Positions 1 through 64,000 of a stretch of 64,000 nucleotides of DNA are shown in pieces. The translations under genes were made by a program, and so were the position numbers. Origin of the DNA: the human T2T-CHM13v2.0 reference genome, Homo sapiens. Numbering within the stretch: position 1 is the first letter of the stretch; each line of letters opens with the position of its first letter. Where the stretch lies: assembly GCF_009914755.1 (NCBI RefSeq), contig NC_060930.1; one strand, given 5' to 3'. The notes under the pieces were generated by a model. It had not been told where the DNA came from. It did no database searches and saw only the letters and a program-made list of their open reading frames with translations.

Positions 1-2059
1 ACTCATTGTCCCCTCTGGGGGTTGAGGGCGGTTACAAAATGGATGAGGATGGGAAGAGGCCCTCCTGCTGAGGCCCCTGTGCTTGGCCCTCAGGCCGTCC
101 CCTTACCCATCTCCCCTGCTCTAGTCTAAGAGCACCTAAGAAAGAGACTCACTCTAGCTCTCATGACCCACAACTGAAAATTAATCCCCTCCACGTCCTT
201 TCTAAGTTATCCCAGAGAATAATGCCATGTCAAAGGGACATTTGTCTAATGGAAGGAGCCCAGGCCAGGGGAGAGGGGTATGGGGGAGAGAAGCCTTAAA
301 AAATCCAGCCAAGCATCTGTGGTTTGTGCTCCATGTAAAGTGAAATCTGGGTATTTCTTCCACTAAACAGCATGGGAATAAGTGTAGTGATACTAGCTGG
401 CATTTACACAGCACACTACAGTTACAAGATACTACAAGATCCTTGCCACACCCTCTCAGTTTTTTACCCTTCTGCATTGCAATAGAGCAAGGGAAGGCCA
501 TTGAACCCCCTTTGACGTGGAAGGAAACAGAGCCTCAGAGCAGCTAGGAAGGGGGGATCAGAGGCTGTTGGTGTCCCACCCAGATGTCCTTTACCAGCTG
601 GGGACTCACTCCAAGCTGCTACAGTGTTGGCTGCTAATAGCTCATAACTGTACCCTTCTCCTCCACATTGCCTTAGCCAGCAGGAGCCACTTCCCTGGGA
701 GACGCTTTGGAGGTTAAGCCCTCTACCATAGCCCCTCCCCTGGGAATAGCCTTTAGCTAAGGTCTGACTGCTGTAGGGACAGAAAAGCCACCCTCTTGTC
801 TTCAGGTATAACAAACTCCATGTGCCGTACACGCCCCAAAGCCCCTGTGGGTTTGGGCCCTGCTAGGCCTCCCATGAATTGGCATCTTTGCCTGGACCCT
901 TCTGCTGCTCCATCATGCCCCACAATCCCTCCCAGCTTCTCCTGCAAGCACTCACTCAACAAACCACACGCTGGAATCTCCTCTCAAACCCTGCTTCTAG
1001 GGAACCAGACAGAGGGCTAGTACACAGGGCTTCAGATCCTGAATCCGGATGTTCCTGAGACAATCTGGTTCCCAGGCATCCTGTCGGGGTCTGTTGTGGT
1101 GAGAACCTTGCTTTCTTCCAGGACCTCAGCTCTCTCCCTCTCCTCCTCCCAGGGAAGAAGCTGGTTCTTAAGACTTTGACTGTGAACTGAGGGATGAAGC
1201 TGCCCAGAGCCCCGGCACCTCCCACACCCCGCTGAAAGCTCCCTCTCTCCCCCTCCCACCCCGGCTGTGGCAGCCAACACCATGACTCAGGCCCCATCCC
1301 CACAGCCCTCCACAGGCCCCCAGATTGCTACCCAGTGCCCTGGCATGTTAAGCAGTACAGATGGCAATTAACTGCGTGACAGGAAAATATCCCAAGACTA
1401 ATTATTTCAGGGACAAGACCGGGGACCATTAATAAGTGATGAAGGAATCTTTCCAGAGGCTCCTTGGCTGGCTCCTGCACCAGCCTGCAGAAGGCTGGAG
1501 ATGGAAGGGGACCCTTCCCCACGCAGAGCTCAGTGGTGTGAGTGGGTGGGTGGTGAGACAGGTGGCAGTGCCTTTCCAGGGGAAGTCAAGCCGCTCTTCC
1601 CAGCAGTTAAATCGACAGCTGTTAAGGGTGCAGTCCTCATCCTTCAGACAGGCAGAAAGCAAACAACAGTGGTTCCCTGGATCTTCTCTGATGAATAATT
1701 GATTGTAGAATGCAATCTCATGAATGAATTCCGGGAGAATCCCCAGTCACCCCCTTCTACATTCTCACATCTGCCTCCCCTTCCCTGGCTCAATCCAAGT
1801 GGCAGGCACAATTTCCATTTTCCTGAAACGAATCTGTTTCCTCTGTGCCTGCTTCTAACGTGGCCCCCGGGACAACTCCCACAAGGAGCAGCAGTCAGAG
1901 GCCAGGAACAAAGGGTGGCGTGCCCAGATGGAGGGCTGAACCACACCGGGTCAGCCCTGTGCTTGGACAGTGTCTCACTCCAGCAGCATATCACAGCAAG
2001 GCCGGGAGAGGAGAAAAGCATCGTGCATTCATAAACCCTTTCATGTGCCAGAGTGAATG

Positions 2060-3035
2060 CAAATGCACACACTCTCACATTCACATGTACACACTGACAC
2101 ACACCCACTCTCGTACCCACACTGACACACACACATGCACAGACACATTCAACACACACACACTGACACACTCACTCTCACACATACACACAGACACACT
2201 CTTGCATACACACTGGCACACTCACACATGCACACTGACACACTTACACACATATGCACTGACACACACATACACACTCATACACATGACACACTGACAA
2301 TTGCTCTTGCATACACATGCACACTGATACATATGCACTGACACACTCTCACATACCCAGACACACACACACGCCCACACACATTGATGCACACCCACAC
2401 ATACACTGACACACATGTAAAGTGACATACATATATACACACTGACACACACACTGACAAACTCCTACACTGACACACAAATATTCACTGACACACACAG
2501 ATACACACATTCACTTACATACACTGACACACTAACACAAACACATGCACATTGACACACGTGCACTGACACACACATACACACTCACATAGTGACACAC
2601 ATACACGCTGATACACAAATATGCACTGACACATGCTCACATTCACATAGCCTCACACATACACATACACTGATACATACACACTGACACACACCACACA
2701 ACTGACACATTCTTTCTCACACACCCTCTCACACTCAGATGCACACACTGACACACACAGGCACACAAACACACACTGACACACATATGCATATGCACTG
2801 ACACATGCTGACACACACACATACACACTGACACACACACACACCCATGGATACACACTCCCACACATACATGCATACTGACACACTCTCATTCTCTCTC
2901 ACACACATTCACATACACTCTCACAATGACCATACACTCACACTCACACATTCTCACACACACACTCTCACACTTACACACATGTACACACTGACACACA
3001 AGCCCTTTCTCTCTCACACACACATACTCACACCC
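2060..3035. repeat. Degenerate (CA)n-rich low-complexity tract, ~1 kb
   Basis: Continuous CA/TA alternation with a recurrent CACACTGA(CA) motif. Confidence 0.95.
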
Positions 3036-3077
3036 AGTTGAACAGACAGGGGCTTCCATACTTTAAGAGCCTAAATA

Positions 3078-3402
<325 letters not shown>

Positions 3403-4464
3403 TTATGGGGGAAGAGATATTTGCTTCGCAAAAGGATTTGCAACAGGGCTTCTTTCAGTAATAAGAAACCAAAGTGCATTGAAAATGGAATTTGATTTAC
3501 AAAAATGTGATTTATCTGCAAATTTTCAGAAGCCCATGCCTTGTAGGGTATGGATGTGTGCTTGCAAATATGCAGAACTTGTCAGTGCCTCTCTCCATGT
3601 AGTTGGGGAGAGGGGCAGGGATGTCAGATGGAAATCCTCGCCAAGTCTGCTGACTACACACTCAAGGGTCTGATGGCAATCTAGCTTGGATGGCCACAAA
3701 TACCATCTCCTTCCGCACCTCCAGCTTGCAAAGGGGAAACTGAACACTTTATCCTCAAGGCTACCACGATCCAAAAATTCAAGGTGTATTGTCCTCAAAA
3801 GGTCCTCATCTCCAAATTCTTTCCTTTTATCCCCTAACTCACTAACCAGCTCAGCCTCCAATGGATGTTTTGAGTGGGGTTAACTAGGAAAGATCTTATC
3901 AATTATCTCAGCTGACTTCTTCATTGATGACTGATGAAAAAAATGAGGCAGGAGCCTGCCCCAAACCAGCACCTACTAGACCCTGTGCCGTCCAGCCTTC
4001 ATCCTCACCAGGCATCCCCATATAGTTGTACAAGGCCAAAGCCAAGAGAAAAGGCTCTGGGCAGCACAGTCCCACTGTCCTGTCTCTTCCAGCCCCATGC
4101 CTCCCTCCCTCTCCCTGCTTCACTCCCCTTCTTTCCCTGCTGGAAGTGAACAGATGAGTCATTTGAACTTTAGCTTCCTAGACTGCTCTTCTGGATGAGT
4201 TTGGAACTCACTCTTTTTGGTTAAGGACACCATCCACTAATTAACACCCCCAACCCTTAGGAGACAACTCCTGTGCTGGACACTAAACTAGGGTCTCAAA
4301 GGATTGTCTTGGTAACGCCTTAAAGGAACGGACACCTAGGGACTTGAAGACACACCAGGGAGTAAAATTCAGGTCTCTGATAATTTCCAGAACTTGTTCC
4401 AGCAGACAAACGGACTCTTCTTCAAATGTAAGCTCCTTTCTTGTAATAACAAGAAGGCTGATCA

Positions 4465-4685
4465 AAATAGCAAATACTTATTTAAAGAAAACCACAGCAG
4501 ATGTATATGCCAGCTATTGTGCTAAGCCCTTTACATATGTGAACACATTCCATCATCGCCATAATGCTCTCTAAAGGAAGTACTATCATTACCCCTCAGA
4601 GGCCCAGAGAGGTTCGGTAACTCCCTCAAGGTCACACAGCTAGTAAGTGACACAGGAGGGAATTGAGTTCTGACTCCCTGAGCCC
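4465..4685 (-). mobile_element. MIR
   Basis: MIR core 'aaggtcacacagctagtaagtg'. Confidence 0.7.
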
Positions 4686-4779
4686 TGCAGACATCTCTAT
4701 TTCTGACCTCAGATCCTACCAATCTTCCCCCACCACCCCCACCCTCTTCTCTCCAGCTACAAACACACCAAGCCCATTC

Positions 4780-5115
4780 TCCACAAGGCTTCTGACTTTG
4801 CTGTTTCCTCTGCCCGGAAGGCTCCACCTCCAGCTCATCCTGTCTCCTCAGTGGGGCCTTGCCTGACAATCCCATCTAAAGTAGCGACTGTGGTCACCCC
4901 CACCCTCACCTACCCTTCATTTACTAGGCATCTATCTGCTGTAATTCCATCAGCATTCCTCACTACCTCAAATGATCTTATCTGTTGGTTTACTGATTCC
5001 ACCACAACGAAAACTGCAATGTGTGCAGCGATTCTTCCCCCTCCTTCACTACTGTGCACTTTCATCTATAACACCTTGGCTTGGCACAAAGTGGGCATGC
5101 AATAAAGACTGATCA
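4780..5115 (+). mobile_element. L2 3' fragment
   Basis: L2 3'-end-like 'ttggcacaaagtgggcatgcaataaa'. Confidence 0.55.
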
Positions 5116-6692
5116 AGGAGTGCTCTATTCACAAACCAACATGCACACACACTCACATGCACACACACTGCACGCTGGCGTGTGCATGGGAATGCATTCA
5201 CATTAGACCACAGGCAGATGTCAAGTCAGTGATACAGTCCTCTGCAGTGTAACACCGATAGAAGTGGTGAGGCCAGACTGACATAAATGGGCTTTCTAGC
5301 AGCCGATGCTAAGAAACAGAATTCCTCTGAGGACAGATCCATAATTACCTGGCCTGGAAGACTGCAAACAGAAAATAGAGCCTCTGTGTAGGAGCCCCAG
5401 CATCTCCACCACCTGGTCCAGGCCTTTTGTGTTGGTTGCCTGGAGAAATGGAAGATGATTAAAAGGTGTGAGAAACTGGCCCCTTCAGAGTCCTTGGAAG
5501 GGGAGGGCGCTAGACCAGTTGCTCTAGTTACTGAATTGAGCTTGCTAAATATAGCTGGGTCACACATGGGGCACTGAGGAGGCAGGTCTGAAATCAGATG
5601 GGGTGGAGGGAGCTTCCCAGTTCCCTGCCCCATGCCTTATACCACCACCCCAGGCCCAGTTTGTAGTGAGGGGGTGCCCTTGACATGGAGGTGGAGAAAG
5701 AGGGAGAAGCAGATGCCTAAGCTTATGGTTGTTCTGATCCAGTGCCTGCCCAGAGCTGGGCATTCCATTCTGAATGGCAGATATCTGAGGTCAAGGTACA
5801 GCCAAACTCTAGCAGATAGGACACTTGTTCTATGATACTCAGGCTTGATCAATTTCAATGCTGCTCAAAGCCTTCGTGTGTGCATTTGTGAGTGTGGTTC
5901 ATACAGTAGGAGGGGCAAGAAGGTCAATATGTAAATATGATATCTTTACAGAGCAGAAGCATGTGGGTGTTGGTGAGAGCAAAACTCTGGAGCTGTCACT
6001 AGTGGCATAGAGCTGGATGGGGACTACCTCTGCAGCCCAGCAGATTCCCAAAGCTCCTCCTTCCACAGAAGAAGATTCCTAGAATCATGTAGTAGGTGGA
6101 AAGGGCTGAGAAAAGCTCTCCATAGCAGAGGGCCTGTGGAGCCCAAGCCCTCTGAGACATTTGGCAAGCCAGGGTGCATGCCTCTGGAATCACCACACTG
6201 CAAGGTGCCCAACATGCCCCTCCCCCTTGTCCTCTTGGGCAATCCCAGCCTTTGGAGCTCTTGGTTCCAAAAGCTCTTCCCTAGCCCCAGGTGATGTTCC
6301 CCTGGACTCTTAGCCAGAAAGCCTTGGAATGGTCCTGAGAGCACCCACTGTGGTGGTCTGAGATTCTCCTTCTCAGCTCATGAATAACCATCCTACCCAG
6401 GCCTTCTACCAGCCCAGAGACCTTGTCTGTAAAATGGGAACTACAATGACCTCTTCAGAGGTTATTCTGAGGGTGAAATGAGAAATGGCAGTAAAACGTG
6501 TACAAGTCCAGTAGCAAAGATGGCATTAGAATGTTTGCTATATTTTCTTTCTCTCTTCTCTTTGTGTCTCTTTGGATTTTGTATTTCCTACAGGAAGGAG
6601 ATGTGGCCAAACTGTGATGTTGCTTCCTACCTCCTTAAACTACCCTAAGAAGCTTCCTTCTCCACCCCTACCTCTAGTGAAAGCCCTCACCA

Positions 6693-7178
6693 CTTCCCAT
6701 GTTGTTGCATATGGCAGGATTTCCTTCTTTGCTAAGGCTGAATTCTACTCCGTTACATGTATATTCCACTTTTCTTTAACCGCTCCTTCGTTAATGAACA
6801 CCAAGGTTGCCTCCACATCTTGGCTGTTGTGGATAATGCAATCAACATGGAAGTGCATGTCTGAGAACCTGATTTTAATTCTTTTGGATGAATACCCAGG
6901 AGTAGGATTGCTGGATTTCACTTATATGGAGTATCTAAAATAGTCAGACTCCCAGAAGCAGAGAGTGGAATGGTGGTTGCCAGGGACTGGGAGGAGGGGG
7001 AGATGGAGAGTTGTTATTCAATAGGTACACAGTTTCAGTCATGCAAGGTGAATACATTCTAGAAATCTGCTGTACAATGTTGTTGTACATTGTTGTAGTT
7101 AACAATAGCTTATTGTACACTTAAAAACTTGTTAAGGGAGGAGATCTCAAGTGAAGTGTTCTCAATACAATAAAAAAA
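6693..7178. mobile_element. L1MA8/9-like 3' end with 5' inversion (6693-6916 minus, 6917-7178 plus)
   Basis: Antisense L1 3'-region sequence joined directly to a sense L1MA 3' terminus ending 'tacaataaaaaaa'. Confidence 0.8.
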
Positions 7179-9350
7179 TCATCAAAATCACAATGCCCCA
7201 TTCTGCTGGTTTCTGTGAGGGAGGCTGATTGATCTTGCTGCCTAGTTGGGGACAGTAAGCCGGGCTATACCTGACACTATATTGCATCTGTGTTGCTCTT
7301 CCTGCTGCTGCCTTTGTTCCAGATGTCTCCTGACTTTCTTGTTCTTTCACAAGAATCAAAGCCTGTGATTATTGGTCAAGCAAGAATACAGGGCAGGAGA
7401 CCACCTCACCCATCCAAAGAAATGCATGCAGAAAAGCCATGTTTTCTAATTGTGGGGAGCCACCACCTGACCCTACCCAGGCTCCCTCCTTCCTGTCTTA
7501 TACCATCTGAGCCCCAGGTACCTGTAGAGGGATCTGCTCATAGGACCTGGGGCCTAAGTTTCTGCCCCTCCACCACCAGTGTCTAGTCTCCAACTTCAGT
7601 GGAGAGGGAGAGCTAGGGCACCTAGAGAAAAGCCCCATCGCTGCCTCCTTTCTCAGGGTGAGGTTCTCATGACTGCTCACTGGGAAGGACTGGGATGTGA
7701 GCTGGAATCCCAGTATGAGGAGAAAGTGTGCCCCCATACTCCTTGCTCCTTCTTTTCCTTTCCTTCCCTTCCTGAAGCTCAGCTGTGACCCTCCATTTAC
7801 GTCCATGGGGGGAAGCTCTTTACCTGGGCAGGCCCCCTGTTTCTCAGCCAAGTGTCCCAGTACTGCCAGCCCTGTCTTGAAGTTGACCCCAGAACATCTT
7901 CTCCCATGGTTCAAAGGGCCTGGGCAGCCACTCTTGTTCCAACAGAGCCACCCTTGCATCAGGGTGGGGAGAACAGGGTTCTTGAATGAAGGTTTTATAT
8001 TGTATTTCTTACTGCTTGAAGTTGTACTTGGGGGTGAAGTGGATTAAGACAAGAGTTTATTGTTACTTTCCACTACAACCAGGTGGACTGTACCTGAGAC
8101 AGAAGCGGGATGAGAATAAAAGGGAGGGACTCCCATCTCCCCTAGAGGAGCGATGGCCTCCTGTTACCCTGCAGGCTCCCTAGAGCAGAGCTGTGATTTG
8201 CTGGGAGTGGGGACCATCTTCTTATGCATAATTATGTTTTGCAGAGGGGGTTCTAGAACACTAAGGAATGGCTTCTTCACCACTGGCACACTGGGCAAGG
8301 CTGGGGAGAGCTATGGGGTGTGGTTTCCCTGCTGTGGTTTATTGGTAATTGTACCAAGAATAGTGGAAAGGATGACTCTTGGGTCACAGATGACTGTGGC
8401 AGCAGTGCCATCTTCATGTGGGTGGGGAGGTGACTCCCAGGGAATTGGGACCCTGTGCTTATGTTGTTTATGTCTGAAGTTATATCAAGGGCTCTTGGAT
8501 GCCTTTCAGTTCACATTTGGGACAGTGAGGCTCAATTTCCTGCTGGGCCTGGGGGAAGTAAGCAGCTGGCCCCACCTCCTTAGAAATTTTCTCCAGTCTA
8601 AGCCCTGACTCATAGCTGGTTTTTCCTTTCAAATGATGACCACAGCCCACTCTGGATGCCAAATCTGTCGGTTCTCAGGGATCTAGGAGGGCAAGAGTGG
8701 ATCTGGTCAACCTGGGGAAGACTCATGGGGGACAGGCAGGATTTCCCACTCTCCCAGGCCCTGGATGAACTCTGATATTCAACATGCCCAGTATTACTGA
8801 GGAAAATATTGGTACTCCTTAGCACAAATATCTCACAGAGAATTCTAACCTCAGATAAGGAAGACCAGGCTGGATGGCCTCTGAAATACTTGCTGTGCCA
8901 GTTCAGTGATTCTAGAACCCAATATGCCCAATGTTATCATTAATATGCTGCCATTGATTACAATGTGCTCAGTGATGCATATAATTAATATAATGGAGGC
9001 CGTTAGCACTTCCACTTCTCCAAGTCTGTGTTATGCATTTAATTACTTTAGCACTTCACAGTTTATCAGTATACCATCCCCTGAGCTAGATATTTCTCCA
9101 ATGCCATTTTACAAATTAAGGAATTTTACAAATTAAGGTCATAGAATAAAACCCCACCTTCCTCACTCACGAAGAGACAAGCAGCTTCCCCCTATCTAGG
9201 CTGCTGAAGGACCTTCTTGTTCTTCCCAGGCCACCACCCTATAGCCCACACTGTTTGCCCTCCCCCACAAGCTCACACAACCACATCCCCGAAACTCCAA
9301 AGGAGTTTGCTCCCTCAGGCCTCCTTGGTCCTCAGAAAAAACAGTCATTC

Positions 9351-9640
9351 TTTTTTTTTTTTTTGAAGGTGTCTCGCTTTGTTGCCCAGGCTGGAGTGCA
9401 GTGGCGCAATCTCTGCTAACTGCAACCTCCGCCTCCGGGTTCAGGCGATTCTTCTCCCTCAGACTCCTGAGTAGCTGGGATGACAGGCGCGTGCCACCAC
9501 GCCCAGCTAATTTTTGTATTTTTAGTGAGATGGGGTTTCACCATATTGGCCAGGCTGGTCTTGAACTCCTGACCTCGTGATCCTCCCGCCTCATCCTCCC
9601 AAAGTGCTGGGATTACAGGCGTGAGCCACTGCGCCAGGCC
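9351..9640 (-). mobile_element. Full-length Alu (AluSg-like)
   Basis: Reverse Alu with a T tail. TSD aacagtcattc at 9340-9350 and 9643-9653. Confidence 0.95.
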
Positions 9641-11519
9641 ACAACAGTCATTCCTAACTGGATGGAAAGCTAATTTCTTCCCCTTCAAGGCATTAGTTGA
9701 GCTTCAATAAATGAGACAAGCAGGTCTGAGAACCACTAAGAGCACCCGTGAATTCTTCTGGCTGTAAGAACTACCTTGGACTGAGTGATTTTCTGGCCAA
9801 TCCATCCTTGCCCAGGCGGTGTGTTCCTCAGAGTCACAGGTACCTGGTAAATTTGTGAAAACATGCCTGTCTGTCAGCTCGAGAAGCTAGTTCTTCAGGG
9901 AGGCTTGTAAAGACCTCAAAGTCATGGGGCTATGTTCTTTCATTTCTCACAACATGGGGAAGACTGTCTAGCATTCAGCAAGTTACTAAATGTGAGTTGT
10001 TTTGATTTCTACGTCTCCCTCACATTGCTGCTGGGCTCTGTGTTCTAAAGTTCATGGCCCATGTGTTAGGATCCGTGACTTGGGACATTAAAGACTTTTC
10101 TGGGTTTTATACTGGGGTAGGAGAATATATTTACTGAAGGCTTACTCAGCCCTGTCCCTTACTAGGACTGTGACCTTGGATGTCTCTTGTTTAACTTTTT
10201 TATATCTTAGCTTGTTCATCTAAAACATGAATCTTTGTGTCATGGGCTTAGTGAGGATTAGTTATCATAGCACATATGAGGTGCTTAGCAGAAGTTGCGT
10301 AAAGAAATACCAGTTTCTCCCTTTCCTACCCATAAAGCCCCATCTACATTGCTAAGAACCTTGCTTTTTGTGGAGCCTTACAATAGTCAAGTGAGATTAG
10401 CAGGAGCCCCACCTCCTGGGCTTCAATCTTTCATCACAGGTGCCATTGCTTGGTCCATCCGTGTCCTTGAAACATTTGGTAAAGCCACATCTTAGAGCAT
10501 CTCCTCTGCTCCCCTCCCCTAGGCTGAACAAATCTAACTCCCTTGAGATCCAGCTTTATCCCAGCCCCACCCTCCTCCCCTGCCTGTGTCATGGCTGACT
10601 CAGGGACCATGCCAGGTTCTAGAAGGCCAGTGGCTCATTATCCCTACCCTCTGCACTTTGGCCCCATGGGCCAGCTTTAGCTCCTCATTTGAGGAGGCCT
10701 GGGTGGGGTGATGGGCAGGGCCAAGCCATGGGATATTTACAGAGGGTTCTGGAGTCGGGTTCCCTGATGTGACAGCTGCTGTGTCCTCAAGAGCATGTGC
10801 ACCCCCATACCTACTGATCCTGGGCTAAAAAGGCAACAGGTAAAAGTGAGGTTGTCAGGAGTCCTGAGGTGCCCACAGGTGGTATATGACCCCTAGGCAG
10901 GAAGAAAGAGCACCCTGAGGCCAGAATATAGGCTTCCCTTCCTCAGAGTCCTAGTCCCTGCTTTTTGTTGTTGTTGTTGATGCCACATTTACTGCCACTG
11001 CTACTCCTCTCTTGCATTCTCTGGTGGCTGGAATGTGAGAAGGGAGAGAAAGTAAAGAACACTATCAGGGGTGCCCCCAGGCTCTGAGTTTCAAGAGTCT
11101 CCTTGTCCACTGCTTCAGCCAGAACCAGAGGTTTTCTTCTGCATCTCATTGTCGGCACTGTGCGGCTCACTCCTGGGTTTCAGGTCATGCTGAGTTCTGC
11201 TCAAGAGATTCCAGAGGAAAAAGTGTGCACAACTCAACACCAGTTTTGTGGTACTTGGAATCCTGGTTGTTTTCACCCATCTACTTGCTGGTATTTACTG
11301 TTCGGATCATTCAATTAGCTCCACCATGCCCTCTATCAAGGTTGTATCGTCAGTGGGAGAGAGAGGCTGCCATGTGTTTACTTCATCTTACCTGGAACAG
11401 AACACAGTAAAATGGTAAAGCCCTATCAAGTCCTTCTCCTCCCTCCAGAAGGAAGGAGTCAAGCCCTGGCTTATTGTCACATTGTCCCGTATCCCTGTAA
11501 AAACACAATCACACCTATT

Positions 11520-12330
11520 CACTTATTCATTCATGTAACAAATATTTCTTGAGCACTGATTCTGTGCTAGGCCCCTTCTAGACACTGGGTATACAGCAAT
11601 GAAAAAACAGACAAAACTACTGTCAGGCAAGGCAGTAACAATATAAACAAGTAATATCATATATAATATGTGGGTAATAAGTACCATTGTGAAAAATTCA
11701 GGAAGGTAAAAGGATAGGAATGCTTTTTGATAAAGGTGGACAGGCAGGACCTCTTTGAATAGGTAATGACATCTGAAGAGAAGGTAAAAAAAAAAAAGTG
11801 ACCTCTCCAAATACCTGAGGCATTCCTGGAATGGAAATTGCCATCACTCTCTAAGAGATGAGGGCGTGTTCCTGGCAGGTGTGAGGGAAAGCCAGGAGCC
11901 TGTGAGCAGGACTGCAGGTGGCAAGGAATGCAGTTGAGGATGAAATTGGAGATGGGCAGGAGAGGCAGCAGGTCACATGGACCGTGTAGGCTGTGATTAG
12001 GACTTTGGCTTTTACTCTGAGTGAGATGGGGCATCAATGTGGAGCTTGATGCAGGGTGGTATTATCTAATTTATAATTCAACAGGATCCATCTGACTGCT
12101 ATTGAAAATAGATTGGGATAGGGGAGTGGGGCCAGAAGGAAGCAGAAAAGTCATCTAAAAGGCTATTAAAGTAATTCAGGAGAGAGAAAATTGTTTATTG
12201 ATCGAGGGTGATTGAGGTGGAGGAAGTTAGCAAGGCTTGGGTTCTGAATATATGTCGAAGGTAGAATGGACAAGATTTCTTGACAGAGTAAGCTTGGATA
12301 GTGAGAGAAGGTGAATGGTCAACTTGGCAT
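11520..12330 (-). mobile_element. L2 fragment (~800 bp)
   Basis: Starts with the antisense L2 tail 'attcattcat..aacaaatatttcttgagcac', followed by typical L2 antisense body. Confidence 0.8.
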
Positions 12331-12379
12331 TGGCACGGAGACCATCTGGTAATTCCTGCTGACCCAGGAATCTCCTACC

Positions 12380-12650
12380 CAACACCCCTGACATCATGAT
12401 GTCCAGCCACTTAATGAAGAAATAAGACTCCCTGGGAGAAAGACTTCATTACCTCACACAACAGCCTTTTGCGGTCCTCTGACATTCTTTCCTATGCTCA
12501 CTCAAAATCCATGTCCCTATGTCTTTCTCTCACCGCTCCTAAAGCAATACAAAGCAGACCTTGACCACCTCCCACAGGACAGTCCTCCAGATTCCTCCAA
12601 GGTTATCCTTGAAACTGAACCTTCCATAGTTGATGTTCCCCATTAATGCT
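12380..12650 (-). mobile_element. Possible CR1/L3 fragment
   Basis: Weak resemblance to antisense CR1 3' region ('cattacctcac..aacagcc..tt'). Confidence 0.35.
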
Positions 12651-13049
12651 GTTTTCAGGAGGAAGTAACTCTGGGTTTTCTACTAAGTAGAAGAATCAGG
12701 AACTGATTGCTCTCTGAGCTCCTTCTAGGACATCATTCATGAATTTTGATATGTGATTCACATTGAGGCCATGAATCTAAAATTGGCAAATGCACTCATC
12801 TCCATCCTGTTTCTCAGGTGGGAGATTGGAGAGTTAGCTTAGCACATGTTTCCCTACCATTAAGGAAACCACAGCAATTAGAAGAGCCCTTCCTTAGACA
12901 TCCACCTCCATGTCTCCCCCATTATGACCATTATGGTAAATGAACTAGCCACATTCCTATTTAAAAGCCATTTCTCCACTGTTCTACTACATCCCCTTCC
13001 TTCATACATGTTTAAGAAATTGATGTCTCTAACAGGTGAAAGGCACCAT

Positions 13050-14693
13050 GGAATAGAGCTAATATTTTTTTAAATGAAATACAAGCACTCTTTATAGAAA
13101 TAAGAGGAAACCTAAATTTATGGAAGGGCCAATGTGCCTGGAAAAATTGACTGAGAATAATTAATTCTGAGACATAGCCTATACAACTATTAGACTATTA
13201 AAGAGAGAAAAAAAAACAATACTTATGGCCTCCACACACAACAACCATAATATCTAGAAAGGTATGAAAATTATATAAGCCTCACAATATTCAAGAAAAA
13301 CCTGCAAAGCAAGGCAAGAGTGGAACATTATTTTCAAGTAATCAAAGAAAAGAAAATGAACTGTGAGCCACGGGCTTTATTGCAGCAAAACCATCATTCA
13401 ATTATTAAGACTATAGAAAAACAAATGATTTATTCAAGGAATGAGAGAACTTTGTACACATGAACCCTTCTTGGATAATCTGCTAAACGGAAACATTGGC
13501 AAAATAATGATGGTGAGCATGTGGTATATTTACTGCAGATCTAAGATTTAAATAAGAATCAGGGACAAGGATGGAAAATAATTTATAAGTATTGTATGTT
13601 CTAACAAGGTAGAAAGAATACAACTTAAAATTTGAGCTGAGAATAAAGACAGAAAGAGGAAAGTAGAATAAGATCATTGTTGCATAGAAAACAGGCAGAT
13701 GTCAAATTATACCATGTAGAATGAACAATCCACATAGTAAAAGGTTAAGTAAGAAAAAAGATGAATAAAGATATTTTAAAAGACACCAACGCAAAGGTAA
13801 CTACTGAGCAAAATCGTACATTTTTTTTAAATCTCAAGGGAAATCTTTTAAAAAGATCAAGGAAGACATATCATATAAAGAAAGAAACACACTAAACATA
13901 ACAATACATAGAAAAATTATAGGATAAATTGACACAGGAACTTTACACCTAATATAATAGTCATATCAGTATATGAGAATGAGCTTAAGTTGCCTACTAA
14001 AAGAAATGGATTTTCAAAATAACTTACAAAGCAATAGACTGTGGCATATTCCGCATATAGGAGAAACATTGAAAACAAAGTGATCCAAAGGCTTTAATTT
14101 TAATGAAAAAGAGAATGTAAAGAAGAAGATGGGAAAAGTCATGCTAGCTCAATGGGAATAACTCTAAAGCAGGAGTAGCTACTCTAATATCACCCAATGC
14201 AGAATTTAGAACAAAATGCTATTAAACAAGAAAATTAATAGCATTATAATGCAAAAACCAACGACCTACAATAAAATATATTATTTATTAAATAATATCT
14301 ATGTAAGAGATTATACAAAACCCATCTGTATGTAAAATAAAAATTACAGCAATGCTAGGATAAATAGACAGAAACAATAATGATAAGATAGTTTTACACA
14401 TTACTTTCAGGACAAGAGAAGTCATGTGAACAAAAAATAAATATGGATAGAGAAGACTTAACCAATGTCAATGATAAATTAGATTTCATAAATATGTATC
14501 AAACGCTGTACCCTTTAATAAAGAATATTTTCCCTTCTCAAGCAGAAGTGAAAAATTTATTGAAATTCCTCCTATATTAGATCACAAAGGAAATATAAGT
14601 AAGTTCCATAGTAGGAATATTATAAACAGAATTATCTAATCACAATGCAGTAAAAGTAGAAACAAAAGGCAAAAATTTAAAATGCCCTTCCAA
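13050..14693 (+). mobile_element. Ancient L1 (late ORF1 to ORF2 endonuclease region), left part of a split element
   Basis: A-rich decayed L1 ending just after the endonuclease 'SDHN'-like 'tctaatcacaatgcagtaaaagtagaa'. Appears to resume at 25937. Confidence 0.65.
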
Positions 14694-16353
14694 AGATAAA
14701 GGAAAAGAGACTAACTTCACTCTCCAGCCTCAAACAACAAAAACATCTGAAGGAAACATTTAAAACAATGATTTTTAAGATACTGGACATCAAACCATGA
14801 AAGACAGTGATCCTGAAGAACTGGAAGACAAATGAGATAGTTCTACAATTTCACCAGCTAAGCCCCTTGAGTGGATTTCCAGGCCTCAGTGCAGAAAAGG
14901 GGAGCCCAGGTAGACACACTGACTTGAGGAACTGGAAGTCTGAGAAGATCAGGATGGCCATAGTTCACAGGGCAGAGTACTGGAGAGAAGAGAGCGGCAG
15001 AGGGTCTCCCTCAAGTATTCAGTGGAATGCAGATCAGTAGATACATGCAAGGAACTACTCAAAGCCACACAAAGACTTACCTGAAAGGATTAGAGGAAAC
15101 ATTGCCAGGTACGTTTACAGGGCCAAGAATCGTGTCTATTCCGAATAGCTGAGCTGGAAAATCTCATAATTCACGCAGAATTGTGTCAAGTACTCATGAA
15201 GATCTTACCTCAGAATGCTCTAGACTAAATGCTGCTATCATTCCACCTAACTAATCTTAAAAGCAAGACATGAAAGGATTAACTGTTTCCAAGTAACTTA
15301 ACAGCACTCCAAAACAAAACTCAAGAGTATTTATAGGGAATATATAAATAACCAACACCCAATAAATTAAAATTCATAATGTCTGGCATCCAATAAAAAA
15401 TTGCCAAGGATGGAAAGAGGCAGGAAAATACAACCCATAATGAGGAGAAAAATCAATCAATTAAAACCAACCAGAACAGGACACGTGTTATAATTAGCAG
15501 GCAAGGACGTTGAAACAGTTATGATTGTAATCCATATGTTCAAAAAAGTTGGTATAGAGACATACAAGATGTCTAAAAGTTCTAAATTGAACATCTACAG
15601 CTGAAAACTACTATGTTTTACATGAAAAATACATTGAATGGGATTAATGGCAGATTAGACATTAGAAAAAAGAAAGATGACTGAACTTAAAGATAGCAAC
15701 AGAATCAATCTAAAATAAAACACAGAGAATGTCTCTAATGTCTGAAACAATAAAAATCAAAATAAAAGCAGCATCAGTAAGTTATAGGACAATTTCATGC
15801 TGCCTATCATACCTGTAATTGGAGTCTCCAAAGAAAAGACAAGAAAGAGACAGAAAAAAAATTTGAAGAAAAGTAGTAGCCTAAAATAATCTGAATTTGA
15901 TAAAAACTATTAATGCACAGACCCAAGAAGCTCAAAAGCCCCAAACACAAGAAACACAGTGAAAACTGTGCTAAGCCAAATCATAAAATTACTCAAAACT
16001 AGTGATAAACAGAAAACCTTAAAAGCAACAGAGAAAAAGACAACTTACATAAAGAGCAACAAAGATAAGGATGATAGCAGCTTCTAGTCAGAAACAATGA
16101 GAGCAAGGAGACAGTGTAGTAACATCTTTAAGGTACTAAAAGAAGTAAACTGTCAATGTAGAATTCAAAAATGAAGGCAAATAAAGAATTCTTTAGACAT
16201 GCAAAAGCTGAAAGCATTCATGCCAGCAGAGTCACACTACAAGATATGTTAAAGAAGGTCTTTCAGGCAGAGGGGAAAATAATAGCAGACTGAAATACAA
16301 ATCTACCCAAAGAAATGAAAGCACAGGAAATGGTATCCAGGTGGATAAATATA

Positions 16354-16721
16354 GAGATGTTCCTTGATGTACGATGGAGTGCATCTCCATAAACCTATTG
16401 TAAGTTGAAAATATCTTAAGTCAAAAATGCATTTCATACACCTAAACTACTGAACATCATAGCTTAGTTTACCCTACCTTAAACATGCTCCAAACACTTA
16501 ACATTAGCCTACAGTTGGGCAAAATCATCTGGCAACACAATACACTGTAGGAGTATTGGTTGTTTATCTGCCTGACCGTGTGGCTGACTGGGAGCTGTGG
16601 CTTGCTACTGCTGCTCAGCCACATAGGAGAGTGGAGCTTTCTACTGAATGCATATAGTTTTTGTACAACCATAAAATCCAAAAATCATGAGTTGAACCAT
16701 CATTAACTCAGAGACCATCTG
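16354..16721 (+). mobile_element. MER47A-like TcMar-Tigger MITE
   Basis: 368 bp with (c/g)agatg...catctg termini and TA flanks. Internal 'gtaagttgaaaatatc..aagtcaaaaatgcattt'. Confidence 0.85.
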
Positions 16722-19564
16722 TATAGGATTTTCTTATTTAAGTCTCTTTAAAAGATAATTGCATTTAGAATAAAAATAACTGTAGTGTATAATTTATGAT
16801 ATATGTTAAAGTAAAATATATGACAGAAACAGTTTAAAGGCCAGAGGGAGATAAATGGAATACACTATTAAAAGGCTCTTATACTAGGTATAAAGTAGTA
16901 TAAATTTACTTGAAGGTATATTATCATAAGTTGAAGTATGCTGCAAACCCTAAAGCAACCACTGAAATAGCAAAACAAAGTATTATAGATCATAAGCCAA
17001 CAAAGAAAAGAACATGGAGTTAACAAAAAAAAAAATGCTCAATGAATTCAAAAGAAAGCAAAAAAAAAGAGGAAATCGAAAATAAAGAACATATGGGACA
17101 AATAGAAAACAGGTTGTAAGCCAATGTACTTAAACCTAATCATATCAATAGTCACATTGCATGTAAATGCATGTGGCCACACTGCATGAATCTAAACACC
17201 CCAATTAAAAGGCAGAAATTATTAAAGTTGAGAAAAAAAGCAAGCATCACTATTGCTGCTGACATAAAACTCACTTTAAATATAAAGACACAAATAAAAC
17301 AAAGGAATAGGAAAAGGTATACAACGCTAAAACTAATTCTTTAAAAACTGGAGTGGTTTGTTAACATCAAACAAAGTCGATCTCAGAACAAAGAATATTA
17401 CCAAGGATAAAGAAAGTAATTTAGTAAGTTTCAAATGATAAATGATAACTAATCAGTTGTAAGGACATAAACTCCTAAATGTCCACGTGCCTAACAACAG
17501 AGTTTCAAAATACATTAAACAAAGACTGGATAGATGAATCCACAATTATAGCTGAAAGTCTTAATACCCTTCCCTCAATAACTGATACAACAAATAGAAA
17601 ATCAGTAAAAATACAGAGGATTTGAACAGCACAATCAACCAAGTTGAACTAATTGACGTGTATAGAACACTGCATCCAAAAAACAACAGAATATGCATTC
17701 TTCTCAAGTGAAACCAAGATATTCTGAGCCAAAACAAATTTTAATACATTTAAGATAATTCATATCATGGAAAGTATGTTATTTACATTGTTATTTTACA
17801 TTAGTTTATAACACAATGGAATTAATGTAGAAATCAGTAACAAAAAGATTATTGAAATTCCCATATATTTGTGAACCAAATAACATACTTCTAAATAAGC
17901 CAGGAGTCAAAAGAGAAATTTAAAAGAAAATTATAAAGTATTTTGAACTGGATAAAAATGAGAACAAAAAATTATCAAACTTTGTGGGATGCTGCTAAGG
18001 TATTACTCAGAGGGAAATTTATAGCACTAGACACCTAATTAGAAAAGAATAATAGTCTCACATAAATAAAGCACTATCAGAAAAAAATTAGAGAAAACAC
18101 AAATTCCAATACCAAAGCTAAGAGAGGTGATATCACTATTGATTCTATGGACATTAAAAGGATAATAAAAACATATTTTTGAACAATTTTATAATAAATT
18201 TAACAACTTAGATCAAATGAGTAAATTCATTGAAAGACATAAACTCCCAAACTTTATGTAAGAAGAAATAGATAACCTGAACAGTCCTATGTCTACAAAA
18301 GAAATTTAACTTGTAATCATAAACCTTCAAAACAGGAAAACTTCAGACCCAGGCAACTTCACTGATGAATTCTATCAAACATTTAAGAAAGCCTTAATAC
18401 CAATGCAACACCAACTCTTCCAGATGTTAAGAGAAGGGAGTACTTGCAAAGTCATTTGATAAGACAACTGTCACCTTGATATCGAAACCAGACAAAGATA
18501 TTATAAGCAAAGAAAACTAAAGACCAATATCCCTCATAAATACAGATATAAATATTCTTAACAAAATTTTAGCAAATCAATACAACAAAATATTAAAAGA
18601 ATAATATGTCAAGACAAGTGAGATTTATCCCAGGAATTCAAGGTTGGTTCAACATTTTTAAAACTTGATCAATAAAGTTTACCATATTAGGAAACAAAAA
18701 GCATGTGATCATCTTTGCAGACACAGAGAAAGCATTTTAAAAACTGAATATCAATTTCTGATAAAAAAAAAAAACTTTCAGGAAACTAGGAATGGAAGGA
18801 AACTTCCTCAATCTCATAGTGTCTTTTAAAAGCCTACAAATAATATCATACTTAATGATGAAAGACTGAATGCTTTCCCCCAAGAAGAGGAACAAATAAG
18901 GAGGTCTGCTGTTACTATTTCTATTCAATATTTACTGCAAGTTGTAGCTAGAGCCATAAGGCTAGGAAATAAAATATAAAGCATCCAGATTTGAAAGGAA
19001 GAAGTAAAACTGTCTTTATTCACAGAAGACATGATTGTCTATATAGAAAATCCAATGGAATAGAGTGGATTCCTATGGAATCCACAATAAGAATTACTAG
19101 AAGTAATACATGATTTTAGCAATGTTGTGTAATACAAGGTCATATTCAAAAATCAATTGTATTTCTGTGTATTAGTAAAAAATGATAGGAAATTGAAATT
19201 TTTAAAATGCCATTTCTAATTGCATCAGAAATATGAACTATTTATGAATAAATCTGACAAAAGATGTGCAAGATCTGAAAATTGAAATATATAAATTATT
19301 GATGAGATAACTTAAAATAGACATAAATAGACCATATTTATAATTAAGACTCAATATTATTAAGCTGTAAATTCCCAAATTTACAATTAGATTTAATGCA
19401 ACCCCAATCAAAATTTCAGCAGGCTTTTTTTTTTTTTAATGGCAAGCTGATCTTAAAATCAATATGGAAATCAAAGGACCTAGAACAGCCAAAATAACTT
19501 TGAAAAAGCAGAACAAATTTGGAGGATTAATGTTACTTGATTTCAAGACTTAATATAAAGTTAG

Positions 19565-19938
19565 TGTGTTAGTCTGTTCTCACATTGCTATAAAGAAATA
19601 CCCAAGACTGGGTAATTTATAAAGGAAAGAGGTTTAATTGACTCACAGTTCCACATGGCTGGGAAGACCTCAGGAAACTTGCAATCATGGCAGAAGGGGA
19701 AGCAAGGCACCTTCTTCACAGCATGGCAGGAAGGAGAAATGCCCAGTGAAGGGGGAAGGGGCCCTCATAAAATCATTAGATCTCATGATAACTCACTATC
19801 ATGAGAACAGCATGGGGGAACTGCCTCCGTGATTCAATTACCTCCACCTGGTCCCTCCCTTGACACATGGGGATTATGGGAATTACAGGGATTACAATTC
19901 AAGATGAGATTTGGGTGGAGACACAAAGCCTAACCATC
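19565..19938 (-). mobile_element. THE1D-like MaLR solo LTR
   Basis: 'tgtgttagtc...gactgggtaatttataaaggaaagaggtttaattgactcacagttc...gagatttgggtgg'. Interrupts L1 ORF2. Confidence 0.9.
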
Positions 19939-20319
19939 TAGAGTAATCAAGACAGTGTGAAATTAGCATAAAAATGGGCAAATAAATCAATGAAATAAAT
20001 AAGAAGTCTAGAAATAGGCCCTCACATATATGGACAACTGGCTTTTGACAAAGGTTCAATGATAATTTAGTGGAGAAGAGATACAGCTTTCAACAAATGG
20101 TTCTGTAACAAATTACAAAATATGATACTAACATAAAAACTGACATATAGACCAGTGAAACAAAATAGAGCCCAGAAATACATCCATTCATGGTCATAAA
20201 GCTACAACTTCCTTCTTTTGCATGTGGATATCTACCTTTTCCAACAGAATGTGCAAAAAAAATTCCATCCATACCTTGTACCATATACAAAAATTAACTC
20301 AAAATATATTGCAGATCTA

Positions 20320-20657
<338 letters not shown>

Positions 20658-21214
20658 TTATATATATAGAGAGAGAGACAGAGAGAGAGCAGATCTAAAT
20701 GATCTAAATGTAGAATCTGAAAGCATAAAACTTCTTAAGAAAAAACATTTACAACTGTGGAGATCAGGCAAAGATTTCTTAGGGATGATACCAAAATCAT
20801 GACCCATATAAAAGAACAAATTGGTAAATTGGGATTCATCAAAATTAAAAACTTCTTTTCTTCAAAATACACTCTTTTTCCTGTATATTAATTATCATGT
20901 ATTTGAATACCATTTTTAAAACCTGTAAATCTGTACAAACATACATTTTGCAACCTTGATCAAACTATTTTATTTTATTGTTGAAAGAACACTTAACATG
21001 CGATCTATCCTCTGAACAAATTTTTAAGTGTACAACACGTTGTTGCTGATTATAGGAACAATGTGATAAAGCAGATCTCTACAGCTTATTTATCTTGCTT
21101 GACTGAAACTTTATTCCTGGTGATTAGTAACTCTCCATTTCCTCCTCCTCCTATTCTCTGGCAACCACCAGAGAGCTCATATAAGTGGAATCATGCAGTC
21201 TTTCTGTGACTGGC

Positions 21215-21591
21215 TGCATTAGTCCATTTTCACAGTACTATAAAAAAAATACCTGAGACTAGATAATTTATAAAAGGAGGAGGTTTAATTGACTCACAGT
21301 TCCACATGGCTGGGGAGGCCTCAAGAAACTTAAAATCATGGCAGAAGGTGAAGGGGAAGCAAGGATCTTCTTCACATGGTGACAGGAGAGAGAAGTGTGA
21401 GCAAGAGCAGGGAAAACTGCCTTATAGCCATCAGATCTCATGAAAACTCACTCACTCTCACGAGAATAGCATGGGGGAAACTGCCCCCAGGATCCAATCA
21501 CTTCCGACCAGGTCTGTCCCTAGACATGTGGGGATTATGGGGATTACAATTCAAGATGAGATTTGGGTGGGGACACAGCCAAATCATATCA
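21215..21591 (-). mobile_element. THE1D/C-like MaLR solo LTR
   Basis: tg...catatca termini, 5-bp TSD ctggc/ctggt. Confidence 0.92.
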
Positions 21592-22884
21592 CTGGTTTAT
21601 TTCACTTAGCATAATGTCCTCAAGATTCATCTATGTTGTCACACATTACATAATTTCCTTCCTTTTTAAGGCTGAATATTATTCCATCATATGTATATAC
21701 CATGTTTTCTTTATTCATCTATCCGTCTATGGACATTTAGGTTGCTTCCACATGTTGGCTTTTGTGAATAATGCTGTAATGAGTAGAGGAATGCTAATAC
21801 CTCTTTGATATCCTGATTTTAATTCTCTTGGATAAATACCCAGAAATGGAATAGCTAGATCATATGATAATCCTACTATTTATTTTTTTGAGGATCTTCT
21901 TCTATACTGTTTTCTATAGCAGCTGCAACATTTTGCATTCTCACCAACAATGTACAAGGATTCCAGTTTTTCCACATCCTCTTCAACACTTTGGTTTTTC
22001 TGATAATAGCCATCCTGAGAAGTGTGAGATGTTAGCTCATTGTGGTTTTGACTTACATTTCCTTGATGTTTATTGATGTTGAACGTTGATGTTTAGTAAC
22101 CTAACTATCAGGTTAATAGTTTGTTTTTTGCCTATTGAGTTGTAGGAGTTCCTTACATATTTTGGAGATTAACCCCTTATCAGATATAAAGCTTGCAAAT
22201 ATTTTCTTCTGTTTTGTAGTTTGTCTTTTCACTTTATCAATGACTTCCTGTGCAGAAGCTTCTTAGTCTAATGTAGTCTCACTTATTTATTTTTGTTTTT
22301 ATTGCCTGTGCTTTTCTGTCATATCCATAAAATCATTGCCAAGACTAAGTCATGAAGCTTTTCTTCTATGCTTTTTGTAGGTGTTTTACAACTTCAGTCT
22401 TACAATTAAATCTTTAATCAATTTTGGTTTTTGTGGGTGGTGTAAGATAAGGGTCCAGTTTTATTTCTCTGCATGTGAATATCCAGTTTTCCATAATCAT
22501 TTCTTGAAGAGATTCTTTCACCCATTGTGTAGTTTTGGCACTCCTTTGTGGATGATCAGTTGAGCATTTATGAGCGGACTTATTTCTGGGCTCGCTATTT
22601 TGTTTCATTGGTCTATATGTCTGTTTTTATGCTGGCATTATATTGTTTTGATTATCATAACTTTGTAATGTAAAATATTTTGAAATCAGCCATTTTTATT
22701 ATACAAGTCTTTTACCTCCTTGGTTATGTTTATTCCTAGGTATTTTTATTCTTTGTGGTGTTATTGTGCATGGGATTGTTTTCCTAATTTCCTCTTCAGA
22801 TAGTTTGTTTTTGGTATATAGAAACACAATTGATTTTTGTTGTTATTTTTGTATTCTACAACTTTACTGAATCTATTTATTAGT

Positions 22885-22934
22885 TCAGCCTCCCAAAGTG
22901 CTGGGATTACAGGTGTGAGCCACTGTGGCTGGCC
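22885..22934 (-). mobile_element. Alu 5'-end stub (50 bp)
   Basis: Matches only the first ~50 nt of Alu, flanked by agttc on both sides. Confidence 0.9.
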
Positions 22935-25202
22935 AGTTCTCATAGTTTTTTTAATGGAGTCTTTAGAGTTTTCTATATATAAGATTAAGCCATCTGCAAG
23001 AGGGATAATTTTATGTCTTGCTTTCCAAATTGGATACCTTTTCTTTCTTTTTCTTGCCTAATTGCTTTGGGTAGCACATCCAATACTATGTTGAATAGAA
23101 GTGGCAAGAGTGGGCATCTTTGCCTTGGTGCTAATCTTACAGGAAAAGTTTTTAGTTTTTCACCATTGAGTATGGTGTTAGCTGTGAAGTTTTCATATAT
23201 GACCTCTATTATGGTGACGTAGTTTCCTTCTATTTCTAGTTTGTTGAGAATTTTTATCATGACAGAGTGTTGAACTTTGCCAAACACTTTTCCCACATCT
23301 ATTGTGACAATCATGTAATTTTAATCTTTTATTCTCTTAATGTGGTATATCACATTAATTTTTGTATGTTGAATCACCTTTCATTTCAGGATAAATACCA
23401 CTTGGTCATAATGTATGATTTTTATAATATGCTATTGGATTCAGTTTGCTGATAGTATATTGAGGATTTTTGCATATATATCCCTCAGGGATACTGGATA
23501 CTGGCCTGTAGTTTTCTTTTCTTGTGGTCTCTTTGTCTGGTTTTAGTATCAGGATAATGCTGGCATCTTAAAATGAGTTTGGAAGTATTCCCCACTCTTC
23601 AACTTCTTGAAAGAGTTTGAGAAGGTTTAGTGTTAGTTTTTCTTTAAATGTTTGGTAGAATTCACCAGTTAAGTCATCTGGTCTTGAGCTTTTCTTTGTT
23701 AGGAGGTTTTTGATGACTAATTCAATCGCTGTACTACTTACAGGTCTGTGCAGGCTTTCAGTTTCTTTATGATTTAATCATGGTAGGTTGTAGGTTTCTA
23801 GGAATGTATCCATTTCTTCTGGGCTATCCAGTGTGTTGGTATATAATTGTTCCCAGAAGTCTCTTATGATCTTTTTAAATTTCTGTGGCACTAGTTCTAA
23901 TGACCCTTCTTTCATTTATGACGTTATTTTAGTTTTTATCTGTTTTTCTTATTCTAAGCTATTGTCCATTTGTAAACATTTTGCTTATCGTTCCAAAAAT
24001 ACAGATCTTAGTTTTGTTGACGTTTTTCTATTGCTTTTATATTTTCTGTTTCATTTATTTCTGCTCTAATCATTGTTGTTTCCTTCCTTCTGCTAACTTT
24101 GGGCTTAGTTTGTTGTTCTTTCTCTGATTCCTTGAGGAATAAAGTTAGGTTGTTTATTTGAGATCTGTTTTCTTTTTTAATGTAGATGTTTCTTCCTATG
24201 AAATTCCTTCTAAGTACGGCTTTTGCTGCGTCTCTAAGTTTTATATGTTTTTTTCATTTTTGTTTTTCTCAAGGTATTTTATAATGTTCTTTTCAATTTT
24301 TTTCCTTGACTCAATGATTGTTCAAGAATGTATTTAATTTATATACATTTGTGCATTTTTCAGTTTTCTTTCTGCTATTGGTTTCTAGCTTCATGCCATT
24401 GTGGTCAGAAAAGATATCTGATATAATTTTAACCCTATTAAAATAGTTAAGACTTGTTTTGCAACCTACTATGTGATCTATCTTGATGAAAGATCCCTAT
24501 GCTGCTATTGGGTGAAATATTCAGTATATGTCTGTTAGCTCCATTTGGTTTATAGTGTTATTCAAGTTCTCTGTTTCCTTACTAATCTTCTCTCTGGATG
24601 TTGTGTCCACTATTGAAAGTGGGGTGTTGGAGCCTCCTACTATTATTGCATTGCTATCTATTTCTCCCTTTAGTTCTGTTAATGTTTACTTTATATATTT
24701 AGGAGCTCTAATGTTGGGTGCATATATATTTATAATTGTTATAATATTCCTTGTGGATTGACTCTTTTATCATTATATAATAATCTTCTTTGTCTCTTAA
24801 GAGAATGAGAATACAAGCTAAAGGCTAGGAGAAAATATTTGCAAAATACATATATCTAACAAAGGACTTGTATGTAACACATATAAAAACTTTCAAAACT
24901 CAATAAGTAAATAGCAATACAAACCAATAAGAAAATGGGCAAAAGATTTGAATGTATAGTTTACCAGAGAAATTGTACAGGTAGCAATAAGCACATGAAA
25001 AAACACTCAACATTCATAGTCATTAGAAAAATGCAAACTAAAACCACAATGAGATACCACTACACACATTTCAGAATGACTTAAATTTAGAAAACTAACT
25101 TTGTCAAATATTGATAAGGATTTGGAGGAACTAAAAACTCTCACATATTGCTCTTGAGAATTAAAGTGTACAATCACTTTGGAAAACAATTTGGTAGTTT
25201 CT

Positions 25203-25337
25203 TTCCTTTTTTCTTTTTTTTTTTTGAGATGGGGTCTTGCTATGTTACTCAAGCTGGCCTCAAACTCTTGGGCTCAAGGGGACCCTCTTCAGCACCTTGA
25301 GTAGCTGAGATTACAGTAGTGCACCACTGCACCTGGC
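25203..25337 (-). mobile_element. FLAM_A-like Alu monomer
   Basis: Single monomer with a T tail. TSD tggtagtttct at 25192-25202 and 25338-25348. Confidence 0.85.
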
Positions 25338-27631
25338 TGGTAGTTTCTAAAAAGTTAAACATACACTTATCATATGATAGAGTCATTCAACTCCTAAATA
25401 TTTATCCAAGGGAATAAAAGCATATGTTCATACAAATGTCCTCCAAGTTTCCTAGCAGCTTTATTTGTATTAGCTAAACATTGGAAACAACAGAAATGTC
25501 ATCATCAGGTGACTAGATAAACAAATTATTGTATATCCATATGATAGAATTCTATTCAACAATAAAAAGAAATTAACACTAAAATTCTTGTTTAAATCTC
25601 AAAACAATTATGCTGAGTGAAATAATTCATAAAAAATTGAGTACATACTGTATGATTCCATTTATATTAAATTCTATGCAGTGCAAACTAACCCACAGTG
25701 ACAAAGCAGGTGAGTGGTTGCTTGTGGGGAACAAGGTTGAGAGCTAGATTACAATGGGACACAAATTTTTTTTTGGTATGTTCATTATCTTGATCATGAT
25801 GATGATTTCATTGGTTTTTATAAATGTCGGAATTCATCAAATTGTACATCTTGAATATATGAAGTTTATTATATGCCAATTATATCTCATTAAAACTGTT
25901 AAGAGAAGATTTTTGCATCAAAAAATATTTTAAAAGATGCCTTTCCAATTGGAACTTTAAAACAATCTATTGTTAAACAATTGAGTGATAATTAAGATAC
26001 AAACAAGAATTAAAGGATTCTGAAAAAAAGATAATTAAACCACTAGATATCCTATCTATAAGATATGTTTAAAACAGTAATCAGAGGACAATATATGGCT
26101 AGAAACATTGTATCTCTAAACAGTGAGGAATGAAACTAACTTAATTCAAAAATATATAATGTTCCCCTAAAAAGTACAAGAAAGAAGATATAACAACTAT
26201 ACATTATATGTACCTAACAACAGAGCCCCAAATATATGAAATAACAGCTGTTAAGTTGGAGGGAGAAACAGACAATTCAACAATAATACTTGGATACCTC
26301 AGTATATCACTTTTAATAATGGCTGCAATAACTAGACAGGAGATGATCAAGGAAATAGAAGGCTTGAACAACACTATAAAATAACTGGACCTAATAGACA
26401 TCTATAAAACACTCAATTGAACAGTATATGTTCTTCTGAAATCCACATGGAACATTGTCCAGTACAGACCATAAGTTTGGCAACAAAAGAAGTCTCAGTA
26501 AGCATAAAAAATAAAATTATATAAAGTATCTTCTTCAATCACAACGGAATAAAATTAGAAATCAATAATGAGAGGAAATTTGGAAAGTCACAAATGTGTA
26601 GAAATCAAACAAATTCTTAACCAATCCAATGGCTCAAATAATAAATCATGAGACACTTGAAAATTCTCCGATATAAATCAAAACAAAACAAAAGCATACC
26701 AAAATGTATGGATACAACAAAAGCAGTATTTAGATGAAAATTTTTCATTGGAAACATCCACATTAAAAAAAATAAATATCTCAAATCAATAACCTAAGTA
26801 TATAATAAACTAGAAAAAAGAAAAAGCTAAATTCAAAGCAAACATAATAAAGGAAATAATAAAGCGTAAAGTGTACATAAATGACATAGAGAAAAGAAAA
26901 ACAATAGAGAAAATGAACAAGCACAAAAATTGGTTATTTAAAAAAAATAAACAAAATTAACAAAATCAAAACTTTAGACTTACCAAGAGAAAAAAGAGGA
27001 CTCAAATTACTAAAATCAGTAATGAAAGAGAGGACATTACATTGACTTTACAGAAATAAATGGGGTTATAAAGAAATCATATGAGCAATTATATACCAAC
27101 AAATTAGATAACCTAAATGAAATAGACAAATTCCTAGGAAGACACGAACTACCAACTGACTTATGAATACATACAAGCATAGAAACATAGCTCAATGGAA
27201 TCAAATTTAGGGTCCAGAAATAAACTCATATACTTATGGTTAATTGATTTTCTCCAAAGGTCTCAAGACCATTCAGTAGAGAAAGAATTCTATTTTCAAC
27301 AAATTGTGCTGGGAGACAGCTGGAAAAGCACATATAAAAGAATCAATTTGGACCTCCACTCACAACATGTACAAAAATTAATTAAAACTCATAAAAGACC
27401 AAACGTTAAGTGCTAAAACTATAACTCTTATTTAAGAAAACAAATCTTCATAATCTTGGATTTGGCAATAGATCCTTAGATAGGATACCAAAAACACAAG
27501 CAACAAAAGGAAAAATAATAAATTGGGCTTCGTCAAAATTGAAACCTTAGTGCATTGAACACTATCAAGTGGAAAAATAACCAACAAACTGAGGGAAATT
27601 ATTTGCTAATCATATATCCTGTGAGAAACTT

Positions 27632-27950
27632 CCTATGAACTAAATACTTCCCCCAAATTCACGAGGCAGAGCCCTTATGAATGGGATTAGCACCCTTATA
27701 AAAGAGGCCTGAGAGAACTTCCTTGTTACTTCCACCACATAACCTAAGTATATACTTTAATAAAGTATATAGGACATACTGCAAGATGGCCATGTATGAA
27801 CCAGGAAGTAGGCCTTCACTAGACACTGAATCTGCTGGCACCTTGATCTTTTAACTTCCCAGTCACCAAAATTGTGAGAAATAAATTTCTGTTGTTTCTA
27901 AGCCATCCAGTCTATGACACTTTGTTACAGCATCACAAATAGACAAAGCC
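27632..27950 (+). mobile_element. MLT1A/MSTD-like MaLR LTR
   Basis: 'gaatgggattagcacccttataaaagagg', 'gaatctgctggcaccttgatctt', 'gtgagaaataaatttctgttg'. Confidence 0.8.
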
Positions 27951-28728
27951 AGGTCTAGGACTGTGAATATATAAAATTTGACAACAAACCAAAATTCAGT
28001 AACAAGCCAAAAAGATACAGAAATCATTTTTTTAAAATTGTCAAAGGACTAGAACAGATATTTCTCTTAAAAGATGTACCAAGAAAATATAACCAATAAA
28101 TACATAAAAGGATATTCAGAATCTTTAGTAATAAGGGAAATGCAAATCAAAACCATAATGAGATAACACTTCACACCTACTAGGATAGCTAGAATTTAAC
28201 AATCACAACAAAAAGAAAACAAGTGTTGACAAGGATGTGGAGAGATCAGAACCCTTATGTATTGCTGGTAGAAACACAAAATGGTTCAGCCACTGTGGGA
28301 AGCATTTTGGCAGTTCCTCAAAAATCTAAATATAGGATTACCACATGACCCCGCAATTCTACTCCTAGGTACATATCCAGCAGAACTGGAAACATGTCCA
28401 AACAAAAACAGGTGTACACAATGTCCACAGCAGAATTATTCCTAACAGTCAAAAAGTAGAAACAATCCAAATGTCCATCAATTGGATACACAATATATGG
28501 TATATTCATGCAGTGGAATATAAACCTTACCAATAATGAAGAACTGGCACAGGCTATGATACTCATGAGCCTTGAAAATATTATGCTAATTGAAAGAAGC
28601 CAAACACAAAAGGTTATCTATTGTATGACTCCGTTTACATGAAATGCCCAGAACGGGCAAATGCATTGAAACAGAAAGCCAATTAGAGGATGAAGGGAGG
28701 GCAGAACGGGGAGTGGCTGCTTAATGAA

Positions 28729-29204
28729 TGCGTTAGTCTGTTCTATCACTGCTATAAAGAAATACTTGAGACTGGGTGATTTATAAAGAAGTTTCTGCTG
28801 CACTCCAGCCTGGGTGACAGAATGAGACCTTGTTTCAAAAACAAACAAACAAAAAAAGGTTTAATTGGCTCACAGTTCCACAGGCTGTACAGAAAGCATA
28901 CATAGCAGTTTCTGCTTCTGGGGAGGCCTCAGGACACTTCCAGTCATGGTAGAAGGCAAAGGGGGAGAAAGCACTTCCTATGGCCAGAGCAGGAGAAAGA
29001 GAGGGAGGAGGGAGGTGCCACACACTTTTAAACAACCAGATATCAGGAGAATTCATTATTGCCATGACAGCATCAAGGAGGATGGTATTAAACCATAAGA
29101 AGTCACCCCTATGATCCAATCACCTCCCACTAGGCCCCACCTCCAACAGTGGAGATTATTATTTGACAAGAGATTTGGGCAGGACACAGATCTAAACCAT
29201 ACCA
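28729..29204 (-). mobile_element. MSTA/MSTB-like MaLR LTR containing a 5'-truncated Alu (~28795-28857, +)
   Basis: 'tgcgttagtc...ggacacagatctaaaccatacca'. An Alu 3' end 'gcactccagcctgggtgacaga' plus A-rich tail interrupts it. Confidence 0.88.
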
Positions 29205-30087
29205 GTGTGTATGGAGCTTCTTTTGAGGGTGATAAAAATATTCTGCAATAGGGTTAGTGATAATGATTGCACAATTTTATGATTGAACTGAAAGCCACTA
29301 AATTGTACACTAAATACTGTTAATTCTATGCTACATTAATTTTATATCAATTTTTTAAAAAGGGATATGGGAGGCTCAAATATAATGGTACATTTGAACT
29401 TTTCAGAACAAGGTCTTTCAAAACACTTGCCCAATAAATATAAATATATGGGCATCCCCCAATTGGCCTTTAAGGCATTCTCTTCCATTGGCCAAGAGCA
29501 TTCTCATCTGCTCAGCAACTTTCTCCCATTGGCCGGACCCTTGATGCTGAGGCTTTGAAGCAGAGCCTGGGTTTTCCAGGCACTGCTGATTAGCCGGGGG
29601 AAGAAAAGTAGGGTGTTGTAGCAAACCCTCCAGTTAGGACTTTGGGTCCCTAGGAGCTGACTGAGTCTGTTCAAGCATTTTCTCTCTAGTGCCAGGCCTT
29701 TGGTTGGTGGGAAAAAGTCATAGGATGGCACTGGGGGGGTCTATTTGCAGTCGTACTCTTAACTCTTGTGAGACCTCAAAACAAGTGCCTTCTGGGTGGT
29801 GCTTTCCACTGGGGTAAAATGAAAAGACTCCAGGATCACAGGCACCCAGGGTTCAAAGGCCTGTTAAGTAGAGAGCAGGAGACAGTACCAGCACAGCCCT
29901 AACTCTGTCGGGCCTGTCCTCTCAGAAGCCAGGCCATGGCCCACCTAAATTCTGGAAGGCCCCACCTCCCTTAGCCCCAACAGGCAGTGCTCATCATCAA
30001 CGACTTTCCTCCAAGCCCCCGCCCTCTGCATACTGCATGGACTCCAGGAGTCCCCTGCCCCCACTCCCACCCAGGAAAGCTGGTCTA

Positions 30088-30240
30088 GGACCAATCAGAG
30101 GCTGTGGAACTTTCTGGAAGGCCCAGGGCTTCTCCCTGGGTGGGGCAGGGCCTCTGATTGGAGGAGGCCTGCCAGAAGGGTGGGGCGATGGGCGTGGCTA
30201 ACGGGATAACTGCCAGAGCAGAAGACAGTTGGCAGTTATT
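30088..30240. promoter_or_regulatory. TDRG1 promoter: two inverted CCAAT (NF-Y) boxes, GC/KLF boxes, four MYB (YAACKG) sites
   Basis: ccaatcagaggc 30091-30102 and its exact reverse complement 30150-30161. gggtggggcg and gggcgtggc at ~30178-30198. taacgg 30199, taactg 30207, cagttg 30226, cagtta 30233. Confidence 0.75.
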
Positions 30241-30830
30241 TCGCAACCTTCATCTGTTCCTGGAAGATACCCGTAGCCTGCCTTCCTTCTTGACAGGCTG
30301 ATTTAGGGGTGCTCCCCAAGAAGATCAGGACTGCTGAAAGAATGAAGAAGAACTTACTTGGCCTAGGATGTGGCTAGAGAACGGAGCGCACTTTCACTTA
30401 CCTGGCAAGGTGGTTTTGGAAGTTTCCACGGAAGCCTTCCCAGGGCCGCTGCTGCCCGTCCTCGCCTAGGTGTGGAGCTTCCCGACCGGCTGGGGAGGGA
30501 ATGTCCTGCGGGAGCCGCCGAGGACCCTCTTTAGCCTCTTCCCTGGCTTGGCTGCAGCTGCAGTCTGGTACTCGCCCATTCTGCTCTTCTTCACCTCCGT
30601 ATTTTCTCTCTCACGGAAGAAGAATTCCATTCTCCCATCCCAGGAAGGAGAGTGCCCTGCGTGCCACGAAAGAGCCCAGGACCCACAGGACAAATACGTC
30701 ACTGGCAGACCTGCCTTCGCCAGCGCCAGCCCATCTCTGAAACCTCCAGCATTTGTGCCCCGGTCCGGCCCCTCCCAGGCCTGACTCTTTCCGTGTGGGT
30801 ATTTTCCTCCTGGGCTCGCTGCCGCCTCGC
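30180..30830. promoter_or_regulatory. Weak CpG island over TDRG1 exon 1
   Basis: Clear local CpG enrichment relative to the depleted flanks. Confidence 0.65.
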
Positions 30831-31207
30831 TCCCATTTCTCCCTTCCCTCCCTATGGTAACTGATGAAGGGTTGGGGCTGGTGGAACCCAGATCTGGGGT
30901 CAGAAGTTCCCCTTGTCAAGTCCCAAGTCTTCCATCTAAGCTGTGTGATCATGGGAAAGACACTTTACCCTTTGTGGGCATGCCCGCTCAACTGGAAAGT
31001 GACACAATCATAATGCCCTAATCCAGAATTCTTGTGAGAATGGGAGTAATTATGTAAATATCTTTGGAAAACAGATGTGCTGCCAATTACATTTTGTGAT
31101 TTTAACTTTGTCTTATTTCTCTGCTGTTTTGTCTTCCTATGTATCAAGTTTCTTCTGATTTTTTTTTTTCTTTTATAGGAACGGTCACTGCGCAGGATCA
31201 AGCTACA

Positions 31208-31510
31208 ATGAAGAGGAGGGAGGCAGTCTGCGCGCACCGCCATTTTCTAGGAACTGGGAAGCCCCCCCACCCCTTAGGAAGATCCATCCCTGTGGAACCT
31301 TGCCCAGGCTTACCAGCCTTTGCTGAGGTTGATCTATTGTCCCTCCTTGTCCCCATCAAAATATCCAGCACTCCACCTTCAGGGAGTAGACTTGACCCTC
31401 AAATAGCAAGTTCAGCCTTCCCAGGTCTAGGTTCCCTGGGAGGTCAAGATTCGTCTGGTTCCTTAGTACAGAGGGCTAGCTGTGAGTTGGAATCCCCCTA
31501 TGAGCTTTAG
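31208..31510 (+). CDS. TDRG1: TDRG1 putative 100-aa protein (MKRREAVCAH...ESPYEL); coding status doubtful
   Basis: ATG at 31208, TAG ending 31510. Matches my recollection of the TDRG1 peptide. No recognisable domain, and several upstream ATGs. Confidence 0.6.
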   Translation: MKRREAVCAHRHFLGTGKPPHPLGRSIPVEPCPGLPAFAEVDLLSLLVPIKISSTPPSGSRLDPQIASSAFPGLGSLGGQDSSGSLVQRASCELESPYEL

Positions 31511-31762
31511 AATCAGTCAAGAGGAATTGGGCCCCTTCCCTTCATCCCTCTTCTTTTCCCTTTTTGTCCCAGAGCTCAGCTCTGACTCAAAAGTTTTTCC
31601 ATTTACCATCAACATGGAAACTTGGCTCCTCACGTAGGTATATTATCCCCCTTTTGTACATGGTCTTGTTGATCCAAACTCCCTTTCTGTGAAAGAGGCC
31701 TGTGGGGCTCAAGAAGCCTGGTCAGCCAGCCAGGCTAGTCCCACATACCTCAGAACCAGTTT

Positions 31763-31768
31763 AATAAA
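31763..31768 (+). terminator. TDRG1 polyadenylation signal
   Basis: AATAAA followed by CA and a T/GT-rich downstream element, with an upstream TGTA at ~31656. Confidence 0.85.
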
Positions 31769-33619
31769 GGCTCTATGTCATTCTTTTTTGCTTGGGCTGA
31801 TTGGTGTGCTGATTCAGAAGACCTTGATATTTTATTCTTTCCCCCAAACCAGCTCAATTGGTGTTTGTGCTAGAGGGAGATGGACCATGGGGAGGGCTGT
31901 TATAAGGGATATCCTTGGCCCTCCCACTTCCCCCTTTGAAGGATGCCCTTGTTATCTTAGGCAGGGACCTGATACCGGTTGGTTCAGTAGATATCTGGCA
32001 GTTTACTCTGAGCATTTACCTTATATTAGGGCAAGAACTAAAGGAACAAATACATCCACCTCAATGTCAGGTCAAGTGGGAGGATGTGGATGGGAGTAAA
32101 GAGTGATTAGTATTGAGGTCGTGGAATTTTATTGGTTACTATTTTTATAACTTTGGTCTTCCAGTCCTTGAATGAAGGTAAACGGAGACTTATTAGGGAA
32201 CAAATTACTAGTGGCAGGGTGGTGGTGTCCTGGTGTCCTGCTTAGAATGTGAAGAGAGTGCCCCATCATTGGCCTATGCTGTGCATCTGGGAGGTGGTAG
32301 GCCACAGTCCTGAACTGCACAACTGGTAGTGAAATTCAGAGCAGAATGCAACATTTATTTAATGGGGCCTCACAGTTGGCCAGTGTCCCTGTGGCCTTTC
32401 CCCTTCTTCCTTCCACTCTGTGTCATGGAGACCCGACTTGATTTGGCAAGAGAACAACGTACACCTAAGATTTCCCGAATATTTCCCAGCAAGGACCCTG
32501 GCTGGCTATGTTTCTACTTCAGTGGTGACCACAGCAGATACTGGCAGTTTTCTGTTATGGCTCTGGGGTCTTTTAAGGAGCAGGAACGTGGAATATGTAC
32601 AAACCTGGAGCCACAGTCAAGTACTAAGCTCCTTGAAGCACAAGGCATGAGAATATCATGTTTTCTTTTCCTTAGAGGATTTATGAATTAAAACTAAGGA
32701 ATAATTTGTAATCAGAATAACACCACCTGGCAGGGATGTTGATGAGCTGAGGAAGGCTTATTTGGAGATTTCTGGTATTTTCCAGCTCTGAGACTCCAGA
32801 CCTAATATCCGTGTAATGGCCATTAATGTCTTGTAATTTATAACAGTTTTATCAGTGATCCATTACATTAATCATCATGAGTTGGTGACTTATCAAGTCC
32901 TACAGGTTATTTGTTATTTGTATAACTATATAGAGCTATTTAATTTACAAACACAATACTCTTTTGAGGTAGATACCAGAACCATTTTACATTTGAGGAT
33001 ATTGAAGCTAGGAAAAAGACTCAGCTCTTGAAGGAATGGACATGGGGTGCCCTTGCCTTCCTTGGGGAGAGAGCCACCTAATCTGTGCAGCTGTAGTTAG
33101 GGCCTGCCACCTTATTCCTCCTCTCCATCCAGCCCCTACATTTTGGAAACAAAAAGGCAGCAGTGATCTGGGAATTATTTAATGCTTAGTTTGACAGGAC
33201 AAATTTTAAGGACCTTAAGAGCAACCTTTTATTTCTTACCATATGAGGCACTGGGACAGGCACAGAGAAGTCAATATTATTTGCCCAGTGCATTTCTTCA
33301 TGGCTTCTGCTTTTTAATCTTAGGCTCACTTTTTTAACCTCATTGCTCACATGTTATGATTCCTTCCAGAAAGTTCACTGAAATTCTAATGTCCCTTGCT
33401 GTTCCTTAGGTAACTTAGGAGTAACTTTCCAGCTCTTCCCCTAACTAGTTGTGTGACGTGCAGCAGGCTGCTTAACTTCTGTGTGTCTCAGTTTTCTCAA
33501 CTGTAAAATGAATGATCCAACCCCTGTGTCAGAAGGATGGGTGAGGCTCATGAGGAATAACACATAAGAAATATGGGATGCTTACCACAGTGTTTGGTAA
33601 ATAACATGAGTTTCCTCTT

Positions 33620-36600
33620 CCCTCTTTGAACAGTCCTTTGTATTCTGCTGAGAGCTTTCCTGTTCATGCTGCCTCACAACCAAAAGGGGAAAGAATCCTG
33701 AGTCCTGTGCTCATGATTTCTCCCTTTGCTAGCTGGTTCAAGGCCAATCCAGATACCATGGTATTTTCTGAAAGAGTCCCACCCTTCTGTGCAAAAGCCT
33801 TCCTCCCAGGGAGACTTGATATGACTGATTAACAATCCAATTAACACTCTGGAACAATCTAGAAGGGCTGTGGCTCATTACCCTCAGCAATTTTCCACCC
33901 ATTTAGTCTCCAAGCCATTCCCTGGAAGAGACAAGTGGATCTGATGAGTGGGGCTGTGCCATGAGACCTCCAGTATTTATGGAGAAGCCAGTCCTTTCTT
34001 CCTTCGCCAGGCCTCAAGATTTCCCAATGTGCCTCTATTCTTACATGGCGGATGGGATTCTTTGCCTTCATACAGGAAGGAACTGGAACCTCAAGGCAGA
34101 CAGGACAAATACAAATCTTGAAAATGACCATGACTCCTAGTTGGTCCCTACTTGCCTCCTGGTTTCACTAAGTAGAGGGTCACTCCATGTAGAGCCCTAT
34201 CCAGCACACTGCTCCTTCCCCCACCTTTAGATGTGGACAGTGGGTGGACTGGGCCCATAGCCTGGACCTGGACAGCTGTGTCCTCCCAACCAGACTCTTC
34301 TGATTCTGCTGCGCCTCACTCTTTCCTACTTATCCTTGCCTAGATCCCTCTTACTCCATCTTTCCTGCTCAGGTCACAATGGACAATAATCTCTGACCCC
34401 TGCCCCAGCTAGACTGGCACTGGAGAGCTGAGAGAGCCTCCTGTCCATGGAGAATTCTGGCAGAGCTGCTATCTTCAGCCCCGTCTCAACTCTCCAGGGT
34501 CCTGTGCCCTTTGTCTACCTCTCCCAGGCCTGACTCTCCTCCCACTTGCATGGACATTGTCTTTCCTAGCTCTGGGCTGCCTTCTCAGCCTCATGTTTTG
34601 CCCTTTTTCCTGCTGTGGGAGCCAGCCATCACTGTAATGCATGAGTGCGGGGATGTGGTGTGAAGGGAACTCCAGTTCTGGGGTCAGAAGATTTAAAGTT
34701 TGAGACCTACTTCTGTCCCATAAGCACTATAAAAACTAAGCCAAATAAACAACTTTGATCCTCAGTTTGGAAACTTTTGTAATGTGAAGAAATTAGACTT
34801 TTGATAAAGAATGGAAGAAATGGTCATCCATGCTAAAGAAATGTTTGGAATGTTGAGATGCTATAGAATCTTTCTGACAGTGCTGCTGACTTTGTATACC
34901 TCTACATATAAATGTCTCCAGTTTTGTTTCTTTTCCACCATTCTGCAGACAAAGCTGAATGCAGGCAGGGAAGGAACCCTCACTGTTGAGCCCTGGAATC
35001 AGGCACTCTTGTCTGAGCCCCTTCATCTTTGGTTTGGGGTAGAAAGCACAGGTGGCACCCTTTCTCTAGTTTTCTCACTTCTGGCACAAACTCTCATTTA
35101 CTGTAACCTAAGAAAGGATGGAAGACCTTGAGCCTCAAGAAAAAAGCCCCAAGAAAATTCCATGCCTCTGCTTCCCTCACAAATCAAAGCTGAGCTAATC
35201 CAGAGCAGTTTGCATGATTCCTTAGAAGAAGGAACCTCACCAGGACTCTTAAAAGCAGGGAGACCAAGGAAGAATTGGGCTTCTGCACTTAATCACTGTT
35301 GAGGTCCTCCCTGCCTGCTCCCAGACCTCTGGAGTGACCCACAGTCTTCTCTATTTACCTTAAAAACAGAATCCAACCTCTTCATGTAGGTGAGTCACCC
35401 CATCTGCAGTTATATGTCCTGGCGCACCCCAGCTCTCCCCAAACAAACTGTGAAGCATCAGCCCTACCCAAGGAACCTGTCCAGCCATGCACACTTCAAC
35501 CAACCCTCTCTGACCTTAGGATGAAACCGTTTCTCTAACATTTTTTTTCACTCACATTGGGACCAGTGTGTTGATTCAGAAGACCAAATTGGGAACTAAT
35601 TTTAATCTCCCTACCTCAAGCAAATGGATGGTCTTCGGACTAGAGGGGGCCCAGGTATTAAAGGGTGTCAGAGAGGGCTGGTCAATGGGCTACCATCCCA
35701 CCACCCCTTGGGAAGAGCTCACCTCCCTTCTCAAGTGGAGAGCCTCTGGCCCACTCTCAGCCCTCTGATCAGAGCCAGGCTCTCACTGAGTGATTTTTCT
35801 GGCACCTGGCAGTCTTCCCATCCTAGAAGGGGAACAGTGGGAGGTTTTTGGTGGCAGCATTTGTGTCATTCCAGAATACTGGATGTTAGATTTTGGCTGT
35901 TGGGAAAATCCTGGAACAAAGATGAAAGGTGAGAAGGATTAGGGAACCAATGAGTGAGGGGCAGGATGGCCATCCTCAGCCCAGCAGTGAAGTCTACAAT
36001 TTTCCAGGTGCTTCCATCTACTATTGGGGCTGTTGTGTATGTCAGAACATTCAGGGCATCAGGGAGTACAGAGGTTACCATGTGCTCTCTGCCACTTCCC
36101 TGCCTCCTTTCTTCTCTCAAAATCATAGAGACCAGTGCTGATTTGGCAGGGAATATCGAACCTCTTGAGATTTTTCCAGCTGGAACCCTGGCTCTGTACC
36201 TAGTTTTTTAACACTATTTTGACCATAGCAGTCTTTGGGAGCTGCTTGATGTCTGGGCTCTGGATTTCCCATGAAGTCAAGAATGATGGATTCACAAGGG
36301 CCCACCGGGAATATGGAGCCATGGTCTGATTAGAGCACAGAGAGCTACTTCCTGCCTTGGGTAAATCCTGAAATTCATCATGCATGATTTTCCTTTTAAT
36401 AAGATTAAGGAGAGCTTGTATAGATATTGAACAGGGGATCCTGATAGCCATTGAGGGAGGCTGGAGTAGATGACCTCTGATAGCTTTTGCCAGCTTTGAG
36501 AGTCTATGAACTTAACATATGTAATATTATCATTAATATGCTATAATTTATGTTACTTTAAATGATGCATATCATTAATAATAATGACTGTTATTACGCT

Positions 36601-37690
36601 GCCTTTTCCGATCCAATATGTGATCTGTGTAACTACATAGTACTACAGAAGCATACTTACTGAAGTCGATACTTACCATTGATATCTTACCAAAAAAGAA
36701 ACTGTGGCCAAGAAACAGCCTCTCAACCCAGAACCCCCAAACTAAACAGCCTCTTTCTCTCAGGAGGAACTGAACCTGCCTTGGTTTACTCAGTTCTCTG
36801 CAACTACCCTTCTTCCAGACCTGCTTTGTTCCCTCCACCACACCTCCTCTCAAGCTCCTGGGACAGCTAGAGATGCCTCCCTCAACCCCTGCTTGTCCAG
36901 GCACAGGATCCCAGTCCTTAATGTGCCCCTGTTAGACCCAAAGCCAGTCACTTTTCCATACCAGGTCTTAATTTCCTCTTCTGTAAAGTGACTCAAGATT
37001 TTGAAACTTAAAATCTGGTGAATTCTTCCAAGCACAGGTGCCATCTTATGTTGTATGGCCTTTGGCCAATCCATCTGTCCATCTTTTCTTGGATAGTAGT
37101 TTTGCCAGATCTATAAGTTATCTTGAAATTAGTGAAAACAGACCAATCTTTGATAACCAGAGATCTAAAGCATCAGCTTATGGCCCTGTCCTTCAGGGTA
37201 ATGTGTAAGGCCCTCAAAGCCATGCACAGTGTCTTTCACTTTGACTTTTATCTCTCTCAATACCATGCACAGTGCTAGGCACACAGCAGGTCAGCAAGAG
37301 CATGCTGAATGAGCACAAACAGATTTCACCATCTCTCCCACTTTTTCTGCTGGACTCAGTCTTCTGAAAGTCAAGGCACATATGCCAGGATTCAGGCCTT
37401 CGACATGAAACCCAGACAGCTCTGCATTTTTACATCCTCTGCAGCTCTGTAAGAAACTTCAGAGCAAATCCATCTCTTGAGTGTTTACCCAACTTTGTGC
37501 CTCAATAGCTGTGTGACCTTGGGCAAGTTATTTAACTCTTCTCTACCTGAGCTTCCCCAATAGAGATATTAATAATAATACTTATTTCATTGTGTTGTTT
37601 TGATGATAAATTGAGATAATCTATATATAGCTCTTAGACCAGTACACGGCACATAGGAAACTCTCAATAAATGTCAGGTATGATTATCAA
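33620..37690 (+). repeat. Diverged tandem paralogue (copy B) of the TDRG1 unit (~29700-33620)
   Basis: Colinear anchors at a ~3.7-3.8 kb offset, e.g. 30772-30788=34521-34537 (17/17), 30893-30906=34677-34690 (14/14), 31804-31823~35566-35585 (19/20), 32423-32448~36123-36148 (21/26). Confidence 0.85.
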
Positions 37691-37949
37691 CTTACTTTTG
37701 CAGTTCAATATTCACCTGAAAAATGCCAACCTAATGTTCTCCTAATGAAAGTATAAGAACTTTTCCATAATTAGTCTGGGTAGGTAAGGCAATCACCCCA
37801 TCTTTGGTAGACAGGAAGGACCATGTCTTCCAAGAGATCCCCACAGGAATGGGTGGGAAGAGCATAACAGGAAACCCAAGATGAAAGCCTTCAGGATTAA
37901 TAGCTGCAACTGAGGGCTTAAATCCCTTCTTCTTGGCAGCAGTACTCCT

Positions 37950-39640
37950 CAAATGGTGAGCAAGTTACCTGCTAGTTGCCAGGACATGCCAAGTCCATGA
38001 CAGAGGGGACAGGTGTAGTGCACTGAGGTTTTTACTTCACAACAAAGTGGAAACAATGTCAGATAGGTCAGCTAACACAGGTCTCCATGGTTTGGAAAAT
38101 GGGATATCTTGGATGTAGCCTAGGAGATTCAAGGGAAAGAAAACTCATCCTTGCAAAGTATATGAATGTTAGTGCTGCTGTGGGGTATGCCAGGGAGCAC
38201 CACTGAACACATGTTACAGAGGAGGTGCAGGAGAAGAGGGGGTGTGCTCATCACCAACTAACCAGATGGACAGCCTGGACGGATGGGCTGGGGCTGTGGG
38301 AGGTTGGTCAGTGGGCTGACTGGCTGTGGACCAGATGGGTTTGGGGATCCCATGGAGATGGGTGAAATTCCAGCTCCATTCTCTCATCAGTAGGAAACCG
38401 AGCATGTGACTGTTGACATCTTGGAAAGGACTAGACCATGAGATCTTCCTTGCTCCAATCCCAGACAGACTCCGGCATGAGATAGTGGAGGAGAATTCTG
38501 GCTCCAGGAGCATATTCAGCTGATGGCTAAAGGGACCAGAAGATCAATTATCCCAACAATAATAGGAAAATAACCAGGGAAGAGCCTGTAATCTGGGCCT
38601 ACTTCCTCAGAATAGGTGAGCAAAAGAAAGATGTCACACATTATACAAAATGAGAACATGGAGAAAGATCACTGAACCTGTCAGAAGTTCCTAAATAGCT
38701 ATGATAGGGGTCACAGGATAGCCTTAGAGGTAAAAGCTAGCTTCTCTCTTTGGTCTGGGGAAAACATGCCAATTTCTCTCTGATAGAAGCTTCAGGGAAG
38801 GGAAACCACGAGCCTTGTAAACATTGACTGACTGTGAGGTACAGAACCTTAATTGAGATGATGGAAGCTACAACCTTTGGTTTAAGGGCTGAAAGCACAA
38901 ATAGATATTTTTAAACTGTGAAAGTGACAGGGTTCCTTTTAGATATTGGGGGAGTAACCTGGATGGGCCTGATTCTATTATGCAAAGGTAGAAACCTCAG
39001 GTATTTACCTGTGAGAAGCCTCCTTGTCACAACAAATTCTTCTTGCTGCCAACTGCATCACATGGAAAGGCTAGGTTTGATAATCTAGGTGGGATCTTTA
39101 AAACGGTGTATGCAGGTTTTGAGTGCTGCCTGCCAATAGTCTCTTCTTTTGAATAAGTGTGTCTATTTTTCTGGCAGCAGTTTGCAGAAATCCCACTGGT
39201 TGTAAGAACAGAGGAAGCCCCACCCAGCTTGCTGAAGCCCTGAGACCTTCACTGCAGGCACACTGAGAACAGAAGATACAGAAGTACTCAGGCTGTACTT
39301 ATGAAAAATCAATACTCACAGACTTTTAAAGAAAAGTTACTTTGCATTTGGGAAGGGGGAATCCTGAGACAGTGACTGTTGCCTAGCCTGGCTGACAATT
39401 ATATCCCTTAACAAAAAAGTGTTCCTGAGGTCTTTTCGAATTTCAACACTGTAATGGTGAAAAAATAGAAAATTCTCTTGAGGGAAACCTGAGGGATATG
39501 TCATTATCGAGAATGTGGGGAAAGGGGTCAAACTGTTTTTCCAGAAAGCTTAATAATCAACTAGGCAAATATTGTATCAGCTATCTCACCTCTGCAAAAG
39601 ATTGAAGAGCTGGAGGCTTCTGTATATCAGGAAAGAGGAT
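37950..39640 (-). mobile_element. Highly decayed Ty3/Gypsy-type pol (RT and integrase remnants; MamGyp-int-like)
   Basis: Frameshifted minus-strand translations: QENFL..SPLQC/KFEKTS/..IIVSQ (RT), FTR/GFPSLKLLSER and PYH.....DRFS (integrase core), in Gypsy RT-then-IN order. Confidence 0.6.
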
Positions 39641-40129
39641 CTGGGTAGGTATCTTACCTGATAGGGACAGGGGTATTAAAATAGAAAGAGGCGAGAAGAT
39701 GGGTTTTGTCTCTGAAGCAAGCTGTTGTCAGGCTTTTTATCTTAGGGGGAAGAAGTTATAGGCTCCTGGGGCAGAGCAGCCCAGACAAGACTGGAGATGG
39801 AAGGCTCATTCAACAAGCAACCTCCTAGAGGTCACCAAGAGGGAAGAAGGGGTGACCACAGGGTGGGCTGGGCAGTGCAGTCTGAATCCTGAGGAATTTT
39901 CCTGGCCAGGGGAGGGAACGTGTTTCAAGGCAAGGAGGGCCAGAAAGGCCGGTGTACGGTCAGAAGGAACTGCTTCACCAAGGTGCTCTTGCCTGGAATT
40001 AACACTCTGAGGTTTCTCGCAGATCTTAGGCTAGTCAAGGGTTTCCTGATTAGGCTACAAATGTGAATCATTCAGTCAGTATAAAATACAATCTATAACA
40101 GGTTGACGGGAAGAAGAAAGGATGGGAAG

Positions 40130-40345
40130 GCAGTGTGATGTCATGGGAAGAACTAAGGCTTTGCAGCCAGACTTAACTGTGTGACCTTGGGCAAGTTACT
40201 TAACCCCTCTGAGCTTCAGTCCCTTCATTTATAATATGGGCATAATACTATCTACCTAAAAAGGTTTTAGTGATGATTCAGTGAGAAACATATTTGAAGC
40301 AACAAGCACAGTAACTGGAAGCTGTAGGTACTCAATAAGTGTCAG
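40130..40345 (+). mobile_element. MIR
   Basis: Core 'ctgtgtgaccttgggcaagttacttaacccctctgag'. Confidence 0.85.
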
Positions 40346-40396
40346 TTTCCTTCCTCTTCTAAAAGCTGTGCTTTCAAGTCAATTGTATGTCTAGAG

Positions 40397-40758
40397 TCGC
40401 ACTGTCTGGTACAGTGGCCAGTACTAGCCACATATGGCTCTCAAGTACTTTAAAGAGGGCTAGTCTGAATTGATATGTGTCATACATGTAAAATACTTTA
40501 AAGAGGGCTCATCTGAATTGATATATGCCATACATGTAAAATACAAATCAGATTTCTAAAACTTTGTACCAAAAAATACCATAAAATAACTTACTAATAA
40601 TTTGAGTGATTACATGTTACAATAATATTTTGGATATATTGAGTTAAAATATAAGATTAAAATTAATTCCACCTGTTTCTTTATATTTGATTCAACATGG
40701 CTACTGGAAAATTTAAAATTACAATGCGGCTTACATTTTATTCTATTGGACAGTGCTG
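40397..40758. mobile_element. MER33-like hAT-Charlie element with an internal 48-bp tandem duplication
   Basis: End 'ctattggacagtgctg', 8-bp flanks gtctagag/atctagat. Duplicated 40446-40493 / 40494-40541. Confidence 0.8.
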
Positions 40759-43489
40759 ATCTAGATACTAGAAAAGACAAGGTTGGGAAGCTGTGTTCCA
40801 GAAGCATGTTTGTTTCTATACCTTGAGTTTGGGTTTTGGTTTGTTCTCCCATGGTTTCCCAGTAAAAGACCCTTTTGAAAAAAATACCATCCAGGGCTCA
40901 ACCAAAACGGGTAGAAGATACCTACATGCCCCTAGTAGTCAGGTGTTGTGGTGACCACAGTCCAGGAAAAAGTAGGTAGGGCTGGTATATCAGAGAATGG
41001 AGATGTCAGGTAGGACAGTCAGGACAGCTGGGGATGGACTGTTCTTTTCTTAGCCTGAAGCTTCTCTTCAGATTTCTCTACCTTTCTTTACTCTGGGAAG
41101 ATGATCCCATTTTCTATTATTTCAGAAGATTCCCCCACCTTATACATGAACTTGGCAAGAAGCAGGCTCCCACCAGGCAGTAACAAACACAGGTGCAAGA
41201 GAAAATGCCACTTCAAAGCCATCTTTAGAAAACCCCAGAGTTTCCAGAGAAATGAACAGCAGACATTCACAGACATAAGAATGTTTTTTTTTCCCCCGCC
41301 CAAGGAGTGTGGTTAGTGGTTGTTTTTAAAACTGTACATTTTACTGTACATTTTTTTTCTAGCAAAGGAGAAGATTGGCATTTATATTCTGACCACAGGG
41401 ATGCTGCTTTCCAAAACTCCAAGTCAGAAACATGACAAACACAAGAGCAAGTACATATCATGTCACGATAGAACTCGGAACCGCTGATGAGAATAGACAG
41501 TCAGTTGGTTCCTTCCACTGTTCACCACCTTCCCTCTGTGTGTCTGAATCCAAAGGCCAAAAAGAAAGCTGGTGTTTGAGACCACTTCCACAATGGCTAT
41601 AGTTTGAAAGGATGAATGAGAAAGATGAGGAGGGAGAAAAGAGAAGAGGAAAAAACAGGAAGGGAAAAGAGAAAGGGTGGAAGAGATTTCCTTTCAAGTT
41701 GCCCAATTCTGTGGGTGCTTCTGTGACCATAGAAAGGATGTGCTTCAGCCCTGGGACTGGCCTCGAAAATTATTATAACTTGAGGTCTCAGGAGGGACTG
41801 GCCTGATCTGTTAATGACCTTGTCAGGACCAGAAAGGGACTGGGAAAGGCAGAGAGTAAAAGGAGAAAAAAAAAGAAGGATGAAGAGAAGAGAGGGGAGG
41901 GAGGAGAGTGAGGAAGGAGGAAGGCCTGGGATTTGGAGGCTCTGGGACTAGAGCCGAAGGTAATTCTTCATAGACAGTTGCAAATCCCTCCTTGTGTGTT
42001 CCAGAGTGGGGTTGGGGGCCAGCAGCTCGGGTCCAGGTCTGAGGCCATTGGAACTTTTTGGTCCAGAATGGTCTTGCCTGTATGCTTTGTAGGCTGCGTG
42101 GTTGGCAAGTGGAAGAAGGAAGAACAAAAGAGAGAAAATAGAGGTCTATGGAAGGAGTTGGGAGAGGAAAGAATGAGTTGGAGAGACTGAGGGAGAGGTA
42201 GTGAATTGCTGATGAGTAGACATGGGACAGGGATGCCGGGGAAAGTCATTCCAATCTGTCTACAGCAGGTTCTCCGTGGGCACATCTCCTCTTCCCCTTC
42301 TCTTGCCACTGTCTGGCAGGGAGGGGTTATCCCTAGATGGAAAGGAGTCTATGCACCCCTCCCATTCCACCCTGTAATTTCCAAGGATGGACCCTCCTCA
42401 AGAAACCAAGAGCAGGCATCCCTCCATCCCACCCTGAGCCACTTTCTTAAGGAACAAACATGGGACAGCCTTTGGACACAGAAAAGCCCTAGGCAGAGTG
42501 AAGACAGGGTCATGGATCCCAAATACCACTGCCAGGAGGCAGGTGGCCTTGGCTTCTACCCTGACCTGGTCATGAACTCACTGTGTGACCCTCGGCAATT
42601 CCTTTATGCTCTCTGGAAGGGAGAGGGAGGGTTAAAGATGGGATGATTGCAAACACCTCCCCAAGCTTCAAAAGCCTATGATTCTAAAAAGATTCAGCTT
42701 TCCCCCTCCAAGGCTTCTAGAATTCTCTGTGTCCAGTAAAAAGGAGGGGCACTGCTGTAACCAGCTTGTGCTTCTGGTGTCACTAAGCAAAAAAGCCTAA
42801 CATCTAGAGTCATGAATAATTAATAGGCCTATAGAACTGGAAAGGGACTGGAGACCTAGTACAATCCCAGTATTTTTGCAAATTGAGAAATTCAGGTCCC
42901 AACAGATAAAAGGGTCTTGCCCCAGTTATTCAGCTGGCTATTCATGTGACTGTGGAGCCCAGACACAGAACTTCGGACTCCAAGTCCACTGCTGTTTCTG
43001 CCACCCCTGCTGCTTTCCTTAAGAGAAGCCCTCCTGGCCTGCCACATGCTCAAGGGGGACTTTCCATGCCAGCTTCCCAGAAAGAGTGGCAACAAGCCCA
43101 AAGCAACTCCAGAAGTTAAGATCCCTTGTGCCCTATAGCATGAAGCCCTCCTCCCTCCCCACACGTAAGAACCCAGGAAATTACCCTTCTGGTTTAAGCT
43201 TCTGTGATGGGTGTGGCATGTCATGTTTGAGAAGCAAAGGAAACTAGGTCAGGTATCGGGGGTCAGTCACTCACCCCTTCCAGTGTCGGGTGTGGGGTGG
43301 TTGGGAGTAATGAGAGCTCTGAGCAGGGAACCCCACAGTCTTCCCCCAAACAAGTGTGGAAACAGAATAATTCCCTCCTCTTGTCAATTGGCAACAATTA
43401 CCCACTACCAGGGCTGCTGGGAACACACATTCATATGTACGATTAACTCTCGATTATTCGTGTGAATGAAGAGGAGGAGTCTGGGAAAT

Positions 43490-43838
43490 GGAAAAAAAAT
43501 AAATTAAGAAATAAAAACAACACTAGACCCATAAGCAATCCAAAGCCGCTTGCTTGTAGGCTACATTTGTGATTAGAAAGGCGGAGTCTCGCCTTTCCAA
43601 ACACTCAGGGCTCAGTCCGGCATTTGAGCGAGTCCACATTCCCTGAGCACACCCCGGCCGGGTGGTGGGGAGGTGATGTGGGTGTTGCGGGGTAGGGGGG
43701 GACACGAGGCCATTGACAGGGAGACGAAACTGTCCCTGGATGTAAACATCACCATGGAAACTCCACAAACACTTGCCAGTGAGATTCTTTCCCCTTCTCC
43801 CACCCTGCGCACAGGAAAGGGAGCATGCCCACCCCCAC
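43490..43838 (-). other. LRFN2: LRFN2 3' UTR (3' end approximate)
   Basis: Directly downstream of the stop codon, ending near a U-rich tract. No canonical AATAAA seen on the minus strand. Confidence 0.6.
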
Positions 43839-44760
43839 CTAGACCGTGCTCTCCATCACCCATTCGGAGCTGCCAAAAGTCCCCCGGGCCCCCACCAGGT
43901 CACTCTCCTCAAAGGGCAAGAGCATGCCGTTGACAGAGAGGCTGCGCTTCGTCCAGATGTTCGAGACCTTCCGAGGAGGACTGTAGCCGCCCGGCACGAC
44001 CCCTCCCGCCGCCGCAGCAGCAAAGTCCCCCATGTCGAAGGAGTGGCTGCGTTTGGCCTTGCCCTCCAACGGCAAGGGGAGCAGGCTCCTGGCCCGGGCC
44101 GCAGGGGGCCCCAGCAGTGGCTCTCGGTCCGAGTGGTGGCCCCGGGCCGACGTCCCAGCCCCTCTCCCGGCTGGAGTCCTGGAGTCCAGCAGCTCCTCCT
44201 TTCTCTGACTCTTGAGGTCCAGGGAGGCGAAGGCCCCCATCAGGCGGTCAAGGCTGGGCTTGGGGCGCGGGGCGGAGGGTGGGATCCTCCAGGGGGCCCG
44301 TCCCAGCCCCGCAGCCTCCCCACTGCCCAGGGAGCTGGAGGAAGAGGAGTCACTGGCGCGGGCCAGGCTGGCGGTGAAGTCCAGGAGCTCGTTGCGCACC
44401 ACCACCTTCGGCGGGCCCTGCGGCGGGGCCCCGGCTGGTGCGCTGCTTGGAGGCGGTGGCTGGGCGCCGTTGGTCTGCGAGTACACATTGCTCACGGCCG
44501 CTGCCATCTTGCTGGGGGCCTCGTGGTTGCAGACCTTGTAGCGCACCATGAGGATGACGATGAAGACCAGCAGCGTGGCCACGATGATGCCCCCGATGAC
44601 CAGGATCATGGTGCCGCCCAGGATCTGGCTGTGCATGGACTGGCACTGCGGGTAGTCAGCCTTGGTGAAGAACTGGGCGCAGCCCACGATGTTGGTGGCC
44701 GTGAGTGTCGTGGCTGTGTCATCCCACATGGCCAGCACACACAAGTCGTAGCCAGTCCCT
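43580..44760. promoter_or_regulatory. Intragenic CpG island over the LRFN2 last exon
   Basis: High GC and CpG density. Confidence 0.75.
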
Positions 44761-44808
44761 GACACCAGGTTGTTGACCACGAAGGCCTTGTTGGAGGCTG
44801 GGATCATC
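43839..44808 (-). CDS. LRFN2: LRFN2 (SALM1) last coding exon: end of FN3 domain, transmembrane helix, cytoplasmic tail with PDZ-binding ESTV
   Basis: Acceptor ctccccag|G at 44809/44808. 970 nt = 1 nt + 322 codons + [29 protein letters not shown] (FN3), [21 protein letters not shown] (TM), ...EWVMESTV. Confidence 0.98.
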
Positions 44809-44810
44809 CT

Positions 44811-45470
44811 GGGGAGGGAGGTGGACAGAAATAGTGAGGGGTGGTGGGGTGGAAGGACAGGGTGATGGGGAGTGGACAGAGGTAGAAACAGAGTGACAGA
44901 GATGGGGAGGGAGAGGGGAGGGAGGCCAAGACAGACATGGGGACACAGAGAGAATGGGGCAGAGGGAAAGAAAGGGACAGAGGAGTGAAGAGACATGGAA
45001 GGAGAGAGAAGGAGAGACAGAGGAGAGGGGAGGAGGGAGGGGCAGGGGCAGGCAGGCAACAGGAATAGGGCATAGGGAATAGAGAAGAAAGAGATGTGAG
45101 GAGGGAGACCCAGACAAGGGAACCAAGGGACAGGTTAGGGTGGAAAGGAAGGTGAGAGAGGGAGATTCAGAGATGGAGCATCAGGGAGAGGTATAGACCG
45201 AGGATGTGTCAGAGACCAAGGATGTGTCAGAGACCGAGGATGTGTCAGAGACCGGGTGAGAGAAAATCCAGATATATGGAAACAAAAACACAAAAACACA
45301 ATGAGTATGAAGATGAAGGGAATGAGAAAGGAGGTAGTTGAAAGAAGAGAAAAGGGGAGGCATTTAGAGGTGGAGGGAAAGAGGAGTGGGGGAGACTCAA
45401 GCAGAGTTGAGAGGACACACAGGGACAGGCAGAGGGAGAGACAGAGAGGCAGAGAGGTTAAAGTGTGAAG
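44811..45470. repeat. Purine-rich (+) / pyrimidine-rich (-) low-complexity tract including an 18-bp x3.3 tandem repeat at 45195-45254
   Basis: GA-rich sequence; unit agacc(g/a)aggatgtgtcag. Confidence 0.9.
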
Positions 45471-46546
45471 AAGCAGAAATTATACAAAGGGACACCCGCT
45501 ACTTCCCTCCTTCATGCCTGCTACAAGTATTCCCTCCGTCTCTGGGATGGGCAGGGTGAGAGTCAGGTCAGCCCTGACCCTGTGCCAGCCCACCCCGAGG
45601 CTTGCTCCAGCCCTCCTGTGACCTCTGAGATTCATGGGGATCCCCATCAACACTTTCTGAGCCTTCTTTCTGGACCAGGTGCTGTGCTGTGTCAGAGACA
45701 AGGTCCTGCCTGGAGAGGCCAGCACCACCCACACCTCCAAAGGGCTTTCTCATGACTCAGGAGGGAGAGCGTTTGCTGCTGCAGACTGAGGGAGAGGGAG
45801 TCTAAGCAGAAGAGGACTGGATGCAGGAGAAGGGGGCCTGCTGCTTAGGGGTGGAGGGACAGTGCAGTGTTAAGGACTGGGGGGCACTTCTGCATCCCAG
45901 AGGAAAGGGACGATTCCTTGGTCCTAGTTGTAGTAGGCCAGGCTCAGCCAAGAAACCTGGGGGAAGAGTTTCTTTAGTAGAAGACTTTAACTGCTCCTTC
46001 CACCTTTGGGGAGGGTCTGATGGGGAAGCACTCTCCCCACATTGTGGCTGGTCCTCTCCTGCCTGGAACTCCTCACCCTGAACTCTGGACCCTTGTGACC
46101 TTGTTAAGCCTGGATGCACACCCTGAACTCCAAGACCCTTGTTGAGGTATCATGCCTTCTGCTGATTCCAGAGATGATGCCTGTGTCACTTCCATAAACA
46201 CTCCCAAAGAAATACCCAGGCCTGAAGGTACCACTGTGTAGCTTTCTTGGTAGTTCCTCCACTCCCATTCTCCTATTCCCTACTACTTGAGAATGAAAGG
46301 GCTCTATCAGTTCCCATCAACCCCTCAAACCTGGAGCTAGGCAACTTAATTAAGATCTCAAATATGAAATACTGAAGCCTGAAAACTTCCACCTGGGATC
46401 CATGCACAGAGGACTGGAACTGACAGACAGATATTGACATCCCGTCAGTGGGCAACCCCAGTGGCTGCTGCCTCCCTCCTCACCTGCCCACCTGCTCTTT
46501 TGCTGGGGAAGCCACACTGGAGGAAATTGAGCCCCCAAGGCCCACC

Positions 46547-46922
46547 TGATATGGTTTGGCTGTGTCCCCACCCAAATCTCATCTTGAATTGTAGCTCCTA
46601 CAATTCACAGGTGTTGTGGGAGGGACCTGGTGGGAGGTAATTAAATCATGAGGGTGGGTCTTTCCCAAGCTATTCTCATGACAGTGAACAAATCTCATGA
46701 GATCTGATGGTTTTATAAAGGGGAGTTTCCCTGCACAAGCTCTCTTCTCTTGTCTGCCACCAGGTGAGATGTGCCTTTCACCTTTTGCCATGATTGTGAG
46801 GCCTCCCCAGCCATGTGGAACTGTGAGTCCATTTAAACTTTTTCTTTTCCTTTTTTTTTTTTTTTGTAAATTATCCAGTCTCGTGTATGTCTTTGTCAGC
46901 AGCGTGAAAATGGACTAATACA
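46547..46922 (+). mobile_element. THE1B-like MaLR solo LTR
   Basis: tgatatggtttggctgtgtccccacccaaatctcatcttgaattgtagctcc ... ggactaataca. Confidence 0.93.
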
Positions 46923-47039
46923 CAGCCCCACCCTTAGCACAGTGTTTGGGGCAGAAGAGGCCAGAGGGGTTAGGAGAGGTGGATCCAGCAAGGACCCTGC
47001 AGCCAGCCCCACAGGTCTATCTGAAGACTTCAGAGCCAG

Positions 47040-48230
47040 TTTCACCTGGGCATCATGACAGTCCTGTAAAGGCAGTGATCAGTACTCCCATTTCACAGAG
47101 AAGAAATGGCTGAGACTCAGAGAGGGTAAGTGATCTGCCTGAGGTCACACAGCTGGGACTGCTAGTATGCAGCAGTTGAGACCTTTAACACTAGCTTCTG
47201 GGTCCACGGTCTGGGCTTGTTCCTCACTGTGTGACAGACATGGAAGCATTTTTCCTCATTTCAGTGAAAAGTTCGCCCTGGCCTGTGGCTGGTCAACCAC
47301 CTTCATCCCTGGAGCAGCTTAGAGCCTGCTGTGACTCACGCTCCTCTACTGACAGGATGCCAGCCTGCTAGGCCATCTGCTGGGCAGGGCCTGAGGAGCC
47401 CTGTGTGGCCAATGCTGCAGGGGACACTTGAGTCCTCCAGGGCCTCGTTCCTTTCCCCTCAGGGCTAATGATGTAAGTTGAGAAGGCAGGAGCTAAGCAC
47501 ACCCAGAACAGTGACAACAGCAAGAGCAAACACCAGCTGATAACTGTGAGCCATGCTCTAAGTGCCCTATGCCAACTCACTTAGGCCTACCGCAACTCCC
47601 CGACACAGCTGCCATCATAATCCAGATTTTTCAGATGGGGAAACAGAGGTGCAGAAGTGTTATGCAAAGATAACATGGCAGAGCTGGGATTAAATCCCAG
47701 GGAGGCCACCGTCAGTCTGCTCTGAATCACGGCATTCCACCATTTTGTTGGGCCACAGTGATATAAGAGCATGTCCACTTGAGAGGTGGATGGACACCCT
47801 TGTTTACTGAATACCTGTTGTGTAACATAGGTTTCCACATTCATGATTGCATTGAACACAGCCACCCCAGGTCACCAAAGATGTACCACGAGCCCAGAAA
47901 TCTTCTCAATATTTAGCCACCTTCTCCTGGGAAGCAGATCACACTAGTACTACTATTAGTACTACTACTAATAGCAACAAAATAAGAAGAACAGCTAACA
48001 TGAGGGCTTACTCTGTGCCAGGCACTATTGTGAGATATTTAAGGGGATTAAGACTCTTTTAATACTCCCTAACATTGTTGGGAGGCCATTATTGTTATTC
48101 TCATTTCCACTTAACAGATAAGAAACTGAGGCACAGAAAGGTTAAGCTACCTGCCCAAGGAGGCCCAGCTAGTAAGTTGGCAGAGCTGGGATTTAAATCA
48201 GGCAGTTTGGCTCCAGGGCCTCCGCACCTG
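47040..48230 (-). mobile_element. Cluster of three MIR fragments (~47040-47220, 47530-47720, 47990-48230)
   Basis: Antisense MIR cores ('gaaactgaggcacagaaaggttaag', 'aggtcacacagctg'). Confidence 0.75.
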
Positions 48231-48577
48231 ACCCCTGGGCCATGCTGCCTCTCAGACACTGCCCCGTCTTCCTGCCCTTCCTGGGCAACTTTGTGAGGAA
48301 CCCTGCCTGGTCTCCCCAACTCACCTTTGCTCCCCAACTCAGAGAAAATCATAATGTGATGAAGCCACATCCTAATGTGATGAAGCTGCGGTTGGGCTGT
48401 GCTGCTGATGGAGGTGTAACAAGGCAAGGCTGATTCTTGGCGGGCCACTGGAACCGGGATGAAAGGTCAGGTCTGGAACAGTTTTGCACTGTAATTGGCC
48501 CATCAGAAACAAGGCCAGCAGGAAAAGCCTGCTAGGATGAAGAGCAGAAAGGCGGAAGGCGGCTCCTGATTCCTCTG

Positions 48578-48580
<3 letters not shown>

Positions 48581-48630
<50 letters not shown>

Positions 48631-48655
48631 CGCGTGTACGTCTGTGTGTGTGTGT
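48581..48655. repeat. (TG)n microsatellite
   Basis: About 21 pure TG units, then an interrupted run. Confidence 0.97.
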
Positions 48656-49727
48656 TGGCGGTAGGAGGAGTTGGGGTGACTTAAGGAGAGCCAGAGCCAG
48701 CTAACTCAAAACAGCCCTGGCTGGCAAGGTCAAGTTTGCCTTTTCTAATAACAATAATAACCAGTATTTGCCTAGCACTTACTTGTCCTGGCAAGTTTAC
48801 ACGCATTATCTCATTTAATCTCCTACAACCCTCTGAGGAAGTTATTCCGGTTTAGAGAAGGAGGAAGCTGAACAGTTTGAACTTTCCCTTGGGGGAATGA
48901 TGGGGCTGAGACCAGAACAGGTCCATTGCATCCCACAGCCCACACTTCTTAAAAGCAAGACACTTCTGCCTCCAGGCAACCAACAGACAAATTGCATGAG
49001 AAAGCCACGTGAAATGGGCACTCTAGTGAAAGATATAGAATTCATCTCTGACCTGTGTCCCCCTGTCCACCTCATCATCCAACCCTACAAAACCATCCAC
49101 TGATCCTCCAAGCTATAGCTGGGGAGCCTGGATTTCCCCCTTCACTCCTGCTCACAACCCATCACTCTGGCTGGTAGATTCTACCTTCTGAACACCCTCT
49201 GCCTTCCAACTCCACATACAGTGTTAGCTTAGGCCTCTCCATTTCTGGTCAGGATGGACTCAGCAGCCTCCAGTCAGGCTCTCTGCCACAAATTTTGCTC
49301 CCTGAAAGTGCATTCTCAGCACCACACTATCTCTAGTGCTCCACCTAAAACACAACTCTGGCTGTGTCGCCTGCCCACTGAGATGCTTCAAGTACTAACT
49401 ATGGTCTACAAGAGACAGTGCAAACTCCTTAGCTGGGCTCCCAAACCAGGCTGCTGTCACATTGTTGTCCTTCTACCCACACAGCCTCTGACGCTGCCCA
49501 CATTCTCAAAAACTTGCCCAGGTAGGAAAACACTGCAGAATCAGCCGGGCCCTGAATGGGCAGATGGCACTTCCTAGAAGGATAATTAAAGATCTTATTT
49601 ATCAAGGGGCTAGTTGTAAAGAGGCAAGAGGGTATCACAAGGGAATGTGCAAGAACCCAGAGCTAATAGCAGCCAAGAGCCGAGGTGTTACGTCTGCCTC
49701 ATCCCCAGGAGAGAGAAGCATGTAGGC

Positions 49728-49978
49728 CAGTGCTGCTTGTAGTGTGGCTCACAAATGGATGCCGGCCCATGGACTGTTTGTTCCTGTTCCATGATCAGAC
49801 ACTACAGAAGTCAAGAGTAAGAATTAAGGCTTTATAGCAATTTGGCATTGGTTGTCACATTGAAGTGCATGATGATTATTTCTGGTAACTTAGTTCTAGT
49901 CTTACAAAAACACTGGCCTGCAACAGAGTGGGGAAAATCGAAGCTGCTCCTTCACAATGAATAGCTTGAGGAGCCCTG
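49728..49978. mobile_element. Charlie4-like hAT fragment
   Basis: cagtgctg...gagccctg termini; 'gccggcccatggactgtttgtt'. Confidence 0.5.
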
Positions 49979-49986
49979 GGCTAGTG

Positions 49987-50200
49987 CAGGCTTTCTCAGC
50001 CTCACCACTGTTGACACTTTGGCTGACTATGTCTTGGCTGTGTGGGGCTGTCCTCTGCATCGTAGGAGGACAATCCCAGGACACCCCTGGGCTCCACCCA
50101 CCAGATGCCAGAACACACCCACAGTGTGACAAGCTAAAATGTCTCCAAGCATTGCCCAATGTCCTCTGGGGGCAAAGTCACCCTCCATTGAGGCACATTG
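49987..50200 (+). mobile_element. MER20 hAT-Charlie element
   Basis: 'ggggctgtcctctgcatcgtagga', 'ccagatgccag', 'aaaatgtctcca..cattgcc.aatgtcc'. Confidence 0.85.
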
Positions 50201-50799
50201 GTTTAGAGAATTTGGTTGAGAAACAGAAGCTGCCAGGGGCAACCTTACAGGGTGGGCACCGGACAAAGAAGTAGCCGGACCTCACTCTTCTCTGCCGCCG
50301 ACCTTCTGCTGCTGCTCTGCATGGCTGAACCAAACCGAAAGCCAGAGTTCACAGGCACATGCAGGTCAGGCTTCCAGAGTGCAGGGCAAGGCGGAGGAGG
50401 GGAGAGTGGATCCCGAGGGACAATAGATAATAAATGGCTCAACCATCAGGTCAGTCATGGGCACCTCCATGAAAAACACGTCCCTGAAATCCTGAGAGAT
50501 TTCTTTCCATCATGTAAACTACCAACATCTCTGTTAGCAGAAAACATGAATTGCTATTTTAAGTTAAGCTGCTCCAGTGTGTTAAATTTAATTAAGCTCA
50601 CACACTCTAAAAGACAATTTGAAACTGCAACCCCAAGCACTTACCAAAGAAACACAAAACAAGCCTAAGTGGCTGCCTCTGGATTGTTTTTCTTTTTCTT
50701 TCCTTTTCTGTTAATATTATTTTGGCATTGTTCATTCAGCTTAACACTAGCACACAAATCTACGGCTGATACTAGAGGTCTATGAAATCACAGGCACAT

Positions 50800-51692
50800 A
50801 CTGTTATTCTACTGTGGGCTCTTGAATCTGTTCTCCACATTTCACCTGCTTGCCTCTGCCTGTGGGGAACTACATTTCCCAGGCTCCCTTGTCTGTTCCC
50901 AGGTTTCTGAGCCCTCAGGCTGCCAGTTGGAGTTGGCCAATGGAGGCACTGGAGAGAGAGACTGGAGGGCCGGAAGAGGGGAGAAGCCAGGTATCTCTTC
51001 TATTTTTTCGTCTCCAAGTGGTTTCACCCTGTCAGTGAATCTCCTCTGGGATTCCAGCTGCCAGGGTTCCAGCTCCTGCTAGACACATTAGGATCTTAGT
51101 CACTGGTCATGCCATCTCCTCCTGTGTCCTTCCAGCCTTGGATGGGGATGGGTGGGTGGCGGTGGCTCCCAGCTGTTGCTAATCTCTATAGCGCCTCACT
51201 GTCCTGCCCCCCACCCACTGCTCCCATGCTCACTGCCCCCACCTGTTGTTGACCTCTGAGCAGCTCCATCATCCCTGAAATCCAAACCCTCTACTGAATT
51301 CTCTTTCTTTTTCTTTTCTTTTTTTTTTTTCTTTTTTTTTTTTTTTGAGACACAGTCTCACTCTGTAGCCCAAGCTGAAGTACAGTGGTGCGATCTCTCG
51401 GCTCACTGCAACCTCCGCCTCAGGGGCTCAAGCGATTCTTGTGCCTCAGCCTCCTGAGTAACTGGGCCTACAGGTGCACGCCACCAAGCCTGGCTAATTT
51501 TTTGTATTTGAGTAGAGGCGGGGTTTCACCATGTTGCCCACGGTGGTCTTGAACTCTTGAGCTCAGACCATCCGCCCGCCTTGGCTTCCTAAAGTGCTGG
51601 GATTACAGGCGTGAGCCACGGCTCCTGGCCTGAATTCCCTCTTTCAAAAGACCTAAAATGTTCTTTTATTTCTGACTGAATCCTGAATGACA
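50800..51692 (+). mobile_element. ERVL LTR (LTR33-like) interrupted by an Alu
   Basis: 'aactacatttcccaggctccctt', 'gttggccaatggaggcactgg'. 3' end resumes after the Alu at 51631. Confidence 0.55.
51302..51630 (-). mobile_element. Full-length Alu (AluS/J-like)
   Basis: Reverse Alu with a long T tail; tgaattc on both flanks. Confidence 0.95.
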
Positions 51693-52314
51693 CAAGGAGA
51701 TAACCCTTACATTGTTGAAAACATTCTATTTATTAACTTATTTCCTTGCACTTTGGGAAAAGATGATCATCACTTCATGTCAGCAGCAGCACATCTTGGC
51801 TGTATCTAGTGAAACTCCAGCTTTAGGAAACAATTTACCAGCTTCTCGGAATCACTCATCACTCCCCCAGTAAGCCAACTTGATCCCATTGCACACAGTG
51901 GTCCCTCTTCCTTAGCATCATATCTTTCTCCACTGGGTGACCTCATCTTTTAAGGCCTGACTCATAAATTACCTCTGACCTCATCAGAGCTATCTCTTCT
52001 CTCCCTCCTCCCACAACCACTCTTACAGTCCCCTGTTAAAGCCCTGGGGGTCGTTCATGTACACCTTTCCCTTGAGGACTGGAACTGTGTCTTATTCCTC
52101 TTTGTATTTCTACTGCTGATCACGATGTCTGGCCTAGAGTCAATGCTGAGTAAATATTTACCCTACGGTTAGGCAGTGAGTGCAAGAGTGCTTTGCAAAA
52201 TGTTAGGGCCTAAACATATGTGAGGGATTCTTATCTAATATTCAAGGGTTAGTTAATGGTGACTCTCAGACACTGGCTGGTTCTGAGGACATCTTTCTGG
52301 AGAGGTACTTTTCC

Positions 52315-52613
52315 TTTTTTTTTTTTTTTTTGAGATGGAGTCTTAGTCTGTCACCCAGGCTGGAGTGCAATGGCATGATCTTGGATCACTGCAGCTTCTG
52401 CCTCCCAGGCTCAAGCAATTCTCCTGCCTCAGCCTCCTGAGTAGCTGAGATTACAGGCATGCACCACCATACCTGGCTAATTTTTGTATTTTTAGTAGAG
52501 ATGGGGTTTCACCATGTTGGCCAGGCTGATCTCAAACTCCTGACCTCAAGTGATCCACCCACCTTGGCCTCCTAAAGTGCTGGGATTACAGGCATGAGCC
52601 AACACACCCGGCC
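52315..52613 (-). mobile_element. Full-length Alu (AluSx/Sz-like)
   Basis: Reverse Alu. TSD tggagaggt..ttttc at 52298 and 52614. Confidence 0.95.
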
Positions 52614-53119
52614 TGGAGAGGTGTTTTTCTATATCCTTGAGGCTTACTGCAAGGGCTCCTGAAAACCTTTCATGGATGTGCATATACATATGTGTTTGGG
52701 GTATGTGATTGTGTGTATGCCTGTGTGTGAGAAGATGTGTGTCTAAGAAGTATCATTTGTCAGCTGAATGTGTGGGTATTTGTGAGTGTGTGCCAGAGTG
52801 TAGGTGTTTACATGTATGTGGCAATAAGGGGTCCTGGTCCTAGGCAATGTTAGTCATTGTTCTGCCCCTCTTTCAACCAACCCCCTAACCCCACCTCCCC
52901 CAGAGGCTCCCACATCCTCTGAAACTTCTGAGGTGACTTCCTATGTGACCTCTCTCTGTAGGCTGAGGCTCCTCTTTTCTAATGGAACAGAGTTTACCCC
53001 CCAGAAAAGGCATGTGGGCCTCAGGAATAGGAATGGGAATGGAGTGGGAGTTTCCACCTGGTCCTCAGCCTCCAGGAAGAGCCTATGGGCCTCCAGGAAG
53101 AGCCTGTGGAATGACTACC

Positions 53120-53513
53120 AAACCCCACTCTCCCCCTCTCTCATGGCTTCCAGTCTAGGCTACACTCTCCAGGCTCCCTTGCAGCTAGTGTGCCCATGTG
53201 ACCCTTTCTGGCTAAAGGGATGTGGAGGATGTCATCTGTGCCAGATGATCTGTGCTATCTCTGGGCCAGGCCTTCAGTAGCTCGGGTGCCTTCCCCACAC
53301 TCCCTTTTCCTTCTGCCAGCTGGACCCTTGGGCAGGATGACAAGGCCTAGAGGGAGGTACATACTGGGTACCTAAGTCTCCCATAAGGAAGGTCTCCTGA
53401 TAACCTGGCACACCGCTCTGGACTGTTAGGAAAGTGAGAAATCAAATTTGATTCTGCTTGAGGCTTTACATTATGGCAATTATTTGCAACAGCAGTTGCC
53501 TCCCCTGACTAAC
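53120..53513 (+). mobile_element. ERVL LTR (LTR16-like)
   Basis: 'ccaggctcccttgcagctagtgtgcccatgtgac', end 'cctgactaaca'. Confidence 0.55.
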
Positions 53514-54074
53514 AGACACCCACAGGTTAGATGAAGTGAGCCTGAAGTATTTGCTATTTAGTAGGTATGTGTGTGAGAGACAGGGTGAATGTGTGTTTGT
53601 GTAAGAGGAAGACATTGGTGCTGGTGTCTATACAAGAAATCCTTGCCTTCCTGGAGTTGTCAACAAATACCACCTCTTGTATCTGCATAATTCCTCCAGC
53701 CTCCAGCCTCCCCTCTGCCCCACTAGCACCACGCCTTTCTAGGTGCTCTGTCCTCTCCTCCCTCCATCAGTGATGCACCATGGCTGCCTGTTGAGCCTCA
53801 GCACTAATTTGGAAGGGCCACATCAGGCTTCCCCTACCCCACCCCTGGCTCTCTGTGTCCTCATTACTGGCTCTTCACAGAACCACTGGCTTGCCACCCT
53901 CTCTAGTTAGCCTTGAGATCTCAGACTACATGACATGGCCTCATTAAACCAAGCCAAGCAGCCCTTACTCCCAGATTCTCTCTCTTCCTGCGAGCCCCAA
54001 AGGGACCTGTTTGCTTTCATGCATGAGCTGCAAGGGAGTAGAGGAGATGAGTGTTGTTCCATCCTGCATACAAT

Positions 54075-54610
54075 TTATTGAGTACTTACTACGTGCCAGG
54101 AACTTGACAGGCAGAGTCTCTTTGATTCTGCATGCTGACTGTATGAGGTAGGAATAATTATCCCCTTATTACAGATGAAGAAACTAAGGCTCAGGCAGAT
54201 AGAACCCCTGCTCAAGCTCACACAGCTGGAAAGTGGCTGAGCCAGGTCTGCCAGGCCACGGAGCATGATCTTCCCTATGCTGTATTACATTGAATTGAAT
54301 TGAGCAGAATCAGGATTTAGCAGGAGGCAAGTCTTGGAGTCAGGCCAACTGTTTGCCAGCAATTTAAAAAGAAAAAAATAACATGCCTTACTTTACAATG
54401 ATAGCTAACATTTATTGAGCACTTACTATGTGTCAAACACTGTTCTGAATATTTTCCATGTATTAGTTAATTTAACCTTGGGAAATCCTGTGAGGGAGGT
54501 ACTAGTCTTATTATCATTATGGATGAGAAAATCAAGGTTCCAAGACATTAGGTGACTTGACTAAGCTCTCACAGAGAGGAGGATTGTGCTCAGCCAAGAT
54601 TGAACCCAGC
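54075..54610 (-). mobile_element. Two MIR copies (~54075-54290, 54400-54610)
   Basis: 'tttattgagcacttactatgtg', 'acagatgaagaaactaaggctc'. Confidence 0.8.
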
Positions 54611-55619
54611 ACTTTCACATTTCCTCAATTCATGTTCATGATAACCCCGGGAAGTACATCTAATAATTGTGCTACCTGTTTTAGAGGCAGTGGTTAACTG
54701 AACTGCCCTGGGCTCACATAGCTAATTAGAGCCAGAAATGGGACTCCAGTGAATGAGGAGGACAATCTCTCTACTTCGGGACGCATGCTCCTGGGAATTC
54801 TGAGGGAAGTGAGGGAACCACGTGGATATCCATGGGCAGAGTTTCCAGGCAGGAAGGAGGTGCCAGTGCAAAGGCCTTGAGGTAGAAACAGTGAGGAGGA
54901 CGGTGAGGCTGGAACAGAGAGATGGAAAGGGAGAGTAGTAGGAAATGAAGTCACCAAGGTAGTAGATAGGAGCCAGGTTCTTGCAAGTATGTTCACTCTT
55001 TGTTCCAACTCTGAGATTGGCTGCTGGGTGCTAATGTTAAGGATTCTGAGGCTGTGTTTAAACTCAGTGGGACAGAGTCCTCTGGAGCCGGTGTCTCATA
55101 CTTGCTGTTTCTGGCCTAGAGATCAGAGTAGTTAGAATTACCAGAATTACCAGTACAAGTTGTACAGCCTACTGGTGACTAGTGCCAAATGCTGGCCTTC
55201 CCTAAGCACCAGGGCCTGAGTGATAATGGGGGAAGGCACATGTCTGCTCTTTAGAGTGGGACGATCATGGAGCTGGTGGGATTCAGTGAGGGCTCCAAGG
55301 ATCAGAAGACTGATCTTCCAGTTGGGGCCAGGGACCAGAGGCCTGGGGTTGGGGGCTGGCCTCTGTCCCTGTTCCTCTGCCCTTGTGGCTCCTGAGAATA
55401 TGGAGCTTCCACAAATGCCCTGAGGCACCCCTGCCTTACTGGCAGTTACTTTAGACTCTCAGTGAGTGAAGGGGCCACTTTCCTTTCAATATGATTGAGG
55501 CTCTGAGACAAAGCACCCCAATCATTGCCTCAATCCTCAGGTGTACCCGGACATCCACTTCCACAGCCCTCAAGACAGCAGGCAGGGTTGGCATCAGCCC
55601 CTGTTGAGTTGGCCTCTGG

Positions 55620-56320
55620 GTCTGGGTGTCCTTCCTTGCTCCCATCCCCCAGCCTCTTCTCTGCAAGTGGTCAGAGGGATCCTGTTAAAACCCAGGTCAC
55701 ATCCTGTCTTTCTCTGCTCAACCCTGCTCCTGCTCCCAGTGAAGCCCACCTCATGTAGTCAAAGTCCTCACATGGCTCACAGGCCCCAGACAATCTGCCC
55801 CTCACCTCTTGGGTTTTGTCTCCTTCTACTCCCCATTCTTACTCTACAATCTGGGCTCCCCACTGCTTCTCAAATCTGCCAAGGGGAATCCTGCCTCAGG
55901 ACTTTTGCACTGGCTGTTCCCTCTGCCTGGATGCTCTTCCTCCAGATATTTATATGCTAGCTGCTTTGCCTCTTTCAGGTCCCTGTTCCAATATCACGTT
56001 CTCAGCGAGGCCATCCCAGATCACGTTATCAACACTGCGGGCTTCCCCAGGCTTGTTACTCCACTCCATTTTTCCCCAATGCATTTTTATTGCTCAACAG
56101 ACAATATCATTGATTTATTATGATTACTGTTAATTGTCTTTCTCTCTGTCTACTAGAATGTCAGCTCCCTGAGGTCAGAGTTTGTTTGGGTTGTTTTTTT
56201 GTTTTTTGTTTTTTGTTTTTTTTTGCCTGTTTTGTTCACTGATAGTTTCCCAACACCTAGAATGATACTTGGCACAGCACAGACCGTTGAAAACATTGGT
56301 TGAACTTGCAAATGAAATGA
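55620..56320 (+). mobile_element. L2a fragment
   Basis: 'tttgcactggctgttccctctgcctggatgctcttcc', 'ctagaatgtcagctccctgagg', L2 3' tail. Confidence 0.8.
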
Positions 56321-56330
56321 ATATTCTACA

Positions 56331-56538
56331 CTGCACTGCCCAATATAGTAGCTGCATGTGGTCATTCAAATTTAACTTCAAATTAATAATAATTGATTAG
56401 AATTAAAAATTTAGTTTCTGAGTCATAACAGCCAGATTTCAAGTGCTCAGTAGTCACATGGGGCTAGTGGCTACTGGATTGGACAGTGCCACTGTGTGAC
56501 ATTTCCATCAACACAGGCAGTGCTATTGGATGGTGCTG
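56331..56538. mobile_element. MER3 hAT-Charlie element
   Basis: ~208 bp. 'atttcaagtgctcagtagtcacatggggctagtggctac', ttcta flanks. Confidence 0.8.
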
Positions 56539-57169
56539 TTCTAGAACATGCTATGCAGCCCTATCCATGTACCCAGCAAGTGGTATTAACACTGTCATTT
56601 TCTATGTGAGCCCTCATGCACCAAACAGGTGGGCCAGTCCAGGTGATGTTGTCCAGCTTTGGGGAGTTCACACAAGGGATGAATTTGTCTTGGAGGCTTT
56701 GATCTAGACCTCTGAGCAGTTCCCCATTCTCTCTGAGGCTCTGGACAACTTCATCCCTCCTTTATGACTCTTCCAGTTCTCCATGGTTCCTAAGACCTCT
56801 GGGTTCAGCGTGCCCTCTCTGGGATTCTCTCAGGCCTAGCTCAAGCTTATCTGCCCACTGGAGTGTTCTCTCTGCCTCCCATACTCAGCCTGTGCCCCAG
56901 CCCCTTCCCAAGGCTTGGCCCCACTGGCAAAGCTGCCTTGCCTTCCCCACAGTCCTCAAATAGGGCCAGCCCTTAGCCAGCCTGTGTCTTTGGGCCCCCT
57001 CTGGTCCTTTGTTTCGATATTCTGGTTCCTGCTTTTCTGCCTCTCATGTTCAAGCTACCCAGCTACCCATTACACATCTGACACATTTCTATTGAGAAAA
57101 ATCCCTCATAGATCCAATAACAATGATAGATGTCATCGGAATACCTGCCATTAGCAAGAGAAGCTGAAG

Positions 57170-57425
57170 AGGCAGCAGGGTACAGTGGATATGCACACAG
57201 GCTCTGGAGTCAGACTGTAGGGTTCCAATCCTGGTTTTGCACATACCAGCTGTAATACCTTATCTTGGGCAAGTTTCTTAATCTCTCTGTGTTTGCTTCC
57301 TAGAAATATCCCCTTTCTGTAAAATGGGGCGTTCATAATCTCTGCCTTATAGGGTTGTTATGAGGATTCAAGGAGTCATGATTCATAAAGTACCTAGGTC
57401 AGTGCCCGGCACAGAGTAAGCCCCG
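57170..57425 (+). mobile_element. MIR
   Basis: 'ggctctggagtcagactg..ggttccaatcctgg', 'ctgtaaaatgggg'. Confidence 0.85.
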
Positions 57426-58019
57426 CATGAGGGTCTGTTACATAAAGGAGTGGGCCATGCTTAACCCATGTAACCCCAAGGAAATGCCTCTCTGATGGTG
57501 GAAATCCAGGCCTCAGGGATTTGTGGCTGGCAAACCTCATGCAGGCTAGAAACTAGGAGACTCGGGCAGTGCCTGACCCTGGCTGGGCTGGCAGGGAGGC
57601 ATCTTGGCTTCAATACTTGCAGCAGAATGGGTCCCCCCTCCAACCCCCCATGAAACTATTGTTCAGAGTTCATGTGGAGGAAGTGTTAGTAAAGGCCTGG
57701 CTGAGCAATGGCAGAGATGACAGGAAATTAGGCCAAAGAAAGCTGAGCCCCAGCAGGCTGCCTCTGTGCTCATCTCCCCAGCGTTAGGCCTTACCTGGTG
57801 ACAGGTGAGGATCACTCGTTGGGAGGCCCTGTGTTTGCTCCCTGACTTGGGAGGCATGGCAGATGCAGCTGCCAGGCAAGGACTTGGGAAAGTCGCAGCC
57901 CAAGTGTTTGGTGGAGGCAACAGTGTCAGGGAGGGAGCGTCGCCCTCCTCCATGGGGCTCCTTCATGGAGGGGATAAAGCCAGGAGGTGGGAATCCAGGC
58001 ACTGGCACTGCACCACCGG

Positions 58020-58200
58020 GGCTCAAGCCCCAGTGCTGTCACTGACCAGCAGTGTGACCTTGGGCAAGCCACGTAACCACCCTGTAAGAGGGAGCAGATG
58101 ATACAGCCCCGTCGCAGGGTTGCTACGAGGATGAAATGAGCGAATCTCTGTGATTTGAACAGTGCCTTGTCCCTAGTGAGTGCTTAATTTGTGCTAGTGT
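58020..58200 (+). mobile_element. MIR fragment
   Basis: Core 'gtgtgaccttgggcaagcc'. Confidence 0.75.
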
Positions 58201-59767
58201 TTGTGACTGAGGACAGAGAAGTGAATCCAGGCCTGAGGCTGGATACTGGCTCATGGATCAGGTGCACAGCCAGCTCTGCAGGCCAGCCGTCTGAGGTCTG
58301 GCAGTCTGTTTTGGTGCAGGCCACTGGGGCCAGCCTGCGCGCTGATCCAGGCACTTCTCTTGCTGACTAACCAAGGTGTCTGCTTGCTCTTCCCAGTTCT
58401 CCTCTGCCCTCACCATGCACAGATCCTAGGAACTCCAGGTTGAGAAGGACCCTGAGAGCCCCCTTGCTCATCAGCGCCTCCATAGCAGGCCCACCTGGCT
58501 GTCAGCACCCTCTGCTCACACACTTCCAGGACATGCCAGGCAGTCATCCTAGCTCTGGACAACTCTGAGTGACTCATGGGGGCCGTGGTCTGACAGACTG
58601 CGTCTTCCTCCCACCAGCCCAATGCAACCCCACAGCTGCCCAGAACAAGCCTGTTTCTTTCTTTTGGACATGTTGTTGCTTCCCATATTGTGAGGCCACT
58701 CTCTCATCCCACCTTGAAGAATTCACATTTCCATTTCCTCCAACCATTTCCTCATAGCACAGTTTCTAGTTTGCTGGCAGGCTGCCCCGTCTGATCATAC
58801 CTGATCACATGTCAGTTTGTCTTTGGCCCTTCTCTTTGGGGGTTCTCAGTAGTCAGACCCTACATTGCCCCAGTCAGACATCACACTTGTGGACACCACC
58901 CCCTCCCTGGAAGTACACTGGATTCTCTAGAAGCCACATCCCACTGGTGGTCACACTGAGCAGACTGTCAATGGAGAGGCCCTGTGCTTTCCCAGGACTG
59001 CTGTTAAGCCACATTGCTTAAACAGTGTCCCCACGACTGCAGGCTCAGCCAACCCAGGCAAGCTCTTGAGCCCATGTAAGGCCTGCCTCTCTCTCTCTCA
59101 TTCTGTGTATGTGTGTGTGTCCTCATTCAGGTCTCCACAGATATAGAAGTCTTCTCTATTTAATTGTATTTAATTGTCCTTAGCTTCCAGCCCCCAGGGA
59201 CTGGGTTGGCATATCTTAGAGGAAAGAGTGTAGGCTTTGGACTCAGACAGAAATCTCTCTTTGAAGGCTAGTTCTGCCCCTGACCAGATGTGTGACTGTA
59301 GACCATGTGACTTTCCTCTCTCTGAACCTCTGTTTCCTCACATGTGAAATGGGAGAGTAATACTAGCCTTCTGTGGTGAGTGTGAGAAATCAAGTACAAT
59401 AGGAATAAACATGTCTGCTCCCTTCCTGGGTCATTTGGTACCACAATGGCGATGACTACAATGATGCTACTTGTCATTTATCTCCTGGAGGAGCTGAGAA
59501 GAGCTTGTTCAACAACAACTCATCACTTGGAGAAAAAATGCAGAAGGTGTCAGATCAATTATACCTTGTTATAAACACAGACGTGTGCAAAGTGAAGATT
59601 CCCCACCAGCTGTGCCCAAGTCACGCTAGAACAGCCAGCAGACACCAAGTAAACACCACCTAATGATGAACCTGGTCGGACCATTCACGCCAGTTGGCAG
59701 ATCCATAATTTCATGGGGGCATCACCCGGAGCAAAGCCAGCACCAGCCTCCTTGAAAATGCTATCGT

Positions 59768-59866
59768 ATGCTCTCTTTGGCAGCATTTCCATTAAAACTG
59801 GAACCATGCAGAGGTCAGCATGGCCCCTGCAGAAAGATGACAGCAAATTTGTGAAGCATTTTATAT
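59768..59866 (+). pseudogene. U6 snRNA retropseudogene (near full length)
   Basis: Aligns end to end with U6 (GTGCTCGCTTCGGCAGCA...AGCATGGCCCCTGC...GTGAAGCGTTCCATAT) with about 20 substitutions and two small deletions. No U6 PSE/TATA promoter evident upstream. May be RNU6-250P (recollection, unverified). Confidence 0.92.
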
Positions 59867-60165
59867 GAAATTCTGGTACATGCTACAACTTGTGTGAATC
59901 TTGTGTGATTCCACTTATATAAAAGACCTGGAGTAGTCAAATTCATAGAGACAGAAAGTAGCAGGGTGGTTGCTGGGTGCTGGGGGGAGTGAGGAATGGG
60001 GAATTCTTATTTAGTGAGTACAGAGTTTTAGTTTGGGGTGATGAAAAAGTTCTAAAATGGATGGTGACAGTGACTGCACAACAATATGATGTATTTAGTG
60101 CCAGTGAACTGTCCACTCAAATGTGGTTAAAATGGTAAATGTTATGTATATTTTACAATAAAAAA
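59867..60165 (+). mobile_element. L1MB-like 3' terminal fragment fused to the U6 copy
   Basis: 'agtagtcaaattcatagagacagaaagtag', 'gatgaaaaagttct', 'ggttaaaatggtaaat', ending tacaataaaaaa. Confidence 0.88.
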
Positions 60166-60734
60166 TGGCAAAAAATATCGCAAAGCCAATTCTACCAGGT
60201 GAGCAGGAAGAGGAGAGGTTGTTGGAAATAGATGTGTCACTTCAGGGAGGCTGATGAACATATGGGTGGCAGTCACCCTCGGCAGGGGCTTCTTGGTTCT
60301 ATTGTCTATGGGCTTGGGTGGTCCTGTCAGATCTGGGGAAGGAGACAGCATTTGGGGAGGGGTAGAAAGAACCCCTGGCCATCTGATGCTATTCTACATG
60401 TGCCCCAATGGATGAAGAGTAGAGCAACTCCAGAGCAGAAGTTGGCAGGAATCAAATGCCTGGGAAGAAGTCGCTGAAGATCCAGCATGGTGGTTCACAG
60501 CAGCTGGGCCTGGGTTCAAATCCTGCTCTAGCAATGACTAGCTGCGTGACCCTAGGCAGATTACTTACCCTCTGCCTCAGTTAAATAGGAACACTAGTAC
60601 CTACTGTGTAGGAATATAGTCAGGACTAAATGAGGTAAAGTGTGTTAAATGCTAGGGGTGCCTGGCAATAAATGAAGGAATGGTAAACACTGTATTTTGT
60701 TTCAATGCCAATGGTGAAGTCAACAGTAACACTT

Positions 60735-61051
60735 TGTCTTAGTTTCTTTGTATTGCTTAACAGAATACCACAGAATAATTTATATTTTTAAAAAACAGCA
60801 ACAAAATTTTCTCACAGAACTGGAGGCTGGAAGCCCAAGATTAAGGTGCCAGCATTTGGTCTGATAAGGGCCTTCTTTCTGTATCCTCACATGGCAGCAG
60901 TGGAAGGGCAAGAGAGACAGAGAGCCCCCTCGGTAGCCACAAGCCCTCATGACTTTATCACCCCTTACAGGCTCCACTTCTTCATCCTATCATCCAGGAT
61001 TAGGTTTTAACCTATGAATCTCAAAGAGGACACAAGCATTCAAACTATTGC
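60735..61051 (-). mobile_element. MSTC/MSTD/MLT1A-like MaLR LTR
   Basis: 'tgtcttagtt...ctggaggctggaagcccaagattaaggtgccagca...ggacacaagcattcaaactattgca'. Confidence 0.8.
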
Positions 61052-63469
61052 ACCCTTAATAAAGCAAATCTGGGTAAAATGAAGCCCTCAGTCATTTCAT
61101 GGAGGGGCATTGGGGCCCCACCTTTTCCTTCAATTATAACCATCTCCCTCTGTCAGATCAGAAGCTGTATCATAAGAAGGAACCTGTATCGACCCCCAGG
61201 GTGAATTTGTGCTCTAGTGAAGAAGGTTTACTGACTGTGCCATGCCTGGTGAGTCACTTCCCATGTTTGAGCCTCGCCTTCACAGTTTTCTCACTTGCAA
61301 AATGGGTTCGTAACAGCAATCATATGGTGTCTTTGTGAAAATTAAGTACTATGATATTTGTTCAGTACAGAGTATGCTGCTGAGAGTATGTTTATGCAAT
61401 AAAAAGAAGCCATGATGATGTTTGCATTTGGTATTTGAAGATCAGTTTCAAATGTTGGCCCCACCATCTGCTAGCTGAGCAATCTTGAACAAGGGATTTT
61501 GCTTCTCTGAATCTCAGCCTCCTCATCTGTCAAACGGGAATGAGAACACTACCACCTCCCCCAAAGGACCGTCTGGAAAACCTAAGACGCACATCTACTT
61601 GGACACAGTATGTAAGTGGTGAAGCATTTATAAATGTGAGGTGTCCATTTTTTATAATGGGGACAGCCAGCACTCGTGCATGAATGAGTGACCGAGAAAC
61701 TTATTGACACTTCCTTGGGGGCTGTTCCAAGCTGCATGCCTGGAGGCAGACCCCCTGGTGAGAGACTAGCTGGGCATCCGGCTGCTGAGTTGCTGCATCA
61801 TCCTGCCTGCTGCCTCACCCCACGGAGAGTTGCCCTTTCCACCCAGCAGTCAGGAGGAGCCCACTCAGCACTTCGCTGGGCTGTGTTTCTGCTGATTCTC
61901 CCTGGATACCTCTGTCTCTAACAAGCAGTCTGCTCAGGAAGGAATTAATTAAGGGTGGGGAGAGTGACGACCTATAGCAGGAGGTCTCAGGTGGGCAGCT
62001 GGGAAGCCCCACTCTGTCCAGCCAAGTGGAAGGTCCTGATGCACTCCCAACCCTGGAGTCAGCAGGAGGGAGGGTGGGGGAGCAGAGCCGTCCCCACCCA
62101 CCAGCCATCCTCATGTCCAGGCTGGAGGATGAGGCTCTAACTCCCACTCTGTCATGACTTGTTCAGCCATGAGCAATTCACTTTCCTTCTCTGTGCTTTT
62201 AACATTCTAGAATTTCACAAGAACATCACTGGAAGAGGGGTGATGGGAGCACGGGGGAGGCAGGAGGAAGGGGATGGGATATTGGGGTTGTGGAAGTAGG
62301 GGCAGCAGCACGTCCCTGACCCCGAAAGCACACAGGAGTTAGCATCAAAGTGACCTGGGCTCAAATCCCATCTCCACAATTTATTGACTATATCTTTACT
62401 CCCTTACTTAACTTTCCGTAGCTTTTGTCTTCTTATTTGTAAAAGCAGTTTGCAAACCCAATTTGCAGAGTTATATGAGGATCAGAAGTAATGTACGCCA
62501 AGCACTGGCATACAATATATACTCAATAAATCATTTATATATATAGTGAATGCTTACATACTTTATTATTGTCTATCTTCTATTTATCTTTCTATCATCT
62601 CTTACAGACTAACACCATCCATTCCACCCACCTCGCAGCAGGACCCCTCCTGGTGGCAGAAGATGAGCCGCCTGAGGGCACAGGTAGTTTTAGGGGTTGG
62701 GGTCTCTGCCAGATGGGCAGAGGAGCCTTCCTATGGGATTTGTTCATTAGCCAGGAGCTTTAAGGTGGGGCTGGCCTAGCCTAGAGGTGCACCATCCTGA
62801 TTTTGCCTGTGAATTACTAAAAGCAGCAGTGTAATTATCCTCCTTCCTCTGTCCTGCCCCAAGTCTGGGAGCAGCCAGGGCCTATGGGGACAATGAACAC
62901 AGAACAGAGCCATTAATTGCACACCAGGGTCCCTGGAGGATGGCCATATGGGCCTGTCATCTTAGTGTGGAAGTAATCATGTAAATAAATCACGTGTGAG
63001 TAAATCACAGACTTATCTCATCTGTAATTTTCTGGGAGTCTCTCCAGCACTGTTTATTGAGGTGCATGGGTCTGAAGCCCCAGAAATTGGCTCACTCTCC
63101 TCCCTCTCCTGCTCCAGCTGGGGAGAGGCCATTCTGGGTGGCAGATGGGAGTGAGGCTGATGAGGAGTCGTCCCTGCTCTGCTGGGGTACATGCAGGTGC
63201 AGTGGAGGGTGAACCCCAAACGGGCACGGTAGGAGTAGGGGGGCTGTGTGAGTGAGTGGCCGTTGGCCAGTGTGTGCGTGTAGGTACGTATGTGAGTGTG
63301 ACTGTGCGTCCACTGGCCAGCGTGGAAGCAGCCCTGGGCATGTGAGCAGGGAAAAGGATTGACCTGAGGCTGTGAGCACCTGTGAACATGCACAGGTCGG
63401 GTGAACACTCGAATCAGCGTCCTTACAAAGGCCACATGGCCCTGTGGGGTCTGGCCCCACTGCCTCTCT

Positions 63470-63875
63470 GCCCCATCTCGCCCACCCTGCCCTGCACTCT
63501 GTGCTTCAGCCACCCTGGCCTCTTCGTTGCTCCTCAGAAACACTCCAGCCATGGAGGCTTTGCCCTGGCTCTTCCTTCTGCCTGGAGGGCCCTTCCCACA
63601 GACCTCAGTCCAGCTCCCCTTCAAGTCTTTCCTCAAATCCCACCTTCTCGGTGAGGCCTGCCCTGGACACGCTAGCTAATATTACAACTTACCCACCACC
63701 CCCAGCACCCTGCCATGTCTTGCCTGGGGTTTCTTTTTTGTGTGGCACTCACTGTCTCCCAGCACCCATATCATTTACTCATTTGTGGTGCCTGTTGCCC
63801 GTTTTCCTCTCATAAGGACCAGGATTGCCAGCTGTTTTGTTGACCGATGTGTTCTAAACATCTGGAACAGGAGCA
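63470..63875 (+). mobile_element. L2 fragment
   Basis: 'ttcagccaccctggcctc', 'ccttctgcctggagggcccttccc', 'ctcaaatcccaccttctcggtgaggcc'. Confidence 0.7.
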
Positions 63876-64000
63876 TTTCTTTGCTAGCATAGCTGCCTCA
63901 GGTCTCTCATCTGCATGTAACGTGGGGAGGAGACAGAAGCCATCCAGGTCATAGGGCTGCTGGACAGGCTCAATGGTCGGATATCTAAAAGCACTGACAG

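What the first reader, a model, noticed from the sequence alone, without database searches (positions are those of the whole stretch)
29700..37690. TDRG1 is one half of an old ~4-kb head-to-tail duplication with a promoter-less twin
Seen: colinear matches between ~29700-33620 (A) and ~33620-37690 (B) run through promoter, exon 1, intron, exon 2 and downstream flank. Examples: ccaatcagaggctgtggaac~ccaattaacactctggaac (30091/33837); ctcccaggcctgactct 17/17 (30772/34521); tctggggtcagaag 14/14 (30893/34677); ctcctcacgtaggt~ctcttcatgtaggt (31626/35378); gtgtg(c/t)tgattcagaagacc 19/20 (31804/35566); 21/26 at 32423/36123. Several anchors are outside interspersed repeats. Copy B lacks the CpG enrichment, the second CCAAT and MYB block (about 80-90 bp shorter there) and the AATAAA. 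Inference: too diverged for standard segmental-duplication tracks, and a natural side-by-side record of how a testis gene was gained or lost. Outer boundaries are less certain than the core.
Basis: seen in the sequence. Interest (0 to 1): 0.8.

Follow-up and report, generated by a model that had tools for sequence, protein, structure and literature searches.

The report
Ancient three-copy duplication around TDRG1
The testis gene TDRG1 sits in one copy of a very old, heavily decayed local DNA duplication that has a silent-looking twin right behind it and a third copy 23 kb upstream, which gives a modest natural comparison of how one copy came to be a gene.

Summary
A single colinear diagonal at +3.70-3.78 kb links A (30660-33020) to B (34415-36720) at about 60% identity. 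The chain score is 356; 184 real-sequence controls had mean 61 and maximum 220, and 100 dinucleotide shuffles had maximum 93. The outer +4.0 kb matches are sense MIR SINEs plus a ~300-nt length difference.

New findings. A third colinear copy, C, lies at 7183-10738 (E 1.3e-52 to an A/B profile). It partly underlies the first exon and start site of LINC00951 on the opposite strand. Each copy carries the same mosaic: body, flank, MIR, then a 0.4-kb "P" block. P follows the MIR in C and at the A-to-B junction, and precedes TDRG1's start site in A. That pattern fits head-to-tail duplication of a composite segment and does not fit three insertions of one transposon.

No further copy was found in 264 kb, and no transposon protein domains were found.

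TDRG1 exon 1 and intron 1 have no detectable counterpart in B or C. Only A has CpG enrichment, four MYB-type motifs at the start site, the splice signals and AATAAA.

The three copies are roughly equidistant (JC about 0.27 per lineage; local MIRs 0.40), so the events are of the order of 100 Myr old or more. This is an ordinary kind of event, apparently undescribed in the papers searched here.

The parts
29877..30213 (+). P_A: promoter-proximal block of copy A, ending 21 nt before the TDRG1 start site (30234). Homologous to P_C and, through it, to P_B.
   Evidence: nhmmer with P_C as single query against 264 kb hits 29915-30211, E 1.8e-4. Three-way alignment. Two CCAAT (30091 +, 30157 -) and four YAACNG motifs at 30199-30238.
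30214..30659 (+). G_A: TDRG1 exon 1, intron 1 and the first 40 nt of exon 2. CpG-enriched. No detectable counterpart in B or C.
   Evidence: Banded tile 30300-30599 has z 1.0. Focused nhmmer found no hit at E<=10. CpG observed/expected 0.47. G_A is 446-447 nt and G_B 442-443 nt, so the spacing is kept.
30660..33020 (+). Body of copy A. Holds the 3' part of TDRG1 exon 2, intron 2, exon 3 (100-aa ORF at 31208-31510, AATAAA at 31763) and 1.2 kb of downstream flank.
   Evidence: Colinear HSPs to B. Tiles with z 7-17. Profile hits. ORF and signals.
30916..31064 (+). Sense MIR detected in copy A only (TDRG1 intron 2).
   Evidence: Local MIR profile, E 1.2e-12. No MIR hit at the matching place in B or C at E<=10. 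There is no clean 150-nt gap in B, so insertion after the duplication is not proven.
31490..31740 (+). Sub-block of the body (3' part of TDRG1 exon 3) that also has a short relative on chromosome 8. Probably an old low-copy interspersed repeat fragment built into the unit.
   Evidence: A/B profile hits L022 2034-2256 at profile positions 894-1151, E 1.1e-16. Identity A-chr8 0.586, B-chr8 0.575, A-B 0.591. Whole-genome DNA search found 93 nt at 77%.
32952..33014 (-). Weak antisense MIR-like fragment at the right end of the body, at the matching place in B (36661-36713).
   Evidence: MIR profile, E 5.7e-4 (A) and 0.084 (B) in a 10-kb search. Marginal antisense hits of the body profile's last 80 positions on other MIR sites.
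33179..33418 (+). Flank of copy A between body and MIR. About 300 nt shorter than in B and C.
   Evidence: nhmmer places 33179-33415 on 37178-37458, E 3.9e-5. Flank lengths are 398 nt (A), 746 nt (B) and about 660 nt (C without its Alu).
33419..33608 (+). MIR_A: sense MIR SINE that closes copy A. P_B starts directly after it.
   Evidence: Local MIR profile, E 9e-27, profile positions 15-196.
33593..33972 (+). P_B: the P block of copy B, at the A-to-B junction.
   Evidence: P_C as single query hits 33600-33969, E 6.4e-7 in 264 kb. 0 CpG in 33688-33972. No YAACNG motif.
33973..34414 (+). G_B: positional equivalent of TDRG1 exon 1 and intron 1 in copy B. No detectable similarity to G_A.
   Evidence: no hit. 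CpG observed/expected 0.11.
34415..36720 (+). Body of copy B. No RefSeq annotation. Lacks the exon 2 donor GT, the exon 3 acceptor AG (10-nt gap) and the AATAAA of A.
   Evidence: Alignment. The hub's gene table lists nothing between 31790 and 43487.
36816..37466 (+). Flank of copy B between body and MIR.
   Evidence: nhmmer places 36816-37424 on C 9569-10102, E 1.8e-21.
37467..37694 (+). MIR_B: full-length sense MIR that closes copy B. Homology to the other copies ends here.
   Evidence: MIR profile, E 2.1e-45, positions 3-230. Nothing P-like after 37694.
7183..9125 (+). Body of copy C. Overlaps the 5' 734 nt of LINC00951 exon 1 (5349-7916, minus strand) and its start site, in antisense.
   Evidence: A/B profile positions 388-2472 of 2489, E 1.3e-52, 172 bits. 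Best hit of the same profile on the reversed 264 kb had E 5.8.
9336..9672 (.). Young Alu-like insertion inside copy C's flank (many close copies nearby).
   Evidence: Most of the 37 further hits of the C-flank query fall on this stretch, best E 2.9e-62. Masked in NCBI's file at 9340-9643 (hub table).
9673..10122 (+). Flank of copy C between body and MIR.
10123..10292 (+). MIR_C: sense MIR at the same relative place as MIR_A and MIR_B.
   Evidence: MIR profile, E 6.2e-18. Shared non-consensus bases with MIR_B number 17 (99.1st percentile of 1532 MIR pairs) and with MIR_A 14 (97.5th percentile).
10302..10738 (+). P_C: the P block of copy C, directly after its MIR.
   Evidence: 1 CpG; no CCAAT or YAACNG in 10556-10806.

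Best explanation
The region holds three decayed paralogous copies of one composite segment of about 3.3-3.8 kb, all on the + strand. A (29877-33608) and B (33593-37694) lie head to tail. C (7183-10738) lies 23 kb upstream.

The ancestral segment was ordinary mammalian DNA, already a mosaic: unique sequence, at least one old low-copy repeat fragment, and a sense MIR SINE.

Inferred mechanism. An unequal exchange or replication error made a tandem duplication with a period of about 3.75 kb. A piece spanning the copy-1/copy-2 junction (body, flank, MIR, next P block) was also copied upstream. Alternatively, a longer array was later broken up. The order of events is unresolved because the three copies are about equally distant.

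All copies then drifted to about 60% pairwise identity. Only copy A carries the features of a working gene. These are CpG enrichment, two CCAAT boxes, four MYB-type motifs at the start site, splice sites and AATAAA. Copy A is TDRG1, reported in print as a testis-specific, A-MYB-type pachytene piRNA precursor.

Shown here: the homology, its colinearity, the embedded MIR, the junction structure, and the feature differences. Inferred: the mechanism, the age (of the order of 100 Myr or more) and the silence of copy B.
For: (1) One diagonal, far above controls. Chain score 355.7, against max 219.6 in 184 real-sequence controls and max 93.1 in 100 shuffles. One peak in the 9-mer histogram.

(2) Third copy. 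An A/B profile hits 7183-9125 with E 1.3e-52. The best hit on the reversed sequence has E 5.8.

(3) The homology runs through a real MIR and continues on both sides of it. B flank 36816-37424 matches C 9569-10102 with E 1.8e-21. A 33179-33415 matches B 37178-37458 with E 3.9e-5. The MIRs sit at 33419-33608, 37467-37694 and 10123-10292. P_C matches P_B (E 6.4e-7) and P_A (E 1.8e-4), directly after or before these elements.

(4) P follows the MIR both in C and at the A-to-B junction. This is the circular permutation expected of a head-to-tail array. The spacing from P to body is kept: 446-447 nt in A, 442-443 nt in B.

(5) It is not a common repeat. With the three-copy profile, 0 further body copies were found at E<1e-3 in the rest of the 264 kb (best other hit E 0.0046, 7.8 bits). 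A MIR query of similar age found 23 hits in its first pass and 114 after iteration.

(6) 82 of 82 stop-to-stop ORFs of >=45 aa from A, B and C gave no Pfam hit that reached its family cut-off, and no reverse transcriptase, integrase or gag; the one transposase-related row (DUF4096, E 0.1, 13.3 bits against a cut-off of 34.3) is a chance-level match.

(7) Feature differences.

(8) Published passages (PMC13191651, read with the find function). TDRG1 is the positional homolog of mouse 1700008K24Rik, an A-MYB-dependent pachytene piRNA precursor. PMC3691314 (passage): 12 abundant human testis piRNAs map uniquely within TDRG1.
Against: Only one genome could be examined, so there is no cross-species test of age or copy number.

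The whole-genome search available here does not see ~60% identity. It missed B and C when A was the query. Dispersed low-identity copies elsewhere therefore cannot be excluded.

One ~250-nt sub-block has a chromosome 8 relative that is as close to A and B as they are to each other (0.586/0.575 vs 0.591). This shows that at least part of the unit is repeat-derived. It also shows that A-B similarity there is no better than similarity within a repeat family.

The unit's MIRs are only slightly more alike than random local MIR pairs (0.573-0.609 vs 0.536 +/- 0.052). A-B share no excess of non-consensus bases (47th percentile).

Exon 1 and intron 1 show no homology.

The site patterns (AB 341, AC 285, BC 254) do not fit the simplest 'tandem first, then C copied from A' order.

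No Dfam or RepeatMasker annotation was available.
Confidence: 0.8

Rival explanations
1. A, B and C are three independent insertions of one ancient low-copy interspersed repeat (a long non-autonomous or decayed element of 2-3.5 kb). They happen to lie within 30 kb in the same orientation.
For: Pairwise distances are star-like: JC per lineage 0.284, 0.265 and 0.268. A chromosome 8 fragment is as similar to A and B as they are to each other in one sub-block. All copies end their body at the same right-hand point. The whole-genome search here cannot see old copies.
Against: The unit contains a full MIR with homologous sequence on both sides in all three copies. No further copy lies in the other ~258 kb, even with a three-copy profile. 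No transposon protein domain was found in 82 of 82 ORFs. Three long same-strand copies within 30 kb would be very unlikely for a family too rare to appear in the rest of the sample. P follows the MIR at the A-to-B junction, as in a tandem array. The chromosome 8 relative covers only about 250 of about 2400 body positions.
Confidence: 0.08
2. A and B are a true tandem duplication, but C is not a paralog of the unit. C only shares several old repeat fragments with it, in the same order by chance.
For: Parts of the unit are repeat-derived: the MIRs, the chromosome 8 sub-block, and weak outside hits of the P profile at E 8.6e-4. The region is very rich in MIRs, 114 in 264 kb.
Against: C aligns colinearly over profile positions 388-2472 in a single nhmmer hit, E 1.3e-52. 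It then continues through flank (E 1.8e-21), MIR and P (E 6.4e-7) in the same order and strand. None of these blocks other than the MIR has a further match in the 264 kb at E<1e-3.
Confidence: 0.05
3. The diagonal is a chance or compositional effect of MIR-rich, GC-similar sequence.
For: Identity is low (53% over the whole MAFFT alignment). 7 of 14 tiles show nothing.
Against: Real-sequence, shuffled and reversed controls all fall far below the observed values. The core blocks are not MIR.
Confidence: 0.01

Closest known systems
Ancient tandem or local segmental duplications below catalogue thresholds (the kind seen only in relaxed genome self-alignments)
   Same: Same strand, head to tail, period about 3.75 kb. 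Colinear across unique and repeat-derived pieces. A further dispersed copy lies nearby. Decay looks neutral.
   Different: Identity of about 60% is far below the >=90% over >=1 kb used for segmental-duplication catalogues (recalled definition). The events are about as old as the MIR SINE inside the unit. One stretch, exon 1 and intron 1 of TDRG1, has lost all detectable similarity although its length is kept.
MIR SINE family (mammalian-wide interspersed repeat)
   Same: The outer matches at +4.02-4.06 kb are genuine sense MIRs (33419-33608 and 37467-37694, plus 10123-10292 in C). They match a profile built from 102 local copies.
   Different: The core of the diagonal (30660-33020 against 34415-36720) does not match the MIR profile, apart from one A-only MIR and a weak ~60-nt antisense fragment. 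The name and properties of the family are recalled. No Dfam or Repbase library was available here.
Old low-copy interspersed repeats of mammals (Dfam families with a few hundred to a few thousand copies; names recalled only)
   Same: Star-like distances among copies. One sub-block has a short relative on another chromosome.
   Different: The unit is 3.3-3.8 kb and contains an embedded MIR. It occurs three times within 30 kb and nowhere else in 264 kb. It has no transposon protein domain.
A-MYB-driven pachytene piRNA precursor genes (TDRG1 / mouse 1700008K24Rik, PMC13191651)
   Same: Copy A has four YAACNG motifs within 40 nt at the start site and two CCAAT boxes. The published reports are of testis-specific, A-MYB-dependent piRNA production.
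   Different: This describes only copy A. B and C lack the motifs. The motif consensus is recalled, and no binding or expression data were tested here.

Membership tests
Catalogued segmental duplication (recalled definition: >=1 kb and >=90% identity) | Aligned length of at least 1 kb | tested here: met
   About 2.3 kb of body, plus flank, MIR and P.
Catalogued segmental duplication (recalled definition: >=1 kb and >=90% identity) | Identity of at least 90% | tested here: not met
   0.601 over 1184 aligned nt in 4 HSPs. 0.53 over the whole alignment.
Head-to-tail tandem duplication | Two copies on the same strand, adjacent, with no unrelated DNA between them | tested here: met
   MIR_A ends at 33608 and P_B begins at 33593-33600.
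Head-to-tail tandem duplication | Colinear homology over the whole period | tested here: inconclusive
   Met for body, flank and MIR. P is linked only through copy C. G (30214-30659 vs 33973-34414) keeps its length but shows no similarity.
Head-to-tail tandem duplication | A junction that joins the end of the unit to its beginning (circular permutation seen in another copy) | tested here: met
   In C, P follows the MIR directly (10292 then 10302), as at the A-to-B junction. In A, P precedes the body.
Interspersed repeat (transposon) family | Many dispersed copies in unrelated places | tested here: not met
   0 further body copies at E<1e-3 in the rest of 264 kb with a three-copy profile. The genome-wide search is insensitive and found only one 93-nt match on chromosome 8. 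A sensitive whole-genome search was not possible.
Interspersed repeat (transposon) family | Coding remnants of reverse transcriptase, transposase, integrase or gag | tested here: not met
   82 of 82 ORFs of >=45 aa from A, B and C gave no Pfam match at or above its curated cut-off. 9 of the 82 had chance-level rows (best E 0.0056); one of these is a transposase-related family, DUF4096, at E 0.1 and 13.3 bits (cut-off 34.3). Old non-coding elements would escape this test.
Interspersed repeat (transposon) family | Copies correspond to one consensus and not to a mosaic of other elements | tested here: not met
   A full MIR is embedded at the same place in all three copies, with homologous DNA on both sides. 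A Dfam annotation was not available.
MIR SINE (for the outer +4 kb matches) | Match to a MIR profile over head, core and tail | tested here: met
   Profile built from local copies: positions 3-230 of 231 (B, E 2.1e-45), 15-196 (A, E 9e-27) and 2-177 (C, E 6.2e-18). That the profile is MIR is recognised from recall.
A-MYB-type pachytene piRNA precursor promoter (copy A) | MYB consensus sites at the start site | tested here: met
   4 YAACNG motifs at 30199-30238, against a window background of 0.57 per 250 nt. None in B or C. The consensus is recalled.
A-MYB-type pachytene piRNA precursor promoter (copy A) | A-MYB occupancy and pachytene piRNA output | not testable with these tools
   Only published statements are available: PMC13191651 (passages) and PMC3691314 (passage).

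The most novel reading that the evidence does not exclude
The three copies are a natural experiment in non-coding gene birth. One ancient, neutrally decaying triplicated segment gave rise independently to two testis-type lncRNA genes. TDRG1 arose by gain of an A-MYB/CCAAT start region, a new first exon and a human 100-aa ORF in copy A. LINC00951's start site and first-exon 5' end arose in antisense from the part of copy C that corresponds to TDRG1's 3' end. Copy B stayed silent and serves as the unselected control.
Probability: 0.25. Interest if true: 0.5.

Novelty: new member of a known kind. Interest (0 to 1): 0.35.

Why it matters
TDRG1 is studied as a testis-specific lncRNA, a micropeptide gene and a pachytene piRNA precursor. 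It has two old paralogous segments next to it. One has no annotated transcript. The other carries the start of another lncRNA on the opposite strand.

These copies give built-in comparison sequences for asking which features make copy A a gene. The candidates are the MYB/CCAAT start region, CpG enrichment, exon 1, the splice sites, the poly(A) signal and the ORF.

The finding also explains why piRNAs map uniquely to TDRG1: the paralogs are only about 60% identical.

The event itself, old local duplication followed by decay, is an ordinary process.

Tried and rejected
It was replaced by 82 stop-to-stop ORFs, which gave no transposon domains.

(2) Whole-genome search with a DNA alignment or a sequence-only covariance model is not accepted for this genome. 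Model R1 was therefore never used.

(3) Whole-genome DNA searches with A, B, C and the chromosome 8 piece returned only the query itself plus one 93-nt match. The tool missed B and C with A as query, so these blanks say nothing about old repeats.

The background is therefore one contiguous 264 kb, plus 4 kb of chromosome 8.

(5) L2 or another abundant LINE as the source of the body was considered and rejected. There are no other hits in 264 kb and no RT remnants, and the MIR-like fragment at the body's end has the wrong orientation for an L2 tail. That last point rests on recall.

(6) LTR pair of one provirus: rejected, because the repeat covers nearly the whole period.

(7) A longer array was looked for and not found. 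No body lies upstream of P_A, no P lies after MIR_B, no second body lies after P_C, and no body lies left of the insertion at 6684-7176 in C.

(8) A whole-window 10-mer diagonal histogram, meant to find a larger duplication, was dominated by Alu pairs and was uninformative.

(9) Rfam found only the U6 pseudogene. Tandem Repeats Finder found nothing relevant.

(11) The isolated high-identity islands (17/17, 19/20, 14/14) were considered as signs of constraint. At about 58% background identity over about 2300 positions, a few such runs are expected by my own arithmetic, so no constraint is claimed.

Full report
CHECK OF THE OBSERVATION

A relaxed blastn of 29000-33620 against 33621-38500 puts the six strongest plus-strand HSPs on one diagonal:
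- 30702-30788 / 34457-34537 (69%)
- 30883-30906 / 34666-34690 (92%)
- 31521-31877 / 35269-35647 (59%, E 9e-12)
- 32165-32222 / 35909-35969 (74%)
- 32371-32566 / 36069-36263 (62%)
- 32733-32938 / 36435-36645 (63.5%, E 2e-11)

Their offsets are 3698-3783. Two more HSPs lie at +4019 and +4060.

The colinear chain scores 355.7. Three controls fall far below this. 184 chains of A or B against other 4-kb pieces of the window, both orientations, had mean 61, sd 30.5 and max 219.6. 100 dinucleotide-preserving shuffles of B had mean 46.1, sd 17.3 and max 93.1.

WHERE THE SIMILARITY IS AND IS NOT

I ran a banded local alignment in 14 tiles of 300 nt, each compared with 35 control offsets.
- 6 tiles have z >= 7. 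They start at 30600, 31500, 31800, 32100, 32400 and 32700.
- 1 tile is marginal (30900, z 3.2).
- 7 tiles show nothing. These cover 29400-30599 (upstream region, exon 1, intron 1; z <= 2.6), 31200-31499 and 33000-33599.

The tile without signal at 31200-31499 holds the 100-aa ORF of TDRG1 (31208-31510).

Direct A-B homology therefore runs from about 30660, inside exon 2, to about 33020. It matches 34415-36720 at 55-70% identity in the good blocks.

THE OUTER MATCHES ARE MIRs

I built a profile iteratively from one local copy. It finds 114 copies in 264 kb, which I recognise from recall as the MIR SINE. It places sense MIRs at 33419-33608, 37467-37694 and 30916-31064.

The +4.06 kb match is MIR_A against MIR_B. 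The shift from +3.7 to +4.0 kb comes from the flank between body and MIR. That flank is 398 nt in A and 746 nt in B.

A THIRD COPY

A profile of the A/B body alignment, searched over 264 kb (the window plus 100 kb on each side), hits 7183-9125 on the + strand. The hit covers profile positions 388-2472 of 2489, with E 1.3e-52. On the reversed sequence the best E is 5.8.

The homology continues to the right:
- B 36816-37424 matches C 9569-10102 (E 1.8e-21).
- C has a sense MIR at 10123-10292.
- The 0.4 kb after it (P_C, 10302-10738) matches 33600-33969 (E 6.4e-7), directly after MIR_A.
- P_C also matches 29915-30211 (E 1.8e-4), directly before the TDRG1 start site at 30234.

C carries a young Alu-like insertion at 9336-9672. 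On its left it is cut off by other repeats at 6684-7176.

The stretch between P and body has no detectable similarity in any pair. In A this stretch is 30214-30659 (exon 1, intron 1). In B it is 33973-34414. Its length is kept in A and B: 446-447 nt against 442-443 nt.

DUPLICATION OR TRANSPOSON?

Evidence against independent insertions of one repeat family:
- The unit contains a full MIR at the same place in all three copies, with homologous non-MIR DNA on both sides.
- P follows the MIR in C and at the A-to-B junction, but precedes the body in A. This is the circular permutation expected of a head-to-tail array.
- A three-copy profile finds no further body copy at E<1e-3 in the remaining ~258 kb. 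The best other hit has E 0.0046 and 7.8 bits. A MIR of similar age, used as a single query, found 23 copies at once.
- 82 of 82 stop-to-stop ORFs of >=45 aa from A, B and C gave no Pfam match at or above its family cut-off, and no reverse transcriptase, integrase or gag. 9 of the 82 had chance-level rows, best E 0.0056, one of them the transposase-related family DUF4096 at E 0.1.

Evidence that keeps the rival alive:
- The three copies are almost equidistant. JC per lineage is 0.284 (A-B), 0.265 (A-C) and 0.268 (B-C). Site patterns over the columns shared with C are AB 341, AC 285 and BC 254.
- A ~250-nt sub-block (A 31490-31740) has a relative on chromosome 8 that is as close to A and B as they are to each other: 0.586 and 0.575 against 0.591. 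At least that piece is an old repeat fragment.
- The whole-genome search offered here cannot see 60% identity.
- I had no Dfam library.

I read the unit as a mosaic of unique DNA and old repeats that was duplicated as DNA. My confidence in that reading is 0.8.

AGE

Local MIR copies are 0.689 identical to their consensus on average (n = 78; JC 0.40). Random local MIR pairs are 0.536 +/- 0.052 identical. The three unit MIRs are 0.573-0.609 identical to each other.

Two of the three unit pairs share an excess of non-consensus bases: 99.1st and 97.5th percentile of 1532 pairs. The A-B pair does not (47th percentile).

The copies' divergence of about 0.27 per lineage is therefore about two thirds of the MIR figure. 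The duplications happened not very long after the MIR inserted. From recalled MIR ages and human-lineage rates, that is of the order of 100 Myr or more. This is an inference. I cannot place it before or after the human-mouse split.

The A-only MIR at 30916-31064 could be a later insertion. B shows no clean 150-nt gap there, so this remains open.

WHAT DISTINGUISHES COPY A

| Feature | A | B | C |
|---|---|---|---|
| CpG observed/expected | 0.42-0.55 over 30200-30800 | 0.08 (33688-34660) | 0.04-0.10 (10391-11180) |
| YAACNG motifs at the start site | 4, at 30199-30238 | none | none |
| CCAAT boxes | 30091, 30157 | 33837, 34024 | none |
| Exon 2 donor GT | present | absent | not compared (C has no homologous sequence there) |
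| Exon 3 acceptor | present | 10-nt gap | an AG remains |
| AATAAA (31763 in A) | present | absent | absent |

The window background for YAACNG is 0.57 per 250 nt. RefSeq lists nothing over B (hub table).

At 60% identity, an unselected 6-mer survives only rarely. The absence of these signals in both B and C therefore does not tell gain in A from loss in B and C.

CONTEXT FROM PAPERS

- PMC13191651 (passages read with the find function): TDRG1 is the positional and sequence homolog of mouse 1700008K24Rik, an A-MYB-dependent pachytene piRNA precursor. TDRG1 yields piRNAs when expressed in GC-2 cells. Its 100-aa micropeptide region is not conserved in mouse.
[quoted passage not shown] This fits paralogs that are only about 60% identical.

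I found no paper on a duplication of this locus. Three searches were run: 'TDRG1' (277 papers, 25 listed), 'LINC00951' (24 papers, 15 listed), and 'TDRG1' with 'duplicat' (34 papers, 15 listed, none with both terms in title or abstract). I saw listings only. Subscription papers are not covered.

VERDICT

It needs three amendments: there are three copies, exon 1 and intron 1 are not detectably shared, and the 3' end matches are MIRs.

It is a new example of a known kind of event. It is of moderate interest as a built-in comparison for how TDRG1 acquired its gene features. The same may apply to the start of LINC00951, which lies antisense in copy C.

Noticed in passing
window 7183-7916 (and 7917-8400): The start site (7916) and the 5' 734 nt of LINC00951 exon 1 (minus strand) lie inside copy C, antisense to it. 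The matching part of copy A is the 3' end of TDRG1 exon 3 and the DNA just beyond its poly(A) site (about 31000-31720; upstream promoter side about 31720-32200).
   Followed up: partly
L022 2034-2256 (G000 contig C8:101873034-101873256): A ~220-nt relative of the unit's sub-block A 31490-31740 / B 35235-35500 lies next to an Alu on chromosome 8. It has 77% identity to B over 93 nt. No other genomic match was found by the insensitive whole-genome search. It is either an old low-copy repeat or a fourth partial paralog.
   Followed up: partly
window and 100 kb on each side (L002-L021): MIR density is high. A locally built profile finds 114 copies in 264 kb, about one per 2.3 kb. NCBI's masking covers only 6% of the window and masks none of the three unit MIRs, nor the A-only MIR at 30916-31064.
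   Followed up: no
window 31208-31510: The published 100-aa TDRG1 ORF lies in the one part of exon 3 that has no detectable similarity to copy B (tile z 0.9). B keeps an ATG at the aligned start; C does not.
   Followed up: partly
window 6684-7176: Repeats with other copies in the window (20972-21202 minus, 21617-21861 plus, 59773-60132 plus) abut the left end of copy C. They may have replaced its first ~390 positions.
   Followed up: no
window 59768-59870: The U6 snRNA pseudogene RNU6-250P matches Rfam RF00026 over the full model (55.4 bits, E 3.2e-11). It is the only Rfam hit in the window.
   Followed up: yes
window 9106-9138: A perfect 17-nt tandem duplication (1.9 copies) sits at the right end of copy C's body, inside the weak antisense MIR-like stretch.
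   Followed up: no

What the first reader, a model, noticed from the sequence alone, without database searches (positions are those of the whole stretch)
30088..30240. Doubly palindromic NF-Y + MYB promoter module: candidate A-MYB-driven bidirectional meiotic (pachytene piRNA-type) promoter
Seen: an exact 12-bp inverted pair of CCAAT boxes (30091-30102 / 30150-30161), GC boxes, then four YAACKG sites within 40 bp, two forward and two reverse. These include an exact 10-bp inverted repeat, ataactgcca (30206-30215) / tggcagttat (30230-30239). No TATA box is evident. Established: A-MYB (MYBL1) binds such motifs and drives pachytene piRNA precursor and meiotic gene transcription, often from divergent promoters; NF-Y sites are common in bidirectional promoters. 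Inference: TDRG1 and a leftward transcript may be piRNA precursors or A-MYB targets rather than a protein gene.
Basis: partly seen in the sequence, partly recalled or inferred. Interest (0 to 1): 0.75.

Follow-up and report, generated by a model that had tools for sequence, protein, structure and literature searches.

The report
Known TDRG1 pachytene piRNA gene promoter
The motif cluster is real and is the core promoter of TDRG1, which is already catalogued as a testis pachytene piRNA-producing gene whose mouse counterpart is bound by A-MYB and NF-Y, so the reading is largely right but not new, and nothing supports a leftward partner transcript.

Summary
Four MYB sites in 40 bp is far beyond chance: 0 of 200 shuffles reach four. 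The two exact palindromes are not rare in themselves and mostly reflect pairs of consensus sites in opposite orientation.

The module lies at -143 to +4 of the TDRG1 start site, window 30234. The core inference is already in print:
- Yu 2021 lists pi-TDRG1 as a human 'Pachytene' piRNA gene with this start site and these exons, at 8,997.6 ppm piRNAs, syntenic to mouse 17-qC-935.1.
- Yang 2013 mapped 12 abundant sense piRNAs inside TDRG1.
- The mouse orthologue has A-MYB signal at its start site.
- It has NFYA peaks about 60 bp from that site in 3 of 3 pachytene/diplotene replicates.
- Jian 2026 calls TDRG1 a conserved piRNA precursor.

The bidirectional part is unsupported. There is no minus-strand partner in the human or mouse piRNA gene rows I saw, and all 12 tabulated piRNAs are plus-strand. 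Human A-MYB occupancy could not be checked, because Ozata 2020 is not held. Verdict: already known, low interest.

The parts
30091..30102 (+). Distal NF-Y box: forward CCAAT at -143..-139. With its flanks (30089-30098) it matches RRCCAATSRS in full. Left arm of the 12-bp inverted repeat.
   Evidence: (I3); consensus quoted from PMC13083884
30150..30161 (-). Proximal NF-Y box: inverted CCAAT (ATTGG at -77..-73). Matches CCAATSR but not the two 5' purines of the consensus. Right arm of the 12-bp inverted repeat.
30190..30197 (+). GGGCGTGG, an Sp/KLF-type GC/GT box at -44..-37. The factor assignment is recalled, not tested.
   Evidence: 2 such sites in the 64 kb
30199..30212 (+). Two forward MYB sites, TAACGG (-35..-30) and TAACTG (-27..-22).
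   Evidence: YAAC(G/T)G consensus quoted
30226..30238 (-). Two reverse MYB sites, CAGTTG (-8..-3) and CAGTTA (-1..+4). The second overlaps the start site. GGCAGT at 30231-30236 fits the initiator pattern BBCABW with A+1 at 30234.
   Evidence: the initiator consensus is recalled
30202..30243 (.). Inverted repeat around the MYB sites. The exact 10-bp arms are 30206-30215 / 30230-30239. It extends to 14 positions with 12 Watson-Crick pairs.
   Evidence: (I6)
30234..30794 (+). Start site and 561-nt long first exon of isoform pi-TDRG1.1 (also a RefSeq alternative exon). The spliced form uses 30234-30469 and 30620-30794.
   Evidence: hub annotation; BED12 rows with blocks 561,604 and 236,175,604; GT donors and AG acceptors
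30467..30492 (+). Most abundant reported TDRG1 piRNA: 87,298 of the 118,256 reads in Table S10, starting with U. It spans the 30469|30470 splice donor, so it derives from the unspliced long-first-exon isoform.
31179..31790 (+). Last exon. It holds the 100-aa ORF (31208-31510), which has no Pfam match, and an AATAAA signal at 31763, 27 nt before the annotated 3' end.

Best explanation
This is the compact, TATA-less, low-to-intermediate-CpG core promoter of pi-TDRG1, a short pachytene piRNA precursor gene transcribed in one direction.

Proposed mechanism:
1. NF-Y occupies the two CCAAT boxes at -143 and -77.
2. A Sp/KLF-type box sits at -44.
3. A-MYB binds the four YAAC(G/T)G sites packed between -35 and +4. 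The last site doubles as an initiator-like element.
4. Together these fire plus-strand transcription from 30234 when spermatocytes reach zygotene/pachytene.
5. The capped, polyadenylated 1.0-1.2 kb RNA, chiefly its unspliced long-first-exon isoform, is cut into sense, mostly 1U piRNAs.

Shown in print:
- piRNA output and 'Pachytene' class, in human.
- Meiotic onset, in human and mouse.
- A-MYB and NFYA occupancy and Mybl1 dependence, for the mouse orthologue only.

Inferred:
- That the human sites mapped here are the ones bound.
- The division of labour between NF-Y and A-MYB.
- The initiator role of the last MYB site.

The 'double palindrome' is best read as two pairs of near-consensus sites in opposite orientation, not as a separate device.
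For: Placement of the motifs:
- The MYB cluster is reached by 0 of 200 shuffles.
- It is the only MYB+CCAAT co-cluster in the window.
- No TATA, CHR or CRE is present, and CpG observed/expected is 0.20-0.34.

Identity of the gene (supplements seen):
- Yu 2021 (PMC7782496) Supplementary Data 4b gives pi-TDRG1 at hg19 chr6:40346075-40347624 +, 'Pachytene', with blocks 236,175,604 and 561,604. These equal the RefSeq exons apart from a 604 versus 612 nt last exon.
- One offset, 40,315,842, fits both the start site and the mapped piRNA.
- Its Reviewer's Table 1a gives 40.4 RPKM and 8,997.6 ppm piRNAs in human, syntenic to mouse 17-qC-935.1.

Small RNAs:
- Yang 2013 (PMC3691314) Table S10 lists 12 of 12 piRNAs on the plus strand. 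9 of 12 start with T, which is 102,835 of 118,256 reads.
- I mapped the top one to 30467-30492.

Occupancy at the mouse orthologue:
- Yu 2023 (PMC9808571) Table S1B gives A-MYB CUT&RUN of 5.50 and 2.75 RPM against 0 without antibody, with a peak summit 0 bp from the start site in trial 1. ChIP is 6.98 against input 0.11.
- NFYA Dataset EV3 (PMC13083884) gives start-site-to-peak distances of 60, 60 and 58 bp in pachytene/diplotene cells.
- Jian 2026 (PMC13191651; abstract and passages) reports A-MYB bound near 1700008K24Rik, lower expression in Mybl1 mutants, and TDRG1-derived piRNAs after overexpression.

Timing:
- TDRG1 is a zygotene / early-pachytene marker in human data.

Copy number:
- The 201-bp module is single-copy in the human assembly.
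Against: - No human A-MYB or NF-Y occupancy was seen for this promoter. Ozata 2020, which holds the human A-MYB ChIP, is not in the library. Yu 2023 states that about half of human piRNA gene promoters are not A-MYB-bound.
- In mouse, the A-MYB CUT&RUN peak was called at the start site in only 1 of 2 trials; trial 2's nearest peak is 24,321 bp away.
- NFYA is near the mouse start site in only 1 of 3 spermatogonia and 1 of 3 leptotene/zygotene replicates. The gene is labelled 'Non-poised', so that paper's headline mechanism of pre-opening in spermatogonia does not apply.
- OVOL-family factors recognise the same CCGTTA/CNGTTA core, so the motif alone does not name the binder.
- I could not align the mouse promoter, so conservation of the individual sites is untested.
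- One 24-26 nt species makes up 74% of the tabulated reads. That is not the broad, diverse profile of large clusters.
Confidence: 0.85

Rival explanations
1. One reading: a truly bidirectional pachytene piRNA promoter. A second, unannotated leftward precursor would start near 30211 or further upstream and yield minus-strand piRNAs.
For: - The left arm of the MYB palindrome recreates the same initiator-like GGCAGT on the minus strand, with A at 30211, 23 bp from the plus-strand start.
- Many pachytene piRNA genes are divergent pairs: 15 pairs, and 26 of 49 BTBD18-dependent clusters.
- There is no early poly(A) signal on the minus strand until 28860.
Against: - The rows next to pi-TDRG1 in the human table as shown are 6-p21-438 (39.08 Mb) and pi-USP49 (41.76 Mb), and neither is a partner.
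- No partner appears in the mouse rows shown, and there is no RefSeq minus-strand gene within 22 kb.
- 12 of 12 abundant piRNAs are plus-strand, although that table covers only the gene.
- In a described divergent pair, the A-MYB peak sits midway in a 475-bp promoter. Here the sites sit on the plus-strand start itself.
Confidence: 0.08
2. The TAACNG sites are used mainly or additionally by OVOL1/OVOL2. These would compete with A-MYB at sites that overlap the start site and shut the gene off in late pachytene.
For: - OVOL2 and A-MYB recognise the same CCGTTA core, about 36% of mouse OVOL2 sites are A-MYB-occupied in testis, and competition is cited.
- 3 of the 4 sites fit CNGTTA, and one is a perfect CCGTTA.
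- Human clusters are described as TDRG1+ in zygotene, TDRG1+ OVOL2+ in early pachytene, and OVOL2+ without TDRG1 listed in late pachytene.
Against: [quoted passage not shown]
- There are no OVOL data for this locus.
- The marker lists are qualitative.
Confidence: 0.1
3. A G2/M-type promoter, in which A-MYB is brought in indirectly by MuvB at a CHR element alongside CCAAT boxes.
For: CCAAT boxes are enriched among genes that depend on A-MYB/B-MYB-MuvB. Two CCAAT boxes are present here.
Against: There is no CHR (TTYGAA) in 29950-30300. Four direct MYB sites are present instead. Expression is testis- and meiosis-specific.
Confidence: 0.02
4. The palindromes act as DNA structures (cruciforms), or mark a transposon-derived or inverted-duplication module, rather than as factor sites.
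For: Single-strand DNA folds give z = -4.4 and -4.6, with 0 of 200 shuffles folding as well in each case. The MYB palindrome extends beyond the core motif, with 12 of 14 positions paired.
Against: - Loops of 14 and 47 nt are unfavourable for extrusion (recalled).
- Only the right arm is transcribed, so no RNA hairpin can form.
- The 201-bp module is single-copy in the genome and is not in the masked-repeat list.
- Most of each arm is consensus motif.
Confidence: 0.03

Closest known systems
pi-TDRG1 (human) / 17-qC-935.1 = 1700008K24Rik (mouse) pachytene piRNA gene
   Same: It is this locus. The start site, exon blocks and strand are identical. Synteny and piRNA output are tabulated. By eye, a mouse 17-qC-935.1 piRNA printed matches window 31603-31633 at 27 of 31 positions.
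   Different: None of the papers I read describes the promoter motif by motif: 'promoter' occurs 0 times in Jian 2026, and a full-text search for 'pi-TDRG1' returns 0 papers. The mouse gene is classed 'Murine-specific' by output level.
Divergent pachytene piRNA gene pairs (for example human 6-p21-16923 / 6-p21-43244, mouse 17-qA3.3-27363.1 / 26735.1)
   Same: Pachytene class, Pol II transcripts, and A-MYB-type control.
   Different: Those have two annotated divergent genes with first exons of 25-58 kb. This one is a single 1.5-kb gene with a 561-nt first exon and no partner.
NFYA-bound poised meiotic promoters (EMBO J 2026, PMC13083884)
   Same: A CCAAT / RRCCAATSRS motif near the start site of a meiosis-I gene, with NFYA at the mouse orthologue's start site.
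   Different: The mouse orthologue is labelled 'Non-poised'. NFYA appears consistently only in pachytene/diplotene cells (3 of 3 replicates), not in spermatogonia (1 of 3).
OVOL2-bound CCGTTA promoters of ovarian piRNA clusters (PMC11789646)
   Same: The same core motif, at the 5' end of a piRNA source.
   Different: Testis-specific locus. OVOL2 was reported absent from testis-specific clusters.
B-MYB/A-MYB-MuvB CHR + CCAAT cell-cycle promoters (PMC11229319)
   Same: CCAAT boxes combined with a MYB-family activator.
   Different: No CHR here, and direct MYB sites instead.

Membership tests
Mammalian pachytene piRNA gene | Source of abundant, sense-strand, 1U-biased small RNAs in adult testis | tested here: met
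   Published table: 12 of 12 on the plus strand, 9 of 12 starting with U, 118,256 reads. The top species maps to 30467-30492. 8,997.6 ppm. Caveats: lengths are 24-27 nt, and one species dominates.
Mammalian pachytene piRNA gene | Catalogued as the pachytene class, with onset in meiotic prophase | tested here: met
   Labelled 'Pachytene' in Supplementary Data 4b. Human zygotene / early-pachytene marker. Mouse RNA values are 1.8-3.4 in the first three columns and 570-906 in the next three; I did not see those column heads.
Mammalian pachytene piRNA gene | Canonical Pol II transcript with splice sites and a poly(A) signal | tested here: met
   GT donors, AG acceptors, and AATAAA at 31763, 27 nt before the 3' end.
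Mammalian pachytene piRNA gene | A-MYB occupancy of the promoter | not testable with these tools
   Human ChIP data (Ozata 2020) are not held. Four consensus sites lie at -35..+4. The mouse orthologue is occupied: peak called in 1 of 2 CUT&RUN trials, signal present in both, ChIP 6.98 against 0.11.
Bidirectional (divergent) pachytene piRNA promoter | A second, divergent piRNA-producing or other gene starting within about 1 kb on the other strand | tested here: not met
   No partner in the human rows shown, the mouse rows shown or RefSeq. LINC00951 is 22 kb away and its start site is motif-free.
Bidirectional (divergent) pachytene piRNA promoter | Small RNAs diverging on both strands from the promoter | tested here: inconclusive
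   Only a within-gene table was available, and all 12 entries are plus-strand. No upstream or minus-strand data were seen.
NF-Y-dependent TATA-less promoter | A CCAAT box with consensus flanks within about 60-150 bp upstream of the start site, and no TATA | tested here: met
   GACCAATCAG at -145..-136 matches RRCCAATSRS in full. The inverted CCAATCA at -79..-73 matches CCAATSR. No TATA. NFYA sits at the mouse start site in 3 of 3 pachytene/diplotene replicates.
MuvB/CHR late cell-cycle promoter | A CHR element (TTYGAA) close to the start site | tested here: not met
   None in 29950-30300.

The most novel reading that the evidence does not exclude
The four start-site-overlapping TAACNG sites form a timing switch. 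A-MYB binding, with the last site serving as the initiator, turns pi-TDRG1 on in zygotene / early pachytene. OVOL1/2, which read the same core, then displace A-MYB and occlude the start site to end the burst in late pachytene. A variant of this reading: the mirror-image initiator on the minus strand (A at 30211) gives a short, unannotated leftward transcript.
Probability: 0.1. Interest if true: 0.5.

Novelty: already known. Interest (0 to 1): 0.18.

Why it matters
The locus shows that reading sequence alone can correctly pick out an A-MYB/NF-Y meiotic piRNA promoter. The biology itself is catalogued: pi-TDRG1 and its mouse orthologue have been in piRNA gene lists for years, and the two were tied to the piRNA pathway again in 2026.

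What remains useful is small:
- A base-level map of an unusually compact pachytene piRNA promoter, with all sites within 150 bp and MYB sites sitting on the start site. That would make a convenient minimal reporter for dissecting how NF-Y, A-MYB and OVOL share the work.
- The observation that the dominant piRNA spans a splice donor, which links piRNA output to the unspliced isoform.

Tried and rejected
- Ozata 2020 (PMC6961462), which holds the human A-MYB ChIP and the original human piRNA gene list, is not held. Human occupancy therefore stays open.
- A full-text search for 'pi-TDRG1' found 0 papers. The name occurs only in supplements.
- Macaque: two 'Non-coding piRNA cluster' rows (pi_rheMac8_IG_96 and IG_97) sit beside LRFN2 in Yu 2023 Table S3, far from TCFL5 peaks. 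In Yu 2021 the same names lie on rheMac8 chr7. The row order cannot be read as genomic position, so I dropped this as evidence.
- Rfam scan of 27000-34000: 0 families.
- Pfam scan of the 100-aa ORF: 0 families.
- TCFL5 consensus WANSWCGW: one site at 30000-30007 and none nearer. Mouse TCFL5 signal is weak, at 1.02 and 0.30 RPM.
- Comparator attempt: I fetched 40 kb around where the shared start of pi-SAYSD1 / 6-p21-438 should lie. I found a cluster of 3 MYB and 2 CCAAT sites. Without a liftover I could not fix the start site, so it is not used as evidence.
- No mouse or macaque genome is available, so the promoter sites could not be aligned across species.
Unseen column heads limit the reading of files 3, 4 and 6 and of the later ChIP columns.

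Full report
**Observation**

The sequence at 30088-30240 is as described.
- The repeat finder returns the exact 12-bp inverted pair at 30091-30102 / 30150-30161 and the exact 10-bp inverted pair at 30206-30215 / 30230-30239 (I3 and I6).
- The DNA search returns YAACKG at 30199(+), 30207(+), 30226(-) and 30233(-).
- No TATAWAW or TATAA occurs in 29950-30300.
- The only GC-type box between the CCAAT pair and the MYB sites is a non-canonical GGGCGTGG at 30190-30197. The nearest canonical GGGCGG is at 30019-30024.

**Chance**

- YAACKG is under-represented in the window: 62 sites against a shuffle mean of 96.
- Even so, four fall within 40 bp. 0 of 200 dinucleotide shuffles reach four, and 12 of 200 reach three.
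- Scanning 200-bp windows, this is the only place in the 64 kb with at least two MYB sites and at least two CCAAT.
- The palindromes on their own are not remarkable. One exact inverted repeat of 12 bp or more with a loop of 60 or less occurs in the window, against a shuffle mean of 0.33, and 28% of shuffles have one.
- Seven exact 10-bp inverted repeats with a loop of 30 or less occur, against 2.45 in shuffles.
- Eight of the twelve CCAAT-arm bases fall inside the NF-Y consensus RRCCAATSRS (quoted). The core of the other arm is the MYB consensus YAAC(G/T)G (quoted).
- I therefore read the 'double palindrome' as two pairs of good sites in opposite orientation.
- The DNA fold extends the MYB palindrome to 12 of 14 Watson-Crick pairs. 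This leaves a small chance of an origin by inverted duplication.

**Place**

The annotated TDRG1 start is 30234. Relative to it:
- the CCAAT boxes are at -143..-139 and -77..-73;
- GGGCGTGG is at -44..-37;
- the MYB sites are at -35, -27, -8 and -1.

The last MYB site overlaps GGCAGT, which fits the initiator pattern BBCABW (consensus recalled) with A+1 at 30234. CpG observed/expected is 0.20 for -300..+100 and 0.34 for +/-500. That is low-to-intermediate by the classes defined in Yu 2021. The 201-bp module matches only itself in the 3.1-Gb assembly, so it is not a repeat family.

**What it is**

- Yu et al. 2021 (PMC7782496, supplements seen) list 'pi-TDRG1' at hg19 chr6:40346075-40347624 +, type 'Pachytene', with blocks 561,604 and 236,175,604. 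These are the RefSeq exons 30234-30794, 30234-30469 and 30620-30794, with a last exon 8 nt shorter than 31179-31790.
- A single offset of 40,315,842 links hg19 to the window for both the start site and the piRNA I mapped.
- Their Reviewer's Table 1a pairs it with mouse 17-qC-935.1 and gives 40.4 RPKM and 8,997.6 ppm piRNAs in human.
- Yang et al. 2013 (PMC3691314; passages and Table S10 seen) reported 12 piRNAs of more than 1,000 reads mapping uniquely in TDRG1.
- All 12 are plus-strand and lie at window 30325-31533 by the offset. Nine of the 12 begin with T, which is 102,835 of 118,256 reads.
- The top species, 87,298 reads over three length variants, maps to 30467-30492. It crosses the 30469|30470 splice donor, so it must come from the unspliced 561-nt first exon.
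- Jian et al. 2026 (PMC13191651; abstract and passages seen) call mouse 1700008K24Rik and human TDRG1 conserved piRNA precursors.

**Regulators**

I saw no human occupancy data, because Ozata 2020 is not held. Data for the mouse orthologue are as follows.
- Yu 2023 Table S1B gives A-MYB CUT&RUN of 5.50 and 2.75 RPM against 0 without antibody.
- The nearest A-MYB summit is 0 bp from the start site in trial 1 but 24,321 bp away in trial 2.
- TCFL5 is 1.02 and 0.30 RPM.
- A-MYB ChIP is 6.98 against input 0.11.
- piRNAs are 1,604 and 1,792 rpm in wild type against 1,342 and 1,089 in Tcfl5 mutants.
- Jian 2026 reports reduced expression in Mybl1 mutants.
- In the NFYA study (PMC13083884, Dataset EV3, header seen), the distance from start site to nearest NFYA summit is:

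| Cell stage | Replicate 1 | Replicate 2 | Replicate 3 |
|---|---|---|---|
| Spermatogonia | 195,722 bp | 88 bp | 195,742 bp |
| Leptotene/zygotene | 703,856 bp | 703,804 bp | 66 bp |
| Pachytene/diplotene | 60 bp | 60 bp | 58 bp |

- The gene is labelled 'Non-poised'. NF-Y is therefore at the orthologous start site when the gene is on, but the paper's model of pre-opening in spermatogonia does not fit this gene.
- In human single-cell work, TDRG1 is used as a zygotene / early-pachytene marker.

**Bidirectionality**

This part is not supported.
- The rows flanking pi-TDRG1 in the human table as shown are 6-p21-438 at 39.08 Mb and pi-USP49 at 41.76 Mb.
- The mouse rows shown list no partner.
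- The nearest minus-strand RefSeq gene, LINC00951, starts 22 kb away, and its start site has no MYB or CCAAT site within 400 bp.
- All tabulated piRNAs are plus-strand, though that table covers only the gene.
- The MYB sites sit on the plus-strand start itself, not midway between two starts as in the described divergent example.
- A mirror initiator-like element exists on the minus strand, with A at 30211, so a short upstream antisense RNA cannot be excluded.

**Rivals**

- OVOL factors read the same CCGTTA/CNGTTA core, and three of the four sites fit it. They could share or contest the sites.
- A MuvB/CHR-type promoter is unlikely, because no CHR is present.
- Structural or transposon readings have little support.

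**Coding potential**

A 100-aa ORF lies in exon 3 at 31208-31510. It has no Pfam match. It has been reported as a micropeptide that is not conserved in mouse.

**Verdict**

The A-MYB/NF-Y pachytene piRNA reading is correct in substance but already known. The bidirectional element is unsupported. Interest is low.

Noticed in passing
window 30467-30492: The dominant TDRG1 piRNA (74% of the reads in Table S10) crosses the exon-1 splice donor at 30469|30470. It can therefore only come from the unspliced long-first-exon isoform. This fits the published 'long first exon' idea even for this very short gene.
   Followed up: partly
window 31603-31633: By eye, a mouse 17-qC-935.1 piRNA printed in Yu 2023 Table S2 matches this stretch of human exon 3 at 27 of 31 positions. 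Pachytene piRNA sequences are said to be poorly conserved, so sequence-level conservation inside one is worth noting.
   Followed up: partly
L004 754-888 (G000 C6:38,943,753-38,943,887): Three YAACKG sites and two CCAAT within about 135 bp, in AT-rich sequence. They lie 0.75-0.9 kb from where the shared start of the divergent pair pi-SAYSD1 / 6-p21-438 would fall if the hg19-to-T2T offset seen at TDRG1 held there. The start site is not verified. Only one other such cluster occurs in the 40 kb scanned.
   Followed up: partly
window 29950-29962 / 30112-30124, and 30066-30075 / 30135-30144: An exact 13-bp direct repeat (TTCTGGAAGGCCC), and a further exact 10-bp inverted pair (CCCACCCAGG / CCTGGGTGGG) interleaved with the CCAAT palindrome but centred elsewhere. 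No explanation was sought.
   Followed up: no
window 7516-8316: The LINC00951 start site (7916, minus strand) has no MYB, CCAAT, GC-box or CRE half-site within 400 bp. It does not share the TDRG1 promoter grammar.
   Followed up: partly
supplements of PMC9808571 and PMC7782496: The macaque cluster names pi_rheMac8_IG_95, IG_96 and IG_97 appear beside chr6p21-type genes in the 2023 table, but lie on rheMac8 chr6 and chr7 in the 2021 BED file. Either the numbering or the row order differs between the two papers.
   Followed up: partly
whole window: YAACKG is depleted overall: 62 sites against a mean of 96 in dinucleotide shuffles, and all 100 shuffles have at least 62.
   Followed up: no
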